In this document: piece by piece, positions 1-64,000 of the stretch
Numbering within the stretch: position 1 is the stretch's first letter
Layout: each line of letters starts with the position of its first letter
NCBI GenBank assembly: GCA_046537845.1
Contig: JBKHKA010000007.1
Coordinates: 1,249 to 65,248 of the forward strand
Direction: 5' to 3'
Length of the DNA stretch: 64,000 bases
Origin: Candidatus Aenigmatarchaeota archaeon
Lineage (GTDB): Archaea; Thermoplasmatota; Thermoplasmata; Halarchaeoplasmatales; Halarchaeoplasmataceae
Translations under genes and position numbers: made by a program
Notes under the pieces: generated by a model
Told to the model about the DNA's origin: nothing
The model's input: only the letters and a program-made list of their open reading frames with translations
Database searches by the model: none

Positions 1-109
1 CCTCGCTAACACTTTCCTCTTTATTCACTACCTCGCCTCCGACCGCTGCAAGCATGGTGCTGATGATCAGAAGGAGGCTCATGGCGAAGACCGATATTTT
101 CCCCTTCAT
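1..109 (-). CDS. 5' end of a secreted/membrane protein gene that runs off the window (signal-peptide-like N-terminus only)
   Basis: Reverse-strand ATG at 109-107 opens MKGKISVFAMSLLLIISTMLAAVGGEVVNKEESVSE with no stop before the window edge. It has a K-rich n-region and a hydrophobic core. Too short for a family call. Confidence 0.3.
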   Translation of the reverse strand, partial: MKGKISVFAMSLLLIISTMLAAVGGEVVNKEESVSE

Positions 110-592
110 CGAACTCACTCTTCTATGAACTATATTGAAGAGCCTCTAAATATATCTTAGGAAAAGAGGATATTGTCAACTTTTTAGCCTAGCCATAACG
201 TGTTCATTCGCGGACATCTCATAGGTGGGGGATATATAGGCTAAAAAACGAGGACACGATGCCTCATGACAGCACCCATCTACACCTCAGTCTATAGGAT
301 GGGCATAAGCCACGAGGATATAGGCCTCATGGGTAGAAATACAAGCCGATTTTTGCACGTATTTTTCTAAGTAAAGAAATAATTTTCTCTTAATAACATA
401 TGAGGGTGCAGTAAAAAGGTCCCTCTCCATCAACACCCTTCACCAAACGAACTTTTCCTCCAAAAAATCAGGGGTTTCAAAGAGACTTTTAAATTACACA
501 CCAAGACCGAATAATCGAGAACCCGTTCCTAACGGGCCTCTCTTCGATCCCAAGCTCTGCTAACCACAGTTCCATCACCATGTCCTTGTGCT

Positions 593-659
593 CAGATGTA
601 GATATCCTCTTCTATGATGCCGCAGGACCGTTCATCTCCGACATAGATATCTACATCTG
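593..659 (-). terminator. Perfect 14-bp inverted repeat (stem-loop) just downstream of the giant gene stop
   Basis: cagatgtagatatc (593-606) and gatatctacatctg (646-659) are exact reverse complements separated by 39 nt. The structure starts 8 nt after the stop codon at 667-669. Function (terminator or protein-binding site) is inferred. Confidence 0.35.
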
Positions 660-666
660 GAGGTGA

Positions 667-3600
667 CTACAGGTGAAGATATCTCACTTCTTTTTCGCCT
701 TCCACCCTGAGTTCCACGGCACCGATGAGGTGGCGCTCAGGAGAGTGCCGCTCCGCCGCATCCCTCATATGATCTTTCAATCTACTTTTTTCATCCTCTC
801 CCAATTCGACCTCGCCTCTTGCATCGATTATCACCAGGGCTCTTTCACTGTGCACATGCCCTTGTCCCTGGAGCCGGATGAAAAAGTCGTCCATGGTGTT
901 ATCTATCAATCTTTCGAGTTCGCTCTCAGAAAAGTCCTGTGAGACGCTCATGTTGTAGTACCCAATCTGATCATCGATCAACAAGGGCGCTCCCTCGTCT
1001 CCGAAGGGCATCCAATGTGTATCAGAGCCGTCGGAACGGGCGGCGAAGTAAAATGAAGGCAGGTTTTCATAGTTGCCCGAGTTCATCTCCTGGACGAAAT
1101 CAACAAAGTATCTTGAGGAAGAGAGCTCATCCAAGTCCTTTGAAAACTCGTCGATGTCTATCTCGTATTCAGTTTCGTTCAAAGCGGTCGGGGTGAAACC
1201 GTGAGATACGGCGGAACGTACTAAGTCATCTTTAAACATCTCAAGGAGATATTCCAGCGAACCGGCGTCGTCGAGATCTTTTATGCTCCATCCCCTCGCT
1301 TCGGTGAAATCCATCCCCAACTCTTCGCTCAGTGCCTCCACAGCCTCCTTATAACTCATGTTTCCTTCGCCGACCTCTTCAGGAAGTTCGTTCAGAAAAG
1401 TTCGGTTGAAGGAAAGGAAAGCCCTGAACTCTTCCGCCGGCTCGTTATATTCATCTTCGAACCATTCCAGCGCCTGTTCCGTCCGATTTTCTCCCAAAAC
1501 GTCCAGGCTCAGCGCTATCGAACCTTCGCCAAAGGTAGGAAATCCGTCGTGCAGTTCTTTTACCTCTTCCATCTCGTCCCCGGCTCGGCAAGCGGCCAAG
1601 AACAGTTCAGCTCTCTTGGACTCATTAGAGGCAAGAAATTCATCGAGAACTTCCGCTTCTCTCAACACCTGGCTCCTATCCCCTAAACCGTAAAACACTT
1701 CCCGCTTCTCACGATCCACCTTTATTCCGTCCAACACTTCGCCGAACTCCTCCACCGGCCGCAGAGCGTGTTCCACCCTTTCCGGACCGTTGTGATCCTC
1801 CAGGTCATAATACACATAGCCTCCGGTACCGAGTCCGGGATCTCCTAAACCACCTTCACCATCCAGATATATCTCCCCCGTGGTCTGGAACAGAGCCGGA
1901 AAATCAAGAGAAGCGGAGTTGCCCACCAGCCCGCCTCTGCCCGTCATTCTCTGCTGAAAGGTGGACCATGTCTTCTGGTCGAGTTCGGTCCCGCGGCGGT
2001 GTGGAAGCACCTTGACGGGATAAAAATGATTCTGCTCGTCCGAAGCCGCCATGAAGACCGAGACGAAGGGACTCTCCAGCGAAGACCGGTAGCCGCTCTC
2101 GGGCAGATGAGATATCTTAGTTCCGGCCCCTCTAGGGTCGATGACCACTTCTACCCCCTCATCATCTTCAACGTGCGCCGCCGGCCCGCACACACCGGCT
2201 ATCACGTCCCTATATTCGATGAGCTCTTCAAAGCCGACCATGAAGGGGATACCGTCTTTTTCTATCAACCAGGAACTTTTTGGAATCTTATCGAAGAAGT
2301 CGAAGTCGCCGTTGTCCGTATGATCTTCATCCATGGAAAAGGCTCCCACGTATGCCTCACTCTCCCCTCCGAACAGATAGGCCTGCTCGGCACTGGTGTA
2401 TGAAGGGGCGTAAGAAAACAAAGGCTCCCCGGAGGTATATTCTCGTTGAGTGAGATTGCGTGTGTCCGGCATCTGGCTCATCACTATCTCAGACCTCACC
2501 CTCAGCACAAGATGTTCCTCCAAACTTCCCTCCGATGGAAACAGGTCTTCTTCGAGTTCGAATGACATGTTCACTTTTTCTTCCCCGCTCTCCACCTGGA
2601 TGTCCTCCTCGTAAAGTACTGTAGAGTCCGCCATCCCTTCTTCGCTCTTCATGTTCCGATAGCGGTTGTATTCACCCCACACTTCCGGTTCGAGCTTTCT
2701 TTCGCCTCCCGTCTTCACGACTTCTACCGTGAGATCGGTCTCCTCCTCACAACCCAGAACATCGAAACTCAATTCCGACCCTCTCTGGGACTCGTTGAAA
2801 ACGTTGCGGTGGAAGGACACGTTGTCCACTTCATGATCGGCCGCTGAGACCGGTATGTACCTTTTCTCCAGAAGGGGCATGGGAGTGAGCACCTCCGCCA
2901 GAGTGGTATGATCCCGAGGCGCATAACTCCGGCTCATCTCCCCCAGGGTGTACTTTTCAAGGGTGAATACTCTGCTCTCGTTGATATCCACTTTCAGTTC
3001 GATCCCGGACGTGTTGAATTTGGGAAACAAGATGGTGTTGTAGTGATCCTGATGATCCTCCGCAAAGGGGTTGATCCATTCTTTGGTAGATGAGGACGCT
3101 CCCTCGTATCCCCTGATCCCTCTACCAGAGATGTTGTCGATCTCGATCAACTGGTTTTCGCTTTCCAACTCAAGGTCAAGACCTAGAGTATAGGATGTTC
3201 CGTATTCCACAGACCTGTTGCTCCACACCGTCAACCCGCCTAGAGGTAGGTTGCAGATCGGAAGGCTCTTCACTTCGCCTCCCACTTCAAAGATATTGCC
3301 CTGCTTTTTTTCCGTACCGCTTATATTCTCTCCGTAACTCTCCATACGTCCGATTACGCTGTTCAGCGTCATCACCGCGGTCCGATAGAAACTCGCGTCC
3401 CCGAGCCCCTCCATCTCGCCACTGAATCCCTTCTCGGCCAGCTCATCGGCCGTTTCCTTCAGTTCTTCGTTCAATCCTTTCAACGCCCCTATCGAGCGGT
3501 CGAAGCTCTCCTCGACCCACCACGTCTCTATGTCGGAGAGGTCCTCCGAATGTATATCTTCCAGGTCTATATCCAGGGGTTCGATGACGGATCCACTACC

Positions 3601-6075
3601 AAAAATGTGCTCCGAGTAGGGATCGCCCCGGCCCAAAAGTATCTCCCACAATCTACTCATCTCCTCTTCAGGAGCGCCTCTCGAACCCGCTAGATCGAAG
3701 ACGTTCAGGTTCAGCCGCCTGAAAAGATCGTGAGTGTTGGTGTAGTTGAGCGGGAACAAGAACTTCGTCCTCGCATCATCTACAAAGTAACCCAGTGTCA
3801 CGTGCCCCACGGATTCATCCGGATCTTCGGGCGGCACCTCTATATCCTCGCTCAGCCGGTACTCTTCAAGGGTCCAATCATACCTGTCGGTCAATTCGGA
3901 GGAGGATGCGAAGAGAAAATCTTCTATCAGGTCCAAAGCCTCTTCGCTCTCTTTTTCATCCTCCACATCCAGCAAGAAATCGTATACCTCGTACGACCAC
4001 TTGTTCTCGGTAAAATTTTTCTGCATCGTCGTTATGTTCAAAGTGTCGTTCTTAGCGGCTTCACTCCAGCCTTCTATCTTGTTTTCGATCTCACCTTCGA
4101 TATCCTCCAATCGAGAGTAGTTATCGTTCAGCGCGGAGGTTGTGTTCTCTTCCATCTCCTCTTCGAACAGCTCTTCAGCGGACAAGTTTTCCACCAATCC
4201 CCAAGTGATATTGAGGTCCTGCCACACCTCTTCCCATTCATCCCTTTCTACATCGTGGTCCTCCATGGTCTCGTTGTAGTTCTCGATGGACTCTTCTATC
4301 GTCTCGTATTCTTCCTTTCTAGCATCATCGTATCCCTTCCTCTGGCTATCGAGTTCGTTCCTGATCTTCCCCTCGATGAAATCCTGCATCGCCCTGGTGT
4401 TGATTCTCTCTTCCGGGTCGTTCTTCTCGCTCTCCTCGTCGAGCCCCCAATCCGAGAGAAAGTAGGTGTAGTAAAATGGAACGGCACCATCGTTGGAAGA
4501 AGGGGTCTGAAAGCCCAAGGAAACTGACAGATTCCGGGCGGTGTAGAGTATCGATTCCGTCACTTTCTCGACGCCCTCTTCGCCCACCAATCTCGATCCT
4601 TCCATCCAGGGCAGCGGGCCGAGCCGGCTGATGTTCTCTTCCACGTACTCTCTCATCTCCGGTTCGTCGATCTTGAAAGCGTCGAAAGTCATGTCCATGG
4701 AGTTAGAGTAAAGGCTGACTAAAGCTCTCAGGTAACTCCTCTCTGGCCCCACCTCCGGAAGGGGAGTCACCTCTTCGGAGAGTTCTTCGAACTTCCACCT
4801 GCCGCCGTTCTCTTGAGAGAGGAGTTCTCCCTCGAACAGCCTCTTCATCATCCCAAAGGACGTGTTGACCCAATCTTCGTTTTGCTGGACGATGCCCACG
4901 AAGCCGCCTTCCAAAGACCTGTTCAGGAACGACCCGGGAACGCACATGTCCTCTGAAAGGGTGCCTTTCTCCTGGAACAGTTTCAAAACCAGCGCTTCCA
5001 GATTGACCATGTTTTCGACGCCCTGACCCAGATGATCCAGTAAGGTCTCCGAATCTATGTCGAAACTTTCAGCTGTCAGGTCCAAAAAATCTTCATCCAA
5101 TGAACGAAAGACCCGCCCCTGTTCGAGCAGCAGCGCCAACCTGCATATAGCTCTCAGCTCCTCTTCGTTCAATACATCGTGAGTCAATACCTCACCCATA
5201 TCTCTCTCATAGGCCAAAGCGAATGTCTTCCCGCGGTCCTCTTCTTCGTCCCATCCTTCATCCCTGTCCTCGCCGACACCGAAGTCTCCTGAAGTGCCGT
5301 CATAGTCATGCAGCCAGTCCGTTTCGAAGTGCTCTTCAAACGGCACTTCGAACCAGTCACCTTCCTCCCCTAAATTTCCGCCCTGGAATATCTTCATGTG
5401 AACGTACGTGGAAGTCATCAGATTCACGGTCTCCCTCATCCTCTCCGGTCTGAAGCTGTCCATGATTTCGTTCAGGAGAAAAAAGTTGGTCTGCACCGTT
5501 CGGTTTATGGTAAATCTTCTTGTGGAAAAAGTATCGGCCCTCTCGTTCCTTATGTCAGCGTGGACTGTCCTTTCTACGTTGAAGAACCCCGGCAGTTCTT
5601 CCCACCTCATCTCGTCGTTCCTCTTCTCCCTGATGTACAGAGGCATGACTTCTATGTGCGGCTCATCGCTCCGCAGCGGTCTGAGATGAAGGTGTATCTC
5701 GTAGTCGCCAACGTTTTTCGTGCCCTCGTGGTTGTTCTGAAAGTATTCCTCGAAGAGGGCGGTGGTGTTCTCTCCGACTTTCTGCTGAAGTTGAGCGGTG
5801 GTGTAACCCTCGCCGCTGTTCGTTCCCTCCTGCACATCCACGACGGCTTTTTGACCCGCCTCCCAAACCGCACTTTCCAACTCGTTTTTAAGGTCCTCGA
5901 ATCTTGCGTTCAACTCTTTTATCCCTGCGGTATCGGCCACTTCTTCCTGCGCCTGTAGCTGTATCCTGGCAAAATAGGCTCCCGCCGCCAAGGAGAGCAG
6001 CAGTATCACGATCCCTATCAACACGAAGACCATCACGGCTCTCTCATCATCCACGAGTCCATATCGAGATCTCAA
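667..6075 (-). CDS. Giant (~1802 aa) acidic surface protein with a prepilin-like N-terminus; paralog of 28618-32889
   Basis: Uninterrupted ORF 667-6204. I prefer the TTG at 6075, which overlaps the upstream stop as TTGA and follows a GGAGGGG Shine-Dalgarno-like box. This gives LRSRYGLVDDERAVMVFVLIGIVILLLSLAAG, a charged leader plus one hydrophobic helix that parallels RRRLDDRGKIPFALVGVVLIIL of the 1423-aa protein. The two share the block RLALLLEQGRVF / NLALLLEAARLY. Many N-x-S/T sequons. No catalytic motif recognised. Confidence 0.8.
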   Translation of the reverse strand: MRSRYGLVDDERAVMVFVLIGIVILLLSLAAGAYFARIQLQAQEEVADTAGIKELNARFEDLKNELESAVWEAGQKAVVDVQEGTNSGEGYTTAQLQQKVGENTTALFEEYFQNNHEGTKNVGDYEIHLHLRPLRSDEPHIEVMPLYIREKRNDEMRWEELPGFFNVERTVHADIRNERADTFSTRRFTINRTVQTNFFLLNEIMDSFRPERMRETVNLMTSTYVHMKIFQGGNLGEEGDWFEVPFEEHFETDWLHDYDGTSGDFGVGEDRDEGWDEEEDRGKTFALAYERDMGEVLTHDVLNEEELRAICRLALLLEQGRVFRSLDEDFLDLTAESFDIDSETLLDHLGQGVENMVNLEALVLKLFQEKGTLSEDMCVPGSFLNRSLEGGFVGIVQQNEDWVNTSFGMMKRLFEGELLSQENGGRWKFEELSEEVTPLPEVGPERSYLRALVSLYSNSMDMTFDAFKIDEPEMREYVEENISRLGPLPWMEGSRLVGEEGVEKVTESILYTARNLSVSLGFQTPSSNDGAVPFYYTYFLSDWGLDEESEKNDPEERINTRAMQDFIEGKIRNELDSQRKGYDDARKEEYETIEESIENYNETMEDHDVERDEWEEVWQDLNITWGLVENLSAEELFEEEMEENTTSALNDNYSRLEDIEGEIENKIEGWSEAAKNDTLNITTMQKNFTENKWSYEVYDFLLDVEDEKESEEALDLIEDFLFASSSELTDRYDWTLEEYRLSEDIEVPPEDPDESVGHVTLGYFVDDARTKFLFPLNYTNTHDLFRRLNLNVFDLAGSRGAPEEEMSRLWEILLGRGDPYSEHIFGSGSVIEPLDIDLEDIHSEDLSDIETWWVEESFDRSIGALKGLNEELKETADELAEKGFSGEMEGLGDASFYRTAVMTLNSVIGRMESYGENISGTEKKQGNIFEVGGEVKSLPICNLPLGGLTVWSNRSVEYGTSYTLGLDLELESENQLIEIDNISGRGIRGYEGASSSTKEWINPFAEDHQDHYNTILFPKFNTSGIELKVDINESRVFTLEKYTLGEMSRSYAPRDHTTLAEVLTPMPLLEKRYIPVSAADHEVDNVSFHRNVFNESQRGSELSFDVLGCEEETDLTVEVVKTGGERKLEPEVWGEYNRYRNMKSEEGMADSTVLYEEDIQVESGEEKVNMSFELEEDLFPSEGSLEEHLVLRVRSEIVMSQMPDTRNLTQREYTSGEPLFSYAPSYTSAEQAYLFGGESEAYVGAFSMDEDHTDNGDFDFFDKIPKSSWLIEKDGIPFMVGFEELIEYRDVIAGVCGPAAHVEDDEGVEVVIDPRGAGTKISHLPESGYRSSLESPFVSVFMAASDEQNHFYPVKVLPHRRGTELDQKTWSTFQQRMTGRGGLVGNSASLDFPALFQTTGEIYLDGEGGLGDPGLGTGGYVYYDLEDHNGPERVEHALRPVEEFGEVLDGIKVDREKREVFYGLGDRSQVLREAEVLDEFLASNESKRAELFLAACRAGDEMEEVKELHDGFPTFGEGSIALSLDVLGENRTEQALEWFEDEYNEPAEEFRAFLSFNRTFLNELPEEVGEGNMSYKEAVEALSEELGMDFTEARGWSIKDLDDAGSLEYLLEMFKDDLVRSAVSHGFTPTALNETEYEIDIDEFSKDLDELSSSRYFVDFVQEMNSGNYENLPSFYFAARSDGSDTHWMPFGDEGAPLLIDDQIGYYNMSVSQDFSESELERLIDNTMDDFFIRLQGQGHVHSERALVIIDARGEVELGEDEKSRLKDHMRDAAERHSPERHLIGAVELRVEGEKEVRYLHL

Positions 6076-6605
6076 TCTGTCCCCTCCCTCGTTATGAATA
6101 TATGATTTTCGTACCTGGCACCGTCGTTCAAACGCAGCATTATCAATCTTAGATCCCTTTCTCCCGCCTCCAATTCCAGCTCCGGATTCATCTCGTCCCT
6201 CCATTCCATCTCATCCTTCCCTAAAGTACCGCTCTCGTTCATCCCCCCGGGCCCCCATAGGTGTACATCGGCGCCCAAACCCTCTACCGTGTCCCTGCCG
6301 TCCTGCTTCAATCTAACATAACCTTTAGTTATCTGGACGGTGTAAGGATCTCCCCCGACTTCTGGAGGTAGGTAGATACCCTCATTATCTTCATGAAAAG
6401 TGATCCTCTGGACCATCTCATCCGCATCGGTATTCTCCATGTCGGTTATTATCTGAGAGAGCTTCCGAGCTCGATTCTCCAATTCCTCCTGCTCGAACTG
6501 ATCCATCTGATGATAGAAAAAACCCGTGACAGAGGAGACCAATATGATCACCACGGCTATGAGGACTATCTTCGATTGGAGCCATTGTAATATATTCATG
6601 GGCAC
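6072..6605 (-). CDS. Small N-terminally anchored protein (177 aa), pilus-accessory/pilin-like; paralog of 36568-37080
   Basis: N-terminal helix SKIVLIAVVIILVSSVTGFF. Blocks shared with the 170-aa protein: LQWLQSKIV/LDWALSKII, KLSQII/SLSQEI, VHLWGP/VHLWDP and the C-terminal HIFI/HTFIF. Stop overlaps the start of the giant gene. Confidence 0.7.
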   Translation of the reverse strand: MPMNILQWLQSKIVLIAVVIILVSSVTGFFYHQMDQFEQEELENRARKLSQIITDMENTDADEMVQRITFHEDNEGIYLPPEVGGDPYTVQITKGYVRLKQDGRDTVEGLGADVHLWGPGGMNESGTLGKDEMEWRDEMNPELELEAGERDLRLIMLRLNDGARYENHIFITREGTD

Positions 6606-6725
6606 TTCACTCAGAGATAGGAGATGAAAAGGATATATGCTTTTTATGTTTTGCGGTGTATACTTAAAGATCGTGAAAATATAAAAATCACGAAACCTTT
6701 TCTAGGTCCAAAAAAGGTGATAGAG

Positions 6726-7238
6726 ATGGATTCAAAAAAGAAAAACAATGTCTTCATCACGGGACCGCCCAGGAGCGGTAAAAGTACCTTGATCAGCGAA
6801 GTCATAGACGAGTTAGATCTAAAAGCTGAAGGCCTGCGCACGCCAGAGGTCAGAGAAGGGGGAAAAAGGAAAGGCTTCAAGCTGTTAGATGTTAAAACAG
6901 GAGAGGAAGGGATCTTGGCGCACGTCGACCTTGAAGAGGGACCGGAAGTGAGTAAATACACCGTGAACAAGACCGACTTGGAGAGGTTCACCGAGAAGTC
7001 CTTGAACAGCGTGTCTCAAGATTGCGATATAGTGGTGATAGACGAGATAGGCACCATGGAGCTGTTCTCCACCAAATTCAAGGATGCGGTGGAAAATTTG
7101 TTGAAAAACGAAGTCCCGGTGCTCGCGGTACTCCATAGAAATCACACCGACGAGTATGGAAAATCCGGCGAAATATTGGATCTGGGTAAAGAAGATTACG
7201 CCGGCGTGAAGAAAAAAGTGAAAGAGATTTTGAGTTAG
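6726..7238 (+). CDS. Nucleoside-triphosphatase, THEP1/MJ1559 family (170 aa)
   Basis: P-loop ITGPPRSGKST and Walker B VVIDEIGTMEL. Size and layout are typical of the archaeal NTPase_1 family. Start moved to ATG 6726 (MDSKKK). Confidence 0.75.
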   Translation: MDSKKKNNVFITGPPRSGKSTLISEVIDELDLKAEGLRTPEVREGGKRKGFKLLDVKTGEEGILAHVDLEEGPEVSKYTVNKTDLERFTEKSLNSVSQDCDIVVIDEIGTMELFSTKFKDAVENLLKNEVPVLAVLHRNHTDEYGKSGEILDLGKEDYAGVKKKVKEILS

Positions 7239-7246
7239 GGCCGGTT

Positions 7247-8779
7247 TCACTCCGCCTTTTCCTCGTCTTTCAACCAGACAGTCCGCTGCGGGAACGGTAT
7301 GGTCACCTCCGCCTCTCTGAATTCACTGTCGATCTTGTTCCTGATATCGCTGGCCACGTCCCACTGCTTCATGTAATGGTCCACCCAGAACCGGACGGTG
7401 AAGTTGAGGCTCGAATCGCCGAATTCACTGAACCGGACGATGGGTTCGAATCCTTCCTCATGCATGATGTCGTCGTGGTCTTCCAAGACCTCGTACAGTA
7501 TCTTTTTGACCCCCTTTATGTCGGACCCGTAGGCGACACCGACGTTGACCACCACCCTTATCATCGTGTCCGGTTCCGCCACGTTGACTATCTTTTGGTT
7601 CGCCAAGGTGTTGTTGGGTAGAACTATCATCTCGTGATCGCGTATGTTGTACAGCCTGGTACTCCTCATACCTACATCTTTCACTCTGCAGAACTCTCCA
7701 GTCTCGAGCTGCAGTACGTCTCCAACCGTGAAGGGTCTATCCAGCAGGAGATGTATGCCGCTGAAGAAGTTGGAAAGCGTGTCCTGCGCAGCGAAGGCGA
7801 CGACCAAACCGAGGACTCCCGCACCCGCCAAAAGTGCGGTCACCTGTATCCCCATTATCCTGAGGCCTATGATCAGTCCTCCTAGGAGTATGACGATCGC
7901 TCCGATCTTCTCGAAAACGGGTTTCAATATGTTGGCGAAGGGGGTACTCTCTCCACCACGCTTGACCGATATCTCTTGGAGGACCCCGTGAAGTATCTGA
8001 TAGGCCACGTAGACACCGATAATGAGCACCAGCAGAGAATAGACCCTATAGAGTGTTGCTCTTACATTGAAAGATATGTTCAATCTGAGGATAGAATGTA
8101 TCAGCCCGTACAAAAATACCAAGATGAGAATAGGCCTCCTTATCATCTTTACGAGCAGATCGTCCAGGTCGGTCTCGGTTTTTTTGGTCAGTTGATAAAT
8201 TATGGGCGTGACCATGAAAAAGATGAGAAACGCTATACCCAACCATATCGACACATTCAAAAGAAAAGCGCCTGCAGGTCCATCCAAAGGCGCTGGAAGG
8301 GGATTTTCAAAACCTCCGACTATGGTGTTCTCGGACTCCACCGGGGGAAGGCCCGTGATATCTATCCTGGCGTGTTTCGTTTCTTCGAACCACGGCTCTT
8401 CCTCGTCCAACCGGCGGAACGAAAAAGATATATCACCTTCTTCCACCCTCCGCTCAGGGGATTCGGAAAGTCTGATCTTCAAGGTGACGACCTTGTACTT
8501 CGTATCTTCATCCAATATGAAAAATTGTGGAGAAACGCTTTTCTCGCAGTTACCGAACCCCTCCACGTTCACCCTGACCGCAACTTCCCCTGATACGTTC
8601 TTGTAAACGGTCCAGTTGAAGTTCGTTTGGCCTCCGACCTCCACCTCTTTCGCGTAGTCGTCGTCTTCACCGATGAAGGGTCGGCCGTCCTCCTGTCCGG
8701 CGGAAAGAGGGAGTGAAAAGGCAAAACTTAGGAGTAGTAAGATCACCGATATCGAGATCGCTCTATCCCATCTAATCAT
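7247..8779 (-). CDS. MscS-family mechanosensitive channel with a large N-terminal extracellular domain (510 aa)
   Basis: Signal/TM N-terminus, several TM helices, then the MscS core LSNFFSGIHLLLDRPFTVGDVLQLETGEFCRVKDVGMRSTRL...IVLPNNTLANQKIVN. Confidence 0.85.
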   Translation of the reverse strand: MIRWDRAISISVILLLLSFAFSLPLSAGQEDGRPFIGEDDDYAKEVEVGGQTNFNWTVYKNVSGEVAVRVNVEGFGNCEKSVSPQFFILDEDTKYKVVTLKIRLSESPERRVEEGDISFSFRRLDEEEPWFEETKHARIDITGLPPVESENTIVGGFENPLPAPLDGPAGAFLLNVSIWLGIAFLIFFMVTPIIYQLTKKTETDLDDLLVKMIRRPILILVFLYGLIHSILRLNISFNVRATLYRVYSLLVLIIGVYVAYQILHGVLQEISVKRGGESTPFANILKPVFEKIGAIVILLGGLIIGLRIMGIQVTALLAGAGVLGLVVAFAAQDTLSNFFSGIHLLLDRPFTVGDVLQLETGEFCRVKDVGMRSTRLYNIRDHEMIVLPNNTLANQKIVNVAEPDTMIRVVVNVGVAYGSDIKGVKKILYEVLEDHDDIMHEEGFEPIVRFSEFGDSSLNFTVRFWVDHYMKQWDVASDIRNKIDSEFREAEVTIPFPQRTVWLKDEEKAE

Positions 8780-8838
8780 CGTCTTTTGGTAAGGTTGTTC
8801 CTATTAATAAATTTAATCGGCTCGAGAGGATCGAACGA

Positions 8839-10146
8839 TCATCCCTTCCCTATGCCCAAGTAGGTCACGTCTTTGTCCAGTTCTTCTTCATCCAATATCC
8901 TTCTAGCATCGACTACGACTTTATTTTTCATCTTGGCGAAGTCCTCGCCGCTCAGAGCTTTGAACTCCAACCAGTCGTTCTGGATCATGCAGGCGTCGGC
9001 ACCTTTCAAAGCATCTTCCACGCTGTCGGCGTAATCCACTCTTTCAACGAGGGCCGAAAAATTCTTCATGCCCATGGGATCGTAAACGGTCACATCCGCA
9101 CCTTCTTTCAGCAGCTTTTGGACCATGGGAAGAGCCCTCGTCCTTCTGACGTCGTCGGTACCGCCTTTGAAAGTCACACCGAGCACCACTATCTTTTTAC
9201 CTCGAAGCTCCCCGAGTTCCTCCTTCAAGAGCTCCACGCTGTGAAGAGGCTGTTCTTCGTTCACTTCGAGGACGGCGTCCAATATTTTGGTCTCTATGCC
9301 TTCCGTTTTAGCCAGAGATCTCAAGGCTCTGACGTCCTTGGGGAAGCAGCTCCCGCCGAAACCGCATCCCGCGTTCAAGAAATCTCTGCTTATCCGGTGG
9401 TCCATACCCACTCCTTCCATCACATCGTAAACGTCTATACCCTTTTTTTCGCACAGCCACGATATCTCATTGGCGAAGGATATCTTCGCGGCTAAAAGAG
9501 CGTTGGATGCGTACTTTATCATCTCCGCGGTCCGCATGTCCGTGACCAGTATCGGCGCCTGAAAAGCCACATAGGCTTCCCTTATGATCTCCCGACTACT
9601 CTGGTCGATGCCCCCTATGACTATCCTGTCGGGGTTCAAGAAATCTTTCAAAGCGGCGCCCTCTCTCAAGAATTCCGGGTTCATGCCCAGTCCCAGGTCT
9701 TCACCGACCGTCTTACCGCTCTCTTCCAAGATCGGCTGGACCTTTTCGTCAGTCGTTCCCGGGGTAACGGTGCTCTTCACGCAAACTACGTGGTATTCTT
9801 CTTTCTTCTTCAGAGCTTTTGCGATATCTCTCGCTGCCTTTTCCACGTAAGATGTGTCCACGCCTCCGTCCTCACCAGACGGTGTACCGACACAGATGAA
9901 AGTCAACTCGGTATCCAGTACCGCCTCTTCGGTGTCCGTGGTGGCCGACAACTTTCCGGCGGAAACCACTTTCTGGAGCATATCTTCTAGACCTTCCTCG
10001 TATATCGGGGGTTCCGCCGCATTGATCTTCTTCACTTTCTCCTCGTCTATATCAACGCAGGTCACTTCGTGACCGTGGTGTGCAAAACCCACTCCGGTCA
10101 CCAGACCCACATATCCCGTCCCGATTATACTTATCTTCATGGTCAC
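8839..10146 (-). CDS. ugd: UDP-glucose 6-dehydrogenase / nucleotide-sugar dehydrogenase (435 aa)
   Basis: Rossmann N-terminus KISIIGTGYVGLVTG and catalytic-Cys motif GFGGSCFPKDVRAL, with the three-domain length of the UDPGDH family. Confidence 0.8.
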   Translation of the reverse strand: MTMKISIIGTGYVGLVTGVGFAHHGHEVTCVDIDEEKVKKINAAEPPIYEEGLEDMLQKVVSAGKLSATTDTEEAVLDTELTFICVGTPSGEDGGVDTSYVEKAARDIAKALKKKEEYHVVCVKSTVTPGTTDEKVQPILEESGKTVGEDLGLGMNPEFLREGAALKDFLNPDRIVIGGIDQSSREIIREAYVAFQAPILVTDMRTAEMIKYASNALLAAKISFANEISWLCEKKGIDVYDVMEGVGMDHRISRDFLNAGCGFGGSCFPKDVRALRSLAKTEGIETKILDAVLEVNEEQPLHSVELLKEELGELRGKKIVVLGVTFKGGTDDVRRTRALPMVQKLLKEGADVTVYDPMGMKNFSALVERVDYADSVEDALKGADACMIQNDWLEFKALSGEDFAKMKNKVVVDARRILDEEELDKDVTYLGIGKG

Positions 10147-10241
10147 CGATTTGAAAGGATATTCTTATTTTTTATCCCCCCGCTCGCGGCTTCACAGTAA
10201 AGTTAAATAATCAGTATCTAATTTAGCCCTTGCGTGAGAAG

Positions 10242-10844
10242 ATGACAGGGATAGAGAATTTAGTCGAGAAAGCTAAGGAGTATAAAGAGAAGGGACTCTC
10301 AGAGAAGGACATAGCCAACGAACTCAATATTTCGCCGGATACCGTCACTTGGCTCTTGACCCGTGACGTGAAGAAAGATGAGAAACCTCCCACCGACGTG
10401 AAGATAGGGTGGAGATCCATAGGAGTTTACGGGGGAAGACTCGGGCTGCTCGCCGGGCTTTTTTCAGACATCATAATGGAAGAGATGGAGCGGATGGATA
10501 CTGATTTTGAAACCGTTGTAGGTATCGCCATAAACGGCATACCGCCGGCGGTCATGGTATCAGACCAGCTGGGAAAGGAATTGGCCGTCTACAGGCCGCC
10601 GAGTGAGGAAAATAAAGACGTCGGTGGCTCCCTCGCGTCGAATTACGCCGGAGTCACTAACAAAAAATTGGTTATCGTCGACGATGTCATCAACACGGGA
10701 GAGACGATCCGCGGCGCTGTAAATGATCTGGAGGATAAAGGTGCCGAAGTCGTACTCTGCACAGTCACTGTGAACAAGAACGGTCGAGATGATGTTTTAG
10801 GAGTCCCACTGCGTGCACTCGTGAGAGCTCAGATAATAGGCTGA
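10242..10844 (+). CDS. gfcR: Orotate phosphoribosyltransferase-like regulator (GfcR/PyrE-like, HTH + PRTase) (200 aa)
   Basis: N-terminal HTH (GLSEKDIANELNISPDTVTWLL) followed by a PRTase fold with the PRPP-binding loop LVIVDDVINTGETI. Length matches the archaeal PyrE-like family. Start moved from TTG 10230 to ATG 10242. Confidence 0.7.
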   Translation: MTGIENLVEKAKEYKEKGLSEKDIANELNISPDTVTWLLTRDVKKDEKPPTDVKIGWRSIGVYGGRLGLLAGLFSDIIMEEMERMDTDFETVVGIAINGIPPAVMVSDQLGKELAVYRPPSEENKDVGGSLASNYAGVTNKKLVIVDDVINTGETIRGAVNDLEDKGAEVVLCTVTVNKNGRDDVLGVPLRALVRAQIIG

Positions 10845-10851
10845 AGGTAGG

Positions 10852-12360
10852 ATGCATTGGGCGGACGTAGAAGCGGAAGATCTGGGCCCCGAACCTCTTA
10901 TAGCCACGGGTGAAGCTCCCTCTGGACCCATCCATGTGGGTCATATCAGGGAAGTCCTAACGGGGGAAGCGATAGCTAGAGCCTCCGGAGGAGACTTAGT
11001 ATTGATAGTGGATTCTATAGACCCGTTGAGAAGACTCTATCCTTTTTTAGACGATCATTACGAAGAACACATCGGCAAACCCCTCAGCGAGATACCCTGC
11101 CCGTGCGGTGAACATGATAACTACGCCGAGCACTTCATGGAACCTTTTTTGGCATCTTTAGATGAGTTAGGAGCCGATCTAGAAGTCAAATACGCTCACG
11201 AGATGTACGCTTCAGGAGAGTATGAAAAGGCTACGAGAAGGATCATCAAGCACAGAGATGATGTGGCTGAGATAATAGAGAGCGCATCGGGAAGAGAACT
11301 ACCGGACGATTGGTTCCCCTACACCCCGATTTGCTCTGATTGTGGACGGCTAGATAACACGACCGTACGGGGTTTCGAAGATCCCTTTGTAAAGTACGTG
11401 TGTGAATGCGGACACGAAGGCAGAGCCGATATAAGGAGTGATGACGGAAAGCTACCTTGGCGCTGTGACTGGCCCGCTAGATGGTGGATTTTAGGGGTGG
11501 ACTGCGAACCTTTTGGTAAAGATCATGCAGCCTCAGGAGGTTCCTGGGACACTGGGAAAAGGATGATCGAAGAGATATTCGATAGAGAAGCTCCACACCC
11601 TGTCATCTACGAGTGGATCCAGCTCAAAGGAGAAGGTCCGATGTCATCTTCCTCGGGTGTTTCTATAAAGACCGAGGAGATGCTGGATATGATCTCCCCT
11701 GAGATCGTGAGATTCCTTATCATGCGATCGAAGCCGAACACTCATATCGATTTCGATCCAGGACTCGGCCTATTGGATCTTGTGGATGAATACGACAAGT
11801 ACGAGGAGGTATATTTTGAAGATGGTGATGAAGATAAGGCCCGCACCTACGAACTGTCTCAAGTTGACAGCGTACCGGAAAGAGAGCCGCAGAGGATCCC
11901 TTACAGGCATCTCGTCAATTTGGTCCAGATCTATGACGAAAAAGAAAGGATCTGGAAAGTGGCTAAAGATACTGGTCTTATCGAAAAAGATGATGAGGAA
12001 GATTTCCAAAGGTTCGAAGAGCGGGCGGAGAACGTCAGATTCTGGCTCGACAACTATGCGCCCGACATGGTGAAGTTCTCACTGGAAGACGAACTCCCGG
12101 ATGTGAAGCTCGAAGAGGATGAAAAAGAATTTTTACGATCTTATTCCAAAGGTCTAGCAGGAACTCCATGGAAAGCTGAAGAACTGCACCAGCTGGTGCA
12201 CGAATCCGCCGAAAAAAACGGGATCAACAAGGGCAGAGCTTTCCGATCTTTTTACAAGATCCTATTGGGCAAAAACAAGGGGCCTAGGCTGGGAAGGTTT
12301 TTGAGCCAGCTCGATGAAGACTTCGTCAAAGAGAGGATCGATGAAGCGCTCAAGGATTGA
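10852..12360 (+). CDS. lysS: Lysine--tRNA ligase, class I (archaeal type) (502 aa)
   Basis: HIGH-type motif SGPIHVGHIRE, KMSKS-type motif GPMSSSSG, and Cys cluster CPCGEH...CSDCG typical of class I LysRS. Confidence 0.9.
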   Translation: MHWADVEAEDLGPEPLIATGEAPSGPIHVGHIREVLTGEAIARASGGDLVLIVDSIDPLRRLYPFLDDHYEEHIGKPLSEIPCPCGEHDNYAEHFMEPFLASLDELGADLEVKYAHEMYASGEYEKATRRIIKHRDDVAEIIESASGRELPDDWFPYTPICSDCGRLDNTTVRGFEDPFVKYVCECGHEGRADIRSDDGKLPWRCDWPARWWILGVDCEPFGKDHAASGGSWDTGKRMIEEIFDREAPHPVIYEWIQLKGEGPMSSSSGVSIKTEEMLDMISPEIVRFLIMRSKPNTHIDFDPGLGLLDLVDEYDKYEEVYFEDGDEDKARTYELSQVDSVPEREPQRIPYRHLVNLVQIYDEKERIWKVAKDTGLIEKDDEEDFQRFEERAENVRFWLDNYAPDMVKFSLEDELPDVKLEEDEKEFLRSYSKGLAGTPWKAEELHQLVHESAEKNGINKGRAFRSFYKILLGKNKGPRLGRFLSQLDEDFVKERIDEALKD

Positions 12361-12370
12361 AAGGTACAAC

Positions 12371-13357
12371 ATGTCAGATATAGAAAAGATGCGGGATGAA
12401 CGGGACGTCGAAGGTCTGATCGAATCTATAAAGGAGGGAGAGAAAAAGGAGAGGGCGGTGGGAGCTCTTCGCAACGTTATAGAACAGCGCCACGACGACG
12501 TCCCAGTAGAACCTTTGATAGACCTTTTGAAGGACGACCTTTACGTGGCCTATTTCGGCATGATGATAGTCGAGAGGCTGGCGAGCAAAGGCAGGGACGT
12601 CTCTGAATGTATAGGTGCGCTCAACGAACTGGTAGATGACCAGGTCAGAGAGGTACGAAGAAAGGCGGTCGACACGCTCAGCGTGCTCACGGAGAGAGGT
12701 TTTTACTCCCCTTCCTCTATAAGCCACCTTACGGAAAGGCTGGACGAAGATGACAAAGATATCAGGCTGGATGCGGTATGGACCCTCTATCTTCTGGCCA
12801 AGGAAGGTATAGGCAAAAAATCTTCGATCCCTTCAGTGAACGAGCTTATAGAGGACGAAGATAAAGAGGTCCGTTCATGCGCCATACTGACCCTGGCGGA
12901 GCTCGCCGAACACGACATCTACCGCCGGTCGTCGATAGAGCCGTTGAATAAAGCTCTAAAAGATGATTCAGATGAGGTCAGAAAACATGCGACCTTCGCT
13001 TTGGGTATCCTGGCCTCTAAAGAAGTCCACGATATTTCATCTTTAGACCCGCTGATAGAGCTTTTGAAAAACGAAGATTCTAAAGCTCGTTACGACGCCC
13101 TTTTCGCTCTAGGAGTCATGGCGGAACACGGACTCGGGTGCGAATCGTCGATCTCGATCTTACACGAGCTGCTGAAAGACCCTGATGGAGCGGTACGTAA
13201 GAACGCCGCTCTGACTTTGAACGAGCTGGCTATAACCGGGATCTTCAGAAAAAAGTCCGTCGAGAAGCTGAAGCCTCTTTTAGACGATAAGACCGAGGAC
13301 GTCAGGAAGGCGGCTTCAAGGGCGATGATGACCATCAGAGCTAGAACGTCCGACTGA
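12371..13357 (+). CDS. HEAT-repeat protein (PBS-lyase HEAT-like repeats) (328 aa)
   Basis: At least seven ~31-aa repeats of the form D(D/E)xxxVRxxAxxaLgxla (e.g. DQVREVRRKAVDTL, DKDIRLDAVWTL, DKEVRSCAILTL, SDEVRKHATFAL, DGAVRKNAALTL, TEDVRKAASRAM). Start moved to ATG 12371. Confidence 0.8.
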   Translation: MSDIEKMRDERDVEGLIESIKEGEKKERAVGALRNVIEQRHDDVPVEPLIDLLKDDLYVAYFGMMIVERLASKGRDVSECIGALNELVDDQVREVRRKAVDTLSVLTERGFYSPSSISHLTERLDEDDKDIRLDAVWTLYLLAKEGIGKKSSIPSVNELIEDEDKEVRSCAILTLAELAEHDIYRRSSIEPLNKALKDDSDEVRKHATFALGILASKEVHDISSLDPLIELLKNEDSKARYDALFALGVMAEHGLGCESSISILHELLKDPDGAVRKNAALTLNELAITGIFRKKSVEKLKPLLDDKTEDVRKAASRAMMTIRARTSD

Positions 13358-13364
13358 GAAACGC

Positions 13365-13703
13365 TCATGACTGGAGATTTATTATCGCTTCCGCGGGTTC
13401 ACCGTCCGATTCTTCCAAGGCCTTCTTAGCTTCTTCCTTTGAAACTCCTGCTCTCTCAGCGACCATCTCTATATCTTCATCGGGTATCAAAACCTGACCT
13501 TCGAGAGCCTCTTCAGTGGGTTCGCCGACTACCTGATACATCTTCTGGCCTTTCATGTTCATCTCTACCACTTGGGGTGCATCGAAGACCAACTTCTTTT
13601 CGGAGGTCTCTATTATCACTTTTTCCGCGTCAATATCCTCGCTCTCCAACCCCATCTTTTTCATCATGCGTTTCATCTGTCTTGGATTTCCACCGGGCAT
13701 CAT
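13365..13703 (-). CDS. nac: Nascent polypeptide-associated complex protein (NAC + UBA) (112 aa)
   Basis: MMPGGNPRQMKRMMKKMG leader, NAC beta-barrel region, and a C-terminal UBA-like VAERAGVSKEEAKKALEESDGEPAEAI. Confidence 0.9.
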   Translation of the reverse strand: MMPGGNPRQMKRMMKKMGLESEDIDAEKVIIETSEKKLVFDAPQVVEMNMKGQKMYQVVGEPTEEALEGQVLIPDEDIEMVAERAGVSKEEAKKALEESDGEPAEAIINLQS

Positions 13704-13961
13704 GGTTCTCTACCTACTCCAACAGAAAACGGAGATTATAAAATGCTTTCGGAGTCAATTGACAAAAAAGGATTTCGAAGGGGTTTTGGTTCCTTCACAG
13801 ATCACTCGAAGACTACACTGATCAATTCGATCTCGTAGTAGGTGTCTTCATCTCCCACCCTCATGTATGCTGGTACTGTAGGCTGGGAACGAAAACGGTG
13901 TAAAAGTCGTCACTCAAAAAAGATTTATTTGAGAAATACGTTTGGCAGATGGGTATCAGAT

Positions 13962-14807
13962 ATGTTGATCAAAGGCCCCGCTTCCACCGACCTGTGCGAT
14001 AAGATCGCGGAAAGAACTGGAGTGGACACCGTCGGAGTGAAGACGAAGATCTTTCCCGACGGAGAGGTCTACGTGAAATTGCAGGAAGATGTGGAGGGCG
14101 AAAGGTGTACTTTAGTTCAGACTACCTATCCAAACCAGCACCTCCTTGAACTCTACATGATACAGGACGCCTTGAGGGAGAACGGAGCAGAAACCATAGA
14201 GGTCGTAGTGCCTTATTACTCCTACGCAAGACAGGACCAGTTGTTCGAAAAAGGAGAACCTATCAGTGCTAGAGCGTTCGCCAAAATGATCGAGCTCGAT
14301 GCGGACAGGTTTTACAGCATAGACCTCCACTCCGAGAAGATCGTCGACTTCTTTGATATAGAGGCAAAAAATCTTTCCGCCATGCCCTTACTGGCTAGGC
14401 ATTCTAAAACTAAGGATCCGGATTTTCTGATATCCCCAGATGAAGGCGGTATAGAGCGGGTGAAAAAAGCCGCCCAAGAGATCGACCTGGGATGGGATTA
14501 CCTGGAAAAGAAGAGGATAGATGCTAAAACAGTGAATATAGAACCCAAGAGTATAGATGTAGAAGGGAGATCCGTGGTCATACTCGACGATATCATCTCG
14601 ACAGGAGGGACGATGAAAGAAGCCGCCGAGCAGTTGAGAGAGGAAGGCGCTGAAGAAGTACACGCGGGCTGCACACACGGTCTCTTCGCCGAGAACGCAT
14701 TAGAAAAGCTGGAGAAAGTCTGTGACTCCGTCTTCTGCACCGATACCATAGAACAGGAAAGCAGCGAGATCTCGGCAGCTCCTTTGCTGTCAGATATCGT
14801 GAAGTAG
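13962..14807 (+). CDS. prs: Ribose-phosphate pyrophosphokinase (281 aa)
   Basis: FPDGEVYVKL, PYYSYARQD and PRPP loop VVILDDIISTGGTM. Start moved to ATG 13962 (MLIKGPAS). Confidence 0.88.
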   Translation: MLIKGPASTDLCDKIAERTGVDTVGVKTKIFPDGEVYVKLQEDVEGERCTLVQTTYPNQHLLELYMIQDALRENGAETIEVVVPYYSYARQDQLFEKGEPISARAFAKMIELDADRFYSIDLHSEKIVDFFDIEAKNLSAMPLLARHSKTKDPDFLISPDEGGIERVKKAAQEIDLGWDYLEKKRIDAKTVNIEPKSIDVEGRSVVILDDIISTGGTMKEAAEQLREEGAEEVHAGCTHGLFAENALEKLEKVCDSVFCTDTIEQESSEISAAPLLSDIVK

Positions 14808-14811
14808 TCCT

Positions 14812-15474
14812 TCAAGATTTATAGGGGAGATCCAAAAAATCCGCGACCTCCTTTATCCCTTCGCCGTCTTTTGCATTGGTCTTCAATAAAGTTCCGTGGG
14901 GATTCACTTCTCTGTAGTCTCTCTCTATGACTTCAAGGTCAACGTCCATGGGTTCAGCTAGATCGATCTTGTTCAGTACGGTAAGGTCCGACCGTGAAAA
15001 GATCAAGGGGTGCTTCCTTATCATGTCGTCTCCTTCCGTGACTGAGATCACCACCACGTCTCTCTCGGTCCCCAGGGGAAAATCTACCGGACAGATCAGG
15101 TTGCCCACGTTCTCGATGAAAAGTATATCTATGCCCCCTAAATCTATATTTTCGTCCTCTAGAGCGTGGCTGACATAGTGGGCGTCGAGGTGGCAGTCCT
15201 TCCCGGTATTGATGGTGACGGAAGGCATGCCTTTCTTTTTGAAACGCTGGCTGTCGTCTTCTCCGGCCAGGTCTCCAGCTATAGCCCCCACCTTTTTTTC
15301 GACCATCCCTTCCTTTAAGCTCTCTATCAGCGTGGTTTTACCGGATCCTATAGCTCCCAAGACGTTGAAAGCCCTCACGTTTTTGCTTTCGAAGAGCTCT
15401 CTGTTATCTTGGGCCAGCTTCTCGTTTTCCTCAAGGATGTGTTTCTCCATATCTACGTCGGTGATCTTGTGCAT
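14812..15474 (-). CDS. hypB: HypB-type nickel-binding GTPase (hydrogenase/metallocentre maturation) (220 aa)
   Basis: P-loop GAIGSGKTTL, the HypB signature ENVGNLICPVDFPLG, and the NKxD motif LNKIDL. Confidence 0.8.
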   Translation of the reverse strand: MHKITDVDMEKHILEENEKLAQDNRELFESKNVRAFNVLGAIGSGKTTLIESLKEGMVEKKVGAIAGDLAGEDDSQRFKKKGMPSVTINTGKDCHLDAHYVSHALEDENIDLGGIDILFIENVGNLICPVDFPLGTERDVVVISVTEGDDMIRKHPLIFSRSDLTVLNKIDLAEPMDVDLEVIERDYREVNPHGTLLKTNAKDGEGIKEVADFLDLPYKS

Positions 15475-15503
15475 GGGGATCGTTCAACTGATAGGCGAAG
15501 GGA

Positions 15504-17429
15504 TTATAAAGTTTGTTCCGTTGCCCGTGAAAAAAATCCTTCGATGCTTTCACACGCGTCCTCTACAAGCTGGAGCCCTTCCAGATAACTCTTGAAGTGA
15601 ACGGCTCGTTCATCTAATATCACCGAGACACCGACATCGTCCTCGCTCCTTATCAACCTGCCAGTGGCCTGCAGGACTTTTCTCACCGCCGGCGCCTTCA
15701 CCGTGTACTCCCAACCCTTGTTGAATTTCATGTCGTAGTAGTGCTTCAAGCCTTTCTGTCTGGCTGTGGGCTTAGGGTAAGGTATTCCAACCACCACCGC
15801 CACCTCCAACTGCTCGCCTGGAAAATCCATCCCTTCGCTGACCCTGCCCCCAATAACCGAGAACAAGACACCGCCCTCGTCTTTGAACCTGTTCACCATA
15901 TCCATGAGCGCGGGCTGATCCATCGACTGCGTCTCAAAAAATAGATCCTTTCTCTCCGCCGAGATATTTTTGGTTATCTTCTCCATCAACCTGTAGCTCG
16001 GGAAGAATATCACCATGTTTCTATCTACGTTCTCGATGATATCGCTGAGTTCTTCTTTCAGCTTGACGAGCATGTCTCCGCTGCGCTGAAACTCCTCGTA
16101 ACGGGTGGTAACACCTTCGAGGTAAAAGAGCGCCTTATTTTCAGATGGGAAGGGACTCGTGTATATCTCGCTTTTGGTTCCACTGGGCAGACCGATAGAA
16201 TCTCTATATTCATCAAGAGGTTCTAGGGTTGCGGACTGATGTATACTGGAATGGCACTCATTAAGAACAGAAGTGACGTTACTGGGATCTAAGCAAAAGG
16301 CTTCCAAACTCGGATTCTCCCCGCTGTTCGCCAACTTTATGTAATCTTCTCTTTTGATGGAGAACCAGGATTTAAGGAAAGAAGAGAGAGAATTTATGTA
16401 AGACCGTGGAAGTTTTTTCTCCTCTCGCCTTTTCTCCTGAACTATCTCCCCCTGAACTTTCAAGTCCTTTATTATACCCTTCAGCTGATTAGTATTCATA
16501 CCCAGTGAGTGCAAAAGTTCTGTCTTCAGTTCACTCGGCGGTATCAATCCATCTTCCTCGATGACGAATTCATCCACTATATCGAGCATTATGGCTTCGA
16601 AGAGCTGGCAGAAGTCAGAGATCGTCCTGTCGTTTTGGAGCACAGGATCACCGAACTCCCGGCTCTCACTTTTAGCTCTCTCTATTGTGACTTTCGTTAT
16701 CTCCGAAGTGGAGAGGTCGCGTGCATAATCCGGAAGGTTATGGGCTTCATCCACCACGACGATCAGGTCTGAAAGTTCGACGTTCATCCATTCCAAAAGC
16801 TGCCTCCTGATGAAAGGAAGGAAGAAATAGATGTATGGTGCGGTAACGAGTTTTGCTTCTGGTATCAAAGCTTTGGTCAGCTCGTAAGGGCATATCTCTT
16901 TTTTTTCGCAGTTATGCAGGGTCTCGTCAACCGTGGGTACCTCCCGTTTAAACCACTCTTGTAATTCATCGAGGTCGGACTGGAGGAGGCCCGCATAATA
17001 GGGGCAGGATGTCGGCTCTCTGTCCTCATTCAAAGCGGTCCGGACTTCCTTCTTCCGGTCGCTGCAGTACTTGGAGAGTTCTTCGGCACTCCCTTCCTTC
17101 AACTCCTCATCTTCTTGGGCCAATAGACAGGTATTGTTCCTCCCTTGAAGACCTAAACCGTAATGACCACCTATCTCCCGAAGTTCAAGTAAGACCTGCC
17201 GCTGCTGGCTGTTGGTCCTGGTCAAGTAGAGGATTTTTTTATCGTTCTTTCGGGCGAAATCCAGGGCGGCCGTGAGAGTGCAGACCGTCTTGCCGGAGCC
17301 CGTGGCTGCTTGATATATTAGTGACTCGCCGTCTTCGAGAGAGTTCCGAATCTCCTCCATCATCTCTCTCTGATTTTTACGCTCGTTGTAGGGAAAGAGT
17401 TCCTGCATCTTGTAATCCGATACGCTCAT
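15504..17429 (-). CDS. xpd: XPD/Rad3-family (DEAD_2) 5'-3' DNA helicase with FeS-type Cys cluster (641 aa)
   Basis: Walker A AATGSGKT and DEAH box VVVDEAHNL. Cys residues inserted between them (NNTC, KYC, TSCPYY, ICPYE) and a Helicase_C_2-type C-terminus (QATGRLIRSEDD). Confidence 0.85.
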   Translation of the reverse strand: MSVSDYKMQELFPYNERKNQREMMEEIRNSLEDGESLIYQAATGSGKTVCTLTAALDFARKNDKKILYLTRTNSQQRQVLLELREIGGHYGLGLQGRNNTCLLAQEDEELKEGSAEELSKYCSDRKKEVRTALNEDREPTSCPYYAGLLQSDLDELQEWFKREVPTVDETLHNCEKKEICPYELTKALIPEAKLVTAPYIYFFLPFIRRQLLEWMNVELSDLIVVVDEAHNLPDYARDLSTSEITKVTIERAKSESREFGDPVLQNDRTISDFCQLFEAIMLDIVDEFVIEEDGLIPPSELKTELLHSLGMNTNQLKGIIKDLKVQGEIVQEKRREEKKLPRSYINSLSSFLKSWFSIKREDYIKLANSGENPSLEAFCLDPSNVTSVLNECHSSIHQSATLEPLDEYRDSIGLPSGTKSEIYTSPFPSENKALFYLEGVTTRYEEFQRSGDMLVKLKEELSDIIENVDRNMVIFFPSYRLMEKITKNISAERKDLFFETQSMDQPALMDMVNRFKDEGGVLFSVIGGRVSEGMDFPGEQLEVAVVVGIPYPKPTARQKGLKHYYDMKFNKGWEYTVKAPAVRKVLQATGRLIRSEDDVGVSVILDERAVHFKSYLEGLQLVEDACESIEGFFSRATEQTL

Positions 17430-17460
17430 GATTCAAAAAATCTACGGTTAAAAAATCAGA

Positions 17461-17470
17461 TGTCGGGGAC
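17461..17470. repeat. 10-nt copy of the tRNA 3'-end core (tgtcggggac)
   Basis: Identical to the first 10 nt of the 17-mer found at 18258-18274 and 18405-18421. A 10-mer alone could occur by chance. Confidence 0.3.
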
Positions 17471-17546
17471 TCACGCTTTTTTGCCCGTAAAAAGTTTTAA
17501 ATTTATAATTTTTCATAGAGAAACTTTTCTAGATACATACCGAACC

Positions 17547-17559
17547 TTTTAAATATATA
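17547..17559 (+). promoter_or_regulatory. TATA-box-like element for the MNT/HepT cassette (leaderless-type spacing)
   Basis: ttttaaatatata is centred ~27 nt upstream of ATG 17580. No Shine-Dalgarno sequence lies between them. Confidence 0.4.
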
Positions 17560-17579
17560 CAAAATCATCTTTAAACTGT

Positions 17580-17903
17580 ATGAGTGAGAGTAACACAAGT
17601 GAGTTGGATGAAGAAAAGATAATAGATATGATCGAAGAAAATAGAGAAAAAATACGTTCTTTTGGAGTTGAGAAATTAACACTTTTCGGTTCTTATGCTG
17701 AAAAAGAAGCATCGGAAGGGAGCGATTTGGATTTTTTAGTGGAATTCGAAGAAGGTAGAGGCGGTTTTAAAGATTATATCCATCTTTTACAATATTTAGA
17801 GGACCTATTTGATAGGGAGATAGATCTAGTAAAACGACACTTGATAAAAGATGAATTGAAGCCCTATATCTTAGGAGGAAAAAGGATTGAAGCGAGAGTA
17901 TGA
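17580..17903 (+). CDS. mntA: Nucleotidyltransferase (MNT-type antitoxin) (107 aa)
   Basis: Minimal NTase motif LFGSYAEKEASEGSDLDFLVEF. Overlaps the downstream HEPN gene by 17 nt. Confidence 0.85.
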   Translation: MSESNTSELDEEKIIDMIEENREKIRSFGVEKLTLFGSYAEKEASEGSDLDFLVEFEEGRGGFKDYIHLLQYLEDLFDREIDLVKRHLIKDELKPYILGGKRIEARV

Positions 17904-18222
17904 GGTCAATCTTAAAGACGTATTGAGACGTGTTGAGATCATCAAAGAAAATACAAAAGGTATGGACTATGAGGAGTTTAAGAACAGTGAATGGGATGTT
18001 AGTGCCGTTGTTAGGAACCTGGAAGTGATCGGAGAAGCGGTGGCTAATTTACCCGATGATTTTAAAAAGGCACATCCCGAAGTCGAATGGAGAGATATTA
18101 AGGGATTCAGAAATTTAGCTATACATCAATATTGGAATGTAGACAAAGAGATAGTATGGGAGATAGTACAGGATGAATTAAATCCATTACAGCAGAAAAT
18201 AGAAAAGATCCTTGAAAGTTAA
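17887..18222 (+). CDS. hepT: HEPN/DUF86 toxin (HepT-type) (111 aa)
   Basis: R-x4-H HEPN motif in RNLAIHQYWNVD. Typical size and pairing with the MNT gene. Start is TTG 17887 and is uncertain. Confidence 0.8.
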   Translation: MKREYEVNLKDVLRRVEIIKENTKGMDYEEFKNSEWDVSAVVRNLEVIGEAVANLPDDFKKAHPEVEWRDIKGFRNLAIHQYWNVDKEIVWEIVQDELNPLQQKIEKILES

Positions 18223-18257
18223 ATATGGGCCTATCTCATATTAGGAACAAAATAGTA

Positions 18258-18274
18258 TGTCGGGGACGGGGTTT
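18258..18274. repeat. 17-nt exact duplicate of the tRNA 3' end (candidate att remnant)
   Basis: tgtcggggacggggttt occurs at 18258-18274 and again at 18405-18421, inside the tRNA acceptor/T arm. Confidence 0.7.
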
Positions 18275-18404
18275 TAGTCGGAAATCAAAAAAGATTTCCA
18301 ACAACTCACAAATCGCAGGAAACAAGGGTTTCTGAAGATGAGGGGGACGAAGTCCTATGAAATCAGAGATTTGTTCGTGAACCCGCTTTAAAAGATAGAT
18401 AGAG

Positions 18405-18513
18405 TGTCGGGGACGGGGTTTGAACCCGCGACCTCTAGATTTCTCAGGTCTGCTCGGGTGGAGCATAAACTTCCCTATGAGTCTAGCGCTCCGCCAGGCT
18501 GAGCTACCCCGAC
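18405..18513 (-). tRNA. tRNA with CAU anticodon (elongator Met or Ile2) carrying a 35-nt intron after position 37
   Basis: Hand-folded. Acceptor GTCGGGG/CCCCGAC, D arm GCTC-AGCCTGGCG-GAGC, anticodon stem CTAGA/TCTAG, loop CTCATA|intron|A. Variable loop AGGTC, T arm GCGGG-TTCAAAC-CCCGT, discriminator A, no encoded CCA. Intron = 18441-18475. Mature length 74 nt. It has G1:C72 and lacks the three G:C pairs in the anticodon stem, so it is not an initiator. Confidence 0.85.
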
Positions 18514-18534
18514 AAAAAGTTTCTTCGTTTTGTT

Positions 18535-19452
18535 TCACTCGTGTAGAGCTTTGTAGATCGTTTCCGAGACCGCTTCACCTATACCTTTTACTTCGGTGAG
18601 CTCCTCCTGTGAGGCCTCTCTTAATTCCTGTATAGAGTGATAACCGCCTTCATAGAGCTTCTCAGCCGTCGTGGGGCCGACGCCTTTTATCTCCCTGAAG
18701 TGTTCGATGACTTCCGGTTTGCTGGGCATCTCGGCTTCTTCCTCCTCCTCTTCTTCAGCTTCTTCAGCTTCTTCAGCCTCTTCAGACTCATCCTCAGCCT
18801 CTTCTTCCATCTCTTCTTCCGTGATTATCTTAACGTCGATCTCTTCCTGGTCTGGGACGGAAACCACTTCCGATTTCTTGATCTCGACCTGTTTCAAGGG
18901 ATAAACGACTTTACATTCATTAGCTAGCTTTTTCGGTAGTTCTCCGAACAACATCTTCTGTGCGAGTTCTCCAAGTCTCGAATTCTTAGCCTCTTCACGT
19001 ATGATCTCATGCTGCTTTTTTCTCAGTGACCTTTTAATGGATGAACTGATCCTTTTGCTCGTGATCGATAACGGTTTTACCCTCACTCTGTAGCCCTCTT
19101 TGGTCCTTACAGTAAATACGGCTTCCAACTTGGATTGCCTTCTCCGGGTCAGCCTTCTCACGTAATCGGAAGTCATGTCGTGGCCCACGAATCTGGTCTT
19201 GCATTCTCCTCCTCTGACGCCGTTGACTTTCAACTTTACTTTGATGTGGGTTCTGGAAAAATCTCCCGTTAGGTCCTGAAGGCTTATCTCCGAGACTCTT
19301 CCCAGCAAAGATTCTGGGTCTGAAGCTACAGTTTCACCTACTACGGCCCCGTCGAATATCTCTGGAGCGACGATCCTGTACCAGCTCTTACTCTTCCACT
19401 TATCTTTTACACGTCTGCCAGCACGCCTAGATTTCTTAGCCATCGTACTCAC
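18535..19452 (-). CDS. rps3ae: Ribosomal protein eS1 (S3Ae) fused to an acidic linker and a C-terminal (HhH)2 module (305 aa)
   Basis: The N-terminal ~215 aa are canonical S3Ae (KDKWKSKSWYRIVAPEIF...). Then EEMEEEAEDESEEAEEAEEAEEEEEEEAE, followed by two helix-hairpin-helix motifs IKGVGPTTAEKL and VKGIGEAVSETI. Confidence 0.88.
   Translation of the reverse strand: MSTMAKKSRRAGRRVKDKWKSKSWYRIVAPEIFDGAVVGETVASDPESLLGRVSEISLQDLTGDFSRTHIKVKLKVNGVRGGECKTRFVGHDMTSDYVRRLTRRRQSKLEAVFTVRTKEGYRVRVKPLSITSKRISSSIKRSLRKKQHEIIREEAKNSRLGELAQKMLFGELPKKLANECKVVYPLKQVEIKKSEVVSVPDQEEIDVKIITEEEMEEEAEDESEEAEEAEEAEEEEEEEAEMPSKPEVIEHFREIKGVGPTTAEKLYEGGYHSIQELREASQEELTEVKGIGEAVSETIYKALHE
18751..18786. repeat. Four tandem 9-nt units (ttcttcagc x3 + ctcttcaga) encoding (EEA)n in the eS1 linker
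   Basis: Direct reading of 18751-18786. The units are in frame (9 nt). Confidence 0.9.
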
Positions 19453-19512
19453 TTGAATGTTTGAGATTTATAGATGTTATAACTACTTTTTGGTTTATTA
19501 TTCTTGCCATCA

Positions 19513-21042
19513 TCACATCAGTTCTATACCTTCAGGCATCTCCCCAAAATACCTTTTGAATGGCTCGGGCCAATAGTCCGGATCTAAGCCTTTTTGAGCG
19601 AGAAAAGCCACCGCCCATCTCTCTATGCCTATCCCGGTACAGCCAGAGAGGAGCTTTTCTTTTTGACTCTGGCTTTTTATGTTGAAAGCCTCGGTGTACT
19701 TGCTGAATATGGACAGATTACCGAATTCCAGCCAATCGCTCTGGTCTCTAGGACCTCTGAATGGAAGGTAAGCTTCAAAGTCAATGGTACCCAGACCTTC
19801 CTCTTCTTCGTCTTCACCACCCCCTGATTGCTGAAGGTAAAAGGGCTCTACTTGGGCCATCCTCCACTCTATGTCCATGATCTCATTGAAGATGTGTTTG
19901 TATCTCAAGATCAATTCCTCTTTCAGCTCCAAAAGCTGTTCTTTCGTTCCGATGTAAACGGGTTCGACTCGATGGAACTCGTCTACCCTTTCCATACCCT
20001 GTCTTCCACCTGACTCGTATCTAGTGCTTGGGACCGTCTTTTCGTATACCAGCAGTGGAAGGCTCTCCTCAGCTATGGTTTCATTCCGCAAGGACCAGTA
20101 TATCGGTGGGCACTGAGCGTAACATATGCCGGCCTTGGGTGTCTCGGTCATCCCGGCCAACTTCTCTTCAGGCACTTCCCGGGTGATCTTGATCTCGTCT
20201 ATTATATCCTCCCATTCATCCGGATCCCTCGTGACGGGTTCCGAAACATAATAGGCCTCGTTGGGTATCCCTTCCATGTGTCCCGTATCTATCCAGACAT
20301 CGAAAGGTACCATCATGGATTCGATGACTTCTTGAAAACCGAGGGGTTCTAAAACTTCTTCCACGGCTATCTTCTCGAAGGTTTTCAGCAGCTTCGCAGC
20401 CTCGGGCCTATAAAACCATTTTCCTTTGGTAGGCCCCCTCTTTATCCATCCTTGCTCTTCCATCTTTTCCGTCGGATTCTCATCCCAAACCATCTCTTTT
20501 TCTTCGGACCGCCATATCATTTCCCACATCTCTTCCTTCCCTTGATAGTATTGGGCGTCGACCTTTTCTTTCACCCTGTTTATGATCCTGTCCACGTAAT
20601 TCTTTGAGAGCTGCTCTTGAGTGAGCCCCGATATATCTAGTTCACATCTTTTTCCGTCAAAGTCAACTCTATCCACATAGGGCAGGGTTATATCCTCTTT
20701 AGCTTCAACATCTAAGTAGAATACGATATTGTAATCTTCGACTTCGATCTCTCTCACGCCGACGTGAAACTTCGGGCCTAACTCCTGATTCAACTGCTTT
20801 TTCAATCTCAAGAGAGCGTCGTGAGCTCTAACGTATCTGTCCGACACCACCTCAAGAGAGAGATGTTCTCTTTCCACGGAGTGTTCTACAACGCGTGCTC
20901 CTCCATCCTCGACATCTTTGGGCAGTCCTCTTTTCAAGTAGTCCTCGTTGCCCTTCTCGAGGATGCTTTCGATGGAAGCTTTCGCTTCCTCTATATCATC
21001 ACTGAACCTCAAGGCGGCCTTCAAGTTCAATTCCATTGTCAT
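19513..21042 (-). CDS. serS: Serine--tRNA ligase, methanogen-type (type 2) (509 aa)
   Basis: Class II core with GICYAQCPPIYW, ESGGRQGMERVDEFHRVE and SGCTGIGIERWAVAFL. The N-terminal domain (MELNLKAALRF...DRYVRAHDALLRLKK) is unlike the coiled-coil arm of bacterial-type SerRS. Start moved to ATG 21042. Confidence 0.7.
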   Translation of the reverse strand: MTMELNLKAALRFSDDIEEAKASIESILEKGNEDYLKRGLPKDVEDGGARVVEHSVEREHLSLEVVSDRYVRAHDALLRLKKQLNQELGPKFHVGVREIEVEDYNIVFYLDVEAKEDITLPYVDRVDFDGKRCELDISGLTQEQLSKNYVDRIINRVKEKVDAQYYQGKEEMWEMIWRSEEKEMVWDENPTEKMEEQGWIKRGPTKGKWFYRPEAAKLLKTFEKIAVEEVLEPLGFQEVIESMMVPFDVWIDTGHMEGIPNEAYYVSEPVTRDPDEWEDIIDEIKITREVPEEKLAGMTETPKAGICYAQCPPIYWSLRNETIAEESLPLLVYEKTVPSTRYESGGRQGMERVDEFHRVEPVYIGTKEQLLELKEELILRYKHIFNEIMDIEWRMAQVEPFYLQQSGGGEDEEEEGLGTIDFEAYLPFRGPRDQSDWLEFGNLSIFSKYTEAFNIKSQSQKEKLLSGCTGIGIERWAVAFLAQKGLDPDYWPEPFKRYFGEMPEGIELM

Positions 21043-21149
21043 CCGAGAGACATCTACAGGGAAGTATAAATATTTTGGACTTGGACATTTAATTTCATTG
21101 GAAAACATTTAATACGATGAGTTCCCTTCTATCTTCTAGGTAGAAATAT

Positions 21150-21722
21150 ATGGAGGACGAGGAGAGATTCAGAGGCCATGAAGTCTTGGTGCAGGATGTG
21201 ATGTCCAAGAATCCAGTGGTGATCAACGAAAACGAAACCGTGGAGAGAGCAGCAAACTTGATGAAAGAGGCCGATATCGGCAGTCTCGTCGTGGTCGACG
21301 ATGACCAAAACATCTCAGGGATCATCACTGAGATGGATATAGTAAAAAAGATCGTCGCCGAAAACTTACCCTCCGATGATGTGCGTATAAAAGAGGTGAT
21401 GTCAAAACCCGTCCACACCATAGACGTTGATAGGTTGGTACAGGAGGCGGCTGAAACCATGGCCGAAAAAAACATCAGGAGATTACCGGTCATGGAAAAT
21501 GGCGAGATGATCGGAATAATCACTGAAAACGATGTTCTAGAGATCTCGCCCACCCTCATCGACATAACTAGAGAGTACGAAAGGATCCGAGGGCCCAACG
21601 ATCTCGAAAAGTATGAGGAACACATGAGGAGAGAGTCTTCAGGGTATTGTGAAAGCTGTGGAGTATATTCAGACAGATTGGTGCCAAAGAACGGTCAACT
21701 CCTCTGCCCGGAATGTGAATAG
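21150..21722 (+). CDS. CBS-pair protein with a C-terminal zinc ribbon (190 aa)
   Basis: Two CBS repeats (VMSKNPVVINENETVERAANLM...; VMSKPVHTIDVDRLVQEAAETM...RRLPVMENGEMIGIITENDV) and a terminal CESCG-x14-CPEC. Confidence 0.85.
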   Translation: MEDEERFRGHEVLVQDVMSKNPVVINENETVERAANLMKEADIGSLVVVDDDQNISGIITEMDIVKKIVAENLPSDDVRIKEVMSKPVHTIDVDRLVQEAAETMAEKNIRRLPVMENGEMIGIITENDVLEISPTLIDITREYERIRGPNDLEKYEEHMRRESSGYCESCGVYSDRLVPKNGQLLCPECE

Positions 21723-21808
21723 AGCAGTCACCTCACCCTACATGCATAATCCTTCCTCGATTCATCATCCTCAAAGTTAAATAGGTGAGTTGTATTAGCG
21801 TAAAAAGG

Positions 21809-22222
21809 ATGCGATTTGTAAAACTCTCTGATGAAGATATAAAAAATATCTCCCGCTTTTATCAAAACATGATCGGGGATGCTAGAGAGATTTTACTCTA
21901 CCTGTGGGGTAAAGCGGTTGGTGAGAATATAATTGATCAGCTTTCCAACGATAGTAAACCGCTCAAAAGAGCGAGCAACATGCTCAAAGGTAGAGGGTGG
22001 GCGGAAGAGATCATCTTGGAAAAGAAATCAGCTATCGTAAAAGGAAGCATCGAGATCGATAAATCACTCGATACACCTTCTTGTAACATAATCAGAGGAA
22101 TCCTGAGCGGCATATATGAGGGCGCAACAGGAGATCTGGTTGAAGTAGAAGAAGTAAAATGTGAAAGTATAGGTGACGAGCATTGTGAGTTTGAAATAAA
22201 GAAGAAAGAATTTGAGGGATAA
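21809..22222 (+). CDS. V4R-domain protein (137 aa)
   Basis: C-terminal GILSGIYEGATGDLVEVEEVKCESIGDEHCEFEIKK fits the V4R (4-vinyl reductase) small-molecule-binding domain pattern with a conserved Cys pair. Start moved to ATG 21809. Confidence 0.6.
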   Translation: MRFVKLSDEDIKNISRFYQNMIGDAREILLYLWGKAVGENIIDQLSNDSKPLKRASNMLKGRGWAEEIILEKKSAIVKGSIEIDKSLDTPSCNIIRGILSGIYEGATGDLVEVEEVKCESIGDEHCEFEIKKKEFEG

Positions 22223-22223
22223 T

Positions 22224-22580
22224 ATGGCAGATGAATTTGGAGATGTGCTTGAAAATCTGAAACGAAAGGGAGTGTACGGCTCCGCGATAATAGACAGAGA
22301 AGGTGGTATAATCACCTCTGATCTTCCGCAAGAGGTGCACGAAGAAACTTTCGGTATAATGTGTGCCACCATAATCGGTGCGTCGAACAGTGCCAATTCC
22401 GAATTGGAACGAGGAAGCGTGAAAAGGATAATAGTGGATTCAAAAGAGGGTAAGATGATAATCAGCAACCCCGGGAAGGATATCATACTTTCCGTGGTGG
22501 TGGATACCTCGGGGAAATTGGGGGCCCTGTTCGAGGAGATAAATAAAACCGTGGAGAATATAAAGGCCAGGATCGATTGA
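22224..22580 (+). CDS. Roadblock/LC7 (MglB-like) domain protein (118 aa)
   Basis: GVYGSAIIDREGGIITSDLP...ETFGIMCATIIGASNSA...MIISNPGKDIILSVVVD matches the Roadblock/LC7 alpha-beta-alpha pattern. The ATG lies 1 nt after the upstream stop. Confidence 0.7.
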   Translation: MADEFGDVLENLKRKGVYGSAIIDREGGIITSDLPQEVHEETFGIMCATIIGASNSANSELERGSVKRIIVDSKEGKMIISNPGKDIILSVVVDTSGKLGALFEEINKTVENIKARID

Positions 22581-22599
22581 TATCATCAGGGCTTTTGTC

Positions 22600-23574
22600 T
22601 TACTCCCCCTGATGCTCTATTATCCATTCTAGGGCCTTTTCTGAAGTCTGTTTTTTCACATCCCGTCTGTCCCCACCAAAATTGAACAACCTGTTCTCCG
22701 TCTTTTCGGCGGTCGAAAGAGCCATGTAGACCGTGCCAACCGGTTTTTCTTTGCTGCCGCCCCCTGGACCAGCTATCCCCGTGGTGGCCAACCCTATATC
22801 TGTTTGAAGCTTTTTTCTCACCCCTTCCGCCATCTGTTCCGCCACTTCGGCACTCACCGCCCCCTTCTCTTCTATAGCCCCGGGGTTCACACCCAACAGA
22901 TCCACTTTTGCCTCGTTGCTGTAGGTGATCAAGCCCGCGATGAAATAAGCAGACGAGCCCGGAACATCGGTGAGCCTGTTACCGATCAGACCCCCTGTAC
23001 AGGATTCTGCGGTACTTATGGTCATATCATTTTTCGTCAGCAGATGGGCAGCCTGCTTCTCAGTCTCGGATCTCACTCCTATCACGGGTTTCATCCTCTC
23101 TTCCATATCTATCTCCTCCAAATATTCAACAACTGCCTTCGGGACCAGATCTTTCCAATCTCCTCCTTCTCTTATCCTTTTTCTTATCTCGGTCCCAGAA
23201 TATCTATCCCTCTCTATCCGTTCGAGCTCCTGGGTTTCGTAGCCGACCTTCTCGAACAACTTCAGGACGGTGTGAGAATTTCCAAAGACCTTTTGAAATT
23301 CGGGTAGTATCGCTTCCACGTAATAAGGCCAGGCGGGATGGCATTCCAGGTCCGGGATAGGATATATCTCCACATCATCTATCCTCTCCTCCTCTAGGAC
23401 TTTTTTTATCATCGTGATCCTCTCACCACCCGTCAACGGATCCTCCTCTTTTCTGTGCTTCTGGGCACTGCCGACACCGATTATCAAAGAGTCTGAAGCT
23501 CTTAATATCTGTTTGACCGCCGAAAGATGCCCTTTGTGGAAGGGTTGAAACCTGCCGATGAATAAACTTTTCAT
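22600..23574 (-). CDS. Fusion: nicotinamide/nicotinate-mononucleotide adenylyltransferase (NadM-type) + CinA-C/PncC NMN amidohydrolase (324 aa)
   Basis: The N-terminal half has GRFQPFHKGH and SGTEIR (archaeal NMNAT). The C-terminal half has ISTAESCTGGLIGNRLTDVPGSS...TGIAGPGGGS...GTVYMA (CinA C-terminal/PncC). Start moved to ATG 23574. Confidence 0.8.
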   Translation of the reverse strand: MKSLFIGRFQPFHKGHLSAVKQILRASDSLIIGVGSAQKHRKEEDPLTGGERITMIKKVLEEERIDDVEIYPIPDLECHPAWPYYVEAILPEFQKVFGNSHTVLKLFEKVGYETQELERIERDRYSGTEIRKRIREGGDWKDLVPKAVVEYLEEIDMEERMKPVIGVRSETEKQAAHLLTKNDMTISTAESCTGGLIGNRLTDVPGSSAYFIAGLITYSNEAKVDLLGVNPGAIEEKGAVSAEVAEQMAEGVRKKLQTDIGLATTGIAGPGGGSKEKPVGTVYMALSTAEKTENRLFNFGGDRRDVKKQTSEKALEWIIEHQGE

Positions 23575-23803
23575 GGCAGTGGCGATAGAGATCCGTCTCA
23601 TTATAAACATTGTCCTGATTTATAAAGATAAAGAAATAGATAAGTATATATACTTCTGTGAACATAGTATAATGGGACTTTCTCCTCTCTATGAGGGTGA
23701 AGGAGAATTGATGTATAGGATCATTCGTTCCATCACTTAGATTATCTACTCTAAGACCTGTGAGAGCGGATGTTCTCAGTCCTATCGATTTGGAGTTGAT
23801 ACT

Positions 23804-26500
23804 ATGAAAATATTTGATGAGAAAAAAGTTGGAGACAAAGTCGAGAAAGAAATAATACCTGTCAGAAAAAAATTTCTAGAGGGGCCTAATGTATATGCTT
23901 TATTCCCTGTGATGGAAGCTTATATTGATCTAGGTGATTGGGTGGAGACCCCTTCCAACGTTGAGTTTGCTGATAAACTCGTTGAGCTTCTACCCGAACT
24001 GAGGACTCATACCTGTTCAAAAGGCTATCCCGGGGGGTTCATAGAAAGGTTAATGGAAGGAACTTATCCAGCCCATATAATAGAACACGTTGCTCTTTCT
24101 ATCCAGAATACTGTAGGAACCAAAGTGAATTTTGGGAAAAGCAGAAGAGAAGACGGCAGCGTCTACAAGATAATCATGGATTATGAATATCCTTCATTAG
24201 GGGCTCTAGCTTTCGAGGAATCTATAAAGCTAGTGAACAAGCTATTGGCAGGTGAGAAAGACCTGAAGAGTTTCGTGGAGAACGTGTTGAAAGAGGCAGA
24301 ACGGGCATATCTGAAAGAGAAGATAGGGCCCAGCACCTCTGCCATATTGAAGGCCGCCAAAAAGATGGACATACCTTACAAGCGCGCGGGCGAAGAATAC
24401 AGCCTCTTCTCTCTAGGGTGGGGTAAAAATAGGAAGATGATATGGGGGCCTGAGACATCTGAAACTTCGTTGATAGGCTCAGAGATCGGTCAGGAAAAAG
24501 ACATATGCAAAGAACTCCTCCATGATTATGGTCTTCCTGTACCGCGAGGTGAGGTGGCTAACTCTCTAAAAGAAGCCCTGGATATCGCAGAACATATAGG
24601 ATATCCCGTGGTGATCAAACCCGTCAGCGGTCATCACGGCAATGGTGTTTTCGTTAACCTAAAGAATCCAGACGAACTCAGTGAAGCTTATTCACTCTCC
24701 GAAGAGTTTTCGTCACATATTCTAGTAGAAAGATACCTTCAAGGATACGACTACCGTGTTCTGCTCGTCGATCACAAAGTGGTAGCGGTGGCGAAAAGGA
24801 TTCCCGCTCACGTTGTGGGAGATGGTTCTTCGACTATCAGGGAGCTGGTAGAGCTAGCCAACAAAGATCCGAAGAGAGGAGAAGATCATGATTCAGTCCT
24901 GACCAAGATATCCCTTGATGACGAAGCCAGGATCAATTTGGAACGGCAGAATCTGGGTCTTGAATCCGTTCCAGCTAACGGAAAAAAGATATGGTTGAAA
25001 GATACCGCCAATATAAGCACGGGAGGCACCGCTGAAGATCACACCTCGGACATACATCCCACGCTTAAAAAGACACTGGAAAGGACCAGCAGGATCATAG
25101 GGCTGGACCTAATGGGGATCGATCTGATAGCGGAAGATATCTCTCTGCCAGCTGAAAAGATGAATTGGGGGATAATCGAGGTGAATTCAAGTCCGGGTTT
25201 GAGGATGCATATATCCCCTTCTTCCGGAGAACCGCAGCCAGTGGGAAAGAAAATAATAGAACACCTGTACCCCTCCGGGGAAGGAAGGATCCCTCTGGTA
25301 GCTATCACTGGCACCAACGGAAAGACCACCACCTCTAGGATAGTTGAATGGCTCGCGAGAAATCAGGGTCATCATACTGGTTTGGCGGTCACCGGGGGCA
25401 TCTGGTCCAACGGCTTAAAAGTTGCCGATGGTGATACTACGGGGCCTTGGAGCGCAAACGTAGTTCTGCAGGATCCGGAAGTAGACTATGCTGTTTTGGA
25501 GACAGCTAGAGGCGGAATCTTGAAAAGAGGTCTGGGCTTCGACAAGTGCGACGTAGGGGTGGTACTGAATATCCGAGAAGACCACATCGGTCTCGATGGT
25601 ATTGAAGATACAGATGACATATTCTGGGCGAAATCGCTCCTGGTCGAAGTGACCGATAAAGAGGGCTACGCTGTTATAAACGGGAACGACGATTATGCGA
25701 AAAAGTTGATAGAAAGGGCAAAAGGTACGCCCATCCTGTTCGGCGTAGAAAAGAACGACCTGATAAAAGAGCATATAGATAAAGGTGGAGAGGCCTTTGT
25801 AAAGGAGGGAGACGAACTGGTAGCTTACCTGATAAACGGAGGGCGCCAAAAGATAGCGGGTGTTAATGATATACCATACCTTTTGGGCGGGGTAACAATG
25901 CTGGTGGAGAATACGTTAGCGGCCATGGCTTCAGGATACGCTAGCGGACTTAAGATCGACAAATTCAAAACAGCTTTGAAGAAGTTCCAAACCGACGAAG
26001 AAACGACCCCCGGCAGGCTGAACGTGTTCGAGATAGCGGATAGAAATGTCGTACTGGATTATGCCCATAATCCTGACAGCCTTCAGAAGCTGAGTGAATT
26101 CACCGACCGTCTCTCCGACGATAATAACAACATCTTAGTCTTCACAGGGGTTAGTGATAGAAACGATGAAAGTATCCTTGAAAGTGGAAAAGTGGCAGCT
26201 CAGAAATTCGAAACATTGGTATTCACGGAAAGAGACCACCTGAGGCGGGGCAGGAAAAAAGGAGAGATCACTTCCCTCCTCAAAAAGGGTAGTGACTCGG
26301 TGGGAAAAGATCCAGTGATCATAGATGATCCAGATAAAGCTCTGGGCTTCGCTATGAGCCACAGTAAACCAGGAGACATGATAGTCTGCGCGAATCTAGA
26401 TTTTAATTCTGAAGACCTGGTCCAGATATTTGGTCCTAGAAAGATATGTGCTCATACTGGAGAAACGGGTGAAAAAGGTATCGGGACCTTGAGCGTGTGA
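23804..26500 (+). CDS. cphA: Cyanophycin synthetase (898 aa)
   Basis: CphA N-domain (LRTHTCSKGYPGGFIERLMEGTYPAHIIEHVALSIQN), an ATP-grasp middle domain, and a Mur-ligase-like domain with P-loop ITGTNGKTTTSR and DYAHNP. Length is typical of CphA1. Confidence 0.9.
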   Translation: MKIFDEKKVGDKVEKEIIPVRKKFLEGPNVYALFPVMEAYIDLGDWVETPSNVEFADKLVELLPELRTHTCSKGYPGGFIERLMEGTYPAHIIEHVALSIQNTVGTKVNFGKSRREDGSVYKIIMDYEYPSLGALAFEESIKLVNKLLAGEKDLKSFVENVLKEAERAYLKEKIGPSTSAILKAAKKMDIPYKRAGEEYSLFSLGWGKNRKMIWGPETSETSLIGSEIGQEKDICKELLHDYGLPVPRGEVANSLKEALDIAEHIGYPVVIKPVSGHHGNGVFVNLKNPDELSEAYSLSEEFSSHILVERYLQGYDYRVLLVDHKVVAVAKRIPAHVVGDGSSTIRELVELANKDPKRGEDHDSVLTKISLDDEARINLERQNLGLESVPANGKKIWLKDTANISTGGTAEDHTSDIHPTLKKTLERTSRIIGLDLMGIDLIAEDISLPAEKMNWGIIEVNSSPGLRMHISPSSGEPQPVGKKIIEHLYPSGEGRIPLVAITGTNGKTTTSRIVEWLARNQGHHTGLAVTGGIWSNGLKVADGDTTGPWSANVVLQDPEVDYAVLETARGGILKRGLGFDKCDVGVVLNIREDHIGLDGIEDTDDIFWAKSLLVEVTDKEGYAVINGNDDYAKKLIERAKGTPILFGVEKNDLIKEHIDKGGEAFVKEGDELVAYLINGGRQKIAGVNDIPYLLGGVTMLVENTLAAMASGYASGLKIDKFKTALKKFQTDEETTPGRLNVFEIADRNVVLDYAHNPDSLQKLSEFTDRLSDDNNNILVFTGVSDRNDESILESGKVAAQKFETLVFTERDHLRRGRKKGEITSLLKKGSDSVGKDPVIIDDPDKALGFAMSHSKPGDMIVCANLDFNSEDLVQIFGPRKICAHTGETGEKGIGTLSV

Positions 26501-26539
26501 AGATCTATTCAGTCTACGGGCAGATGGACTGCTCAACCC

Positions 26540-27364
26540 TCAACCATGGTTCTCTGGGAACCATGGTTTCCTCTCTTTCAGATCGAATCCGCAGCCGTTT
26601 GAAAGGATATGTACAGTGATCCCCTCCGCATGGAGAGGTGAATCCGTATCTATTTCAGGAACGTTAGTATGCTGGATCTGCTTTCCATCCACCACCACTA
26701 TACTCCTGCTGCCAATCACTCTGAATTCATTTTTTTCCAGGTCCCAGACCGCAGCGGTATCTTCTCCCAGGCCGATCCCCAGACTCACCGGGTTTTCCAC
26801 CACGACGTGGACAAGTCGGGGGAATCTACCTCTCGCAGTGAAATGTGTGTCCAATACAACCGTTGAGAGAAAACCGAGACCGCGGGTCAATTCCACGACG
26901 CCGGTCATCAACGCGTTTTCACTCTCACCGTATGATATCATGAGGTCGGCCATGCAAACAGAGCCAGCGCTTGTCCCTGCTATCAGGGCGCCCTCCTCGT
27001 GTCTTTCTCTTATGGTCTTGAGGATTTCCGTTCCACCCAACAAGGTGGTGATCCTGAGTTGGTTACCCCCTGTAAAAAAGAAAGCATCGGCCTCTGAAGC
27101 TTTTTTAATGAGGTTTTTATCGTTAGACTCGGCTCTGTTCTCAGGGTCTATGATGACGGTTTCGGCACCCAATTTTTTAAAGATTTCAGAATACTTCCCC
27201 GCACTTTTCTCGGGCTCTTGGCTGGCAGTGGGCAGGATCGCTATCACTGGTTCGTTTTCACACCCTCCTCGGGTCAATTCACAAAATTCCTTCAAGATGG
27301 GGCTGTCCTCTGCCTGACTTATGTTTCCACCGATGGTCATCAACAAGCCCTTGGATTTAGACAT
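26540..27364 (-). CDS. cphB: Cyanophycinase (peptidase S51) (274 aa)
   Basis: FFTGGNQLRI and nucleophile motif IAGTSAGSVCMAD. Size and order of blocks are typical of CphB. Convergent with cphA. Confidence 0.85.
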   Translation of the reverse strand: MSKSKGLLMTIGGNISQAEDSPILKEFCELTRGGCENEPVIAILPTASQEPEKSAGKYSEIFKKLGAETVIIDPENRAESNDKNLIKKASEADAFFFTGGNQLRITTLLGGTEILKTIRERHEEGALIAGTSAGSVCMADLMISYGESENALMTGVVELTRGLGFLSTVVLDTHFTARGRFPRLVHVVVENPVSLGIGLGEDTAAVWDLEKNEFRVIGSRSIVVVDGKQIQHTNVPEIDTDSPLHAEGITVHILSNGCGFDLKERKPWFPENHG

Positions 27365-27517
27365 GATGTTTACCTTTTTGTTAAAGGAGAAAGTTCTTTA
27401 CTTTTAAGTTTTCGCACCTCCATCAATGGTTTTGAGTCATTTTGACCCCGACTTTGTGAGAAAGATTTATATTCAAAATCCTTTTTTATATGAGTGCGAG
27501 TTAGAGAGCAGAAATGT

Positions 27518-28006
27518 ATGAAAAGAAAAATTGACGACCGAGGTGTCGTAGGTTTTTACGAAGATGTACCCGCCCTTCTCATCGTCGTAGTTGCAACTGT
27601 TATATTTTTGGGCAGTATGTATTCTGCGGTACAGAGACACGGCCAAAAGAGTTCGGTCTCTGACTTCGAAAGAGATGCTATCGAATTCGCCGAGGCAGTG
27701 AAAGCTTCGCCGCTCCTCTTATACGAAAGCAATGTAGGACAGTTCGACGCCACTAAAGTTCAGTATATAGGTTCTGAAAATTTAACACAATCTCTCAACT
27801 ACCCCGATTTCTATTATAGAATCACCCTTGCCGATGTGAGCAATTATTCTATACGATACAACCAGACATGGTCCAGGGAGCCCGATTTTAATTTTACTGA
27901 GGAACATTATGAAGAGGGGAGAAAGGTGATCAATCTTTCGGTGAACATAGTGGTCGACAGCGATGAAATACATCCTGCTCGACTGCGGGTGGAGGTGTGG
28001 AAATGA
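27518..28006 (+). CDS. Small pilin-like protein (162 aa) with a charged leader and one N-terminal hydrophobic helix
   Basis: MKRKIDDRGVVGFYEDVPALLIVVVATVIFLGSMY. The DDRG motif is shared with the 1423-aa protein. The body is beta-rich with N-x-S/T sequons. Start moved from GTG 27494 to ATG 27518. Confidence 0.65.
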   Translation: MKRKIDDRGVVGFYEDVPALLIVVVATVIFLGSMYSAVQRHGQKSSVSDFERDAIEFAEAVKASPLLLYESNVGQFDATKVQYIGSENLTQSLNYPDFYYRITLADVSNYSIRYNQTWSREPDFNFTEEHYEEGRKVINLSVNIVVDSDEIHPARLRVEVWK

Positions 28007-28527
28007 GACTTTTGGTCAGATCAAATAAGGGTCAATCGAGTCTTTTAGACGCATTGATATTTTTCAGCATCGCATTGATCGCTTCCGCGATCTTGATCTT
28101 CGCACCATTCCCTGGAAGCTCTCCGGAAACGAAGGAAGTGATGAGACTTTACGGTGAGAGTACTCTCGATTCTTACCTTCACTCGACTCTCAACCACACC
28201 TCCTACGAATACCAAAATGAAACGATCCATCTCGACGATAGAACGGTATCTGAATTGGTGGTGGAGAACCTATATCTGAGAGATAACACAGATGTGAATA
28301 ATGGCAGTTTGAGAGAGGGTATAGAGAGAGATCTCAATGAAACATTAGATGCTCTGGTCATATCACAATATGATTACAATTTTACCGCCTGGTCTTCTGA
28401 AAACGCTTCTTTCGGGTACGGCCAACAGACCAAAGGTGTGGATGAGATGAACTCCTTTTCACAAGATTTACACACACCGGATCAAAACGCGACCTATACT
28501 GCGAACCTCAAGATCTGGCTGGCGTGA
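28003..28527 (+). CDS. Small pilin-like protein (174 aa) with a class III signal-peptide-like N-terminus
   Basis: MRLLVRSNKG|QSSLLDALIFFSIALIASAILIFA has a basic leader, a G-Q junction and a hydrophobic helix. Its ATG overlaps the upstream stop as ATGA. Confidence 0.7.
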   Translation: MRLLVRSNKGQSSLLDALIFFSIALIASAILIFAPFPGSSPETKEVMRLYGESTLDSYLHSTLNHTSYEYQNETIHLDDRTVSELVVENLYLRDNTDVNNGSLREGIERDLNETLDALVISQYDYNFTAWSSENASFGYGQQTKGVDEMNSFSQDLHTPDQNATYTANLKIWLA

Positions 28528-28617
28528 GGATCGAACGTGAACCAAGATTCACCACCTAAAAGCGGAATACATAAATAATCATCCCAACAATTATGATATA
28601 ATAAAAGAGGTATAGTT

Positions 28618-31600
28618 TTGACCCGTAGAAGATTGGATGATCGCGGGAAGATACCCTTCGCCCTTGTAGGAGTCGTTCTTATCATACTTTCAACCACCGC
28701 TTTTGCCATGATAGGACAGGTCGAGAGATCTGACCGGGATGTATCTGTATATGATCCAAATCGTCAGACTTCAGAGGCCGCCGAAGAAGCTCGAAACGAT
28801 CTAGCCAAGAGAGCACATCACCTGGTACTTCAAGAGATACATGAATCGACCAAAGAGCGAGACCCGGATATGAGCTCTCTTCAAACAAATGTGGAGGAAT
28901 CTTTTGAAGGATATATCAACGCCACCTATCCCTCTAAAGCGAGTAACAGTATAGTTTATATCGATGATTGGTCCCTCCAGATAGTATCTGACGCTAGGTC
29001 CACTCCAGAAACGAAAGACCATTTCCACTCCCAGGGAGAATCGGTAGAGCCCTTCCAGGCATCCTCATTGTATGAAGGGGATCACAGGAACAGGACACAA
29101 TATGGGGATGAAAGAGCTCCTCTCTACGGCAGGGTCATGGGCGAACTAGACATGTCTGTGTACAGCGAGGGGTCTGGACACACCGTGAACTACACCAAAC
29201 GATTTCACGAGAACGTGTATTCACCTGTATTCTACTTGAAGGGGCGGTTCAGAGAGTTCAAAAGCGAATCACGAGACCCGTTCGGAGAAGTCGGAAAGTT
29301 GATCCGGTATCAGTTATCCACCATCACTCAGACTAGAACTCTCTTCGGTAATGCTAGCGGAGGCTACGGAGAGAACGAGGGAGATATAGAAAGTTTGCTT
29401 AGTAAAGAGGATGTGGAGATCGCTGTGAATCTAGCTCTGTTGTTGGAAGCGGCCAGACTGTACGGAGATTATGACCGTGAGATAGCGGAAGAGATGGGCG
29501 TGGATTCTGAATTAGAAGATTATGCCGATAACGGGACTATAGATTCCGCGGATGTTTATATCATGCATAGGAATGTTAATAACCAAGAAGTCGACGCCGG
29601 GAAGGTGCTGGCACAGGCGATCTATCCTTATGGAGAGGATTTCGTTCTCGACCTTTACGAGCTTTTTTGGGGCGGGGAGATAGTAGATCCTACTCTTTCC
29701 GAACCTGTGGTCGATTGGGATGCCATGGAAGATAAAGGGGAAGATTGGGCCGAAGAGCAGGTGAGGACTTGGTTGGAGGTATATAGAGAATGGTTAGATA
29801 TCCCGGAACAGCTGGATTCCCAGCAGGCTTCCGCTACCATAGAGACCATGGAAGGAAGCATGTCTCCATACGAGTGGGAATGCTATTCTACAGATCCCCC
29901 TCATCCCGTCGGAGGACGATACTATGTGTTCAGCCGAGGTCCATATGATTATTCATCTGGAACCTGGAATATGGAAGCGGAGGAAGTTCCAGATACTATA
30001 GACCTCATCCTTGGAGACCCTGACAATCAGGATATGGACCCTGAACCCTATGTACTCAATTTCGATTCGGATTTCAGCAACGTCGGGAGCAGAAGTATCG
30101 AGTATTATCTTGTGGAAGAATCGCTGATCGCCAAGCATGACCAGGGCCGTAATACGCCTTATTACGACACCTTGGAGTACATCCTGAAGACCATCAACCG
30201 AAGCATAAGACAGCGATCAGAAAATGTAGACGGTGAAGAAGAAAAGGGATTCATGGACACGGTCAGTCACAATATGGCCGAAACGATAGGCACGAAAGGA
30301 TTCGATTACGAGATAGATCCAGAAGATAACAGATCCGTGTTGACCAACGGTACTGATTTTATGATCCAAAATGATGATGGAGCGATCCAAGAAGGGTTGA
30401 AAGAATTTGAGGATGAAGCTCAGGACTTCAATAAAAGGGACGATTGGTGGAGTGAAGGGGCCTATAAGCGGGAATATGAGGACGATTTTCTATACCACTT
30501 GACGAGCGAATCCGTGGACCTTTGGTATGAAGCCGTAGTCAATCTTTATGACGGAGGGGTCGAAAGGCAGGATAATCCAACTGGTTCAGTTTCGTTGAGC
30601 ACACCGGACGAAGAGCAGAGAAGCGATGGTGAATCTTCAGAAGGAACCTTCGCCTTCCGCCAGGATGCGATGGAAGATGTCAATGAAAGGGTTAGAGACA
30701 TAGCTGTACCTAGGAGAGATTCATTTAAAGACGGAGGGTGGCAGACCACGATCGCCCCGCCCTGCTGGAGCTGTCCCGAATGCCAGAACTACAGGAACAA
30801 CATAATCCCAGGGGACGCACAGGCCACTTGGACCGATCAAGCTATATGGGACAGATTGTGGAACAACATCCAAGATGCGACGGAACAGGTGGTGGGTGAG
30901 CAGGGACTCATATCTCAGAACCAGATATCCCAGCAGTTGAAGGAAGATATGGATGAGACCACCGATACCGGCGAGTACGAGGGAGAGCGTTCCGGAGAGG
31001 GGAACTTCTACGATTTCGTTCTGGAGAATGTAGCGGTCAGGACTATAGGCGAACAGGGTGAAAGAGAAAATATGCTTTTGAACCTCTCACAGTCCGAGGG
31101 TTGGCTCCAGCATAAATTCCAGGAGAGAACTTTGCGCGACATCCAAAGGAATACGTACGTGAATCAGGAAGAAGTCTTTTTGGCCACGAACTTAACGCAG
31201 CCTAGATACAATTGGCGTGTCAACCGCACCTACGACCGAGAGAGGCAGAGGATACTCAACGAGAGTTATGAGGTCGAATTTTCCAATTATCTGAGTGAAG
31301 ATGGCGACCTTTCCATAGAGATAGACTATCCTGAGGAGGGTCAGCACTTTGTGGACGTGCAGGATAGGTATGCTGAAGAACCGGAACTCCGGACCAACAT
31401 GTCTTGGAGCTCTTTCCAAACCGCCATAGAGGTCTCCATAAAAGGTAATCTAGATGTCAACACTACCACGGACCGAAGGAACACGCCTATAGGTGTCCAT
31501 AAACCGACTTGGTACAACGGCACACTAGAACTCGATTACAACTACACTTTACCCCTACACACCGCCCAGCCCCTTGAATCAGGGTGGAGAACCGGCGATA

Positions 31601-32889
31601 TAGATTATAAGATGACTAGGAGTTATTTCGGCCTCGATGAAGACGAAACTGTACAATCGGATAGACCCCTGAAAGAAGATGCTATATACATATCTCGACC
31701 TATGATGAACCTTTCCCGGGCCCAGAGTGATGTTCTTTCAAGGTCGACAAATACCATGGACTCGCTCCGCGGACATATCAGAGGGTATCCTCATTCTGTC
31801 CTTCCTTCAGTGTATAATACCAGTTCCGATCTGACACTGCTGATGAGCACTATAGATGATGTGTATTATGAGAACTACAACGATACCGACTATTTCCAAT
31901 TCATGGACGATCAGGAGCAGATAATCAGCAGAGAAAGCGAAGACAAGAGTGTCTTTGAATACCCATACATGGGCTATTCCTTGGATTACGACTTGGAAGA
32001 TGACCCGTTGAAGCCTAATTACCGATGCAACCGGACGGATATCTCCTTTGAGTTGGCTGACCAGGAATTCAGCTTCGAAGCTCAGCGTTGGGGAAGTATG
32101 GACTTAAAAGTAGATGTGGATCCATCCCGAGATGAAAGATTGGTGATAAAGGCATACAAGAACACAACGGACGATAATTTCACCCTTGAGACGAGCTATC
32201 CTCCCAAACGCCTCTCAGCCGATGAAATGAGTTTATACGATGTAGAATCTAGATTTTTCTCAGACATAACTCTGCCAGCTCTGGGGCACAACTACTCAGT
32301 GGACGTAGGTATCCAAGCAAGAGAAGGTGACCTTCCCGCTGATATCGAGGGATGGTTCGAAAAGGCGGTAGAAGGAAAAAATGATTCCTACGACGGTTTG
32401 GTCCGTTTCAGTAAGGACCTACTCAAGCAGATGCATGAAGATCCTGAGGTCTTCGAAGAGACGGAGATAGAAGATATAGGTATCTACTTCCACGTGAATC
32501 GTAGTATAGATCGAGATGAAGATATGGAAAAGCGTTTCATATATTGGACCAACCGTACCTCCGGCCAAGAAATAATCCGATACTCTAGACTCCTCATCAA
32601 CGACATGAGATCTATAGGAAGAAAGTTAGGTGAAGAATATCCCGCTCCGTCCCTTTACAGACGTGCTGATAAAGACATGATGAGCAATTATTCCTTTGAA
32701 GCAGTAGAAGTAAGGTCTGATGGTAACTACTCTAAAGGAAATCTAGCCTGGTGGGCCTCTGCAGAACCTTCCATAGGTGTGGGGCGGAAAGGGGAATACT
32801 TCAAGGCGGAACTCGGAAGAGCTGTCTTCGAGCACGAAGAAAAATACGGGATAAAAAGATATCAGAAGTACGGGTCGTTTGGGAATTAG
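28618..32889 (+). CDS. Giant (1423 aa) acidic surface protein with a prepilin-like N-terminus; paralog of 667-6075
   Basis: TTG start 8 nt after an agagg box. N-terminus TRRRLDDRGKIPFALVGVVLIILSTTAFAMI. Shares NLALLLEAARLY with the 1802-aa protein. Many N-x-S/T sequons and one CWSCPEC motif. No catalytic motif recognised. Confidence 0.8.
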   Translation: MTRRRLDDRGKIPFALVGVVLIILSTTAFAMIGQVERSDRDVSVYDPNRQTSEAAEEARNDLAKRAHHLVLQEIHESTKERDPDMSSLQTNVEESFEGYINATYPSKASNSIVYIDDWSLQIVSDARSTPETKDHFHSQGESVEPFQASSLYEGDHRNRTQYGDERAPLYGRVMGELDMSVYSEGSGHTVNYTKRFHENVYSPVFYLKGRFREFKSESRDPFGEVGKLIRYQLSTITQTRTLFGNASGGYGENEGDIESLLSKEDVEIAVNLALLLEAARLYGDYDREIAEEMGVDSELEDYADNGTIDSADVYIMHRNVNNQEVDAGKVLAQAIYPYGEDFVLDLYELFWGGEIVDPTLSEPVVDWDAMEDKGEDWAEEQVRTWLEVYREWLDIPEQLDSQQASATIETMEGSMSPYEWECYSTDPPHPVGGRYYVFSRGPYDYSSGTWNMEAEEVPDTIDLILGDPDNQDMDPEPYVLNFDSDFSNVGSRSIEYYLVEESLIAKHDQGRNTPYYDTLEYILKTINRSIRQRSENVDGEEEKGFMDTVSHNMAETIGTKGFDYEIDPEDNRSVLTNGTDFMIQNDDGAIQEGLKEFEDEAQDFNKRDDWWSEGAYKREYEDDFLYHLTSESVDLWYEAVVNLYDGGVERQDNPTGSVSLSTPDEEQRSDGESSEGTFAFRQDAMEDVNERVRDIAVPRRDSFKDGGWQTTIAPPCWSCPECQNYRNNIIPGDAQATWTDQAIWDRLWNNIQDATEQVVGEQGLISQNQISQQLKEDMDETTDTGEYEGERSGEGNFYDFVLENVAVRTIGEQGERENMLLNLSQSEGWLQHKFQERTLRDIQRNTYVNQEEVFLATNLTQPRYNWRVNRTYDRERQRILNESYEVEFSNYLSEDGDLSIEIDYPEEGQHFVDVQDRYAEEPELRTNMSWSSFQTAIEVSIKGNLDVNTTTDRRNTPIGVHKPTWYNGTLELDYNYTLPLHTAQPLESGWRTGDIDYKMTRSYFGLDEDETVQSDRPLKEDAIYISRPMMNLSRAQSDVLSRSTNTMDSLRGHIRGYPHSVLPSVYNTSSDLTLLMSTIDDVYYENYNDTDYFQFMDDQEQIISRESEDKSVFEYPYMGYSLDYDLEDDPLKPNYRCNRTDISFELADQEFSFEAQRWGSMDLKVDVDPSRDERLVIKAYKNTTDDNFTLETSYPPKRLSADEMSLYDVESRFFSDITLPALGHNYSVDVGIQAREGDLPADIEGWFEKAVEGKNDSYDGLVRFSKDLLKQMHEDPEVFEETEIEDIGIYFHVNRSIDRDEDMEKRFIYWTNRTSGQEIIRYSRLLINDMRSIGRKLGEEYPAPSLYRRADKDMMSNYSFEAVEVRSDGNYSKGNLAWWASAEPSIGVGRKGEYFKAELGRAVFEHEEKYGIKRYQKYGSFGN

Positions 32890-32914
32890 AATAGAATGGT
32901 GAGGATACTCTTTT

Positions 32915-35900
32915 TTACTCTTCTTCATCCAGGTCGGCACCGCAGGCCCAACACTTATCCGCCCCGGGTTCTAGTTTATTATTGCAGACAGGACATTTTA
33001 TTTTCTCTTTCTCTTCAACTTCACCCTCAGTTTTTTCTTCAGACCCCGGCTGCTCTTCTTGGTCAAGTCCTGACCCTTTGTGGCTCCATATGCCTCCCGA
33101 GGAAACCTTATCAGACTCGGATTCTTCTTCCAGCATCTTCGTCACTTCATCCTCTAATTCCTCTTCACCTTCGCTCTCTTCATCATCCAATGCTGGGCCA
33201 ACGGGTTCAGATCCCACTTCTGATCCCGTGAAAGAGCTATCTGGTTTCTCCGTGGTGACGCCTTCTTCACTGAAAGATCTTACTTCCGCATAATCTCTTC
33301 CGCATCCTAGACACTCTCCTTCGACCATGAGACAATCGTTGTGGTAAGCATTTCCACACTGGCATTCTAAGCTGCTCTCGGGATCTATCGGGCTGTTGCA
33401 GATATCACAGTCTTTTGATGGCTTAGGCCGTGATTTGGAGGAATATATACCCATACCAGCAGCACCAGCCCTAGCCGCTCCGCTCTCACCCATATAGTTC
33501 CCGTCTTGAGGCCTAGGCGGTGAAGACCTTGATGAAGATGCCCTAGACGTAGAGACTCTAGTCGGTCTAGTCGATCTCTTTTTCTTTAGTGATTTCAATT
33601 TTTCGCCTTTTTTCTGCCTGATCTTGGAAAATTTCGATTCTTTAACCGGAAGCAGTTTTTCTTGTTCCTCCCGTCGCCTTTTCCAGTAAACGAATAACCC
33701 TATCAATATAACTGCGATAGGTATCGGGAGGAGATACCACCAATTTATCCCAACGGGGCCAACTTTGGTTTCTGACTGGTATTCGTTACCGGCGGCATCT
33801 TCTACAACGATCTGGTAATCCACATCACTGAATCCCACATCATCCCCTGATATAGTCGCCTTATACTCCCCACCGGCTCTTTTCATCTCCTTTTCTTTCC
33901 AACCGTCATCCTCTTCATATCTGAGGATAACTCTCTCTACGGAGCTCGCTCCACTGTCTATAGAAGCTGTCACGGTCATCTCGTTTTTCCAAACCGTATC
34001 CGAGGTGTCAAAGTCTTTCAAAGAGGGTGTGGTCAGATCTATCTTCAGCCACTCTGTTTTTCCTTCTTCGTTCAGGTTTCCCGCATTATCAAGTGCTCTT
34101 ACACCAAGATAGAACTGGCCTTCTCTATCGATCATAAAACTCCCTTGATATTCCTCCCAATCTCTATCTTCGCCCAATCTATACTGCAGTATCCTTACTC
34201 CTGATCCCCCTTCATCGTCAGCATATATCTTCACCTCGGGAGGAGCGTTATACCACCCGTTGCTATCGGGCTCGGAGATTTCGTATTTGATCTCAGGCTC
34301 CTGTGTATCTACTTTAATCTGAGATGTGTCGGCATTTTCTTCATCTGAGCTTTTCAGACCTGCATTGTTCTCGGCTAGATATTCTACGGTGTGTTCGCCG
34401 TTCTCAAGTTTTATCTCCACCACGTCAGATTCGGCTTTTTGCCATTCACCTGTTTCATCATCACTGATTATCCTGTACTTTATCGAAGACACTCCCGAGT
34501 TACCGTCCTCCGCGCTTATGTTGACCGCTGGCTCCTCTATATGCCAATCGTTTTCCCCCCCTGGGTTTGGAGAATTGAGTTCTACAGATGGAGCTGTTTT
34601 ATCAATCCTTATCACCTGGAGTTTTTCTTCTTCCACATTCCCTGCGGTGTCTACAGCCCTGTAATACAGACTGTTCTCCCCCTCTTCTCCTATGGTTATG
34701 CTTCCACCGTCACCCTCTATTTCCTCCCATCCCTCGCCTACTCGATATTCTATATGATCTACTCCTGAATAGCCGTCTTCAGAACTAAAGCTCACCTCTA
34801 CATCCCCTATGTACCAGCCATCTTCTCCCTCGGGGCCGTCCAAAGCCACATGAGTAGTGGGTTCGATAACATCTATCTTGAAGCTTTCATCATTTATATC
34901 TTCTTGATTTCCTCCATTATCTATGGAATAGAACTGAACCTCGTGGGTTCCGGAACCTGAAACAGTGGTACCGCCGCTGGCACCATCGATCTCCTGCCAC
35001 TCCCCATCGTCTATCTTGTACAATATACTGTCGACTCCTGAATGGGCGTCCTCCGCACTGAACTGTAGCTCGACATCGCTCCTGTACCAACCGTTCTGAG
35101 GACCCTCGCCTTGTAATGTAAGGGAAGTATCCGGCGGATCTTTATCTATGGTAAAGGAGTATTGATTGGATTTCTCTTCGTTCCCAGCCACGTCTACCGC
35201 ATATATGTAATACTCCACCTCGCTGCCTGCGTCCTGATCAGGGATATCACCGCTGTACTCGTCACCAGTTGTAGAATTCATTGGGCTGGCCTGCCAAACA
35301 CCTCCGTCGACCCTATACCTCACCTCGAGTGAATTCTCGTCGACCCCGCTGTGCTGGTCGGTTATCCTCGCCGTGATCGTATATGGGCCATAACCTTCCC
35401 ACCCTTCGACAGGATCGTGTTCTATCTCGGGAGAATATGTATCCTCCATGTATTCCACATTGACCTCGCTCAAAGAGGGCGTGATCTGCCCGTTCGATGT
35501 TTCAAAGGTGGCTCTGTACTGTATGTATCTGTCCACTGGACTCGGCACCTCACCACCGTTCGAGGCCTCTGCCCAATCTGACCAGCTGTTACCGTCGGGA
35601 GATGTCCTGGTCTCCATAGTGAGTGAAGTACCTGAAGGTTCATCCGCATCCCAGTGGATGGTACCCCAATCATACATCCCATCTCCGGTATCATAAACGC
35701 TTGATACTAAGGTTCCAGAATCCTCGTGGGTTTCGACTATCGCCTCCATGGTCGTTATCACATCGTCATCCGCCCAATCCATAGTTTGCGGACTCGTTGT
35801 GATCTCCCCATTATAATAGTATTGACCATTTTCTCCAGTGAAACCTACGGTGCTCAGATCTCCCAGTGTATATTGACCCAACTTGTCACCTCCCTGTACA

Positions 35901-36451
35901 GGGATGGGGAGTTGATCACTACTAGTATCCCAAGTCTTGATGGTCCAAGATTCTGGATCAAAGGTTTCAGTTTCAGCTGAAAAATATTCATCTTGGTTAC
36001 CTGTTGGGCGTAATATCTTGAGCTTGAAAGCAGAATGGCGGTCGGCACAGGTAACCGTGAATTCGATTATCTCACCACCTCGGTCGATATTGAAATCATC
36101 TCGACCTGGAAAAGTAGTATATCCAGGATCCCAATAATAATCGTCGTTAGGCGACTCCGCCGCTCCCACCTGAAACTCATACGTATCCAGCATCACTTCG
36201 CCTGAAGAAGTTGTGGTATCCAAATTTGTTAAGTCACCGGATTCAAAATCGGACTGTGTAGTCTGGGTCCATGTTTCCGTGGATAAGGGTTTCCGAGGTT
36301 TCTCAGCTGTTGGGGATACATTGATAGTTGAATTCTCCTGAGGAGTCGAAGCCGAGGAGGGCATGGACATAAAAACGACTAACCCTACAGAAGTCAATAA
36401 GATACCTATGGTTAGGATTATCAAGGATTTTTCGAACGATTTATTTTTCAT
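32915..36451 (-). CDS. Single-pass receptor/adhesin-like protein (1178 aa): signal peptide, N-terminal globular domain, six Ig-like repeats, TM helix, cytoplasmic C4HC3 zinc finger, acidic linker, terminal zinc ribbon
   Basis: Signal MKNKSFEKSLIILTIGILLTSVGLVVF. Repeats follow the consensus D-x-x-x-P...GWY...D-x-x-SGV...Y-R...W...AGN. TM helix WWYLLPIPIAVILIGLFVYW followed by KRRREEQE. Finger CDIC-x11-CQC-x4-H-x2-C-x6-CLGC. C-terminus CPVCNNKLEPGADKCWACGADLDEEE. Confidence 0.85.
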   Translation of the reverse strand: MKNKSFEKSLIILTIGILLTSVGLVVFMSMPSSASTPQENSTINVSPTAEKPRKPLSTETWTQTTQSDFESGDLTNLDTTTSSGEVMLDTYEFQVGAAESPNDDYYWDPGYTTFPGRDDFNIDRGGEIIEFTVTCADRHSAFKLKILRPTGNQDEYFSAETETFDPESWTIKTWDTSSDQLPIPVQGGDKLGQYTLGDLSTVGFTGENGQYYYNGEITTSPQTMDWADDDVITTMEAIVETHEDSGTLVSSVYDTGDGMYDWGTIHWDADEPSGTSLTMETRTSPDGNSWSDWAEASNGGEVPSPVDRYIQYRATFETSNGQITPSLSEVNVEYMEDTYSPEIEHDPVEGWEGYGPYTITARITDQHSGVDENSLEVRYRVDGGVWQASPMNSTTGDEYSGDIPDQDAGSEVEYYIYAVDVAGNEEKSNQYSFTIDKDPPDTSLTLQGEGPQNGWYRSDVELQFSAEDAHSGVDSILYKIDDGEWQEIDGASGGTTVSGSGTHEVQFYSIDNGGNQEDINDESFKIDVIEPTTHVALDGPEGEDGWYIGDVEVSFSSEDGYSGVDHIEYRVGEGWEEIEGDGGSITIGEEGENSLYYRAVDTAGNVEEEKLQVIRIDKTAPSVELNSPNPGGENDWHIEEPAVNISAEDGNSGVSSIKYRIISDDETGEWQKAESDVVEIKLENGEHTVEYLAENNAGLKSSDEENADTSQIKVDTQEPEIKYEISEPDSNGWYNAPPEVKIYADDEGGSGVRILQYRLGEDRDWEEYQGSFMIDREGQFYLGVRALDNAGNLNEEGKTEWLKIDLTTPSLKDFDTSDTVWKNEMTVTASIDSGASSVERVILRYEEDDGWKEKEMKRAGGEYKATISGDDVGFSDVDYQIVVEDAAGNEYQSETKVGPVGINWWYLLPIPIAVILIGLFVYWKRRREEQEKLLPVKESKFSKIRQKKGEKLKSLKKKRSTRPTRVSTSRASSSRSSPPRPQDGNYMGESGAARAGAAGMGIYSSKSRPKPSKDCDICNSPIDPESSLECQCGNAYHNDCLMVEGECLGCGRDYAEVRSFSEEGVTTEKPDSSFTGSEVGSEPVGPALDDEESEGEEELEDEVTKMLEEESESDKVSSGGIWSHKGSGLDQEEQPGSEEKTEGEVEEKEKIKCPVCNNKLEPGADKCWACGADLDEEE
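33310..33347. repeat. 38-nt block identical to 38234-38271 (zinc-finger coding region of the two paralogs)
   Basis: gacactctccttcgaccatgagacaatcgttgtggtaa is present at both positions, verified base by base. Confidence 0.95.
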
Positions 36452-36567
36452 ACGTCCGACTCCTTCTTTCGAATATATAATTTGTCTACGGTGGTAAATT
36501 ATATATGTGTCTTAGACTATATATGTTTTTTGTCCTTTTCGGGCACTTTTGTAAATCTCTATTCTTT

Positions 36568-37080
36568 TCAATCTTCAAAGATGAAAGTATGATATTGGGT
36601 CTCACCGCTGACTATCAATTCGCACCTCATCACTCTGAAACCCTCTCCTGAGACAAGATCAAGATAACGGTGCTCGTCATCGATCTCCGCAAGCTCCGTT
36701 TCGTTGGTGGTATAATTGATCTGTGATGGATCCCAAAGATGTACCCTTTCACTATCTTCAGCGGTGATATCGGATGATGCGAGTTTACCTTGCGCTTCAA
36801 GACTCACCTCACTAGAACTTATCCTGATCTCATATTCTTCCCCATCTATCTCCGATGGTAGTTCCACAGCGGAAGCGTTCTCCCTGAAGGTGAAATAAAG
36901 TGTAGAATTAGAATGGGTGTTAGAAAGTTCATTCACTCTAGAAGAAATCTCTTGAGAGAGGCTCTTTAACCTAGTTTCATCTATATCCTCTCTTGCAGCT
37001 GAAAAAACGAAGATTGAAAATATCACCAAAGCCATGGTGAAGATAGAGACGATGATTTTTGAAAGTGCCCAATCCAACAT
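36568..37080 (-). CDS. Small N-terminally anchored protein (170 aa); paralog of 6072-6605
   Basis: MLDWALSKIIVSIFTMALVIFSIFVF helix. Shared blocks with the 177-aa protein are listed under that feature. Start codon lies 1 nt after the upstream stop. Confidence 0.7.
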   Translation of the reverse strand: MLDWALSKIIVSIFTMALVIFSIFVFSAAREDIDETRLKSLSQEISSRVNELSNTHSNSTLYFTFRENASAVELPSEIDGEEYEIRISSSEVSLEAQGKLASSDITAEDSERVHLWDPSQINYTTNETELAEIDDEHRYLDLVSGEGFRVMRCELIVSGETQYHTFIFED

Positions 37081-37081
37081 C

Positions 37082-37618
37082 TTACCACTCTAATACATCC
37101 AGCTCGACATAGTAATCGTTTTCGACGCCGTCTTCATTCATATCGAAATCCGCGGGCTTTTTAACTATAGATATCCGCTGATTCCCTCCTGGGATTATCA
37201 GGGTATCGTTATCCGGCGAGCACATAGGGATGCCCTTACGACCGTGGGTGACTAATATCGATTTTTCAGGTTCCTCTCTGAGTTGATAATAGATGGCTCT
37301 TGTGTGAACAGAACCGGACAAAGGAGCACCCACCTTTACCTCTTCAGTCTCGGGAGGAAATTCTATTTCTAAAACCGTGCTCGCATTCACACCTTGGATA
37401 TACACGCTCTCCACGGCAGATGCTATCTGATTTACTTCTTGGGAGAGCTGTTCTTCTGCACTGTTAGTGCGGTAGTGAGACAGGGCGGAGAGCATAGACG
37501 GTATAGCTATAGCGAGTACGATAGCTATTATCAAAAGCCGGAAAGGATAATCCATAACTCCTTCTTCGGAGCGTTTCAAGTTCCTTGGATCGCATCTTTT
37601 CTTTTCTATTCCATCCAT
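37082..37618 (-). CDS. Small pilin-like protein (178 aa)
   Basis: Charged leader MDGIEKKRCDPRNLKRSEEG followed by VMDYPFRLLIIAIVLAIAIPSMLSAL and a beta-rich body. Confidence 0.65.
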   Translation of the reverse strand: MDGIEKKRCDPRNLKRSEEGVMDYPFRLLIIAIVLAIAIPSMLSALSHYRTNSAEEQLSQEVNQIASAVESVYIQGVNASTVLEIEFPPETEEVKVGAPLSGSVHTRAIYYQLREEPEKSILVTHGRKGIPMCSPDNDTLIIPGGNQRISIVKKPADFDMNEDGVENDYYVELDVLEW

Positions 37619-37637
37619 CTGATCTCAACCTCGTCTT

Positions 37638-40600
37638 TTATTCCTCTTCATCCAGGTCAGCACCGCAGGCCCAACACTTGTCTGCCCCTGGTTCTAGGTC
37701 GTTATTACATATCGGGCATTTTGTAGGACCTTTATCTTTATCTTCTTCTTCAGTGGATTCCTCCTCGATCGACTCCTTTTCCTCTTCTGACCTTTCATCT
37801 AAGTTTTCTTCGGGTTCTAGGTCTTCTTTGCCCCCTTCCTCTTCCTGCTCTTCATCTATCTCTTCATCCTTATCCTGTTCCATCTTTTCTTCTTGCTCAC
37901 TGACTTCACTCGGTTCTTCTTCCATGTCCTCAGCTTGCTCATCCTGCTCGACCCCCTCCTCCAACTCTTCTTCATCCTCAATCGTCTCGCTCTCTTCGGA
38001 CTCCATTTCATCTGAGGGTTCCTCTTCTTCTTTAGCTATCTCCTTCATCTCCTCTGCTTCTTTTTTGACTTTTTCTTCGGGCTCAGTACTGGTTTCGTCT
38101 GCTAATATCTTTATATCCGCTCCATCCTCGGTTGTCTCTTCGGTCTCCCCCCTCTCTTCCTCCTCAGTGCCTTCATCAGAACCTCCTTCTTCCGTGAAGG
38201 ATTTAACGGCCGCATAATCTCTTTCACATTCAGGACACTCTCCTTCGACCATGAGACAATCGTTGTGGTAAACGTTCCCGCATTCACATTTCAATCTACT
38301 CTCAGGATCGGTCGGGCTGTTACAGATGTCACAGTCTTCTGAAGACGTCTGTGAAAGAGCCGATACAGGCATCGTTTCCCCTCTAGCCCCTGGTGGAGGG
38401 GTGGAGGATCTACCACCGTTCCCTACGTCTGCCGTTCTTTCGGCTCGTTGACTCTTCAATTCTTTCAATTTCCTCCCTCTTTTCTCCCTGATTTTTGAAA
38501 ATTTAGATTCTTTTATAGGCATCAGTTTTTCGTGTTTTTCTCTGCGCTTTTTCCAGAACACAAAGAGAGCTAAAAGCACCACCGCGATGGGTATCGGTAC
38601 AAAGTACCACCAGTTTATGCCGACATCTGCTACCTTTGTCTCCGTTTCCTCGACATTTCCAGCTCCATCTCTCACCACTATACGATAGTCAACATCGCTG
38701 AAGCCCACTTCGCCGCCGGAGATGGTGGCGACATATTCCCCATTTTCTAAGTTCATCTCTTTTTCTTTCCAACCGTCTCCTGAGTCATATTCTAAGATGA
38801 CTCGATCGATGTCGGAGTTATAATCCTTCGCCTCCACAGAGACGGTGAGATCGTTTCTCCAAACCGTAGGACTCGATTCAGCAGATTCTATCCTGGGTCC
38901 TTCAAGATCCATAAGATATTCAAAATCCTCAATATATTCATTCCCCGCCTCGTCTTTTACGTATAATTCTACCTCTAGTTCACCCGACATGCTCACATCA
39001 AAAGTGGTGTTCATTTTACCGATATCACCTGAATTCTCACGTGTCTCATTCTCCCATTCTCCCCTCCTATTTATCCGACAACTCACTTCACTAACGCCGG
39101 ATAATTCGTCCTCGGAGTCCACAGAAATCGTACCTGGAGAATTTACCCATCCTTGCTCATAAGGTGGATCGGTTTCATAATATAGATCGGGAGAAGAGGT
39201 GTCCACTTTGATCTCTTTTTCATTCACCTCGCTTTCCCTACCAGCCTTATCTACACTGTGATATTCTACTGTATAAATACCGTCTTCAAGAGTTATCGTT
39301 TCCTGGTATTCTGACCATTCTTCCTCCCCATCTATCCTGTAATTGATGTGTGATACTCCAGATATATTATCCTGAGCATTCAATTCAACTTCGGGGGCGG
39401 TGACATACCATCCTTTGTTGCCTTCCTCGCCAAGGACCTCGGCAGATGCTTGAGGATCTTCCAGATCGATCTTGATCTGAGTCGTTCCTCTTTCTTCATT
39501 GCCGGCCCTATCGAAACACCGATACTCTAACTGAAACTCACCAGATTCATCCAGATCGATCTCGCTTTCATATGTACGCCATTCTTCTTCACCAAACCTG
39601 TACTCGATGGTTTCGATATCTGAGTTTTCGTCGGTGGCAGATATCTCTACCTGAACATCTTCAAGATACCATCCGTTCTCACCTGAAGGCTCAGGCTTTA
39701 TCACTTCCACCTCTGGTGGAGACATATCGATCTTCACCTCTACCGAGTCGACTCCCTCCTCGTTCCCGACCTGATCATCAGAATAGTATTCCACCTCGTA
39801 TATGCCAGATTGCTGCAGCTCGATGGGCTGAGCGTACTCTTCCCACCCATCATCGAGTCTGTACCACGTGGTACCCACCCCGGAGTCCCCATCACTTGCA
39901 TCCAATTGAACCTCTACTTGACTCGCAAACCACCCGTCGTCCCCCTCCTCGCCGGATAGCACGGGCTCCGTCTCCGGAGATTCCTTATCCACCTTGAAAG
40001 GATAATATTGATCCTCATCAGGAGATGTTGCCACTAACCCGGCTTCATTTTCCGCCTCGATATAGTACCTGACTTCAGTAGAGTGGTTAAGATCTGGTAT
40101 CTCGGTTTCATATAACTCATCACCTACCTGCCCCATGGTCAGTTCATTCCAGCTGCTGCCCTCATCGATGCTGTAGTAGGTGCTTGGGTTTTCGGCCAAT
40201 CCGCTCCCTCCGTCCTGGACACTCGCGGTGATGGTATAACCTCCCTCGGCCTGCCATTCATCCAAAGAGCTGTGCTCTATATCCGGAGGGTCTTCATCCA
40301 CTCGGTACTCTATACGGATGCTGTTCAAAGAAGGCGTTTCTCTGCCAGTTGCAGACGTGAAGGTCGCTCTGTACTGAATATATTGGTGAGTATCATCACC
40401 CGGGACGTTCCCCTCATTCTCAGCTTCCTCCCAGGATGTCCAATCCTGCCCGTTTGCGGAAGTCCTCGTTTCTATAGTCAGGTTCGATCCTTGAGGCACG
40501 TCGGCATCCCAACTTATGCTCTCCCACTCGTACATGTGCTGTCCCGCATCGTGCACGTTTGATTCATGAACGCCCTCGTCACGATGGGTTTCTACTTCAG

Positions 40601-41384
40601 CCTCCAAAGTGGTTATCGCGTCATCGTCGCTGATATGTCCCATCTCCGTAGGAGTACTAGTTACCTCCCCATCATGACTCCAATAACCATTGTTTCCAGT
40701 CAAAGCAACTGCAGCGATGTCGCCAAGTGCGTAAAGACTCAATCGATCTTCTTTTTCTATAGGTATATCCAGCCCGGTCCGTTCATTTATCTGCCCAGGG
40801 TTCAAGTTTGAAAAGATCTCTGATTGAGCCGCATAAAACTCGGCGCTCTCACCAGGGTTAACAGCATCTGGATCGGTGGGCCTGAGAACTTTCAGCTCTA
40901 TGTCTCCAGCTAGATCTGGGTCATCCCCCACATTTATCCTGAACTCTCTGATCTTGCCTCCTCTATCTGCTCTAAAATCATCCCTACAGCCGAGGAAAGT
41001 TGATCCCTTGGGCCAATAATAATATCCCCCTCTGCTCCCCTGTTCAGCCGCTTCAGCCGCCCCTATCTGGATCGTGTCAGTATCCAACTTTACCTTACCC
41101 GGCTCCGAATCGAGGTCTAGATCTTCGCTGTCCCCCTGTTTGAAGTCGCTCTGCGACCACTGCTCCCAAGAAGCTACGCTTTTGACTCCCTCCTCCTCTC
41201 TTGAGGGGAGATCTTCTTCCCTTGAAAAGAATGTTTTCGCTTCGGAGATACCTCCGTTAGCTAAAAAGGGCCCCCAAAACGAGAGCATCAAAAACACGAC
41301 TATGGCCGTGACAAAAATCAATGTGAATACGAAAGATAGTTCGGAAACAAAGCCGTTTTTCATTTTATCATCCATGGAAGCCAC
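37638..41384 (-). CDS. Single-pass receptor/adhesin-like protein (1248 aa), paralog of 32915-36451, with a longer acidic cytoplasmic linker
   Basis: N-terminal anchor LSFVFTLIFVTAIVVFLMLSFW, six Ig-like repeats, TM helix WWYFVPIPIAVVLLALFVFW (about 38553-38615) then KKRREKHE. Finger CDIC-x11-CEC-x4-H-x2-C-x6-CPEC (38226-38333). An ~160-aa E/D-rich tract. Terminal CPICNNDLEPGADKCWACGADLDEEE. Confidence 0.85.
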   Translation of the reverse strand: MASMDDKMKNGFVSELSFVFTLIFVTAIVVFLMLSFWGPFLANGGISEAKTFFSREEDLPSREEEGVKSVASWEQWSQSDFKQGDSEDLDLDSEPGKVKLDTDTIQIGAAEAAEQGSRGGYYYWPKGSTFLGCRDDFRADRGGKIREFRINVGDDPDLAGDIELKVLRPTDPDAVNPGESAEFYAAQSEIFSNLNPGQINERTGLDIPIEKEDRLSLYALGDIAAVALTGNNGYWSHDGEVTSTPTEMGHISDDDAITTLEAEVETHRDEGVHESNVHDAGQHMYEWESISWDADVPQGSNLTIETRTSANGQDWTSWEEAENEGNVPGDDTHQYIQYRATFTSATGRETPSLNSIRIEYRVDEDPPDIEHSSLDEWQAEGGYTITASVQDGGSGLAENPSTYYSIDEGSSWNELTMGQVGDELYETEIPDLNHSTEVRYYIEAENEAGLVATSPDEDQYYPFKVDKESPETEPVLSGEEGDDGWFASQVEVQLDASDGDSGVGTTWYRLDDGWEEYAQPIELQQSGIYEVEYYSDDQVGNEEGVDSVEVKIDMSPPEVEVIKPEPSGENGWYLEDVQVEISATDENSDIETIEYRFGEEEWRTYESEIDLDESGEFQLEYRCFDRAGNEERGTTQIKIDLEDPQASAEVLGEEGNKGWYVTAPEVELNAQDNISGVSHINYRIDGEEEWSEYQETITLEDGIYTVEYHSVDKAGRESEVNEKEIKVDTSSPDLYYETDPPYEQGWVNSPGTISVDSEDELSGVSEVSCRINRRGEWENETRENSGDIGKMNTTFDVSMSGELEVELYVKDEAGNEYIEDFEYLMDLEGPRIESAESSPTVWRNDLTVSVEAKDYNSDIDRVILEYDSGDGWKEKEMNLENGEYVATISGGEVGFSDVDYRIVVRDGAGNVEETETKVADVGINWWYFVPIPIAVVLLALFVFWKKRREKHEKLMPIKESKFSKIREKRGRKLKELKSQRAERTADVGNGGRSSTPPPGARGETMPVSALSQTSSEDCDICNSPTDPESRLKCECGNVYHNDCLMVEGECPECERDYAAVKSFTEEGGSDEGTEEEERGETEETTEDGADIKILADETSTEPEEKVKKEAEEMKEIAKEEEEPSDEMESEESETIEDEEELEEGVEQDEQAEDMEEEPSEVSEQEEKMEQDKDEEIDEEQEEEGGKEDLEPEENLDERSEEEKESIEEESTEEEDKDKGPTKCPICNNDLEPGADKCWACGADLDEEE
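38234..38271. repeat. 38-nt block identical to 33310-33347
   Basis: Same 38-mer as in the paralog. The 3'-terminal ~85 nt of the two genes (32915-33000 vs 37638-37723) are also about four-fifths identical by eye. Confidence 0.95.
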
Positions 41385-41554
41385 CTTTAGGATACCATCG
41401 GCCTCTCTACATTTACCTTAACAATATAGATAGGGAGGTAAATACTTAAAGATTTTGGGATAATGGGTTTTTAGCTGATAGTGCCTTGCTGCCACCTATT
41501 TTCCCTGATATAAAAAATAAAGGGAAAAGAGGTCCCTGTTCTGTCAATAGCACT

Positions 41555-42109
41555 TTAAGGTCTTTCGACCCATATGCTCGTTTGGACTGATTCGGTTCCG
41601 ATCAGACCTTCGTAGGAGGCCTCGATCTCTATCTTGGCGTGGTCCTCGTTTTGGCGCAGTCTGCAACCGTCTAAATCTAATTCCGCCTGACCTGTAGAGT
41701 TCGTCGTAGCAACTGCGCTAGCTCCGGCACCTTCTGCCTCTACGTCAACACCGGCCATCACATTACCGTCTTCATCATATATCGTTACAACCAAATATTC
41801 GTCGTATTCCTTCTCCGGTGGCAAGGTGTTGTCCGAATCATCCGGGTCGGGCCGTTCAGATCCCTTGTAATATGCTCTTCCATCTTCGTATAATTCCTCA
41901 CAGATCACACTTTCATGGGTTTCGTTAGTACCGTGTTGAACCTCGTGCACTCTGACGTCGTCTATCTTCGGCTCCGTTGTCACCATGAATCCCAGTATCG
42001 CCGCTAGGGAGACCGCCGCTATTATCACTATCAGCAGTATGTAGAGAGGTATGCCCATGATCTGGGCGTATTCGTCATCCTCTATTCTTCGGGGGGGTAG
42101 CGAGTCCAT
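41555..42109 (-). CDS. Small pilin-like protein (184 aa) with a beta-sandwich-like C-terminal domain
   Basis: Leader MDSLPPRRIEDDEYAQIMG, helix IPLYILLIVIIAAVSLAAILGFMV, and a C-terminal VVTIYDEDGNVMAGVDVEAEG...TTNSTGQAELDL resembling a CarboxypepD_reg-like fold. Confidence 0.65.
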   Translation of the reverse strand: MDSLPPRRIEDDEYAQIMGIPLYILLIVIIAAVSLAAILGFMVTTEPKIDDVRVHEVQHGTNETHESVICEELYEDGRAYYKGSERPDPDDSDNTLPPEKEYDEYLVVTIYDEDGNVMAGVDVEAEGAGASAVATTNSTGQAELDLDGCRLRQNEDHAKIEIEASYEGLIGTESVQTSIWVERP

Positions 42110-42171
42110 TTTTTCTTACCTCATTATTATCCAATACGGTCAAACAATATATATTTTGCTGTGTATCTCTC

Positions 42172-44196
42172 CTACACCATCCCGCCCAATAAGGACTCAG
42201 TAAATAACAGCGAAATAGTGTAAAGCAGCATAGAGACAGGGAGGATCCTCACCACGTTCATCTTCCGACTGGCCCAATCCTCCCCGCTCTCGATACCGAC
42301 CGTGAAATAAACCGTCAGGAGAACGAGGGTTATGAGGTAGATCCCCACGACCATGGAAAATGTGAAACCCGCTATGGGTACCTCTTCACCTATTATACGA
42401 CCGGCCATCCCGGCCAACGGCCCCTCCAATTCGATCTGAGCGAAATAATTCGAAAGTATTACGTAAAGGACCGCGGTCACCCCCATGACAAGGGGAGCGA
42501 TGAATTGGGCGGTGACTTTCATCATCCCTGTTATCTCCGTCAACCTGCTCTTCATCTCCTCTTCGATGTTCTGAAGTTCGGTCAGGTATCCAGATATCCT
42601 CACCAAAGTATCTCCTGCGGTCTCCGGATCTTTTTTTATCGCCCTAGATATCATGGTAGTTGTAGCTTTGATCATCTGTGAGGGATTCTTTTCCAGAACT
42701 CCTCCTCTACCGAATAACACATCTGAAAGCGATTTCCTCGTGACATGTAGTGAATAAGAGATCTTCTCGAAAAGGACACTGATACTGGAGGAATGTATAC
42801 TCTCAGAAACTTTTTCGAAGGCCCTTTCCGGCGGGTCTCCTCTACTTATATATCCTCCAAGATGAAAGAGGGCGTTCGGAAAGTTGTTCTCCATCTCCAA
42901 TATGTTATCTCTCTGCTTATAAGGGAAGTACGATGTGAAGAAGCAGTATATGGTTATGGCCGCCGCGATGCCCCACAAGGGGAGCAGTGATATCAGATAA
43001 GAGTGATCGGGTCTCAAGTAAAATCCCAAGAAGACCAGAGTGCCCCCTACTCCCAGCGAAGCCCCTATAACGGCATATTTTTCGCGGTCCGTTAGAAGAT
43101 CGGAAAGTGAGAGAGGTGCTCTCATGGTCGGGCGGTATCCCAATATGTGGATCGAATATATCAAAAATCCGAGAGGTATCACCACGTTTAGAACGAAAAT
43201 TATGAGTTCAGCAGCAGTTTCTCCGATCGCCAATACAGGTAAAAGAGCGGCCAACAACAGCGGCAGGATACTCCCCAAAGAAAAGAGGCTCATCGCTGGG
43301 ACGGTCAAAGATTCCGCAAAATTCCTCATCTTATTCTCGGTACCTTTCACGGCTATATCGTTGGCTTTTTCCAAGCTCGCAGTGACTTCCTCCTGCGTCT
43401 CTTTATGGGCTGCGTTCCGCAGCGTGTATAAACTCCTTCTGAACTCTTCACTCCACTTCCCCCATTCATCGGCGAAGGCTATCAGGGAGTCTTCGATCTT
43501 TGTGTGTTTCCTCATCTCTACGTCCCATATTATCCTTCTTAATTCAGAGGACAGAGGTTCTTCGACGCTGTCGGCGGCATACTCTATCGCCCTTGACAGA
43601 TTGGGAGTCAAGGACATAGCCATTACCATGTAATTGATGGCCTCAGGCATGCGCCCTATCGATTTGGCTCTTCTCCTCTTAGCCATATAGTTCGGTATAT
43701 TCATGACCAAAGCGATAGCAAGGATGGGCAAGATTATGACAGGCATCAGGGTGGTCAATTTGAACAGGAAGGGTATGTCCGTGAAAAAGAGGGTGTAAAG
43801 AGAAGCTACCAAGGATATCAAGAAAACTATCATACCCACGAAGTAAGCAAGATATCTGACTTCGAAGGGTTCTGCGTCTATCTGGGCGAACTTTATCGAG
43901 CTCTTGAACTCATCCTTTTCAAGCTTTTCTTTTTCTATCTCGTGGTCTCTTAATGCGAGTTCATAACGCTGTTTCGCCCTTTTAAATATTGGACTACCAG
44001 GAGGATGTTTCTTTCGGATCTCTTTGAACTTCTCCTTTTCCTCCTCAAACTTCCGATCGAGTTCTTTGTCTTTCTCTTTGCGCCTCTCCTGTCTTTCCTG
44101 CCTCTTCTCAGATAGGTCCAATTGAAAAAGGGCGCTCGCAAATTTGCAACCTTTCGTGAAATAACCTTGGCTTTGTGTTTGATCCATCGAAGGCAT
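42172..44196 (-). CDS. Type IV pilus/archaellum-type polytopic platform protein (FlaJ/TadC, T2SS-F family) (674 aa)
   Basis: An N-terminal K/E-rich cytoplasmic segment followed by about 8-9 TM helices arranged as two repeats with cytoplasmic helical bundles. Lies immediately downstream (1 nt) of the ATPase gene. Confidence 0.75.
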   Translation of the reverse strand: MPSMDQTQSQGYFTKGCKFASALFQLDLSEKRQERQERRKEKDKELDRKFEEEKEKFKEIRKKHPPGSPIFKRAKQRYELALRDHEIEKEKLEKDEFKSSIKFAQIDAEPFEVRYLAYFVGMIVFLISLVASLYTLFFTDIPFLFKLTTLMPVIILPILAIALVMNIPNYMAKRRRAKSIGRMPEAINYMVMAMSLTPNLSRAIEYAADSVEEPLSSELRRIIWDVEMRKHTKIEDSLIAFADEWGKWSEEFRRSLYTLRNAAHKETQEEVTASLEKANDIAVKGTENKMRNFAESLTVPAMSLFSLGSILPLLLAALLPVLAIGETAAELIIFVLNVVIPLGFLIYSIHILGYRPTMRAPLSLSDLLTDREKYAVIGASLGVGGTLVFLGFYLRPDHSYLISLLPLWGIAAAITIYCFFTSYFPYKQRDNILEMENNFPNALFHLGGYISRGDPPERAFEKVSESIHSSSISVLFEKISYSLHVTRKSLSDVLFGRGGVLEKNPSQMIKATTTMISRAIKKDPETAGDTLVRISGYLTELQNIEEEMKSRLTEITGMMKVTAQFIAPLVMGVTAVLYVILSNYFAQIELEGPLAGMAGRIIGEEVPIAGFTFSMVVGIYLITLVLLTVYFTVGIESGEDWASRKMNVVRILPVSMLLYTISLLFTESLLGGMV

Positions 44197-44197
44197 T

Positions 44198-46018
44198 TCA
44201 GAAACTCTCCTGGAACCATCTTTCCCAATCTTCTACAAGCTTATCGTAATCCACTGAACCATACTCTTCCAATTGCCATTCCAACATGTGCCAAAATTTG
44301 GTGTTGTATTCAGGCACATAGTCGGCTTCCAACAGTTCCAATCTGCCCTCTTCCCGGGCCCTCTCCACCACAGCGGATTTCACAAGTGCCCTAGCACGGA
44401 TGTTTTCTTCCGCCTCTTCCATCGACATATCCCAATCGTCCGCTATTTTGGTCAGCAGCTCTGAAGACTCTCCAAAGTAGTCTGTCTTTTCCAATGTGTC
44501 ATTTTCGGGAGAGTACAGCATCAGATCGTTGAACAGATCATCACCTCTATCCAAACCTATATCTGCATCTACAGTGGAGGGTACGGCATCTTTTCTCACC
44601 TCGGATATCTGGGTCGTTTTTCTCACCAGCCGGTGTAATCCTTTAGGCCGTCTGTAGTTCACCATTATCACCCCGTCGGTAGCTGCGAAAGATTTCGGGG
44701 GTATATTCAAGTCGTAAACAACTCTTTCGTAAACCGCCTTCGGAGAATCCGCATGGATGGTGCCCATGACGGCACTGCCCGCTGTACCTGCTCTCATAGC
44801 TTCGTACAAAGTCCTAGCTTCTTCACCTCTGACCTCACCCATGACTATGGCCGATTCACCTAACCTCAATGACACGCGCAGCGATTCTTCGGCCGACATC
44901 TCGCCGAGGCCGCCGATTCCGCTGGATTGGACATGCATGGACTGGACTTTGTAACCTTCCTCCTTGAGGGACGAACAAGGCAATTCTAACGTATCCTCTA
45001 TGGTAACGATCCGTTGACTCGGAGGGAATTCAAACATCAAGGCCGCCGCAAGTGACGTCTTACCGGCACTCCTTGGACCCGCGACCAATAAAGTCGCATT
45101 GCCGTCGATCAAGAAGGACAGGAGACCGGCAGATAGGGGTGAAATACTTCCCTGATATATCAATCTCAAAAGTGTCCATGGATTCGGAGAGTGCCTCCTG
45201 AAAGTTATCGAGACCCCTTCAGGCGAGAGAGGTTCGCCTATCACCGTAGCCCTGGTTTTGTACTCCGGAAGACTGCATTCGAGAACCGGTCTAGCCTCGG
45301 AGAACGCTCTGCCGCTCTCATACTGCAGCCTCGATATGATCGAGTCAGCACTGTCTTTTGTCAGAGTTATGTTAGTTACACATTTAGATGGTAGAGATTT
45401 ATCCAGGCCGGTAGAAGAGATTATAGTATATATCTGGCTTTCTTCTACAGGTGCATCTATGTAAACGTCCGTGGTCCTGGTATCTCTCAATAATATCTCG
45501 ACTATCCCAAGACCGACGGTGTATCTTGAAAGGATATTCGATAACATCCTGACCCTCGCCAATTCCTCTGAACGGGTGCGTCCCAGATTGACTCCTTCGA
45601 TGTTCGCGTACTTGTATATCAATCTGTGGCCTTGTTTCTTTGCGTATTCCCTGATGAAAGTGGGCCGATGACCTTTTTCTTTCCCTGGATAATGGTCCAG
45701 TATCTCCTCTCGTGCGAGGGTTATTATTTTTTTCTGGCCGGGCGGCAGAGTGTACTCAAGGGGTTCCACGTGGTAGAGTGTTTCAGTTTCTCCCGGCAGC
45801 CTGTAGAGGGTGATCCGGGTTTCTTCTACCAAATATTCTTTTACCTTCTGGGCACCCGGGGGAGGATTGAGAACAATCCAGGAAGAAGAGAATTTGGGTT
45901 TGACCCGCTGGTACGACTCGAATATGCTGCTGAATTTTCTCTTTAGATCGTGATCGACTTTGCTTTTCACCAGCGATCCTCTATCTGATATCGGGCCGGT
46001 TTCTGCTTCCATTTTCAT
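44198..46018 (-). CDS. Type II/IV secretion-family ATPase (FlaI/PilB/VirB11-like) (606 aa)
   Basis: Walker A LVAGPRSAGKTS, Asp box IVTIEDTLEL, Walker B AIVMGEVRGEEA and His box GTIHADS, plus a long N-terminal domain. Confidence 0.88.
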   Translation of the reverse strand: MKMEAETGPISDRGSLVKSKVDHDLKRKFSSIFESYQRVKPKFSSSWIVLNPPPGAQKVKEYLVEETRITLYRLPGETETLYHVEPLEYTLPPGQKKIITLAREEILDHYPGKEKGHRPTFIREYAKKQGHRLIYKYANIEGVNLGRTRSEELARVRMLSNILSRYTVGLGIVEILLRDTRTTDVYIDAPVEESQIYTIISSTGLDKSLPSKCVTNITLTKDSADSIISRLQYESGRAFSEARPVLECSLPEYKTRATVIGEPLSPEGVSITFRRHSPNPWTLLRLIYQGSISPLSAGLLSFLIDGNATLLVAGPRSAGKTSLAAALMFEFPPSQRIVTIEDTLELPCSSLKEEGYKVQSMHVQSSGIGGLGEMSAEESLRVSLRLGESAIVMGEVRGEEARTLYEAMRAGTAGSAVMGTIHADSPKAVYERVVYDLNIPPKSFAATDGVIMVNYRRPKGLHRLVRKTTQISEVRKDAVPSTVDADIGLDRGDDLFNDLMLYSPENDTLEKTDYFGESSELLTKIADDWDMSMEEAEENIRARALVKSAVVERAREEGRLELLEADYVPEYNTKFWHMLEWQLEEYGSVDYDKLVEDWERWFQESF

Positions 46019-46070
46019 TCATCTCCAATATTCCTCAATATCTAATCGAGCCTTACTTTCCGTTATAAAA

Positions 46071-46703
46071 TCATTCTGTGGAGGATCCAACTCCTATCTC
46101 TCTCATGGTCATCTTATACAGCTTTTCGTACTCCTTTTTCAGATAATCCAAGTCCTCTAGAGTGGAGTAAGTACATTCCTCACATTCTGAATGAGTGTTG
46201 GAAGACCTGTCTATCTCCCGGACCACTCTGTTGAATTCAGCTTCATATTTTCCTATTCCCTGGGTGAATTTAGTGTATAATCTGGAGAACACGTTGGAAG
46301 GATTGAATCTGCATCCGTGACATTTGAGTTTTTTCTTATCTTTGTTATCTAGATAATCAAAGTATTTTTCCACAGGATCTCTCATCGTGAAATCTTCGAT
46401 GCTGTCCATAAAATCCACTAGGTTGTTCAGTACTTCCATGGATGGACCGAAGTACTCCGTATCCTCGTAGTGAGATAACACAACTGTATCGAGTCCCATC
46501 TCTTCTGACATTATCGTGAGGACAGAAGTGAGGCATTCCTGATCGTTCAGGGATGGTGCCTTGTCACAGTCTGTACATTCGAGCACTAATCGTTTTTTCG
46601 AGCCGCTTTGATCTATATGATAATCACATCTGAAGGCTTCTTCTTCTTCATCATCCCCTCCCAACCCGATCAATTCTTTCATACCTTTTGTTTTCTCGGC
46701 CAT
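46071..46703 (-). CDS. Cys-rich hypothetical protein (210 aa), first gene of the pilus-like operon
   Basis: Good ORF with acidic composition. Cys pairs CTDC, CHGC and CEEC plus single Cys residues suggest metal binding. No family recognised. Confidence 0.6.
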   Translation of the reverse strand: MAEKTKGMKELIGLGGDDEEEEAFRCDYHIDQSGSKKRLVLECTDCDKAPSLNDQECLTSVLTIMSEEMGLDTVVLSHYEDTEYFGPSMEVLNNLVDFMDSIEDFTMRDPVEKYFDYLDNKDKKKLKCHGCRFNPSNVFSRLYTKFTQGIGKYEAEFNRVVREIDRSSNTHSECEECTYSTLEDLDYLKKEYEKLYKMTMREIGVGSSTE

Positions 46704-46837
46704 GTTATTACCTAATTAGAAGGTTGTTAATAAATATTTATTTTCTTCTTGATGTTTTTTTACACTTTTTTACACCTGTTATCGACAAGTATATGCAGTA
46801 CAACCTTTATATACCTTTCCAGAGATAACACCAATAT

Positions 46838-47458
46838 ATGGATACCTTCGCCCACATCACCATCCCTCTGCTGATATTGTTAGCACTGAGGGTCCATACC
46901 CGGAAAGTTCTATTGATGCTGCCGTTCACCGTGGTGATGGATCTGGATTTCTTCTTTCCGGGGGCTCACAGGCTCCTGTTTCACAATCTCATCATAGTGT
47001 TAGTGCTGCCCATCTTTATAATCATATATTTGGACAAATATTTCCCCAGATACAGGCAGTACGGCTTGATAGCTTTCTTTTATCTGGTCTCGCATTTCAT
47101 CTTGGATCTAGGCGTGGGGATGGCGATCTTTTACCCTCTCACCACTGACTACTACTTCTTCGAAGCCGAGATGTTCTTCCAGTTTTGGGGCCCACTTCCG
47201 ATCCCGGATCTTTCACTCGATTACGGTATCATGGTGGCTGAAGAGACCCAGATAGTCAGTGAAGGTATGAGTGCGGGTGATACCGCCACCCAATACTCCA
47301 GCGTTTCCAATATATCTTCTGGCCTGTTCCTGACCTTGGTGGTGGCCGCCTTGATGTACTACGAAAAGAGTTTTACATTCTTGAAAGAGATCTGGAAACT
47401 GCTTGTAGATATCAAAGATTTCTTCCTCGAAAAACTCAGGTCCATTTTCAAACTGTAG
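46838..47458 (+). CDS. Membrane-bound metal-dependent hydrolase-like protein (YdjM/DUF457-like) (206 aa)
   Basis: MDTFAHITIPLL N-terminus, HRLLFHN and SHFILDL motifs, 4-5 TM helices. Confidence 0.5.
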   Translation: MDTFAHITIPLLILLALRVHTRKVLLMLPFTVVMDLDFFFPGAHRLLFHNLIIVLVLPIFIIIYLDKYFPRYRQYGLIAFFYLVSHFILDLGVGMAIFYPLTTDYYFFEAEMFFQFWGPLPIPDLSLDYGIMVAEETQIVSEGMSAGDTATQYSSVSNISSGLFLTLVVAALMYYEKSFTFLKEIWKLLVDIKDFFLEKLRSIFKL

Positions 47459-47461
47459 GAT

Positions 47462-48037
47462 TCAGATCTCCCTCGGTTTAGCGACGACCTCTTTCACTTT
47501 CATATCGAAGAAGCGTCTGCTGTTTCTTCCCTCAACCAGCAGAACGGTGTCAGCGCCGTAACCGGTTCCAGCTATGGCGACCACGGGCTCGGGCGGTACC
47601 AGACCTGCGTCGACAGCCATCGAAACGATCTCTACGCAGACCTTGGTTCCCTGTCCGAATAGACGCAGGGTGTCCGCGATCACCGTCGTGGTCATAACGG
47701 TCCCTTTTTCTTTGCGGTAGTAATCGTTCCAGGAGTGGAAAGGCATGGGCCCCGTAAATATCCTTATCCCTTCCTCTTCCATCTTTTTCCTGTTCTCCTC
47801 TTTCAACTCCTGTTCGTCTTCCTCTCTAAAACCGGTTGAATGCGTCACCGCCACCACATTGTATCTTTCTTCGAATATGTCAGCCGCCAATGCTCCGGTC
47901 TCTCCTCGTGTAGTGGCGAGAACGATGTTTTGGACCGCATTCTCCTCTGCATACTCCTTCGCTATCTTCAGGACCTCTTCAGTTTCTAAGGTCGAGGTAT
48001 CTATCATACTATCACCTTTTTGGGGCATTTGAATCAA
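47462..48037 (-). CDS. Pyruvate kinase C-terminal (alpha/beta) domain-like protein (191 aa)
   Basis: IVLATTRGETGALAAD...VVAVTHSTGF...AIAGTGYGADTVLLV resembles stand-alone PK_C-like proteins of archaea. The start is uncertain (alternative ATG at 48007). Confidence 0.5.
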   Translation of the reverse strand: MIQMPQKGDSMIDTSTLETEEVLKIAKEYAEENAVQNIVLATTRGETGALAADIFEERYNVVAVTHSTGFREEDEQELKEENRKKMEEEGIRIFTGPMPFHSWNDYYRKEKGTVMTTTVIADTLRLFGQGTKVCVEIVSMAVDAGLVPPEPVVAIAGTGYGADTVLLVEGRNSRRFFDMKVKEVVAKPREI

Positions 48038-48046
48038 GATGATCGC

Positions 48047-48481
48047 TTAAACCTTAGATTTATCCACTTCCCCCGGGGTTCCTTTCACCATAGCTACGGT
48101 ACATTTGGCGTGTTTCAGTAGGCGGTTAGTCGTGCTGCCTAAAAAGAGTTCTTTGAAGCCCGAGCTGCCGTGAGACGAGATGTATATCACGTCGTCTTCC
48201 TCGGCATATCCAGAGATACGTTTGTAAGGCGTCCCTTTGAATATCTTCGTTTCGAGCTCAACGCCCATCTCGTCCGCCAGTGCTTCCACTTCTTCCAATA
48301 TCTTTTCACCGGACCTTTTAAGGCTTTTCTCCATATCCTCCGGGATATACAGATCGCCCATCTCGATAACGTGGATGGCGGTAGCGGGAACGTCCAAAAA
48401 ACTAGCCAGTTTCATACCTTCCTTGACTGCTTTCATCGATTCTTCCGACCCGTCCGTGGGCAATATGACTCTTCGATACAT
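48047..48481 (-). CDS. Universal stress protein (UspA family) (144 aa)
   Basis: MYRRVILPTDGSEES...ISSHGSSGFKELFLGSTTNRLLKHAKCTVAMV, including the ATP-binding G-x2-G-x9-GS motif. Confidence 0.88.
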   Translation of the reverse strand: MYRRVILPTDGSEESMKAVKEGMKLASFLDVPATAIHVIEMGDLYIPEDMEKSLKRSGEKILEEVEALADEMGVELETKIFKGTPYKRISGYAEEDDVIYISSHGSSGFKELFLGSTTNRLLKHAKCTVAMVKGTPGEVDKSKV

Positions 48482-48619
48482 AGTCTTTCATCGAATAGGG
48501 TTTATTATAGATTTTCGAAAAATCCGCCTAAATCTCACCCGGAACTCATACCATAACTATATATGCGAGGAGGGTGTAGAATGGTCACTAAGCAAAAATA
48601 AAAAGGAGGTGAACTACGT

Positions 48620-48814
48620 ATGAAAGGCGAAGTAAAGTTTTACAACACCATGAAAAACTTTGGATTCATAAAACCTGACGAGGGTGATGAAGATCTTTTC
48701 GTTCACAGAAGCGATATAGAAGGCAATTATCTGAGTGAAGGAGACATAGTCGAGTTCGATACAGAACAGAGCGAAAGAGGTCCTAGAGCTGTCGGTGTTA
48801 AAAAGATCGAATGA
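48620..48814 (+). CDS. Cold-shock domain protein (64 aa)
   Basis: RNP1/RNP2-like motifs KNFGFIKPD and DLFVHRS. An aggaggtga box lies ~8 nt upstream of the ATG. Confidence 0.9.
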   Translation: MKGEVKFYNTMKNFGFIKPDEGDEDLFVHRSDIEGNYLSEGDIVEFDTEQSERGPRAVGVKKIE

Positions 48815-48944
48815 ACGTTCTTCACTTGTCGACCCGTTCAATTTTTGATTTGAACCTACTTACATCTTTTTTATTTTTATAATTTATATGACAAACAGAA
48901 CTTATAAATATTTTTCAGACCATCGACTCTAGAGGACAACGAAG

Positions 48945-50423
48945 ATGGATGGAAAGACCCTGGCGGAGCACGCCGTGGAGTATGGTTTGTCCAATGGAGC
49001 GGATTACGTTGAGGGCCGGTTCATAGATTCTGTGAGTGAAAATTATTTTTGCCGCAACGGAAAATTTTTGAGCATACAAAAAAGGCCCACCAGCGGTATG
49101 GGGATAAGAGTTTTGAAGGATGGAAGCCTCGGCTTCGGCTCGGTGAGCTCGCTCAGAAAAAAAGAAGTGGAGGATAGGATAAACTCCTTGATGAAGATGG
49201 CACAGATGAGCGAAAGAAAAGAACCCATCCGATTCTCGGAAGAAAGACCGGTGGAGGATAGTTGGACCGTACCCGTGAACATGCCTTTCGAAGACGTGTC
49301 TCGCGAGGAGAAACAGGAGTTCATCAAAAGTTTAGATAAAAATATCAAGAGCAGCGGTTCTAAAGGACTCTCTTTGCGCAGCAAGATAAAGAACAGGATA
49401 CTCTTTTTTCACACCGATTCATCTAAAAAATACATCGTCACTTCTGACGGCTCTAAGGTCGAATCCGACGAATCCTTCATCTCCATATACTGTGTGATGA
49501 ACGCCAAGGTCAAAGCCGAGAAGGAGCAGAGACTATTGGGCCTCGGAGGTGCCTCAGGGTGGGAATGGCTGGAGGAGAAAAACGTGTGTGACGTGATAAC
49601 CAGGGAGAGCGAAAAACTCGTCGAAACGGTCCAAAGATCTGAGAGTATGGATTTCCATGACCCTATTGATGTTATCGTAGGTCCAGAAGTTTCCGGGATC
49701 ATGGCTCACGAGAACGTTGGGCACCCGAGCGAGAGCGATAGGATAATGGGCCGGGAGGAAGCACAGGCCGGGGGTTCCTTTTACAAGGAGCTTTTAGGGT
49801 TAGAAGAAGAGGGAGAGTTCAAAGGGATAAAAGAGGCGGACATCAAGATGGGATCCGAAGCGGTCTCGGTTATAGACGACCCGACCCTCAAAGGAAGTCC
49901 GGGTTTTTATCTGTATGACGACGAGTGCGTAGAAGCTAAACAGCGGTACCTGATCAAGGAGGGCCGCCTCAACGAGCTTCTGCTGAACCGTGAGTTCGCT
50001 TCCAGGTTCGGAACTTGTTCCAATGGAGCCGCACGCTCGGCGGGATACAGCAGAGAACCGATACCTAGGATGTCCAACACTTTTTTCGAGCCGAAGGATC
50101 ACAGCAAAGAGGAGCTGGTGGAGGATGTTAGCCAAGGGCTGTTGATAGAGAGTTTCACCGAATGGAACATAGACGATAGGAGGTATCACAGCAAGTACGT
50201 TGGGTTGGAAACCTACCTTATAAAGGACGGAAGGATAACCGACAAGATGGTGAAGCGTCCCGCACTGGAACTGACCACGCCCGCGCTTCTGGACAGCATA
50301 GATGCGGTTTCAGACGATTATGAATCCCGGATGAATTTCTGTGGAAAGAGCGATCCCATGCAGCCGGTCAGCGTATCCACAGGAGGGCCTTACCTCAGGA
50401 TCAAAGATGTACGAGTGGAGTGA
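48945..50423 (+). CDS. tldD: TldD-family metalloprotease (492 aa)
   Basis: HExxxH motif in MAHENVGHPSE, a GxC region and overall TldD/PmbA fold length. Paired with a PmbA-like gene. Confidence 0.8.
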   Translation: MDGKTLAEHAVEYGLSNGADYVEGRFIDSVSENYFCRNGKFLSIQKRPTSGMGIRVLKDGSLGFGSVSSLRKKEVEDRINSLMKMAQMSERKEPIRFSEERPVEDSWTVPVNMPFEDVSREEKQEFIKSLDKNIKSSGSKGLSLRSKIKNRILFFHTDSSKKYIVTSDGSKVESDESFISIYCVMNAKVKAEKEQRLLGLGGASGWEWLEEKNVCDVITRESEKLVETVQRSESMDFHDPIDVIVGPEVSGIMAHENVGHPSESDRIMGREEAQAGGSFYKELLGLEEEGEFKGIKEADIKMGSEAVSVIDDPTLKGSPGFYLYDDECVEAKQRYLIKEGRLNELLLNREFASRFGTCSNGAARSAGYSREPIPRMSNTFFEPKDHSKEELVEDVSQGLLIESFTEWNIDDRRYHSKYVGLETYLIKDGRITDKMVKRPALELTTPALLDSIDAVSDDYESRMNFCGKSDPMQPVSVSTGGPYLRIKDVRVE

Positions 50424-50428
50424 CTAAA

Positions 50429-51889
50429 ATGGCAGGAAAAAGATTTGATAGAGATTTTTTGAAGATCGCCGTCGAGACCGCTGTGAAGTCGGGAGCGGAC
50501 GAAGCCATAGCCAAATTGGTGGAGGAAAAAAAACACCAGATACGATTTTCCAATTCGTCCATAGACGTGAACAAAGAATGGGAGAACTTTACTTTAGATA
50601 TTTTCATATCTAAAAAGCCGCGTCTTTCTCTCACCAGGAAGATAGATACTTTGTCGATACAGGACCCTGAAGAAGAAAAAATAAAAAAGAGAGTGAAAGA
50701 GAAGGTCAAGCTCTTGGACGCTCTACCCAAAAGCAAACTCTACTGGGGCATGGACGAAAGTTCTCACCGGTCCTATCCCTCTCTAGACCTCTATGACAGC
50801 AGGATGGAAGGCTTCCATAAAAGTGGGCCGAAACTGGTCAAAAAGATGATAGATTCTGCTTTAGATTCCGGTGCTAAGAAGGCAGCCGGGGTCCTGCACT
50901 CTGGAGTGCAAAAAATCGGACTGCTCACCAGCCGTGGGAACGGAGGGTCTTACAAATCTTCGTTCTGCCGCGGGACCATCAGGGCTTTTCACGACGACGA
51001 GAGCAGCGGTCAGGGTTTGGTGGTCACCAGGGACCTCTCCCGTATAGAAAAGAAATTTGAAAAGGCCGGCAAAAAGGCGGGCAGATTGGCCGAGCGGAGT
51101 GTGGGGCCCGAACAGGGCGATCCCGGGACTTACGATCTGATAATGAGTCCGACCGTAGCGGCCAACTTGTTCGGCAACCTTCTGAACGGCACGAACCCGA
51201 TAATGATGATCAGTGGGATGAGCTGCCTGAAAGGAAGGATGAACGATAAGATAGGGCCGGAAGAGTTGAGCATCACGGACGATCCATTGATAGAAGAGGG
51301 GCTCAACAGCAGACCCTTCGATGACGAGGGTACTGCCTCCAAGAGCACCAAATTGGTGGAGGACGGCGAGTTCACAGGTTTGATCCACAACACATCAACG
51401 GCCAAATTTTGGAGATTCCTCAAAACGATAAAGCTGAGATTTTGGGAGAGACCGGAAACCACGTCCAATTCCACTCTGACTCAGATGGGCATGACCGATA
51501 CGGAGGAAAATCCAAAGGTCCTTTTACCGACTCCCTCTAACTACCGTTTCGAACCCGGCTCTTACAGCCTAAAGGAGATGATCTCTGAGTCCTCCCGACC
51601 GACTATATATCTCACCTCCAATTGGTACACCAGATTCACCAACATGGCCGAGGGAGAATTCTCTACAGTTCCGAGAGATGCGGCATTTTTGATAGAGAAC
51701 GGGGAGATCAAAAAGCCGATAAGGAATCTTCGGTTGAAAGGGAACTTGGTAGATTTGTGCGAGAATATGACCGCTCTAGGAAAAGATGTGAAACAGGTGA
51801 AATGGTGGGAGGTCAATACCCCTACTTTCATACCACACATCAAAACGAGTGGATGTGAGTTCACCAAAGCTAAAGAAAAAGGCAGTTAA
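50429..51889 (+). CDS. pmbA: PmbA/TldE-family protein (486 aa)
   Basis: TldD/PmbA-family layout without HExxxH, immediately downstream of tldD. Start moved from GTG 50420 to ATG 50429. Confidence 0.7.
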   Translation: MAGKRFDRDFLKIAVETAVKSGADEAIAKLVEEKKHQIRFSNSSIDVNKEWENFTLDIFISKKPRLSLTRKIDTLSIQDPEEEKIKKRVKEKVKLLDALPKSKLYWGMDESSHRSYPSLDLYDSRMEGFHKSGPKLVKKMIDSALDSGAKKAAGVLHSGVQKIGLLTSRGNGGSYKSSFCRGTIRAFHDDESSGQGLVVTRDLSRIEKKFEKAGKKAGRLAERSVGPEQGDPGTYDLIMSPTVAANLFGNLLNGTNPIMMISGMSCLKGRMNDKIGPEELSITDDPLIEEGLNSRPFDDEGTASKSTKLVEDGEFTGLIHNTSTAKFWRFLKTIKLRFWERPETTSNSTLTQMGMTDTEENPKVLLPTPSNYRFEPGSYSLKEMISESSRPTIYLTSNWYTRFTNMAEGEFSTVPRDAAFLIENGEIKKPIRNLRLKGNLVDLCENMTALGKDVKQVKWWEVNTPTFIPHIKTSGCEFTKAKEKGS

Positions 51890-52352
51890 AAAGGAAAAGA
51901 AATGGTTTTTGATCGGATACTTAATTTCGCCCCACCATTACATACAACTCGTTAGCGTGTTCGTAACTCGGGTATCCGGTTCTTCTTTCTTTGAATCTTT
52001 TATTTTCCATCATTTTTCTCACGATCATAGTAATGCGGCGGGAGTATTTATATCATTCTTGAAAATAAAAATAGATAAGTGTAATGTTGATGTGAAGAAG
52101 TTCAACCCGGGAGTTGGAAAAGTGTACTGGATAGTTTTTTGCAGAAAATGTAAGGAAACAGTAGAAGGGGTCGGCTCGGTCGAACCCTCAAAGCAGGAGG
52201 TAAAGCAGACACGAACCTATGAGCAGGGGGTTTGATGCCGCGTAAAAACCATCCCTCTACGCTGGCTTTTCTCCCGATAAACTCTTCGACTTTTTTCCAG
52301 GCGAACCAAAGATTGCCGAGCCCTGGGATCCAGCTCTGATAATTTAGGTACA

Positions 52353-52787
52353 TTAGGCCGGTGTCGTCCTCGTCCCAGACGCTAACAGCATTCCGTACCG
52401 CTCGTTGTGCAGGTACGGGTTCTGCCAGCCGCCGTTGGCCACACCGTATTCCTTCTCATACTCCGTCGGCATGCCGTCCCTGGACATGTCCTCTGCATCT
52501 TCGTTCGCTACGCCGTCGCCTGACATGTCGTCGAAGCCGATGGGGTTGCCGTCATCGTCTCGTTCAAGGTGAGGGTCGTTCTTCACCGCCCACGCCAGCC
52601 GTTCGACATAGTAGTCCGAATCCGGATCGATCAGGTCAACATGGTTTATCTTCCCGTCCCCTGTGATGTCATAGTCCTTAGGTATCGGGTCGATGGAATC
52701 GTCCAATCCGGAGAAGTCAGTGTCCGGATTGAGTGGACCTGTACCGTACTCATCCGCCTCCTCTTCATTGGTCAGACCGACTATCAT
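52353..52787 (-). pseudogene. 5'-truncated fragment of a calcium-binding (thrombospondin type 3-like Asp-rich repeat) protein gene with foreign codon usage
   Basis: The ORF begins directly after an in-frame TAG, with no signal peptide, inside D-x-D-x-D-G-type repeats (DITGDGKINHVDLIDPDSD, DDDGNPIGFDDMSGDG). G+C is 121/200 for 52361-52560 and about four-fifths of the last ~70 codons end in G/C, unlike neighbouring genes. A possible frameshifted continuation lies in 52102-52353. Confidence 0.45.
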
Positions 52788-53283
52788 CCTATCCCTATAA
52801 TATATGTGAGTTACCGCATATATAATTTTCGTTTTTTTTAAAAATATTGTATAATAACCTATATCTAGGCTTGAGAGAGCTGATCAGACGGCGCACAAAT
52901 GACAACCCATGATCTTCGCATTTTTCAAGCACGAGCTTAGAATGCCCGGTGAAGTTCACTTCCTCCACTTCATGACGTGTGTGAAGGTGAGGGATACTTT
53001 CATCAGTATCAACAGACAACCTATCACTCCGAGGATCGCAATATTTTTTCGCAAGTGAAGTTTTCAGGTATGAGAAAAAGCAGGATGCCGTAAAATATTG
53101 GCAGTGCACAAAAAGCATGGAAAAGGCCAGAGAATGTGTGATAAAATGAGGTGAGCCAACTGGTGTGAAAAATATGATGATCAAAAAATAACTGAGAGGA
53201 GGAGCTAGAAAGTTAAGGTCCTCTCGATCCGTACAATGATGATAGAGATTTTTCGAAAAAACGGTGAAGAAGCTCTTTCAATG

Positions 53284-53715
53284 TTACTCATCTTTCAACT
53301 CGGTATAATCCCACCTATCCTTGACCTCTTTCACTTTTTTCTTATATATCTTCTCAGATAGATCTCCCGATGCGAGCTTCATATCCAGCTCTTCGATCTC
53401 GTTTTCGGCCCTCTCCACCATGGTACCTTTATACCTCTCCGCGAGTTTATCCAAAGTGTTCATCAATCTTTTTCCTGATTTAGTGAGCTCGTAGACGATC
53501 CTGGGTCTTCCTTCAGGCGGGAATACAGCGTTCCTCTCCACCATCCCCCGATCGTGGAGCAGGATCAGATGTTTATCAACGGCCTGTCTCGTGAGCTCCA
53601 GCTCTTCCGCCAGGTCGTCTGGATGGTCATACCCTTCCCGAAGCATCTCCATTATATCACACCTCGTGTCAGAACAGAAGATGCCTATCATATCTTTGGT
53701 GAAATCTTTCATCAT
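53284..53715 (-). CDS. ArsR-family winged-helix regulator with a SHOCT-like C-terminal motif (143 aa)
   Basis: DIMEMLREGYDHPDDLAEELELTRQAVDKHLILLHDRGMVER...RIVYELT (wHTH). C-terminal LASGDLSEKIYKKKVKEV. Confidence 0.8.
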   Translation of the reverse strand: MMKDFTKDMIGIFCSDTRCDIMEMLREGYDHPDDLAEELELTRQAVDKHLILLHDRGMVERNAVFPPEGRPRIVYELTKSGKRLMNTLDKLAERYKGTMVERAENEIEELDMKLASGDLSEKIYKKKVKEVKDRWDYTELKDE

Positions 53716-53872
53716 CGATACATGCAGCAGGGATTATATAGTTTTTATAGGTTCTAGGCGTTTTTCAACCTGAAAGTTAAAGAAGTTCACTCGAGAGTTA
53801 AAACTATCTAAAATTATATTCAAGATAGATATAAATATAGGCCGGCCTTATACCTGATCAAAGGTGAAAAAG

Positions 53873-54727
53873 ATGAAAAAAGAGATGTTAAAGAAATTGG
53901 ACGCAAGGTTGGCTAAAGGTGAGATCTCTGAAGAGCTCTACAACGAGATCGTGTCGAGGTACGAAGATGAAGAAGAGGACATAGGTGAGGACTTAGAAGT
54001 GGAAGTGGATATAGGAAAAAAGGATGAAGAGGTATCAAAAGACGAAAAGAAGGAGGAAAAAACGAAGCGTGTCAGCATATCTGGCGCCTCAAAGATAGAC
54101 GGATGCAACTGCGAGATCTTCAGCGCCTCCGGCGCTTCCAAGGTCGCAGGTGATCTCAGAGCGGACGATGCAGATGTTTCTGGCGCGACGAAGATAGAGG
54201 GCGACGCATACTTCGGAAAACTGGATTCCAGCGGTTCGCTGAAAGTGATGGGAAAGAGTGAAGGTGAAAAACTCGACCTCAGCGGTGCTGCAAAGTTCGA
54301 GGACGACGTGAAAGTGGACGTGATCGATTCTTCTGGTTCCTTCAAGGCGAAAGGGAACGTAGATTGCTCTTCTATGAGCGCTAGCGGTGCCATAAAGATA
54401 CACGGTGTTTTGAGAGGCGATATAGCGCTCAAGGTCTCAGGCAACTCTAAGGTGAAAAAGATAGAAGGCGGAGACGTTATGGTCGAAAGTGGAGGATCTA
54501 GATACTTTTCCTTCGGCTTCGGAAAATCCGGTTCGCTGGAAGTCGAAAGCATCAGCGGAGACGATATCTATCTAGAGAACACGAAAGCTGAGAGCGTCAC
54601 GGGGGACAAAGTTGTCATAGGTCCAGGATGTAAGATAGAGAATGTGAAAGCCAAGGATCTCAAAGTGCACGAATCCGCGACCGTGGAAAACAAAAAGACC
54701 TTGAAAGAGATAGAAAAGTCATCATAG
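53873..54727 (+). CDS. SHOCT-like N-terminus + beta-helical repeat protein (bactofilin/DUF4097-like polymer-forming candidate) (284 aa)
   Basis: LDARLAKGEISEELYNEIVSRY, an acidic linker, then at least eight ~18-aa repeats carrying SG(A/S)xK(I/V) (SGASKIDG, SGASKVAG, SGATKIEG, SGSLKVMG, SGAAKFED, SGSFKAKG, SGAIKIHG, SGNSKVKK). ATG 53873 follows an aggtg box. Confidence 0.55.
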   Translation: MKKEMLKKLDARLAKGEISEELYNEIVSRYEDEEEDIGEDLEVEVDIGKKDEEVSKDEKKEEKTKRVSISGASKIDGCNCEIFSASGASKVAGDLRADDADVSGATKIEGDAYFGKLDSSGSLKVMGKSEGEKLDLSGAAKFEDDVKVDVIDSSGSFKAKGNVDCSSMSASGAIKIHGVLRGDIALKVSGNSKVKKIEGGDVMVESGGSRYFSFGFGKSGSLEVESISGDDIYLENTKAESVTGDKVVIGPGCKIENVKAKDLKVHESATVENKKTLKEIEKSS

Positions 54728-54776
54728 GAAAATTTCATATCTCTTTATTTCAATATGCGTGTAGAGATGATATGTC

Positions 54777-55214
54777 ATGGATAGGTTGAATGTCTTCGCT
54801 GTCATCGCCTTGCTGATATTGATAGCAGTGGGATCGGCTTTCACGGGATGCATAGAGGAAGATTTCGATCCTAAAGTTGAGATGACTATACCAGAGGCTG
54901 AGATGAAAGAGAAAGACATCGACAACAATCCTCCAGAGGAAGGCCACTTCTTCTTAGACCTCAACGTGAGTTTAGAGAACTCGGGTGAAGACAGGCATCT
55001 ATATCCCGTGCCGAGATATTTCAAACTAGAAAGTGATGCGGGAAAAAATTATACGTGCTACAACGAAAGAGGTATGCCGGATGAGATAGAACCCGGTGAA
55101 ACGAAGAATTTTTGGATCACCTTCGAGATCCCTAAAGATGAGAAAGGGGATATACTTCGTTATGAACCCGATTGGATCAATGAGCCTCTCGAAGCCGAAG
55201 TACCGGGGTATTGA
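54777..55214 (+). CDS. Putative lipoprotein with a DUF4352-like Ig-fold (145 aa)
   Basis: Signal peptide with lipobox-like AFTGC. C-terminal GETKNFWITFEIPKDE is typical of DUF4352-type domains. Confidence 0.5.
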   Translation: MDRLNVFAVIALLILIAVGSAFTGCIEEDFDPKVEMTIPEAEMKEKDIDNNPPEEGHFFLDLNVSLENSGEDRHLYPVPRYFKLESDAGKNYTCYNERGMPDEIEPGETKNFWITFEIPKDEKGDILRYEPDWINEPLEAEVPGY

Positions 55215-55231
55215 GGCGGGTCCTTCAGCCA

Positions 55232-55837
55232 TTATTCTTTGAGGTAGTCGGGCAGCTTCAAGATCAGAACATAAACGAGGGATAAACTGAGGAGTCCAAA
55301 GGCTAGAGAGCTTGCAAATGTGATGGGGTGAGCCTCATAGGTGCTAAAATCAAAAGATCCCGCCGCTATTACTAAAGATCCCAGCAGGGCGATGATAAAG
55401 GACAATACAGAATACCTGAAGAGAGAATCGCCCCACTCTTTCTTGTATCTATCAATTGTTTCTGCAAATGTGCCTTTGTTTTCTCTCAAGAGGATGTCTC
55501 TCCTGACGAGTTCTTCTATGTACACCGCACCGCCGTAAAAAAGGATGAAAAGGACACTGAACAGGGAGATGGTCAGTAGAGAGAGCGGCGTATTTAGATT
55601 ATACATGTAGAATATCCCAGCAGCGAGGACGAGCCCCATATAGATCAAACTTTTCTTTTTATAGAGCACGCCTAGGGCGGAGATGAATCCTCCCATGATA
55701 GTAATGAACCATCCCATAGCGGGATAGAGTAACACCGCTGTGAGCAGGACCAGAAAGCTCAAGACGAAGATGGATTTGACGAGCTCTTTTCTTTCCTTGA
55801 GAAATGCAGGGAAGTTATAAACGAGTTTATAGTTCAT
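55232..55837 (-). CDS. Polytopic membrane protein (201 aa), last gene of the DUF58 operon
   Basis: 5-6 hydrophobic helices. ATG 55837 overlaps the DUF58 stop as ATGA. Confidence 0.6.
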   Translation of the reverse strand: MNYKLVYNFPAFLKERKELVKSIFVLSFLVLLTAVLLYPAMGWFITIMGGFISALGVLYKKKSLIYMGLVLAAGIFYMYNLNTPLSLLTISLFSVLFILFYGGAVYIEELVRRDILLRENKGTFAETIDRYKKEWGDSLFRYSVLSFIIALLGSLVIAAGSFDFSTYEAHPITFASSLAFGLLSLSLVYVLILKLPDYLKE

Positions 55838-57105
55838 CTTCTCATCTGATATCGTTTCACCCCCTCCACAGCGACCTCTAGTGGTTCGTTGGGATCCCAA
55901 TCGATCACAGGTCCGTAATCCCTCAACCGGGCCATCCTATTCATCCTCTCGATCCTCTGCAATTTTTCCGCTAGATCTTCATTCCCTTGTATATGTTTTT
56001 TCTGGAGTTCTAAAGGCGATGGAGATAGTACCGCGATCTCATATCTTTTTCTAGCTAACTCCGCTATAGCTTCCGTTACCTTTTCACTGCTCAGTGGAGA
56101 GATGAAAACCAGCAGACACCTAGACGGGAATATCTTATCCAGGATGTATCTAGCGTGCTCCAGCCGCCAGTAACTCCCGCTCTCTAGGTCCATCAGGTTG
56201 TTCATAATCTCGTACATCTGTTCCTGACCGGATTTGGGATATACCCATCTAACGAAATTTCCTATAACCAATAAACCGACCCTGTTCCTGTCCGCGATTA
56301 TGTCGGAAGCCAAACTCGTAGCGGCTCTAACCGAATGTTTCAACATGTTATCCTCGAAGACACCGACGTTAGACTCGTGGAAAGCGTCGACTATGATCAC
56401 CACGTCCCCGCTCTTTTCGCTTTCATAAGCGTTGCTTTTAGGGTCCAGATACCTGGCGGTGGCTTTCCAGTTGATGTCTCTCATCTCATCCCCCTGCACA
56501 TATTCCCTTATCGAAAAAAAATCTGATCCCACGCCCATCTGCCCCGACTTTATGTTGCCGAGCCAACCCCGGGTATGTTTGGGCCTCAATTTCGTTCTGC
56601 TCAGCTCTTCTATCGGAGGCAGTGCCACCACGCTCAAAGGCTCATCGAATTCCCACTCCCTGGAAAATAATTTTAGCGGATCTGAATACCTGACCTTGAC
56701 CGGCCCTATCCTATAATTTTCCGTCTTCAAGAACTTGATCTTGTATTCTATCTTCTTTTCCTCTTGTGGATCCAAAAAGAGAAGATGATGGTTCGATCCC
56801 TCGATGACTTTTATGTTCTTCGGCAGCTCGTCTTTTATCTCTAGAAAAACCCTTGAATCACTGTGATTTTCAACGGTCAGTCCAACGGTGAACTCCTCTC
56901 CTTCATAGGTGTGGGCCTCCTCCTGCTCCCTTTCAATAACCACTGAATCATCATCAGGGGGGTAGCTCAGATACCCTACGGCGATCAAAACTACAGAAGT
57001 GAACGCCAATATCAAGAGTATCTGAGCGAAGAAAGTGAGACTTATAGCCAAGGAGAAGAGAAAAAATGCGAACAGATAAACAAAATTTTTTGTCCTCATA
57101 CTCAC
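55834..57105 (-). CDS. DUF58-domain protein (vWA-like, normally MoxR-associated) (423 aa)
   Basis: Two N-terminal TM helices and the DUF58 signature FFSIREYVQGDEMRDINWKATAR. Confidence 0.85.
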   Translation of the reverse strand: MSMRTKNFVYLFAFFLFSLAISLTFFAQILLILAFTSVVLIAVGYLSYPPDDDSVVIEREQEEAHTYEGEEFTVGLTVENHSDSRVFLEIKDELPKNIKVIEGSNHHLLFLDPQEEKKIEYKIKFLKTENYRIGPVKVRYSDPLKLFSREWEFDEPLSVVALPPIEELSRTKLRPKHTRGWLGNIKSGQMGVGSDFFSIREYVQGDEMRDINWKATARYLDPKSNAYESEKSGDVVIIVDAFHESNVGVFEDNMLKHSVRAATSLASDIIADRNRVGLLVIGNFVRWVYPKSGQEQMYEIMNNLMDLESGSYWRLEHARYILDKIFPSRCLLVFISPLSSEKVTEAIAELARKRYEIAVLSPSPLELQKKHIQGNEDLAEKLQRIERMNRMARLRDYGPVIDWDPNEPLEVAVEGVKRYQMRR

Positions 57106-57737
57106 GCTTTCTCCCCCTCCTCCTCGATGCGGTACAGTTCTTCCAACTCCTTGATGGCGAGGTCGACCTTTTCATCAAAATCCATAGATGTGTCTTCAAA
57201 ACTCTTTGTTCTCTCCTCTGAGAACAGATCGGTCCCTTCCACTTTATCCGCTGTCTTCAGATCATTAAGATCGACAGCGCTTTTCAGGTACCCGCGGAGC
57301 CTCTCGTTGTCCACTCTTTTCTTCAGTTCTTCGGGGTCGTTTTTCAATGTCTCTATCTCCTCCTCGGATAGATTTTTCTCTCGTCTGAGAGCCCAGTAGA
57401 CCTGTTCTTTTATCCTCTCCTCGATGAGAGCCCGTTTCACCTTCTGCCCTTTTCTCGCTTTCCTCACATCCACCATGTCCTTTTCTAGCGGGAGTCTTGA
57501 AAACTCCTCTCTCTCCTCCGTGCTTGTCCAAAAATCGGGTGCCGCACTGCCAACGTTCATCTTCTCCGCCATCAGCCATATCGGCACCACAACCAGGATG
57601 ATCACCACGGCGGCCCTCAACCCCCTGCCGAACATCACGAGAAACAGGAGGGTCAATATGGCTATGATCTTCATGGACAACATATAAACGGATCCTTCTC
57701 TTTCCAATATCCTATTTACTCCCCTTAACCCTGGCAC
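57102..57737 (-). CDS. Membrane-anchored K/E-rich coiled-coil protein (about 190-211 aa)
   Basis: Two TM helices followed by a charged helical region. 4-nt overlap with DUF58 and 1-nt gap from the DUF4129 gene. Start uncertain (GTG 57737, or ATG 57683/57674). Confidence 0.55.
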   Translation of the reverse strand: MPGLRGVNRILEREGSVYMLSMKIIAILTLLFLVMFGRGLRAAVVIILVVVPIWLMAEKMNVGSAAPDFWTSTEEREEFSRLPLEKDMVDVRKARKGQKVKRALIEERIKEQVYWALRREKNLSEEEIETLKNDPEELKKRVDNERLRGYLKSAVDLNDLKTADKVEGTDLFSEERTKSFEDTSMDFDEKVDLAIKELEELYRIEEEGEKA

Positions 57738-57738
57738 G

Positions 57739-58602
57739 TTATCCGGCCTCTAGTTCTTCTTTTATCTTCTGAAAATTCCTTATCGTTCTCTCACGGTGAG
57801 CTTCTTTCAGAGGATGGTCACTGTATTTCGCCTTTTCGAACAATCTCGTCATCTCATCTATGGTGCTCTCTTCTAGCTGTAATCTTTCTATCGCCTTCTT
57901 CTCTAGCTCTCTTGGGGTGTAAGAAACCTCCTGAGGAACTCCTTCTTCTTCTAGAAAGATACACATCTTCTGGTAATTCCGGATGATCACGTCCCTCACG
58001 TCTTTACCCTGATGGAGTTCTCGGATGGCTTTTTCTGCCGTGGTGGAGATATCTTCCTTTTCATCGGTCTCCTCGTCAGCAGAGGATTTATACATCCTGT
58101 AGAAAAACAACGCTAAGATGAGTGAAAGAACGATGATGATCAACCCTCCAAGTGTGTTCGAACCACCCACTTCAAAGAGGGGTGCGGTTATCTCCTCGGA
58201 AGAGATGTCCGGAATCGGTACCCAATCAAACAAACCCCCTATCTTTGTAAACAATTCCATCATGAAGTACAAAAATACTATTGATAAACCCAGCACCAGA
58301 AATCCCAAAACATACATCCAAGATTTTTTGAGCTCCTTTTTGGACCGGGAGAGAAGGGCGATCACCGCTCCCCCCAATAACACACCCACAAATACATACT
58401 TTATATACTCTGGTACGTGTAAAGATAGAGAACTTCCCCCACCTTCTTCAAACTCCTGCTCAATCGGCTCTTTCTCCATCCAAGTTTCTCCTTCCGATAT
58501 CCAAAAATAGGCCGAAGTGACATTGGCCAAGGTCCAGGCGAGTATCAGCAAGATGATGAGACTTGTGATGAATGTCTCTTTTCTGCTTAAGCGGAGTTCC
58601 AT
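57739..58602 (-). CDS. DUF4129-domain membrane protein (287 aa)
   Basis: TM helices plus the C-terminal pattern YTPRELEKKAIE...LTRLFEKAKYSDHPL typical of DUF4129. Confidence 0.7.
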   Translation of the reverse strand: MELRLSRKETFITSLIILLILAWTLANVTSAYFWISEGETWMEKEPIEQEFEEGGGSSLSLHVPEYIKYVFVGVLLGGAVIALLSRSKKELKKSWMYVLGFLVLGLSIVFLYFMMELFTKIGGLFDWVPIPDISSEEITAPLFEVGGSNTLGGLIIIVLSLILALFFYRMYKSSADEETDEKEDISTTAEKAIRELHQGKDVRDVIIRNYQKMCIFLEEEGVPQEVSYTPRELEKKAIERLQLEESTIDEMTRLFEKAKYSDHPLKEAHRERTIRNFQKIKEELEAG

Positions 58603-58652
58603 CGTTGATCAACTCATATATGGAATGAATTTTAAAGATTGTCGCCCAAAAC

Positions 58653-59882
58653 TCAATTTTCTTTCAAAATAGGCACCACGATACCTCCTTCCAGCAGGAA
58701 GGTCGCTTTGCCCCCAGTTTTTGTTAACGCCTCATCTACCGCCCTTTGCACGCTCTCCTTCGGCTCCATAAAGACCTCTTCCAATGTTGTATCATCAAGA
58801 TCCGTTACAGCCCAAAGAGAGGATCTAGAGCAGAGGTCCACCATCTTGGCCGCCTTGTGATAACCCAACTTGTACTCCTCTTCTATCTTTTTGATCACCC
58901 CTTCGGGGCTGTCTTTCGACGCCATCAGTTCGTAGAAATTTTTCGGCCCGATACCTTCGGGGCACCGGGAGAGCAGTATGAGGATGCCGCCTTCCTTCAA
59001 CGCGAGTTTTCCATTTTCTATCGCCTTATGGCTCTGGTACAGGTTCATATCCATCGGGTGAGCACCGACCACCACGACTTCGGACCTCTGGTCTATCGGC
59101 ACCGCAAAAGTACTCTCGGCCACCTTCGTCTCTTCCATGAATACTTTTTTCATGTCCCCCGCACTAGCACTGTGGATATCTCCATCTTTGTCGAGCGTCA
59201 TGTTGATAGCGAAAATCTCGCCGTCGAACATCTCAAAGGCTTCCATCATGTCCTGGTGAACGGGATTGCCTTCTAACCGCAGTGTTCTAGCATCTTCCTC
59301 CAAGGCGTGTCGATGGTTTTGAGTTATGGTTTCATATGAAGACACGCCAGGTATGAGCGATTTTCTTCCCCCTGTGAACCCCGCAAAATAGTGTGGTTCT
59401 ACTGTATTTATGGCCACCACTCTCTCTACACCGCAGACCTTTTCATTGAACTTCACCTCCGTACCCCTAGAAGTGGTTCCATGGTATACCATCTCATCTT
59501 CCTTCGCATCGTGAACGTGAACTTTCTCTTTAACTCCTTCATACAGGTCTCCAAATATCCACTCTAACTCTTCCTCCGTGGGTCCCCTATGTGAGCCTGT
59601 AGCCACGATGAATTCCACGTCGTGTTCTTCTATCTCATCCTTCACGGTTTCGAGTACTCTAGCAGTCGGCGTGGGCCTCTGAGCGTCGTTCACTATGAAC
59701 AATGAACCGTCGGTCAAAAAATCGGAAAATTTGGGTCTATCTATGGGTGAGGCTAGAGCCTTCTTTATCACTTCTCTTTCGTCCCTCTTTTCCACCTCGT
59801 TCGCTTCCAGAACAGCATCGACTTTGTCGTCCTCCACATCCACAGTCGCTCTTTCTCCTGCATAGGGTATATCGATCCGCAT
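58653..59882 (-). CDS. larA: LarA-family nickel-pincer-dependent racemase/epimerase (DUF2088) (409 aa)
   Basis: NDAQRPTP, ATGSHRGPT and VEPHYFAGFTGGRKSL. The last carries the conserved Lys that tethers the nickel-pincer nucleotide in characterised LarA. Confidence 0.8.
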   Translation of the reverse strand: MRIDIPYAGERATVDVEDDKVDAVLEANEVEKRDEREVIKKALASPIDRPKFSDFLTDGSLFIVNDAQRPTPTARVLETVKDEIEEHDVEFIVATGSHRGPTEEELEWIFGDLYEGVKEKVHVHDAKEDEMVYHGTTSRGTEVKFNEKVCGVERVVAINTVEPHYFAGFTGGRKSLIPGVSSYETITQNHRHALEEDARTLRLEGNPVHQDMMEAFEMFDGEIFAINMTLDKDGDIHSASAGDMKKVFMEETKVAESTFAVPIDQRSEVVVVGAHPMDMNLYQSHKAIENGKLALKEGGILILLSRCPEGIGPKNFYELMASKDSPEGVIKKIEEEYKLGYHKAAKMVDLCSRSSLWAVTDLDDTTLEEVFMEPKESVQRAVDEALTKTGGKATFLLEGGIVVPILKEN

Positions 59883-59968
59883 GGTCCTTCAACTTTTCCG
59901 CAGGCATTTAATCTTTTTCTACGATCGTCGGGAAAGATTTATCATCGGATCGTGTTTATTTAAGAGGT

Positions 59969-60622
59969 ATGGATATCAAAATCGGTAAAAAAATAAGCCC
60001 CCGTATCATCATCTTTACAGCTTTCATCTTAGCTTTCTCGATGCTGAGTGTAGCGGTCATAGCTGGCTGGACACGGGCCCTCGACGAGTATATCTATCTC
60101 GTCCTTTCTGATCAAGTTCAAGGGATCGTTCTTGACTTTTTTGCCTGCTTTACATACCTCGGTTCAGTCTATGTTGTACTTCCCCTCATGATAGGTGTGA
60201 TGTACTTCTTCTACATATCGAAAAAGAGCGATTTGACTCTCAACTATGGGATCATGATGGCCTCGGCTCTGCTGTCTTTCCTGGTAGTCAAATACTTGAT
60301 AGGAAGGCCGCGCCCGGGAGCGGGGATGGAGCATCCCTCCATATCGATCGTTTACGGTTATCCCAGCGGGCACACCACCGGCATGTTCACTCTGCTCCTC
60401 GGATTCTATGTCTTTTACTTTTTGAAGTGGAAAGGGAAGGGGAATGGTTTTATCCTGGCTTTTTGCCTGTTGATCGCTTCGGGAGTGGGATTTTCAAGGC
60501 TCGCAGTGGGAGTCCATTATCTCACGGACATCCTAGGCGGAGTGCTGTTGAGCGGTATATGGGTAACTTTCTTTTACATCTGGATCGGTGAAGAAGAGAG
60601 TGATGGAATTGCAGACGGATGA
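59969..60622 (+). CDS. PAP2-family phosphatase (217 aa)
   Basis: The three PAP2 motifs KYLIGRPRP, PSGHT and SRLAVGVHYLTD. Six TM helices. Confidence 0.85.
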   Translation: MDIKIGKKISPRIIIFTAFILAFSMLSVAVIAGWTRALDEYIYLVLSDQVQGIVLDFFACFTYLGSVYVVLPLMIGVMYFFYISKKSDLTLNYGIMMASALLSFLVVKYLIGRPRPGAGMEHPSISIVYGYPSGHTTGMFTLLLGFYVFYFLKWKGKGNGFILAFCLLIASGVGFSRLAVGVHYLTDILGGVLLSGIWVTFFYIWIGEEESDGIADG

Positions 60623-61787
60623 AGGATCTTTCTCAAAATTCGTAGTGATGGTCCTCCTGCTGATGGGGGCATTAGGAGTCATGGGTGGTGGATTGGTAGC
60701 TCCGGGTCTGCCTACCATCGGGGCGGCTTTTGATGTGCCGGAAGAACAGGTGGGGCTGATCCTCAGCATCTATACTCTTGCGGCGGCGATCAGCTTGCCG
60801 CTTACAGGTTACTTCATCGATTCTATCGGCCGAAGAAAGGTCGGCTTGGCCTGCCTTCTCATCGATGGTTCGGCAGGCTTAGCTATCGTCTTCGCCCCTG
60901 ATTTCTCCACCCTCCTGGTGCTCCGGTTCATACAGGGTATAGGGATAGCCGGTTTGATGCCTGTAGCCATGACCGTTATCGGTGACCTTTTTTCGGGGGA
61001 CCGACGTTTAAAGGTCATGGGATATCTGTCAGGCACTATCTCCCTCGGGGCGGCGGTGATACCACTAGTGGGTGGATTTCTCGCCGCGATCGACTGGAAA
61101 TTGGTCTTTATGGTATATGGATTCTCGCTGCTGCTGGCAGTGTTTCTTTACTTCGTGATCCCGGAAACGGGTTCTGAGTCAAGAGGGACCGAATTCGACT
61201 CTCCTTTAGGATACGCATCATCCCTCTTTTCGGCCTTGAAGATAAAAGATATACGCAACGTGATGATACATTCCCTTGCACTATACTTTCTTCTCTACGC
61301 TTTGGTCACCTATTTGCCGATATTTTTGGTTCGAACACACGGTTTCGACGAGATATTCAACGGCATAGTTCTATCCGGGCAGGCCGTCTTTTCCGCTCTA
61401 TTCGCCTCTAGAGCGACTTTTTTAGCCAATCACTTCAACTGGCGAAAAAGAGCTTTTCTCGGATTCGGAATGATAAGCTTGAGCTTTTTTCTCCTCCCAT
61501 TCTGGCCCATAGGCAGCTACTCGATAAGTTTCAGTTTCATCTTCTTCGGGGTCGGCATGGGGATCGTTTCTCCCACCATCTATAACAGAGTAACTCACTT
61601 ATCTCCACCAGATCTCACCGGCTCGGTCATCTCCATCTTCAACACCATGAAATACGTGGGTATGACCTCCGCTCCCCTCCTGATAGGCCTATCTTTGATC
61701 TTCACCGACCTGAAAATCATCTTCCTTGGAGTTGGAGCGATCAGCGCATCGTGGGCCCTTTTCACCCTGGTCCCGGACTTGCGGTGA
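60603..61787 (+). CDS. MFS transporter (394 aa)
   Basis: Twelve hydrophobic segments and an MFS loop 2-3 motif GYFIDSIGRRKV. Start at ATG 60603 (the ORF track gives GTG 60588). Confidence 0.85.
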   Translation: MELQTDEGSFSKFVVMVLLLMGALGVMGGGLVAPGLPTIGAAFDVPEEQVGLILSIYTLAAAISLPLTGYFIDSIGRRKVGLACLLIDGSAGLAIVFAPDFSTLLVLRFIQGIGIAGLMPVAMTVIGDLFSGDRRLKVMGYLSGTISLGAAVIPLVGGFLAAIDWKLVFMVYGFSLLLAVFLYFVIPETGSESRGTEFDSPLGYASSLFSALKIKDIRNVMIHSLALYFLLYALVTYLPIFLVRTHGFDEIFNGIVLSGQAVFSALFASRATFLANHFNWRKRAFLGFGMISLSFFLLPFWPIGSYSISFSFIFFGVGMGIVSPTIYNRVTHLSPPDLTGSVISIFNTMKYVGMTSAPLLIGLSLIFTDLKIIFLGVGAISASWALFTLVPDLR

Positions 61788-61788
61788 G

Positions 61789-62346
61789 CTAATACTCGTA
61801 CCCTTCCACTTCACCCTTTTCGGCTTCTACACCCAGCCCCAAGGCTATCCGGTTCACGAAGTTGAAATACCCGGTGATAAGAGCTATATTCAAGATGTCC
61901 TGGTCGTTGAAATCCACATCTCTCAATACATCTGCATCTTCTTCTTTCATAGAATCGGGATCTAAGGTCAGTTTTTCAGCAAAGTTCAACATCCGGTCGT
62001 GCTTTTCGCTCAACTCTAGTGAGTTGTGGTCCTCAGCGAGGGCTTTTACCCTCTCCTCGTCTCTCCAGTAGTGGTCCAAAGCTTCCGAGTGATGAGCAAC
62101 GCAGTACTCACAGCCGTTTGCGGCGGAAACCACCACGGCTATCATCTCGCCTTCCTTTCTGCTCAAACTAGTATCTTTGAACATCACCGACATGTAAAGG
62201 TCGAGATGGGCCTTCATCGCCCTTGGGTTCAAACTGTGCACCTTCAGGATGTTGGAGACCTTTCCCCTGCTTTCCTTCAACGTATCATATATCTCTTCGA
62301 GCTCACCTTCAGCTTTTTCAACTTCTATCTCGTCTATCCAGGACAT
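61789..62346 (-). CDS. AhpD-like/carboxymuconolactone decarboxylase-family peroxidase-related protein (185 aa)
   Basis: CxxC motif in NGCEYCVAHH, and a uncharacterised-peroxidase-related layout with a C-terminal ITGYFNFVNRIA. Confidence 0.75.
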   Translation of the reverse strand: MSWIDEIEVEKAEGELEEIYDTLKESRGKVSNILKVHSLNPRAMKAHLDLYMSVMFKDTSLSRKEGEMIAVVVSAANGCEYCVAHHSEALDHYWRDEERVKALAEDHNSLELSEKHDRMLNFAEKLTLDPDSMKEEDADVLRDVDFNDQDILNIALITGYFNFVNRIALGLGVEAEKGEVEGYEY

Positions 62347-62514
62347 ATATCAGAGATAGATCATCGAGCTATTTAAAATAATTCCATCACAAAAAGATTA
62401 TCATGGTGAATCGGGTCGGGTTACTCCGGATGTATGGTTTGGCTATACTCCTTCAAGGGGTCAGAGATATAGATTTTGAAACCAAACTTTTGTGGGCTAG
62501 AAATCCGAGATATT

Positions 62515-64000
62515 CTACAGCAGATAGATAAGCAATTCATCATCCTCTGCCTTTACTCTGAACTTTTTCTCACCTTTTTCGGAGATCCACCATTTTCCAT
62601 CTTCTTCATACAGTTTAGCGTTTTCATCTAGATCGTGATCCTCATCTGCAAAGGCTTCTCTTATCTCCGTGATAAGCCCACTATCAAGAACTTCCTCGGG
62701 ATCTTGGACCTTCACGCTGAAAAGGTGGATGCCTTTCACATCTCCTTCAGCCTCACCTGAAAGTTTTTTCTCACCCTTCATCTTAGATAAAACCAGGATC
62801 AAGATCACCGCTGCGGCGGCTATCGATATCACGAGGGGGAGTATCCATGTCATTTCCCTCTCTTCCTCAACCGAGACCGTGCGCTCGTCCAGGCCCACCT
62901 CGCTGGTTATTACCATTGTATAGTCCCCTTTCTCACCTCCCGTCCAAGTGAATTCATATTCACCTTCAGAAGTTACCTCTTGAGAGTCCTCATGGATCTT
63001 ATTTTCTCTCTCATCGTAGACCAAAAACCTGACGCTTTCCGGTTCTTCGATATCTTTTAGCATAGTCACACTGTATTTTACCGTGACCTCTTCGCCTTCT
63101 TTCACTTCTTCATCAAGATCGATTATCTCCAATTCAAGCACAGGTTCCGGTACTCTGGGCCAGATAGCCTCACCTTGCCATCGTAAGAATGGATAGGTCT
63201 CATCTTCTTTGATATCCCAATCTTCTTCGAAATCCCATCCCGCCTCGGTGAAGGTTCCCTCGTCGGTCATCGCATCCGTTTGAACGCCGATACCGCCGTC
63301 GCTGGAGATCATACCAGTGGTTCCAACGTTCCAGAAACAATCACTCACGTCGCCCCTCACTAACTTCCCCACCAACCCTCCGACAGCACCGGGTTCGCCT
63401 CCTGAAACTTCTCCTACGGAATAGCAATTGATCACTTCTCCTGTTTCGGTATACCCTGTAACCTGTATACCTATCTGGCCCGCTAGACCGCCTATATTCT
63501 CTTCTCCGGTCACATCCCCTGTAGCATAACTGTTCTTGATGAGGCCCCAGATTCCCCCTACAAGTCCGCCGACGGTTCCATTTCCACCGACGCTTGCGGA
63601 GGAGCAAGAGCTGGAGATATTTCCGCTGCTGGTTCCCTGCAATCCTCCCGTGAAATAATTTCCACTTACATTCCCTGTAGAGTACGATCTTTTAATCGTG
63701 CCTGGGCCATGTCCTACGATCCCTCCAACGATATGATCCCCATTCATGTCTCCTGAGACGTGAACATTATCTATCAACCCCAGGTTTGTTCCCGCCAGTC
63801 CCCCGGCCCAGTGGGGTTCATCCTGATACCCTTTGACTTTTATATTTAGGAGAGTTATATCCTTTACTTCGGCATCTTCGCCTATGACGCCAAAAAGACC
63901 CGTGTTCTCTACATCCTCTCGGTCCATATGAAGGCCGTGAATCGCGTAACCGCTGCCGGTCAAGGAGCCTGTAAAGCGATGGTCTGAATCACCTATAGGA
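62515..64000 (-). CDS. GLUG-motif repeat surface protein with a TM helix and short cytoplasmic tail (5' end outside the window)
   Basis: The reading frame stays open to the window edge; the TTG at 63963 is only an ORF-finder artefact. Repeats GGLAGTNLGLIDNVHVSG, GGIVGHGPGTIKRSYSTG, GGLVGGIWGLIKNSYATG, GGLAGQIG. Then a beta-rich region, TM helix WILPLVISIAAAAVILILVL and a ~95-aa tail. Confidence 0.8.
   Translation of the reverse strand, partial: PIGDSDHRFTGSLTGSGYAIHGLHMDREDVENTGLFGVIGEDAEVKDITLLNIKVKGYQDEPHWAGGLAGTNLGLIDNVHVSGDMNGDHIVGGIVGHGPGTIKRSYSTGNVSGNYFTGGLQGTSSGNISSSCSSASVGGNGTVGGLVGGIWGLIKNSYATGDVTGEENIGGLAGQIGIQVTGYTETGEVINCYSVGEVSGGEPGAVGGLVGKLVRGDVSDCFWNVGTTGMISSDGGIGVQTDAMTDEGTFTEAGWDFEEDWDIKEDETYPFLRWQGEAIWPRVPEPVLELEIIDLDEEVKEGEEVTVKYSVTMLKDIEEPESVRFLVYDERENKIHEDSQEVTSEGEYEFTWTGGEKGDYTMVITSEVGLDERTVSVEEEREMTWILPLVISIAAAAVILILVLSKMKGEKKLSGEAEGDVKGIHLFSVKVQDPEEVLDSGLITEIREAFADEDHDLDENAKLYEEDGKWWISEKGEKKFRVKAEDDELLIYLL

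Follow-up and report, generated by a model that had tools for sequence, protein, structure and literature searches.

The idea that pilin sets encoded elsewhere in the genome serve a pilus ATPase/TadC pair is already published. As set out in the main text of Makarova et al. (2016, PMC4858521), the ATPase/TadC modules of archaeal pili work in trans with varied pilin sets, some of which are encoded elsewhere, and the evolution of these sets is modular and combinatorial. The same main text describes large DUF2341 proteins predicted in methanogen pilus loci. In bacteria, modular minor pilins (S. sanguinis PilB/PilC, CofB, GspK) have a presumed tip location and role in adhesion and come with few small minor pilins, the largest modular pilin in the survey reaching 860 aa in total, while PilC/PilY1 is not a pilin and has no N-terminal pilin helix (PMC8179133).

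In this study, we describe a gene pair from a 64,000-nt stretch of archaeal DNA (the window), consisting of a gene for a giant protein of 1802 aa and a small partner gene just upstream of it. The pair is most likely a variant of the published design, not a new kind of system, and its host is a salt-loving archaeon, a haloalkaliphilic member of the Thermoplasmatota (the MAGs are labelled Candidatus Natronoplasma). The set to which the pair belongs resembles those of Makarova et al. in comprising pilin-like genes without machinery that are paralogous to a pilus-locus set; the main text of that work (PMC4858521) mentions neither the five-family set described below, nor a 1400-1800-aa pilin-like component, nor the Thermoplasmata. 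A literature search on the DUF family names found no publications.

RESULTS

A conserved pair of overlapping genes

In the ORF list of the window, the giant and its partner are both carried by the minus strand, in the following setting:

1..109, minus strand: GLUG-domain gene, beyond the spacer downstream of the giant
110..666, no strand: ORF-free spacer of 557 nt from the giant stop to the GLUG-domain gene; in sister genomes, small pilin-like genes begin here
667..6075, minus strand: giant gene, 1802 aa, TTG start, ORF of 5409 nt intact
670..4977, minus strand: predicted lineage-specific extracellular part, residues 367-1802, without detectable homology to the 1423-aa family
4978..6075, minus strand: N-terminal homology region, residues 1-366, with its counterpart at the N-terminus of the DUF7286 protein of 1423 aa
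5068..5223, minus strand: conserved LALLLEQxRxFRSxD block, residues 285-336, the strongest segment common to both giant families
5956..6075, minus strand: pilin-type (class III-like) signal MRSRYGLVDDERA/VMVFVLIGIVILLL, giant residues 1-40 (the slash marks the putative cleavage position)
6072..6599, minus strand: partner gene, 175 aa, DUF7266-like, with an N-terminal membrane helix; its stop overlaps the giant start by 4 nt
6081..6088, minus strand: ribosome-binding-like motif GGGAGGGG, within the end of the partner gene, 6-13 nt upstream of the TTG of the giant
6600..6725, no strand: A+T-rich intergenic region facing a divergent NTPase gene with an annotated start at about 6726

The mechanical ORF of the giant begins at an ATG further upstream and encodes 1845 aa. 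The actual start codon, a TTG at 6075..6073, forms a TTGA overlap with the TGA stop of the partner and gives 1802 aa, in agreement with the deposited protein model and with the length of about 1802 aa put forward in a preliminary description of this DNA. The deposited protein P0001 (labelled Ca. Natronoplasma sp.) is near-identical to the giant, with 3 residue differences. The partner had been described as a 177-aa protein: the gene is present, but its length is to be corrected to 175 aa from the ATG at 6599 because its homologues begin with MNILQW or MIQW, the GTG start of the 177-aa version being 2 codons too long. In 11 of 12 related loci, the TTGA overlap junction is preceded by a purine-rich motif of the type GG(A/G)GGT. 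Judging by this conserved TTGA overlap, partner and giant are translationally coupled, which suggests that the two function together.

Both genes (175 aa and 1802 aa) are genuine and conserved. Eleven full-length homologues are conserved over the whole giant, with 32-57% identity to the window protein, and the giant is kept at full length, uniformly, in 12 species-level genomes. Beyond residue ~360, i.e., for ~1440 aa, its detectable relatives in public data are limited to about 20 proteins.

Paralogy with the type IV pilus locus of the window

The window also contains a type IV pilus locus, hereafter the main locus, with the following genes:

27494..28006, plus strand: DUF7287-like pilin-like gene, 170 aa, with a weak PF23958 match and the signal motif DDRG/VVGF
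27997..28527, plus strand: pilin-like gene, 176 aa, with a KG/Q signal; paralog of the second-set genes of ~190 aa
28618..32889, plus strand: giant gene, 1423 aa (DUF7286), paralogous to the 1802-aa giant over the initial ~360 aa of the latter
36568..37080, minus strand: DUF7266-like gene, 170 aa, paralog of the 175-aa partner
37082..37618, minus strand: DUF7311-like pilin-like gene, 178 aa (PF23993, E 5e-4), paralog of the second-set genes of ~165 aa
42172..44196, minus strand: TadC/PilC-like membrane protein (PF00482 T2SSF, E 3.4e-5, 24.2 bits, cut-off 25.2)
44198..46018, minus strand: secretion ATPase (PF00437 T2SSE, E 5e-16)

The pair had been placed about 21 kb from the machinery, among housekeeping genes. 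Indeed, the module end at 6605 lies 20.9 kb from the nearest pilus-locus gene (27494), the ATPase and TadC-like genes are 36-39 kb off, and the genes in between are housekeeping genes. Each member of the pair has a paralog in this locus, as the preliminary description had proposed. The partner matches the 170-aa protein encoded at 36568..37080 by blastp (E 8e-15, 25% identity over 171 aa), and the scores of the two against PF23928 (DUF7266) are 23.6 bits (E 4.7e-5) for the partner and 24.1 bits (E 3.3e-5) for its paralog, both significant but short of the curated cut-off of 27.6 bits.

Pairwise blastp between the 1802-aa and 1423-aa giants is marginal (E 0.03 and 0.27). Comparison of the full family profiles with hhalign aligned residues 6-366 with residues 4-328 (probability 98.1%, E 1.1e-13), and the N-terminal slices of the two families gave a probability of 98.8% (E 6e-17). 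A control with reversed sequence gave 0.1%. Both strings first quoted in support of an N-terminal and an internal likeness fall inside this alignment, and the LALLLE block, in which A314, L316 and E318 are invariant within the 1802-aa family, is its strongest segment, detected even alone (E 6e-9). Once the membrane helix was removed, the similarity persisted (probability 97%, E 8e-11) and thus extends beyond the N-terminal helix. The alignment spans about 300 columns, in the N-terminal fifth of the 1802-aa protein only, and no homology was detectable by hhalign between the giants beyond residue ~366 (probability <1%). By profile comparison, the two giants are therefore homologous over their N-terminal ~360 aa only. 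Because nothing can be aligned between them past this point, the ~400 extra aa of the 1802-aa protein, previously assigned mostly to its C-terminal half, have no place that this comparison supports.

The 1423-aa giant itself matches PF23957 (DUF7286) with 30.7 bits (cut-off 27) over model positions 2-62 of 1000 only. The 1802-aa giant is related to this DUF7286 member by profile-profile comparison, yet without a direct Pfam score. Distant relatives of the 1423-aa giant occur in ATPase/TadC loci. More distant relatives carry yet other C-terminal domains, namely CARDB, GEVED, PKD, Big_5, LTD, transglutaminase-elicitor and InlB B-repeat. A conserved N-terminal module followed by varied C-terminal domains means that the modularity of these proteins is real.

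A second five-gene set in related genomes

In most of the related Thermoplasmatota MAGs, which come from sediments of soda lakes and of the Great Salt Lake, the pair and three small pilin-like genes make up a five-gene set (the second set), composed of the DUF7266-like partner, the DUF7286-like giant, and DUF7287-like, 27997-like (named after the main-locus gene at 27997..28527) and DUF7311-like genes. All five families are represented by a paralog in the main locus of the window. By phmmer, the product of 27494..28006 matches the second-set proteins of ~160 aa with E values of 1e-6 to 1e-12, and that of 37082..37618 matches second-set members with E values of 7e-6 to 1e-9. The product of 27997..28527 matches 6 of 11 second-set members (phmmer E 9e-9 to 4e-5; blastp E 6e-7), the remaining 5 giving no phmmer match at E <= 1e-3. 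The DUF7266-like partner is immediately upstream of the giant in all loci examined.

The module had been regarded as consisting of two genes, a view that does not hold across relatives: 10 of the 12 species-representative loci hold four or five genes of the set. On another contig of this MAG, JBMCVD010000028.1, lie the DUF7311-like gene of the second set (E 1e-71) and, at the contig end, part of a DUF7287-like gene, which is 58% identical to a sister second-set copy and only 37% to the main-locus copy. With two of the three small genes on another contig, the set looks split, not reduced to two. In a sister genome, the small genes are 14 kb from the pair on the same contig, and the two-gene arrangement of the window is also seen at loci L004, L005, L007 and L008.

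None of 17 loci of the 1802-aa family has an ATPase or TadC gene within 10 kb, which makes the connection to the machinery an indirect one and counts against a pilin set. Two distant giants (P0031 and P0032, at loci L020 and L021) have the N-terminal 650-890 aa in common with the 1802-aa family, and both have a DUF7266-like partner immediately upstream and a T2SSE ATPase within 10 kb, which ties these giants directly to machinery and speaks for a pilin set.

A pilin-type signal in four of the five families

Class III signals, as recognized by FlaFind, join a short, charged N-terminus to a hydrophobic helix of ~20 or more residues, with G or A as the small residue at the cleavage site between them. 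By inspection, the giant fits this pattern. The signal consensus of its family is D-E-[KR]-[GA]/[VMI]-M-x-F, with D10, E11, M15 and F17 invariant, and G or A always precedes the hydrophobic stretch. The giant is probably cleaved by a prepilin peptidase after this conserved G/A, as read from the motif, which would leave V14 as the first residue of the mature protein. The same layout of charged N-terminus, G/A and hydrophobic helix is found in four of the five families (giant, DUF7287-like, 27997-like and DUF7311-like). Two observations count against a pilin set: the DUF7266-like partner family has no G/A cleavage motif, and no Peptidase_A24 prepilin peptidase was found among the window ORFs scanned. 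The giants had been viewed as interchangeable cargos of a modular system; the modularity stands, but the term cargo finds no support, since a conserved pilin-like signal and helix with G or A point to a subunit built into or anchored to a filament, not to a secreted substrate.

The predicted extracellular part of the giant

The only hydrophobic segment of the giant is N-terminal (residues 6-40). The protein is acidic (D+E, 21.7%), no internal repeats were found in it, and it ends with a conserved RYLHL. N-glycosylation sequons are strongly enriched, with 30 observed against 9.4 expected (z 6.9) from residue 103 to residue 1708, and several of them are conserved in 8-12 of 12 family members; the 1423-aa giant has 28 against 9.3 expected.

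Sequence searches of Pfam, NCBIfam and the PDB with the giant returned no match. Neither the giant nor any of 13 family members matched Pfam, DUF7286 included, at E <= 0.05-0.1, and PilY1 and DUF2341 domains were absent from their Pfam matches. The predicted secondary structure is helical in residues 367-900, beta-rich in ~930-1360, helical again in ~1470-1680 and alpha/beta at the end (~1705-1802). AlphaFold2 models built on the family alignments were of low confidence (mean pLDDT 47.7 for residues 1-900 and 43.4 for 881-1802), moderate confidence being confined to residues ~11-200, where long helices (9-46, 50-85 and 93-115) are followed by a five-stranded sheet (118-195), with block pLDDT values of about 60-87 for the most part and lower ones near residues 31-50 and 149-159. 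Foldseek searches of these models against the PDB gave nothing below E 0.005 and no significant pilin or adhesin match, the best E against solved pilins being 0.1, which is not significant; the top matches, generic helical or Ig-like proteins, were treated as uninformative because of rmsd values around 20 Å. The missing Pfam match, the poor models and the want of a significant structural match count against a pilin set.

DISCUSSION

The closest relatives of the 1802-aa family are the DUF7286 (PF23957) giants, with which it has in common the signal, the helix and the LALLLE block over the N-terminal ~360 aa, a single N-terminal helix, an approximately threefold sequon enrichment and the company of the same four small pilin-like families. 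Unlike the DUF7286 giants, the 1802-aa family has 1440 dissimilar aa and no direct Pfam match, and it is encoded apart from ATPase/TadC; gene order also differs, the DUF7266-like gene being directly upstream of the 1802-aa giant with the 4-nt overlap. The giant is also comparable to the bacterial modular minor pilins in having a pilin-type signal and helix at its N-terminus followed by grafted extracellular modules, although it shows neither sequence nor confident fold similarity to them and its archaeal signal is of a different type. Moreover, its grafted part alone amounts to 1440 aa, whereas the largest bacterial protein of this kind in the survey measures 860 aa from end to end. Like PilY1/PilC and the DUF2341 proteins, the latter as presented in the main text of PMC4858521, it is a very large surface protein with few small pilin-like partners and a proposed role as filament cap; unlike them, neither the PilY1 nor the DUF2341 domain was detected in it.

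From the directly observed homology, gene order, conservation, signal motif and sequon enrichment, we propose a model in which cleavage, assembly by distant machinery, tip location and adhesion are predicted steps. On balance, and with reservations, we favor the reading that a second pilin set is encoded away from its machinery and that the giant is a modular subunit of pilin-like type, N-glycosylated and probably serving as a tip adhesin. The second set, with no ATPase or platform gene of its own, would presumably depend for its assembly on the pilus ATPase/TadC at 42-46 kb or on a further ATPase/TadC pair encoded elsewhere. The N-terminal pilin-type signal and helix would bring the giant into the membrane; once N-glycosylated, it would dock to the small pilin-like proteins by means of its conserved first ~360 residues. 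Its lineage-specific part of 1440 residues would then face the outside of the cell, in the most likely case at the tip of a filament, and would work there as an adhesin or as another kind of surface-contact module. With 1802 aa, however, the giant is over twice the size of the largest bacterial modular pilin, and its incorporation into a filament is thus not assured.

If this reading is right, the archaeal "modular pilin" strategy far exceeds bacterial sizes, a conserved docking module of ~360 residues bearing a lineage-specific surface part of over 1400 residues, and entire subunit sets of five genes have been duplicated and kept apart from the machinery. An uncultured lineage of halophiles would then offer a concrete case, open to testing, in which a single pilus motor serves alternative tip complexes. 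The remote N-terminal homology ties an orphan family of about 20 giants to DUF7286 and gives both a biological context. It opens no new field: earlier publications set out the principle, and only metagenomes document the organism.

An alternative that we consider unlikely, albeit deserving serious attention, is that the giant is a stand-alone envelope glycoprotein, anchored by an uncleaved helix and coating the surface of a wall-less or S-layer-bearing cell with no filament, the small proteins being its membrane partners. Such a protein would suit a single N-terminal helix with no other membrane segment, sequons enriched along the full chain, a size extreme for a pilin, a partner devoid of cleavage motif and the lack of a machinery gene within 10 kb in all 17 loci. 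It fits poorly with the paralogs of all five families inside one ATPase/TadC locus, with the T2SSE ATPase adjoining distant relatives of the giant, and with the invariant G/A just ahead of the helix in four families, which a mere anchor would not need.

A bolder proposal, to which we give little credence, is that DUF7286-type giants and their four partners, rather than decorating an ordinary pilus, form a distinct five-part surface organelle, a short pseudopilus-like stalk bearing one glycoprotein head of 150-200 kDa, exchangeable between paralogous sets. If so, it could be the main envelope or contact structure of halophilic Thermoplasmatota, and no known pilin-type subunit would be larger than the 1802-aa protein, which would define a new class of type IV filaments.

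It is quite improbable that the pilus machinery, acting in the manner of type II secretion, exports the giants as interchangeable cargos, with the partner as chaperone or adaptor. Variable C-terminal parts behind a common N-terminal region, and the translational coupling of the giant to a small partner, would agree with such export. The common region, however, opens with a pilin-type signal and helix, not with a Sec or Tat signal, and the co-conserved genes are all pilin-like and none chaperone-like; to our knowledge, type II substrates do not have pilin-like N-termini, which also counts against export as cargo.

Finally, the pair is very unlikely to be the decaying, non-functional remnant of a duplicated pilin set that lost its three small partners, as the ORF-free spacer replacing these genes beside the giant and the two-gene loci L004, L005, L007 and L008 might suggest: we rejected this reading in view of the intact 5409-nt frame, the uniform full-length conservation in 12 genomes, the 11 synonymous versus 3 non-synonymous codon differences in the giant gene between two strains, and the location of the missing genes, two of them on another contig of the MAG and, in the sister genome, 14 kb away.

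Around the pair, tblastn found no remnants of the three small genes in window positions 1..666, and nothing rose above background when the 557-nt spacer was scanned for promoters and terminators and compared with Rfam, which gave no RNA family match. In two other public assemblies with this locus, both contigs stop inside the GLUG gene. No mobile-element or defence genes flank the module, and its upstream neighbours are syntenic housekeeping genes. The region 6600..6725 is likely the promoter region of the partner/giant pair, and the divergent NTPase on its other side has 170 aa as annotated at L003, versus 204 aa in the mechanical ORF.

Gene junction of the giant and its partner

The two genes lie next to each other on the same strand:

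667..6075 (-), giant, 1802 aa, TTG start
6072..6599 (-), partner, 175 aa, DUF7266-like, with one N-terminal membrane helix

The TTG start of the giant (window 6073..6075) shares its last two bases with the first two of the TGA stop of the partner ("TTGA"), and a GGGAGGGG motif stands immediately 5' of it. When the junction was compared across homologous loci in other genomes (L002-L017), the TTG start and the TTGA overlap of the window recurred in 11 of the 12, and a purine-rich GG(A/G)GGT-type motif precedes the junction in the related loci. The deposited protein model of the giant also has 1802 aa; a mechanical 1845-aa open reading frame (ORF) from an upstream ATG, which runs 132 nt into the partner gene, was rejected. 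The best-supported reading is that translation of the giant is coupled to that of its small partner, and the conserved weak start codon TTG may set a low giant-to-partner ratio.

Homology with the pilus-locus proteins

28618..32889 (+), second giant, 1423 aa (DUF7286), in the main pilus locus
36568..37080, gene for a 170-aa protein in the same locus

The partner was confirmed as a paralog of the 170-aa protein (blastp E 8e-15, 25% identity over 171 aa), both matching Pfam DUF7266 below threshold. Since the two giants are barely alike in pairwise comparison (E 0.03 and 0.27), their families were gathered from 5.8 billion proteins (13 for the 1802-aa and 12 for the 1423-aa protein), aligned, and compared as profiles. 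With full profiles, hhalign gave a probability of 98.1% (E 1.1e-13) for residues 6-366 of the 1802-aa protein against residues 4-328 of the 1423-aa protein, with 98.8% (E 6e-17) for the N-terminal slices, 97% (E 8e-11) without the membrane helix, E 6e-9 for the LALLLE block by itself, and 0.1% for the reversed control. The homology of the giants proposed in the preliminary description thus holds beyond the N-terminal helix but is confined to the N-terminal fifth: the remaining 1436 and 1095 residues showed no similarity by hhalign (probability <1%), which leaves the placing of an "extra 400 aa" mostly in the C-terminal half unfounded. The 1423-aa protein itself exceeds the Pfam DUF7286 cut-off solely through its first ~60 residues.

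Topology and predicted structure of the giant

The giant is an acidic protein with a single hydrophobic segment (residues 6-40) and a pilin-type N-terminus (family consensus D-E-[KR]-[GA]|[VMI]-M-x-F); no internal repeats were found, nor any match by sequence in Pfam, NCBIfam, or PDB. It carries 30 N-glycosylation sequons versus 9.4 expected from shuffles (z 6.9), as the 1423-aa giant carries 28 versus 9.3 (z 7.1), and no such enrichment was seen in the cytoplasmic proteins of the window. These sequons span residues 103 to 1708, and several are retained by 8 to 12 of the 12 members of the family, all of which have N515, N622, and N1094. Their distribution and conservation, together with the single N-terminal helix, would place essentially the entire chain outside the cell.

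AlphaFold2 models built on shallow family alignments were poor (mean pLDDT 47.7 and 43.4), with moderate confidence for residues ~11-200 (long helices, then a five-stranded sheet), ~1470-1580 (helical), and ~1705-1802 (alpha/beta); residues about 930 to 1360 are beta-rich by prediction. Foldseek found no significant match with either model, and no fold was assigned from them.

Distribution and conservation of the giant family

When a profile of giant residues 1-900 was run exhaustively with HMMER against 1.84 billion cluster representatives, 23 proteins were recovered, 11 of them full-length (1732-2002 aa). Others are larger (2236-2732 aa) and share only their first 480-700 residues, while in a last group the common part is limited to the first 120-400 residues. 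The distant relatives show sub-threshold DUF7286 N-terminal matches and carry varied extracellular domains (CARDB, GEVED, PKD, Big_5, lamin-tail, transglutaminase-elicitor, and InlB B-repeat). The 1802-aa family is encoded in 12 of 185,579 species-representative genomes, all Thermoplasmata or Thermoplasmatota metagenome-assembled genomes (MAGs), whose isolate or sample names, where interpretable, indicate sediments of soda lakes or of the Great Salt Lake.

Conservation is uniform over the full length (32-57% identity, few gaps). A near-identical giant (3 residue differences) was deposited from a Candidatus Natronoplasma sp. MAG (phylum Thermoplasmatota), and between two near-identical strains the gene shows 11 synonymous and 3 nonsynonymous codon differences. 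The giant gene is under purifying selection, and this conservation contradicts the view of the pair as a decaying remnant, which we hold to be very improbable.

A second, five-family set of pilin-like genes

ORFs were called in 17 loci and searched with the proteins of the window and with family models. The usual arrangement consists of (i) the giant, preceded by its DUF7266-like partner, (ii) convergent to them, a ~160-aa DUF7287-like gene and a ~190-aa gene related to that at 27997..28527, and (iii) a ~165-aa DUF7311-like gene. The two-gene module originally described is therefore right in that both genes have pilus-locus paralogs but incomplete, as the usual unit adds three small genes. The pilus locus of the window holds a paralog of each of the five families (genes starting at 27494, 27997, 28618, 36568, and 37082), so that the second set is a duplicate set of five kinds of subunit. 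A pilin-type N-terminus, in which charged residues precede a conserved G or A and a hydrophobic helix follows, is common to four of the families; the DUF7266-like one has no such G/A.

Beside the giant and at the ends of the window lie the following:

1..109 (-), left-end GLUG-domain surface protein gene, running off the window
110..666, ORF-free spacer of 557 nt, downstream of the giant, a position taken in sister genomes by the small pilin-like genes
62515..63963 (-), right-end GLUG-domain surface protein gene

Neither the remnant of a gene nor an RNA family was recognized in the spacer, which has a single weak terminator-like site. The two GLUG genes are paralogous (E 2e-18), and the left one appears to be an assembly-breaking repeat because both other assemblies with the giant locus stop within it. 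A DUF7287-like profile search retrieved a partial protein (ACOC55_01305) with the same locus tag prefix as the deposited copy of the 1423-aa protein (ACOC55_00580), and hence from the same MAG. Its gene lies at the end of a 7-kb contig on which a DUF7311-like gene of the second set (E 1e-71) is also found, and the partial gene has 58% identity with the second-set copy of a sister genome versus 37% with the main-locus copy of the window. On one contig of a sister genome, ~14 kb separate the giant from the small-gene pair. Most likely, the second set is complete in this genome and split by inserted surface-protein genes, its parts being joined by MAG binning and not by contiguous sequence.

In the sister-genome locus L024 (contig PWHU01000067.1, 9641..15390), a 3015-aa gene (with a subtilase domain and numerous beta-propeller repeats of the PQQ type) and two ~430-aa genes stand between the giant and the small pilin-like genes; this site seems to collect large surface-protein genes.

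Relation to the pilus machinery

42172..44196, TadC/T2SSF-like protein, slightly below the Pfam cut-off
44198..46018, T2SSE-type ATPase (E 5e-16)

In the 17 loci, no gene for a secretion ATPase or TadC stands within 10 kb of the 1802-aa family. Loci of distant relatives of the 1423-aa protein hold T2SSE and T2SSF genes with several small proteins. Moreover, two distant relatives of the giant, P0031 (2002 aa, 890 residues in common) and P0032 (2499 aa, 650 residues in common), each have a DUF7266-like gene directly upstream and a T2SSE ATPase within 10 kb, and one of the two loci also has the DUF7287-like and 27997-like pair. The stand-alone set of the 1802-aa lineage thus has its origin in a pilus-locus set.

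We propose, with a slight leaning in its favor, a second pilin set encoded in trans, in which the giant is a modular pilin-like protein coupled with its partner and probably a filament-tip adhesin. Its conserved N-terminal part would act as a docking module, and the large lineage-specific part would be extracellular, probably shown at the filament tip as the adhesin. The main rival, a permanently anchored envelope glycoprotein with pilin-like partners and no filament, seems to us rather unlikely. The giants as interchangeable "cargo", as initially suggested, are improbable, being a poor fit with the conserved pilin-type N-terminus.

A pilin set in trans is consistent with archaeal ATPase/TadC pilus systems as described by Makarova et al. 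(2016, PMC4858521), which evolve modularly and whose ATPase/TadC modules are used with differing pilin sets, some encoded elsewhere in the genome. It is also consistent with the modular pilins defined in bacteria, the largest surveyed having 860 residues (Raynaud et al. 2021, PMC8179133). The second set nevertheless differs from both published ideas in scale, in its five-family composition, and in the nature of its 1440-residue part. A literature search on the DUF families involved found no mention of them.

Other features of the window

18405..18513 (-), tRNA (Rfam match)
23804..26500 (+), cyanophycin synthetase-like gene (Cyanophycin_syn, ATP-grasp, and Mur ligase domains)
26540..27364 (-), Peptidase_S51 (cyanophycinase-type) gene
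32915..36451 (-), 1178-aa giant of the pilus locus
37638..41384 (-), 1248-aa giant of the pilus locus
55834..58602 (-), DUF58 and DUF4129 gene cluster, ~10 kb from the pilus ATPase

The tRNA match covers 109 nt for a model of 71 positions, suggesting an intron, and ARAGORN listed no tRNA anywhere in the window. This match and the gene content of the window are in keeping with an archaeal source. The cyanophycin synthetase-like and Peptidase_S51 genes adjoin each other and the pilus locus, a pair unusual for an archaeon. The DUF58 proteins presumably belong to the vWA plus MoxR/GvpN kind of module, and a link of their cluster to the pilus would be tentative. Proteins with vWA domains and MoxR/GvpN ATPases are named among pilus-associated regulators by Makarova et al. 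(PMC4858521).

A fragment 100% identical to the 27494 product is deposited under "Candidatus Aenigmatarchaeota archaeon" (homologous proteins P0061 and P0052 compared), while the same genes occur in other MAGs that bear the label Natronoplasma or Thermoplasmatota; hence, one or more of these bins, or of their labels, must be in error.

The 1178-aa and 1248-aa giants are paralogs (42% identical). Besides Ig-like (Big_13) domains, each has another membrane helix, its second, near residue 900-945, a tail that is long and acidic, and a zinc ribbon at the C-terminus. In contrast to the DUF7286-type giants, they show no sequon enrichment, and their final 26 residues are 92% identical (KCP[VI]CNN.LEPGADKCWACGADLDEEE).

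What the first reader, a model, noticed from the sequence alone, without database searches (positions are those of the whole stretch)
27518..32889. Module of two small pilin-like proteins plus a 1423-aa protein with a prepilin-like N-terminus, convergent with the pilus operon
Three co-directional genes are involved, the first two overlapping as ATGA. The N-termini are KRKIDDRG|VVGF...ALLIVVVATVIFL, SNKG|QSSLLDALIFFSIALIASAIL and TRRRLDDRG|KIPFALVGVVLIILS. All have a basic leader, a small residue and a hydrophobic helix, like archaeal class III signal peptides. If it is processed, the 1423-aa product would be a pilin-like subunit carrying a ~1390-aa acidic, sequon-rich head. That would suit a tip adhesin or effector displayed by the neighbouring machinery. 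No catalytic or known adhesion domain is recognisable by eye.
Basis: partly seen in the sequence, partly recalled or inferred. Interest (0 to 1): 0.75.

Follow-up and report, generated by a model that had tools for sequence, protein, structure and literature searches.

The report
Pilin-like trio with a giant surface protein
Three neighbouring genes of a salt-lake archaeon encode two small pilin-like proteins and a 1423-residue sugar-coated surface protein with a pilin-like front end; the trio is conserved across the phylum Thermoplasmatota, belongs to a type IV pilus-like machine, and has an unknown fold and function.

Summary
In detail: three real, co-directional genes (27518-28006, 28003-28527, 28618-32889) with an ATGA overlap, each with a short basic leader, a Gly and one N-terminal hydrophobic helix.

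All three are acidic and enriched in N-glycosylation sequons (giant 28 against 9.2±2.8 expected). The window is from Ca. Natronoplasma (Thermoplasmatota).

The trio is a conserved cassette. It is adjacent to the giant in 15 of 23 giant-anchored loci and in 3 of 3 loci anchored on the first small gene.

It is linked to a type IV filament (TFF) ATPase/platform pair in about four lineages. In one lineage the two small genes head the ATPase operon.

The second small protein has a textbook archaeal prepilin site ([KR]G|QS…D). The first is plausible (RG|VVGFYED).

The giant has a conserved G[KR][IV]PFA motif with a basic +1 residue, which is atypical, so its cleavage is open.

The giant's body has no recognisable fold: AlphaFold pLDDT about 45, and no Foldseek, PDB or Pfam match beyond 60 N-terminal residues of DUF7286. 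In other clades the body carries an inserted GH25 lysozyme or a lamin-tail (LTD) domain.

Best reading: minor pilin-like subunits plus a giant modular pilin or anchored adhesin/effector served by the TFF machine. This is a new variant of a known kind. A second, divergent module lies at 667-6605.

The parts
27467..27493 (+). A/T-rich TATA-like elements (TTTATATT, TTTTTATAT) upstream of the first gene; possible archaeal promoter giving a short-leader or leaderless mRNA
   Evidence: Read from the sequence. This is inference only; no archaeal promoter tool was available.
27518..28006 (+). s1: 162-aa pilin-like protein, MKRKIDDRG|VVGFYEDVPALLIVVVATVIFL
   Evidence: 13 orthologues; F13 and E15 invariant; position -1 G/A and -2 mostly K/R; 5 sequons against 1.1 expected; weak DUF7287 hits in 4 of 13 members; hhalign against the s178 family, 72% probability, E 3.5e-5, over the N-terminal 62 columns; 28 clusters, all Thermoplasmata, all 'hypothetical'.
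28003..28527 (+). s2: 174-aa pilin-like protein, MRLLVRSNKG|QSSLLDALIFFSIALIASAIL; overlaps s1 as ATGA
   Evidence: 12 orthologues; Q11, S12 and D16 invariant; G10 at least 90%. The site matches the KGQ[IVL] sites of EppA substrates listed in PMC4371748; weak TadE hits in 3 of 12 members, best E 0.042; 7 sequons against 2.2 expected.
28603..28610 (+). AAAGAGGT, a Shine-Dalgarno-like element 7 nt upstream of the TTG start of the giant
   Evidence: Read from the sequence; inference.
28618..32889 (+). Giant: 1423-aa acidic, sequon-rich protein, MTRRRLDDRG|KIPFALVGVVLIILS; N-terminal module of about 350 aa conserved in 132 family representatives; body of unknown fold
   Evidence: (DUF7286, aa 7-67 only, 30.7 bits); structure and fold searches.
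32915..36451 (-). big1178: convergent 1178-aa type-I membrane protein with OmpL47-type barrel and Ig-like repeats, a TM segment, and a cytoplasmic Zn-ribbon/RING-like acidic tail
   Evidence: Conserved next to the trio in L001, L002, L004 and L007.
36568..37080 (-). s170: 170-aa pilin-like protein with no leader (MLDWALSKIIVSIF...)
   Evidence: DUF7266, E 3.3e-5, below Pfam's cut-off.
37082..37618 (-). s178: 178-aa pilin-like protein (…KRSEEG|VMDYPFRLLIIAIVLAIAI)
   Evidence: DUF7311, weak; N-terminus related to s1; next to the platform gene in L019, L022 and L023.
37638..41384 (-). big1248: paralogue of big1178
41555..42109 (-). s184: 184-aa pilin-like protein (…QIMG|IPLYILLIVIIAAV) with an Ig-like C-terminal part; candidate filament subunit
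   Evidence: weak CarboxypepD_reg and Big_1 hits; homologues lie directly upstream of the giant in L011 and L019 and next to it in L022.
42172..44196 (-). TFF platform protein (TadC/PilC/ArlJ type), single gene, about 10 TM segments
   Evidence: T2SSF, E 3.4e-5, 24.2 bits, just under the 25.2-bit cut-off.
44198..46018 (-). TFF assembly ATPase (VirB11/PilB/ArlI superfamily), 606 aa with an N-terminal extension
   Evidence: T2SSE, 5.2e-16; TadA, FlaI and VirB11 models, all below their equivalog cut-offs.
46071..46703 (-). g210: 210-aa cytosolic protein with 8 Cys, conserved just upstream of the ATPase
   Evidence: no Pfam hit; L002, L019, L023.
6072..6605 (-). Second module: 177-aa paralogue of s170
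   Evidence: A8 HMM, E 2e-21; DUF7266, 4.7e-5.
667..6054 (-). Second module: about 1795-aa distant paralogue of the giant. From the GTG at 6054 it starts MDDERA|VMVFVLIGIV, a canonical class III-type motif
   Evidence: (A6 profile, E 1.1e-14, N-terminal module).

Best explanation
The three genes are a conserved, Thermoplasmatota-specific accessory cassette of a euryarchaeal type IV filament (TFF) system.

s1 and s2 are small pilin-like (class III signal peptide) subunits. After Sec insertion they would be cut by a PibD/EppA-type prepilin peptidase in front of the hydrophobic helix, and would then act as minor pilins or pseudopilins.

The 1423-aa protein has a related N-terminal helix, followed by a conserved module of about 350 aa and a large N-glycosylated acidic body outside the cell. 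Most likely the two small subunits and the giant form a complex through their N-terminal helices. The ATPase/platform pair (44198-46018, 42172-44196) would load this complex at the start of filament or stub assembly, so the giant ends up displayed at the tip or on a short pseudopilus. This is analogous to bacterial minor pilins with PilY1 or GspK, to TadE/TadF/TadG, to modular pilins, and to the Sulfolobus bindosome.

The body would be a scaffold for adhesion or for acting on external substrates. In other clades it carries an inserted GH25 muramidase or a lamin-tail (LTD) domain.

Shown: gene reality, cassette conservation, motif conservation, external topology indicators, and linkage to TFF genes.

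Inferred: cleavage, complex formation, tip or stub location, and adhesion or effector role.
For: - Cassette conservation. s1-s2-giant are adjacent in 15 of 23 giant-anchored loci with enough flank and in 3 of 3 loci found through s1. This holds down to about 25% identity, often amid unrelated housekeeping genes, which argues for one functional unit.
- TFF linkage. An ATPase and/or platform gene lies within 10 kb in the window, L002, L019, L022 and L023. A rough binomial gives p about 1e-3, assuming 3 such ATPases per 2-Mb genome.
- Operon fusion. In L023, s1 and s2 are the first genes of a tight operon: s1, s2, fn3 protein, g210-like, ATPase, platform, s178-like, with gaps of -8 to 52 nt. The giant is divergent, 190 nt away. 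L019 has the same layout, with an s184-like gene directly upstream of the giant.
- s2 processing site. [KR]G|QS[SA]xxD followed by about 20 hydrophobic residues, with Q, S and D invariant. It equals the KGQx sites of EppA-processed Methanococcus pilins and meets the G/A/S(-1), charged(-2) rule (PMC4371748).
- s1 processing site. [KR][GA] at -2/-1, an acidic residue at +6 as in s2, and an N-terminal 62-column match to s178 of the ATPase operon.
- Giant family N-terminus. G/A at -1 and F at +4 are near-invariant, which is more than a plain anchor needs. The in-window paralogue starts DDERA|VMVF, a canonical site.
- External location. One N-terminal TM segment, a basic leader, and a 3-fold sequon excess.
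- Modular body. GH25 is inserted at about aa 820 in one clade, with apparently intact DVSHYQ and LDLE motifs in P0007 (sequence). LTD and S8 peptidase occur in other members.
- Literature. Euryarchaeal 'system 2' TFF loci are described as encoding several pilins, pilin-like proteins without a class III motif, and large adhesin-like proteins (bioRxiv 10.64898/2026.04.22.720090; PMC4858521).
Against: - The giant's conserved +1 residue is basic: K/R in 54 of 66 motif-bearing members and Q in 7. None of the characterised archaeal sites listed in PMC4371748 has this, so it may not be a peptidase substrate.
- No prepilin peptidase gene (multi-TM protein with GxGD) is present in the window.
- No Pfam pilin model (Pilin_N, Class_IIIsignal, TadE) reaches significance for any of the three.
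- No pilin fold could be confirmed. AlphaFold had only 11-12 sequences and gave pLDDT 45 and 44.
- Most loci (about 18 of 23) have no ATPase within 10 kb, so linkage is partial.
- Eight giant loci lack s1 and s2.
- A subunit of about 160 kDa would be far larger than any shown pilin.
Confidence: 0.55

Rival explanations
1. Membrane-anchored surface glycoprotein complex that is not a filament subunit. The N-terminal helices, at least that of the giant, are uncleaved signal anchors. The trio forms part of the glycoprotein envelope of these S-layer-less or wall-less archaea, or an envelope-embedded support or stator for the pilus machine, like ArlF/ArlG or the 'S-layer-like' proteins of archaeal T4P loci.
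For: - The basic +1 residue and the positive-inside pattern fit a type II anchor.
- Most cassettes sit among housekeeping genes without TFF genes nearby.
- Heavy sequon enrichment fits an envelope glycoprotein.
- Makarova et al. place S-layer-like large proteins in euryarchaeal T4P loci.
- Thermoplasmatales have an unordered glycoprotein layer instead of an S-layer (PMC12448462).
Against: - The invariant G/A(-1) and the [KR]G|QS..D motif of s2 are typical processing sites, not needed for anchoring.
- s1 and s2 head the ATPase operon in L023 and L019.
- The in-window paralogue has a canonical DDERA|V site.
- There is no similarity to any S-layer family or solved structure.
Confidence: 0.3
2. 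Bindosome-like or type II secretion-like display system for extracellular enzymes. The TFF machine builds a short pseudopilus of s1, s2 and other small subunits. Its job is to hold or release large hydrolytic or binding proteins (the giant; GH25, S8 and amidase relatives) for feeding on bacterial cell-wall debris or for attacking bacteria, rather than to make an adhesive pilus.
For: - GH25 is inserted in giants of L013, L014, L026 and L027, and a GH25 ORF follows the L008 giant.
- An Amidase_6 protein follows the L022 giant.
- An S8 peptidase shares a segment with the family.
- There is precedent for large class III-signal proteins that are not pilins, namely the bindosome (PMC4371748; bioRxiv 2026).
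Against: - The giant of this window has no recognisable catalytic domain.
- The enzyme domains are clade-specific insertions or neighbours, not the conserved core.
- No secretion or activity data exist.
Confidence: 0.12
3. Chance resemblance: unrelated membrane proteins that happen to have N-terminal TM helices next to a pilus operon.
For: N-terminal TM helices preceded by basic residues are common. A loose filter also picked ordinary signal peptides elsewhere in the window.
Against: The motifs and the gene order are conserved over about 130 family representatives and more than 20 loci, and adjacency to TFF genes recurs.
Confidence: 0.03

Closest known systems
Minor pilin tip complexes with a large partner in bacteria (FimU-PilVWX with PilY1; GspH-I-J-K of type II secretion; ComGD-G)
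   Same: Several small pilin-like proteins are encoded together with one much larger protein. They are linked to an assembly ATPase and platform, and the proposed role is priming assembly and presenting a large adhesive or functional head.
   Different: No sequence or fold similarity was detected. PilY1 has no pilin-like N-terminus, whereas the giant has one. The DUF2341/PilY-type domain reported in archaeal loci (PMC4858521) is absent. This is an archaeal machine with no outer membrane.
TadE / TadF / TadG of the bacterial Tad (Flp) pilus
   Same: Two pseudopilins of about 170-190 aa plus one larger protein with the same kind of N-terminal hydrophobic segment. The N-terminus of s2 (RG|QSAVIDAALIAPIL in distant orthologues) resembles the TadE motif, with weak Pfam TadE hits in 3 of 12 members.
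   Different: The hits are not significant (best E 0.042). TadG is about 500-600 aa with a vWA domain, whereas this protein is 1400-2000 aa with an unknown fold.
Modular type IV pilins (Streptococcus sanguinis PilB and PilC) and Sulfolobus bindosome substrate-binding proteins
   Same: A class III-type N-terminus is grafted on a large functional module. These are precedents showing that TFF machines handle subunits several times the size of a pilin (PMC8179133 abstract; PMC4371748).
   Different: Those modules have known folds (vWA, lectin, SBP) and canonical processing sites. Here the body is about 1390 aa with no recognisable fold, and the +1 residue is basic.
Pfam DUF7286 (with DUF7285/DUF7287, DUF7266 and DUF7311), uncharacterised archaeal families
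   Same: The giant passes the DUF7286 gathering score (30.7 against 27 bits). s1 weakly matches DUF7287/DUF7285, s170 matches DUF7266 and s178 matches DUF7311. This suggests a distant counterpart of the same gene set in other archaea.
   Different: Only aa 7-67 of the giant align to positions 2-62 of a 1000-position model. The small-protein hits are below cut-off. No paper in the held library mentions these DUFs. Which organisms the DUF families come from was not checked here.
Large adhesin-like and S-layer-like proteins of euryarchaeal clade 2 / 'system 2' TFF loci
   Same: The locus make-up matches the description: a single-gene platform, an ATPase with an N-terminal extension, several pilin-like proteins with and without class III motifs, and large surface proteins.
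   Different: The described adhesins are Ig-fold-rich, PilY-like or beta-helical. That fits big1178 and big1248 here, not the giant, which is mixed alpha/beta with no Ig or PilY signature. Assignment of this ATPase to clade 2 was not tested phylogenetically.

Membership tests
Archaeal type IV pilin-like proteins (class III signal peptide; PibD/EppA substrates) | G/A/S at -1 and a charged residue at -2, placed before (not after) the hydrophobic domain, near the N-terminus | tested here: met
   s1 DDRG|V, s2 NKG|Q, giant DDRG|K. Position -1 is G/A across orthologues. The rule is taken from PMC4371748.
Archaeal type IV pilin-like proteins (class III signal peptide; PibD/EppA substrates) | A +1 residue and following residues compatible with known substrates (Q for EppA; small or hydrophobic for PibD), followed by an H-domain of about 20 residues | tested here: inconclusive
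   s2 is met (Q+1 invariant). s1 is plausible (V/A/T at +1, then GF[FY]EE). The giant has K/R at +1 in 54 of 66 members, unlike the characterised sites. Its in-window paralogue has V at +1. FlaFind itself was not run.
Archaeal type IV pilin-like proteins (class III signal peptide; PibD/EppA substrates) | Actual cleavage by a prepilin peptidase | not testable with these tools
   Needs N-terminal proteomics or an in vitro assay. No peptidase gene is in the window.
Archaeal type IV pilin-like proteins (class III signal peptide; PibD/EppA substrates) | Genomic association with a TFF ATPase and platform | tested here: met
   Seen in the window, L002, L019, L022 and L023. s1 and s2 lie inside the ATPase operon in L023 and L019. 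Association is partial: most loci have no ATPase within 10 kb.
Archaeal type IV pilin-like proteins (class III signal peptide; PibD/EppA substrates) | Pilin fold: a long N-terminal helix packed on a beta-rich globular domain | tested here: inconclusive
   For the giant, aa 12-125 and 168-205 are modelled at pLDDT about 70-80 as three helices plus three strands. The rest is below 50 and there is no Foldseek hit.
Pfam DUF7286 | Score above the gathering threshold | tested here: met
   30.7 bits against a 27-bit cut-off; 6 of 11 close relatives also pass.
Pfam DUF7286 | Homology along the body of the model (1000 positions) | tested here: not met
   Only model positions 2-62 align. Distant family members match only at the N-terminus or not at all.
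PilY1-like / DUF2341 tip adhesins | Presence of the PilY1 beta-propeller or DUF2341 domain | tested here: not met
   No such Pfam or NCBIfam hit and no PDB sequence or fold match.
Archaeal S-layer proteins | Similarity to known S-layer families, or a C-terminal membrane anchor or sorting signal | tested here: not met
   No family hit. The only TM segment is N-terminal. A novel envelope protein is not excluded.
TadE/TadF pseudopilins | Significant match to the TadE N-terminal model (PF07811) | tested here: not met
   Best E 0.042 in 3 of 12 s2 orthologues; none for the window copy.

The most novel reading that the evidence does not exclude
The giant family would be a class of 'mega-pilins'. These are 1400-2000-aa subunits whose pilin-like N-terminus lets a type IV filament machine of wall-less or S-layer-less Thermoplasmatota present a large, evolvable scaffold. 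Enzymes such as GH25 muramidase are inserted into that scaffold, making a pilus-displayed tool for attacking or feeding on bacterial cell walls, with s1 and s2 as its dedicated adaptor pilins.
Probability: 0.15. Interest if true: 0.8.

Novelty: new variant of a known kind. Interest (0 to 1): 0.55.

Why it matters
Archaeal type IV filament loci are known to carry poorly understood 'large adhesin-like' genes, but what they do and how they connect to the filament is open.

This work defines a phylum-wide, unannotated three-gene cassette: about 130 representative clusters of the giant and 28 of s1, all labelled 'hypothetical'. It has clear processing-type motifs, physical linkage to the ATPase operon in some lineages, and a body that accepts enzyme insertions.

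That gives concrete, testable candidates for how uncultured Thermoplasmatota from hypersaline, marine-vent and gut habitats attach to or act on their surroundings. It would also extend the size range of proteins handled by pilin machinery.

If the giant is only a signal-anchored envelope glycoprotein, the finding is still a useful annotation of a conserved surface complex, but it is less surprising.

Tried and rejected
- **AlphaFold2 of the giant in two halves** (aa 1-750 and 700-1423) with the 11-12 sequences allowed gave mean pLDDT 45 and 44. Foldseek against the PDB gave no match at E ≤ 1e-3. The top hits (TRPML1, LptF, phage coat proteins) were rejected as noise.
- **Profile of 35 family members against PDB sequences:** nothing below E 0.36.
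- **Pfam and NCBIfam on all three proteins:** only the N-terminal DUF7286 hit.
- **Word-indexed homologue searches** with the giant and its alignment gave only 12-13 proteins. The exhaustive search was needed to see the 132-member family.
- **Attempt to reach the other archaea behind the DUF models.** The s1-profile search returned only Thermoplasmata. tblastn of both giants' N-termini against plasmids found nothing. Literature searches for DUF7285-7289, DUF7266 and DUF7311 found no paper.
- **Prepilin peptidase in the window:** none found using a multi-TM plus GxGD scan.
- **hhalign** of s2 against s170, s1 against s170 and s2 against s178 was not significant.
- **Upstream genes considered and rejected as part of the system:** they are cyanophycin synthetase and an S51 peptidase.


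Full report
**1. What is there**

The window carries three co-directional + strand genes.
- s1: 27518-28006, 162 aa.
- s2: 28003-28527, 174 aa. Its ATG overlaps the TGA of s1 as ATGA.
- The giant: 28618-32889, TTG start with AAAGAGGT 7 nt upstream, 1423 aa.

A database protein named 'hypothetical protein [Candidatus Natronoplasma sp.]' is 100% identical over the full 1423 aa. This fixes both the source (Thermoplasmatota) and the start of the giant. Orthologues of s1 begin MKRK…, which supports the ATG at 27518 rather than the upstream GTG.

Each protein has one predicted TM segment, at the N-terminus, and all are acidic (pI 4.4-5.0). All three are enriched in N-x-S/T sequons relative to shuffles:

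| Protein | Sequons observed | Expected from shuffles |
|---|---|---|
| Giant | 28 | 9.2±2.8 |
| s1 | 5 | 1.1 |
| s2 | 7 | 2.2 |

The cytosolic neighbours are not enriched.

**2. Surroundings**

Upstream lie cyanophycin synthetase (23804-26500) and an S51 peptidase (26540-27364), which are unrelated.

Downstream, on the minus strand and convergent with a 25-nt spacer, is a cluster. Read in its direction of transcription it contains:
- g210 (46071-46703), a protein with 8 Cys;
- a T2SSE ATPase (44198-46018);
- a single-gene T2SSF platform (42172-44196);
- the pilin-like s184 (41555-42109);
- big1248 (37638-41384);
- the pilin-like s178 (37082-37618; weak DUF7311 hit) and s170 (36568-37080; weak DUF7266 hit);
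- big1178 (32915-36451).

The two 'big' proteins are paralogous type-I membrane proteins with OmpL47-type barrel and Ig-like repeats and a cytoplasmic Zn-ribbon tail.

This make-up fits the published description of euryarchaeal clade 2 / 'system 2' type IV filament (TFF) loci. I did not test the ATPase phylogenetically.

**3. The trio is a conserved cassette**

A scan of one genome per species found 21 loci with relatives of the giant. All are Thermoplasmatota, including DHVE2 and Methanomassiliicoccales.

Profile searches of the loci find s1 and s2 next to the giant in 15 of 23 loci with enough flank. The usual order is s1-s2-giant. In L011 it is giant-s1-s2. In L019, L023 and L024 the small genes are divergent from the giant. 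Eight loci lack s1 and s2: L005, L006, L010, L015, L018, L020, L021 and L022.

Three look-ups anchored on distant s1 homologues all show s1, a gene of about 172 aa, then a giant of 1592-1603 aa, set among housekeeping genes.

An exhaustive HMMER search with aa 1-1200 found 132 representatives (50% identity clusters) at E ≤ 1e-3, and 72 at ≤ 1e-10. The distant ones match mainly aa 5-350 and are 1250-2000 aa long. Every named member is Thermoplasmata or Methanomethylophilaceae. The s1 family has 28 clusters, all 'hypothetical' and without Pfam domains.

**4. Link to the pilus-type machine**

An ATPase and/or platform gene lies within 10 kb of the giant in the window, L002, L019, L022 and L023. 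Assuming three such ATPases per 2-Mb genome, this is unlikely by chance (p about 1e-3).

More telling is the L023 operon, which reads s1, s2, fn3 protein, g210-like, ATPase, platform, s178-like, with gaps of -8 to 52 nt. The giant there is divergent, 190 nt away. L019 has the same layout, plus an s184-like gene directly upstream of the giant.

So the window shows a rearranged version of one system. Even so, in most lineages the cassette stands alone and the machinery must act in trans. Archaeal pilins commonly work this way.

**5. Are the N-termini class III signals?**

Criteria from PMC4371748 are: G/A/S at -1, a charged residue at -2, the site placed before the H-domain, and Q at +1 for EppA substrates (KGQI/V/L).

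- **s2:** [KR]G|QS[SA]xxD with Q, S and D invariant in 12 orthologues. This is a textbook site. Distant orthologues read RG|QSAVIDAALIAPIL, close to the TadE/Epd type, but Pfam TadE hits are weak.
- **s1:** [KR][GA]|x-x-G-F-[FY]-E-[ED] followed by the H-domain. hhalign aligns its Gly with that of s2, and both have an acidic residue at +6. Its first 62 columns match the s178 family (72% probability, E 3.5e-5). It is plausible.
- **Giant:** G/A(-1), K/R(+1), I/V, P, F/Y, A/S, conserved across the family. A [GA][KRQ]xSFA variant occurs in many others. An invariant Gly/Ala and Phe argue for specific recognition. A basic +1 is not seen in the characterised sites, so cleavage is open.

A distant paralogue in the same window (667-6054, minus strand) starts MDDERA|VMVFVLIG from a GTG at 6054. 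This is a canonical site. No peptidase gene lies in the window.

**6. The body of the giant**

Pfam gives only DUF7286, through aa 7-67 (30.7 bits against a cut-off of 27). NCBIfam gives nothing.

Only aa 12-125 and 168-205 (three helices and three strands) and aa 1210-1423 reach about 70-88. Foldseek against the PDB and a 35-sequence profile against PDB sequences found nothing. The fold is therefore unknown, and neither an adhesin nor an enzyme assignment can be made for this copy.

Family-wide invariant residues (G175, G244, D265, D309) and the A[VI]NLALLLE motif lie in the N-terminal module.

In other clades the body carries different domains:
- a GH25 muramidase inserted at about aa 820 (P0007/L013, L014, L026, L027; DVSHYQ and LDLE motifs present in P0007);
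- an LTD domain (L021; a sub-threshold hit in L018);
- an S8 peptidase that shares a segment with the family.

A GH25 ORF follows the L008 giant and an Amidase_6 protein follows the L022 giant. The body thus behaves as an extracellular scaffold that tolerates functional insertions.

**7. Mechanism proposed**

- Best reading (0.55): s1 and s2 are minor pilin-like subunits and the giant is a modular pilin-like or helix-anchored partner. They associate through their N-terminal helices and are loaded by the ATPase/platform, so that the giant is displayed at a filament tip or on a short stub for adhesion or for action on external substrates.
- Rival (0.30): an uncleaved, membrane-anchored envelope glycoprotein complex or pilus support.
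- Rival (0.12): a bindosome-like or T2SS-like enzyme display system.
- Chance resemblance: 0.03.

**8. Comparison and novelty**

The general idea, that large surface proteins and several minor pilins are encoded in euryarchaeal TFF loci, is published. This particular cassette, its phylum-wide spread, its motifs, the size of the pilin-like giant and its enzyme insertions are not described in the papers I could search.

It works most like minor-pilin/PilY1 or GspK tip complexes, TadE/F/G, and modular pilins, but it is not a sequence member of any of them. Formal membership in DUF7286 rests on 60 residues only. I rate it a new variant of a known kind, with interest 0.55.

Noticed in passing
window 667-6605 (minus strand): A second, divergent module. 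A 177-aa paralogue of s170 (6072-6605) is followed by an acidic ORF of about 1795 aa (667-6054, GTG start) with 30 sequons. The large ORF matches the giant-family profile (E 1.1e-14), shares the A[IV]xLALLLE motif, and starts MDDERA|VMVFVLIG, a canonical class III-type site.
   Followed up: partly
L013 4657-9408, L014 9986-14731 (aa 822-999), L026 10967-15772, L027 11015-15793; L008 14303-14785; L022 14795-18823: Giants of another Thermoplasmatota clade carry an inserted GH25 muramidase domain with apparently intact catalytic motifs. A GH25 ORF directly follows the L008 giant, and a 1342-aa Amidase_6 protein follows the L022 giant. Peptidoglycan hydrolases in archaea that have no murein hint at action on bacteria or their debris.
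   Followed up: partly
window 23804-27364: A cyanophycin synthetase (898 aa) and a convergent S51 (cyanophycinase-type) peptidase in an archaeon. The pair is conserved next to the trio in L001-L003 (in L004 only the synthetase was found). To my knowledge cyanophycin metabolism is rarely reported in archaea.
   Followed up: no
window 32915-36451 and 37638-41384 (minus strand): Two paralogous proteins of about 1200 aa with a signal or TM segment, OmpL47-type beta-barrel and Ig-like repeats, a second TM segment, and a cytoplasmic tail with Zn-ribbon/RING-like Cys motifs and a very acidic low-complexity stretch. This looks like a transmembrane link between the surface and the cytoplasm inside a pilus locus.
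   Followed up: partly
window 46071-46703 (minus strand): A 210-aa cytosolic protein with 8 Cys and no Pfam family. It is conserved immediately upstream of the TFF ATPase in L002, L019 and L023, so it may be a machine-specific accessory or regulator.
   Followed up: partly
L006 2873-4533; L005 and L006 upstream regions: In one MAG (T1Sed10_113R1) the giant gene is interrupted by about 1.66 kb between aa 539 and 540. Neither of its two contigs has s1 or s2 within about 1.25 kb upstream. This could be an insertion element, an assembly problem, or a decaying copy.
   Followed up: no
protein P0189: A fragment 100% identical to s1 of this window is labelled Candidatus Aenigmatarchaeota in a public MAG. 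This is probably a binning conflict.
   Followed up: no
window 18535-19452 (minus strand): Ribosomal protein S3Ae with a C-terminal helix-hairpin-helix (HHH_5) extension, 305 aa in total.
   Followed up: no
window 62515-63963 (minus strand): A 482-aa protein with GLUG motifs, likely another surface or adhesin-type protein, at the window edge.
   Followed up: no

Follow-up and report, generated by a model that had tools for sequence, protein, structure and literature searches.

The eleven genes between positions 27494 and 46703 of an uncultured halophilic Thermoplasmatota MAG (Ca. Natronoplasma / Halarchaeoplasmatales) probably represent a Thermoplasmata branch of the euryarchaeal 4F class of type IV filaments (TFF), most likely serving as a pilus for adhesion that is expressed together with surface adhesins. 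The locus is a TFF system and not an archaellum, and its motor as well as its pilin-like genes fall into a class already catalogued but experimentally unstudied.

Layout and genomic setting

The lineage is known from MAGs alone, which describe Halarchaeoplasmatales as heterotrophs living on carbohydrates and organic acids with a 'salt-in' strategy (PMC11332174). An earlier, sequence-only reading of this DNA had proposed a candidate apparatus for cell-cell or host attachment; nothing in the locus points to a host-attached lifestyle. The same reading had placed eight minus-strand genes at gaps of 1–170 nt, and all eight open reading frames (ORFs) were recovered at the claimed coordinates with intergenic gaps of 52, 1, 62, 170, 19, 1 and 116 nt in order, including the single nucleotide between the ATPase stop and the platform start. 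Its limit at 32915 proved too small, because a second, convergent operon on the plus strand (27494–32889), coding for pilin-like proteins of 170, 176 and 1423 aa, belongs to the locus too. On the two strands the genes are as follows.

46071–46703, minus strand: cysteine-rich acidic cytoplasmic protein, 210 aa, interpreted from its invariant cysteines and fusions as a partner of the ATPase that binds zinc
44198–46018, minus strand: PilB/ArlI-superfamily secretion ATPase, 606 aa
42172–44196, minus strand: TadC/PilC/ArlJ-like polytopic platform protein, 674 aa
41555–42109, minus strand: pilin-like protein c, 184 aa, with leader, hydrophobic helix and Ig-like domain; candidate filament subunit
37638–41384, minus strand: BIG-1, large bitopic surface protein, 1248 aa, with OmpL47-type repeats and a membrane helix at residues 925–943
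37082–37618, minus strand: pilin-like protein d, 178 aa, N-terminus SEEG↓VMDYPFRLLII (the arrow separates positions -1 and +1)
36568–37080, minus strand: membrane-anchored protein e, 170 aa, no leader, N-terminal MLDW ahead of a membrane helix
32915–36451, minus strand: BIG-2, large bitopic surface protein and BIG-1 paralog, 1178 aa, membrane helix at residues 904–922
28618–32889, plus strand: giant pilin-like protein C, 1423 aa, candidate tip adhesin, N-terminus DDRG↓KIPFALVGVVLIIL
27997–28527, plus strand: pilin-like protein b, 176 aa, N-terminus SNKG↓QSSLLDALIFF
27494–28006, plus strand: pilin-like protein a, 170 aa, N-terminus DDRG↓VVGFYEDVPALLIVV

A synteny search, proposed with the earlier reading, found the gene order kept in the related MAGs L006, L007, L010, L011 and L090 at 61–89% protein identity; in L090 the entire eleven-gene arrangement is conserved. 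This conservation marks the genes as real. Among the scanned ORFs of the 64-kb window, i.e. the whole stretch of DNA that was analysed, no match to the archaellin, FlaF/G, FlaH, FlaCDE or FlaX families was detected and none to Peptidase_A24, the class III signal peptidase, in agreement with the observation that FlaB, FlaH, FlaF/G and a prepilin peptidase are not visible. Genes for archaeal class III peptidases usually lie at other genomic sites, so that the missing peptidase is little informative.

The ATPase, its platform and a cysteine-rich partner

The motifs GPRSAGKT and IVMGEVRGEEA had been taken to mark a FlaI/PilB-family ATPase. Both are present, the protein matches Pfam T2SSE at 5e-16, and 21 homologs keep the residues of Walker A, Asp-box, Walker B and His-box without exception, which confirms the assignment. 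Its scores stay under every NCBIfam equivalog cut-off, those for FlaI, BasE and VirB11 included. More than 2000 homologs, about 50% identical, occur across Thermoplasmata. The core of the enzyme is 42% identical to the ATPase of Haloterrigena pHTUR04, compared with about 32% to FlaI, afGspE and CpaF. The suggested phylogenetic placement was carried out as a sparsely sampled neighbour-joining tree (207 core columns, 200 bootstraps), in which the Thermoplasmata family and the Haloterrigena ATPase form one clade in 200 of 200 bootstraps, with afGspE and FlaI outside; the exclusion of Sulfolobus acidocaldarius FlaI from the Thermoplasmata family holds in every replicate (200/200). The platform, adjoining the ATPase in 83 loci, was rightly recognised as FlaJ/TadC-like: it has nine predicted membrane helices and shares 26% identity over 545 aa (E 1e-46) with an annotated 'secretion system protein' of the Haloterrigena locus, while its T2SSF match is borderline (3.4e-5; 24.2 bits, just under the cut-off of 25.2).

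The 210-aa protein carries eight invariant cysteines (C26/C43/C46/C57 and C128/C131/C174/C177). An HMM built solely from stand-alone copies also recognises N-terminal regions of ATPases, 17 longer ones in related loci and 12 among P0001–P0120; thus the cysteine-rich protein and the ATPase also exist as a gene fusion. A first, iterated profile, which matched ATPases too, placed the family in 82 of 83 related loci, and 24 ORFs were confirmed as stand-alone copies. Alignment to the N-terminus of the Haloterrigena ATPase is weak (hhalign probability 25%), and Foldseek, given the AF2 model (pLDDT 77.6, pTM 0.73), found nothing in the PDB at E<0.001. By its family relationships, the protein is best read as a dedicated ATPase partner that in many relatives is fused at the ATPase N-terminus.

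These comparisons bear on two other interpretations, both of which we consider highly improbable. An archaellum operon for motility with divergent components would account for the ATPase and platform being distant ArlI/ArlJ homologs. However, the ATPase reaches only 104 bits on the FlaI equivalog model (cut-off 550), FlaI itself lies outside its family, and the archaellum families are undetected in the scan. Just as hard to credit is an integrated mobile element carrying a module for conjugation, type IV secretion or DNA transfer. The idea draws on the best NCBIfam match of the ATPase, a TadA-family 'conjugal transfer-associated' ATPase (126 bits), and on further matches to the VirB11 and TrbB models; yet all of these stay far under their cut-offs (126 against 373 bits for the first, 85 against 250 for VirB11), the scanned ORFs include no VirB4, VirD4, relaxase or integrase, the flanking genes are housekeeping genes conserved in relatives, and the GC content across the locus is unremarkable. 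Equivalog scores, missing hallmark genes, the tree or the flanks contradict both interpretations, and the original call of a type IV pilus-like operon that is no archaellum stands.

Pilin-like and large surface proteins

The pilin-like N-termini generally combine G or A at -1 with a residue at -2 that is mostly basic, and lead into a hydrophobic helix; several do not satisfy strict FlaFind-type patterns. Nowhere in the locus are class III-like N-termini clearer than in the plus-strand operon. Family a, found in 23 loci, keeps the G in 16/16 members and continues with VAGFFE(D/E), and family b (16 loci) has G at -1 in 12 and D at +6 in 14 of 16 members. Protein C, whose gene is convergent with that of BIG-2, matches Pfam DUF7286 at its N-terminus above cut-off (30.7 versus 27), and its family adjoins the ATPase in ten loci, including the distant L060, L069, L070 and L087. 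On the minus strand, family c occurs in 36 loci, usually straight behind the platform gene, with the N-terminus [RK]G↓xxxG(L/I)PLY; the 184-aa protein itself has Y and no charged residue at -2. Weak matches to Big_1 and CarboxypepD_reg were also obtained for c. Family d shares the motif RG↓(V/I/M)EG(L/F)P, with the proline kept in 17/17 members, and aligns with family c at 98.3% hhalign probability. A 175-aa protein of the Haloterrigena locus aligns with family c at 93.7% probability and with the c/d families at 94–95% (hmmsearch 1.7e-11). Family e, in 19 loci, begins with M-x-D-W (W in 10/11 members).

The small proteins match Pfam only under cut-off, among them DUF7311 (weakly, in protein d and one distant family d member) and DUF7266 (weakly, in two distant family e members), and no PilA-type major pilin was recognised in the locus. 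A charged leader followed by an N-terminal helix had been described for the 184-, 178- and 170-aa proteins; the description fails for the 170-aa protein, which starts with MLDW and has no leader. Families a, b, C, c/d and e adjoin the ATPase family in 10–36 of 83 loci in varied arrangements, and these five recur beside it in distant Thermoplasmata.

BIG-1 consists of a Sec-type N-terminus, a beta-sandwich N-domain, OmpL47-type Ig-like repeats, a membrane helix and, on the cytoplasmic side, an acidic tail that carries a C4HC3 finger and a zinc ribbon. Four stretches of BIG-1 (5e-55) and five of BIG-2 (1e-56) match the NCBIfam OmpL47-type domain, and the two proteins are 42% identical over 1045 aa, confirming them as paralogs. 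Both have Sec-type, not pilin-type, N-termini, a single positive-inside membrane helix near the C-terminus and, behind it, a tail that is cytoplasmic by topology signals and bears a RING/PHD-like finger and a zinc ribbon; the cysteines sit in this tail (11 of 12 in BIG-2). Ectodomain, single membrane helix and cytoplasmic zinc-finger tail together justify the term 'receptor-like' first applied to them.

Their distribution is narrow. BIG-1 has orthologs in L005, L010 and L011, BIG-2 has full-length homologs in only about five clusters, and the helix-plus-finger tail module gave 12 matches among 1.84 billion representative proteins. Both are missing from L002 and L013, where the ATPase is 80% identical and the operon stops behind a 183-aa pilin-like gene, and a third paralog, P0132 in L091, sits between unrelated genes away from pilus genes. 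The pair is a recent lineage-specific insertion in a few halophilic MAGs and not a defining part of the machine; because of the absence from L002/L013 and the off-locus paralog, a functional tie to the pilus is tentative.

It is conceivable, if on balance doubtful, that the pilus core is real and the two ~1200-aa genes are unrelated surface glycoprotein or adhesin passengers in a permissive intergenic slot. Their absence from L002/L013 despite the closely similar ATPase, the single large-protein copy in L011, the isolated P0132 and the joining of the tail module to a different ectodomain in P0167 would fit such passengers; within the gaps of 170 and 116 nt, TATA-like boxes and an oligo-T run weakly suggest separate promoters for the large genes. 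Against this, the interleaved order is kept across several MAGs down to 61–64% protein identity, a protein with the homologous N-domain adjoins the ATPase in a second, independent lineage (L031), large anchored proteins are enriched beside the ATPase family (24/632 versus 4/359 genes, p=0.015), and gene d follows BIG-1 after just 19 nt, with gene e another 1 nt behind d. Clearly less probable still is a system for secretion or display of the pseudopilus type, as in bacterial type II secretion or in the Sulfolobus bindosome, that exports or positions the giant proteins instead of assembling a long adhesive filament. Giant surface proteins as recurring, variable neighbours of the ATPase family, and several small pilin-like proteins beside no recognised PilA-type major pilin, agree with this proposal; 4F major pilins are usually encoded at other genome sites (PMC4858521). 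But the large proteins carry ordinary Sec-type signals and a C-terminal anchor, so a dedicated exporter would be unneeded, substrate-binding proteins with class III signals are absent, and the ATPase scores 70 bits on the BasE model, whose cut-off is 1000.

Proposed mechanism and relation to the 4F class

In the adhesion pilus that we favour, a class III signal peptidase, assumed to be encoded elsewhere in the genome, would first cut the pilin-like proteins. A hexameric PilB-type ATPase and its separate zinc-binding, cysteine-rich partner would then drive the nine-helix platform, which would pull the cut proteins out of the membrane so that they polymerise into a surface filament. Of the proteins encoded here, the Ig-domain protein c is the strongest candidate filament subunit; a, b, d and e may serve as minor or priming subunits, and protein C, with its pilin-type N-terminus, could be a filament-borne adhesin. 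The Sec-dependent BIG-1 and BIG-2, a lineage-specific addition of Halarchaeoplasmatales, would be expressed along with the pilus and act as surface adhesins or as S-layer-like proteins. The overall function would be surface or cell adhesion.

The earlier view that the locus matches neither Bas nor Epd is upheld: the BasE score separates it from Bas, and it is not Epd-like because there is a single platform gene. 'Undescribed composition' was too strong a term, since the core fits the published 4F class and the ATPase family is found throughout Thermoplasmata. Makarova et al. describe 4F by a cysteine-rich ATPase N-terminal domain, a nine-helix TadC, euryarchaeal-type pilins and frequent S-layer-like proteins, and their supplementary tree shows Methanomassiliicoccales ATPases beside a halobacterial and Methanocella group labelled 4F (PMC4858521). 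From one haloarchaeal sequence, our sparse neighbour-joining tree and a reading of that published tree, we infer indirectly that the Haloterrigena ATPase, and with it the family that groups with it, belongs to their subclade 4F. In a 2026 census, subsystem 4F includes an adhesin-like protein, and large proteins of this kind are listed for several further TFF subsystems (bioRxiv 10.64898/2026.04.22.720090). With 4F as drawn in these two studies (PMC4858521; bioRxiv 10.64898/2026.04.22.720090) the present locus shares the cysteine-rich module, the nine-helix platform, several pilin-like genes of euryarchaeal type and, in addition, large proteins that resemble adhesins or S-layer proteins.

Extent and conservation of the locus

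All eight minus-strand ORFs that the sequence-only reading had proposed as an operon were recovered at 32915-46703, with intergenic gaps of 52, 1, 62, 170, 19, 1 and 116 nt. Synteny with related genomes bears them out: the gene order is kept in other MAGs at protein identities of 61-100% (loci L006, L007, L010, L011 and L090), which marks the ORFs as real, conserved genes. While the minus-strand operon stands, its extent had been drawn too narrowly, as three plus-strand genes (170, 176 and 1423 aa; 27494-32889), convergent with the 1178-aa gene, also belong to the locus. L090 keeps the entire eleven-gene arrangement, plus a cyanophycin-gene flank. In lineages such as L001, L047, L069, L077 and L087, where the ATPase shares only 44-50% identity with that of the window, the families are differently arranged. 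Given this recurrence in varied arrangements and the full conservation in L090, 27494-46703 is the predicted functional unit, comprising:

27494-32889, plus strand: pilin-like proteins a (170 aa), b (176 aa) and C (1423 aa)
32915-46703, minus strand: Cys-rich protein (210 aa), ATPase (606 aa), platform (674 aa), small proteins c (184 aa), d (178 aa) and e (170 aa), and the two large proteins
37638-41384, minus strand: the large protein BIG-1 (1248 aa)
32915-36451, minus strand: its paralog BIG-2 (1178 aa)

A sigma-70 promoter/terminator scan was set aside as inapplicable to archaea. A crude TATA-box look instead found TATA-like boxes ~28 nt ahead of both the 1178-aa and the a gene, and an oligo-T run past the c gene, a faint hint of several transcription units. 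The Ser-rich 210-aa ORF at 37585-38217 (plus strand) is not a gene but the antisense shadow of the sequence for the Glu/Asp-rich tail of BIG-1.

For the comparison, 80 loci with ATPase relatives were taken from species-representative genomes, ORFs were called, and iterated HMMs were built from each window protein; family counts refer to 83 ATPase-carrying loci.

Families of the locus: occurrence by iterated HMM among the 83 ATPase-carrying loci, and processing-site-like motif or N-terminus
Platform: 83/83
Cys-rich protein: 82/83, a count inflated by a profile that also scored plain ATPases
c (184 aa) and d (178 aa): 36/83, the two HMMs cross-hitting each other; c, (R/K)G|xxxG(L/I)PLY; d, RG|(V/I/M)EG(L/F)P, its proline conserved in 17/17 members
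a (170 aa, plus strand): 23/83; G invariant in 16/16, then VAGFFE(D/E)
e (170 aa): 19/83; N-terminus M-x-D-W, without a leader
b (176 aa): 16/83; G at -1, D at +6
C (1423 aa): 10/83; G|(R/K)(I/V/L)P(F/Y)

The flanks consist of housekeeping genes and GC is flat across the locus; the DNA is chromosomal and not a mobile element. A protein labelled Ca. Natronoplasma sp. has the same sequence as the window ATPase; Ca. Natronoplasma belongs to Ca. Halarchaeoplasmatales, a MAG-only order of 'salt-in' halophiles of soda-saline lakes (PMC11332174); the very acidic locus proteins fit this lifestyle. Labels of proteins identical to window products conflict, the 1178-aa protein being assigned to 'Ca. Aenigmatarchaeota archaeon' and the ATPase to 'Ca. 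Natronoplasma sp.'; the relatives of the ATPase all point to Thermoplasmatota. The rest of the window holds several further features:

667-6204, minus strand: 1845-aa ORF that matches nothing in Pfam or NCBIfam and has one hydrophobic segment, at its N-terminus; it may be another giant surface protein
18405-18513, minus strand: 109-nt tRNA (Rfam 53.5 bits) missed by ARAGORN, probably containing an intron
19513-21108, minus strand: methanogen-type seryl-tRNA synthetase, a rare form, here in a Thermoplasmatota genome (NF002120 544 bits, narrowly below 611; serS_MJ 301 bits)
23804-27364: cyanophycin synthetase (898 aa, TIGR02068 982 bits vs 850) adjoining cyanophycinase (274 aa, TIGR02069 230 vs 126.6), a pair also seen beside the pilus locus of L090, a related MAG contig, and a metabolism that is, to our knowledge, uncommon in archaea
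55834-58602, minus strand: DUF58 and DUF4129 membrane protein cluster, ~9 kb from the pilus locus; a regulatory role in archaeal type IV pili has been proposed for vWA/MoxR-associated gene sets
62515-63963, minus strand: 482-aa protein, likely another surface protein, that combines a GLUG motif and a GOLD-like domain with a membrane helix at the C-terminus

The ATPase, its platform and the Cys-rich partner

A Pfam T2SSE match (5e-16) marks the 606-aa protein as a secretion ATPase. It carries the motifs GPRSAGKT, IEDTLELP, MGEVRGEEA and GTIHA, and 21 homologs show no variation in the residues of the Walker A, Asp-box, Walker B and His-box. Its gene lies 1 nt from that of the 674-aa platform, a protein with nine predicted membrane helices, a borderline T2SSF match (24.2 bits, just below the cut-off of 25.2) and a match to the Haloterrigena platform protein (E 1e-46). 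The ATPase has more than 2000 detectable relatives, of which all labelled ones are Thermoplasmata or Thermoplasmatota; the closest annotated relative in the plasmid collection is that of Haloterrigena turkmenica pHTUR04, with a core identity of 40-42%.

None of the NCBIfam equivalogs compared with the ATPase was reached, neither FlaI (NF058587, 104 bits against a cut-off of 550) nor BasE (NF053672, 70/1000), VirB11 (85/250) or conjugative TadA (126/373). A neighbour-joining tree on 207 core columns recovered the Thermoplasmata ATPase family as monophyletic and joined it to the pHTUR04 ATPase in 200/200 bootstraps, leaving S. acidocaldarius FlaI and A. fulgidus GspE outside (~32% identity vs 42% for Haloterrigena). 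As its sampling is sparse, the tree excludes the archaellum more firmly than it proves a given subclade. The FlaI score and the position of FlaI outside the family uphold the earlier view of a pilus-like system that is not an archaellum. The reported absence of archaellin, FlaF/G, FlaH and a prepilin peptidase likewise holds among the scanned ORFs: archaellin (ArlB), ArlF/G/H, ArlCDE and ArlX had no Pfam or NCBIfam match among the locus proteins and scanned neighbours, and no class III signal peptidase of the Peptidase_A24 type (PibD/FlaK) was found among the scanned ORFs of the 64-kb window. The 206-aa polytopic neighbour (46838-47458), considered as a candidate prepilin peptidase, was rejected on a weak YdjM match and no A24 match.

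Some MAGs carry two paralogous ATPase-platform pairs that are ~46% identical (L075 with L009, L074 with L011 and L034 with L016). The second pair is preceded by a ~172-aa protein, with no recognisable pilin-like genes nearby, and the arrangement suggests an old duplication within Thermoplasmatota.

The Cys-rich 210-aa protein has eight invariant cysteines, C26/C43/C46/C57 and C128/C131/C174/C177, whose CxxC pairs point to putative zinc binding. A word-indexed homology search returned six close relatives only, none of them named, and local HMMs on the loci were far more informative. As the iterated HMM absorbed fusions and scored plain ATPases, we relied on a model built from stand-alone copies. 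This model aligns along its whole length with the N-termini of 17 extended ATPases (740-860 aa) from the fetched loci and of 12 ATPases among the database matches, with E values of 1e-24 to 1e-51. Across the ATPase family the eight-cysteine module comes either as part of the ATPase or from a gene directly upstream, a split-or-fused pattern that argues for a direct functional partnership and predicts a testable direct interaction of both proteins. In an AF2 model (pLDDT 77.6, pTM 0.73), long helices come after an alpha/beta lobe. Foldseek of this model against the PDB gave no match below E 0.001, and HP0958-like proteins were absent from the matches.

Pilin-like families and the two large proteins

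The most pilin-like N-termini of the locus are those on the plus strand, DDRG|VVGFYED ahead of a hydrophobic helix, NKG|QSSLLDALIFF, and DDRG|KIPFALVGVV. Families a, b, C, c and d share a conserved G/A at -1 and then a hydrophobic helix; strict FlaFind-type patterns often do not match. Comparison by hhalign links c with d (98%) and d with a (96%, confined to the N-terminal region). The 1423-aa protein has an N-terminal match to Pfam DUF7286 above threshold and none in a tblastn search against plasmids; overall, the families match haloarchaeal DUF7311, DUF7266 and DUF7286 only weakly, and a literature search on these three returned nothing. In some Methanomassiliicoccales-like MAGs (L049, L061 and L077; at ~3.5-9.1 kb within each locus), a 1792-aa protein with a d-family pilin-like N-terminus is encoded directly upstream of the ATPase. 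It appears to be an independent case of a giant protein on a pilin-type anchor.

The 1248-aa and 1178-aa proteins are paralogs, as had been proposed, with 42% identity over 1045 aa. Both begin with a Sec-type N-terminus rather than a class III signal; the 'KNG|F' of BIG-1 was rejected as a class III site because orthologs do not conserve it. An all-beta region of ~300 aa follows, for which the AF2 model is poor (pLDDT 60.3) and the Foldseek matches (TM-score ~0.2, rmsd ~19 Å) were discarded as saying merely 'generic beta-sandwich'. The ectodomains contain 4-5 Ig-like domains of the OmpL47 type (1e-55 to 1e-56); scores on the repeat-domain model NF047446 are 189 and 184 bits (cut-off 40), and those on the full-length OmpL47 equivalog NF047441, at 146 and 119 bits, stay below its cut-off of 250. 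After a single membrane helix and a WK(R/K)RRE stretch come predicted cytoplasmic tails of 256 or 305 aa, which hold 11 cysteines each (11/12 and 11/14 of the totals). In both paralogs these form a putative C4HC3 RING/PHD-like finger, CxxC-x13-CxC-x4-H-x2-C-x7-CxxC, and a terminal zinc ribbon. The finger scores below the profile cut-offs (PHD 20 vs 24; Prok-RING_1 19-23.5 vs 29.1), sub-threshold PHD, Prok-RING_1 and zf-RING_2 matches recur among the homologs, and one homolog is named 'PHD finger domain-containing' by NCBI.

This architecture is rare. Full-length homologs fall into ~5 clusters, all from halophilic Thermoplasmatota MAGs, and a search of 1.84 billion representative proteins gave the helix-plus-finger module 12 matches (E<=1e-3), mostly near the C-terminus of ~1000-1300-aa proteins and once with a different ectodomain. 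The large genes are missing from L002/L013, where the ATPase is 80% identical, and single-copy in L011; a third paralog is encoded elsewhere in the genome. In the independent lineage of L031 a protein with the same N-domain (E 4e-54) adjoins the ATPase, and large N-terminally anchored proteins are 3.5-fold enriched within <=5 genes of this ATPase family (p=0.015). We read BIG-1 and BIG-2 as lineage-specific occupants of a recurring 'large surface protein' slot, one already noted for several subsystems of archaeal type IV filaments (TFF) in published censuses (PMC4858521; bioRxiv 10.64898/2026.04.22.720090). In Aciduliprofundum MAR08-339 (NC_019942, 9588-14750), a 1720-aa membrane protein described as 'Zn-ribbon domain containing' (arCOG01917) is encoded convergent with the clade 2 pilus ATPase genes (PMC4858521 Table S4). 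Judged by this description, giant membrane proteins with a zinc ribbon may have a precedent next to archaeal pilus loci.

If the machine works like type IV filaments that have been characterised, an ATPase hexamer and its Cys-rich partner would power the platform, and the a-d and C proteins, after trimming by a peptidase whose gene lies elsewhere in the genome, would be assembled into a filament. The c protein, with its Ig-like head, would be the best subunit candidate within the locus and the giant C protein the best candidate for a filament-borne adhesin, while a PilA-type major pilin may lie elsewhere in the genome, as is usual for 4F systems. BIG-1 and BIG-2 would act as membrane-anchored adhesins or envelope proteins. 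That they are instead outside-in coupling devices between ectodomain contact and the filament motor, and not mere neighbours, we consider very improbable. Their Ig-like ectodomains would then sense contact, and a signal would cross the single helix to the RING/PHD-like and zinc-ribbon tail, which would dock on the Cys-rich partner or the ATPase N-terminus and gate filament assembly; in a variant, the tail would recruit a ubiquitin-like or other protein-modification system. If true, this would be an archaeal adhesin-receptor wired straight to a type IV filament motor.

Comparison with known filament systems

The composition had been called undescribed, which overstates the case: the machine is probably of a catalogued class, one widespread in Thermoplasmata. 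New are a Thermoplasmata-specific anatomy, with a split Cys-rich partner and five pilin-like families, and the rare zinc-finger-tailed giants embedded in the operon of one halophilic lineage. Published censuses of archaeal type IV filaments cover Thermoplasmatota poorly. The locus and ~80 related loci define a phylum-wide module of Cys-rich partner (separate or fused), ATPase, 9-helix platform and five pilin-like families, a template for annotating 'hypothetical' genes of marine, sediment and hypersaline Thermoplasmata. The rare tails of the embedded giants could reveal how archaea tie surface adhesins to filament machines. Since the organisms are uncultured and the large-adhesin theme of pilus loci is already recognised, we regard the advance as incremental.

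The closest class is subclade 4F (Makarova, Koonin and Albers 2016, PMC4858521), which corresponds to TFF subsystem 4F (Sivabalasarma and Albers 2026, bioRxiv 10.64898/2026.04.22.720090). The 2016 description gives it a nine-helix TadC, pilins of the euryarchaeal type, S-layer-like proteins as frequent components and a small accessory protein inside the cell (PMC4858521). From Thermoplasmatota the 2016 set has just two Methanomassiliicoccales ATPases (Mx1201 and BRNA1), with no pilin set described for them; in the supplementary tree these sole Methanomassiliicoccales ATPases adjoin a group of halobacterial arCOG01818 ATPases and Methanocella ATPases (PMC4858521). The halobacterial group, whose loci are labelled subclade 4F, holds one Haloterrigena ATPase (PMC4858521). 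The pHTUR04 ATPase is presumably this tree member, gi 284176147, and those of the Methanomassiliicoccales MAG loci L054 and L085 are probably orthologous to the Mx1201 and BRNA1 ATPases. From this tree position and the presence of Methanomassiliicoccales MAGs in the family, we place the locus, partly by inference, as a Thermoplasmata branch of a 4F-like class.

In Haloarcula hispanica the 4F genes comprise arCOG07564 / arCOG10216 / arCOG01818 ATPase / arCOG01814 TadC / arCOG04673 and further pilin arCOGs; the pilin arCOGs of the class are 02981, 10216, 04673, 05165-7, 06291 and 03360, and arCOG07564 is a coiled-coil protein. The shared traits are a ~600-aa ATPase linked to a Cys-rich N-terminal module, a single 9-helix platform gene, a small acidic cytoplasmic protein directly upstream, several euryarchaeal-type pilin-like genes and, often, large S-layer-like or adhesin-like neighbours. 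The present locus differs in its lineage (Thermoplasmatota), in its Cys-rich module, which is a separate 210-aa gene and not recognisably arCOG07564, and in the cytoplasmic RING/PHD-like tails of BIG-1 and BIG-2, undescribed for 4F. At pHTUR04 itself, a divergent 175-aa protein (DDRA|IEGLPIRLVI) matches the c/d profiles (hmmsearch 1.7e-11, hhalign 94-95%), and the ATPase N-terminus is Cys-rich, with a weak profile match to the window's Cys-rich family (hhalign probability 25%). We know of no 4F system that has been characterised experimentally.

Clade 2, or System 2 (Haloferax volcanii PilB3C3 with PilA1-6; the PilB4 locus type), shares the ATPase, a single TadC and several pilin-like proteins, some without class III motifs. 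PilB3C3 of Haloferax volcanii functions in adhesion. Loci of this clade often hold 'large adhesin-like proteins' (bioRxiv 10.64898/2026.04.22.720090). However, the window ATPase core is only ~32% identical to, and branches apart from, afGspE (2OAP), which we assign to clade 2, and the window locus showed no recognisable pilin of the arCOG02911 or PilA type. Aciduliprofundum ATPases of 545-550 aa stand beside split TadC genes, which also led us to reject the equation of DHVE2-group loci with the Aciduliprofundum clade 2 loci.

More distant systems share less. The ATPase and platform belong to the superfamilies of ArlI and ArlJ, but the locus is without the archaellin, stator and ArlH of the archaellum (ArlB, ArlF/G/H, ArlI, ArlJ). 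The mismatch with Bas and Epd seen before is borne out, the former by the BasE score and by a locus that encodes no substrate-binding protein, the latter (System 1, with two platform genes and the EpdA peptidase) by a single platform gene and no A24 peptidase. A conjugative T4SS or Tad system was rejected, as the ATPase models (VirB11, TrbB, TadA) scored far below their cut-offs; VirB4, VirD4, relaxase and other T4SS families were absent among the scanned ORFs.

The large proteins have relatives of their own. Their ectodomains share OmpL47-type domains with Leptospira OmpL47 and other bacterial surface adhesins that carry OmpL47-type / Big_13 Ig-like repeats, whereas BIG-1 and BIG-2 are archaeal bitopic membrane proteins with a beta-sandwich N-domain modelled at low confidence, a C-terminal helix and a cytoplasmic zinc-finger tail. 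The C4HC3 spacing of that tail resembles the prokaryotic RING/PHD-like binuclear treble-clef fingers (Prok-RING_1, PHD), here in the unusual setting of the cytoplasmic tail of a giant surface protein within a pilus operon.
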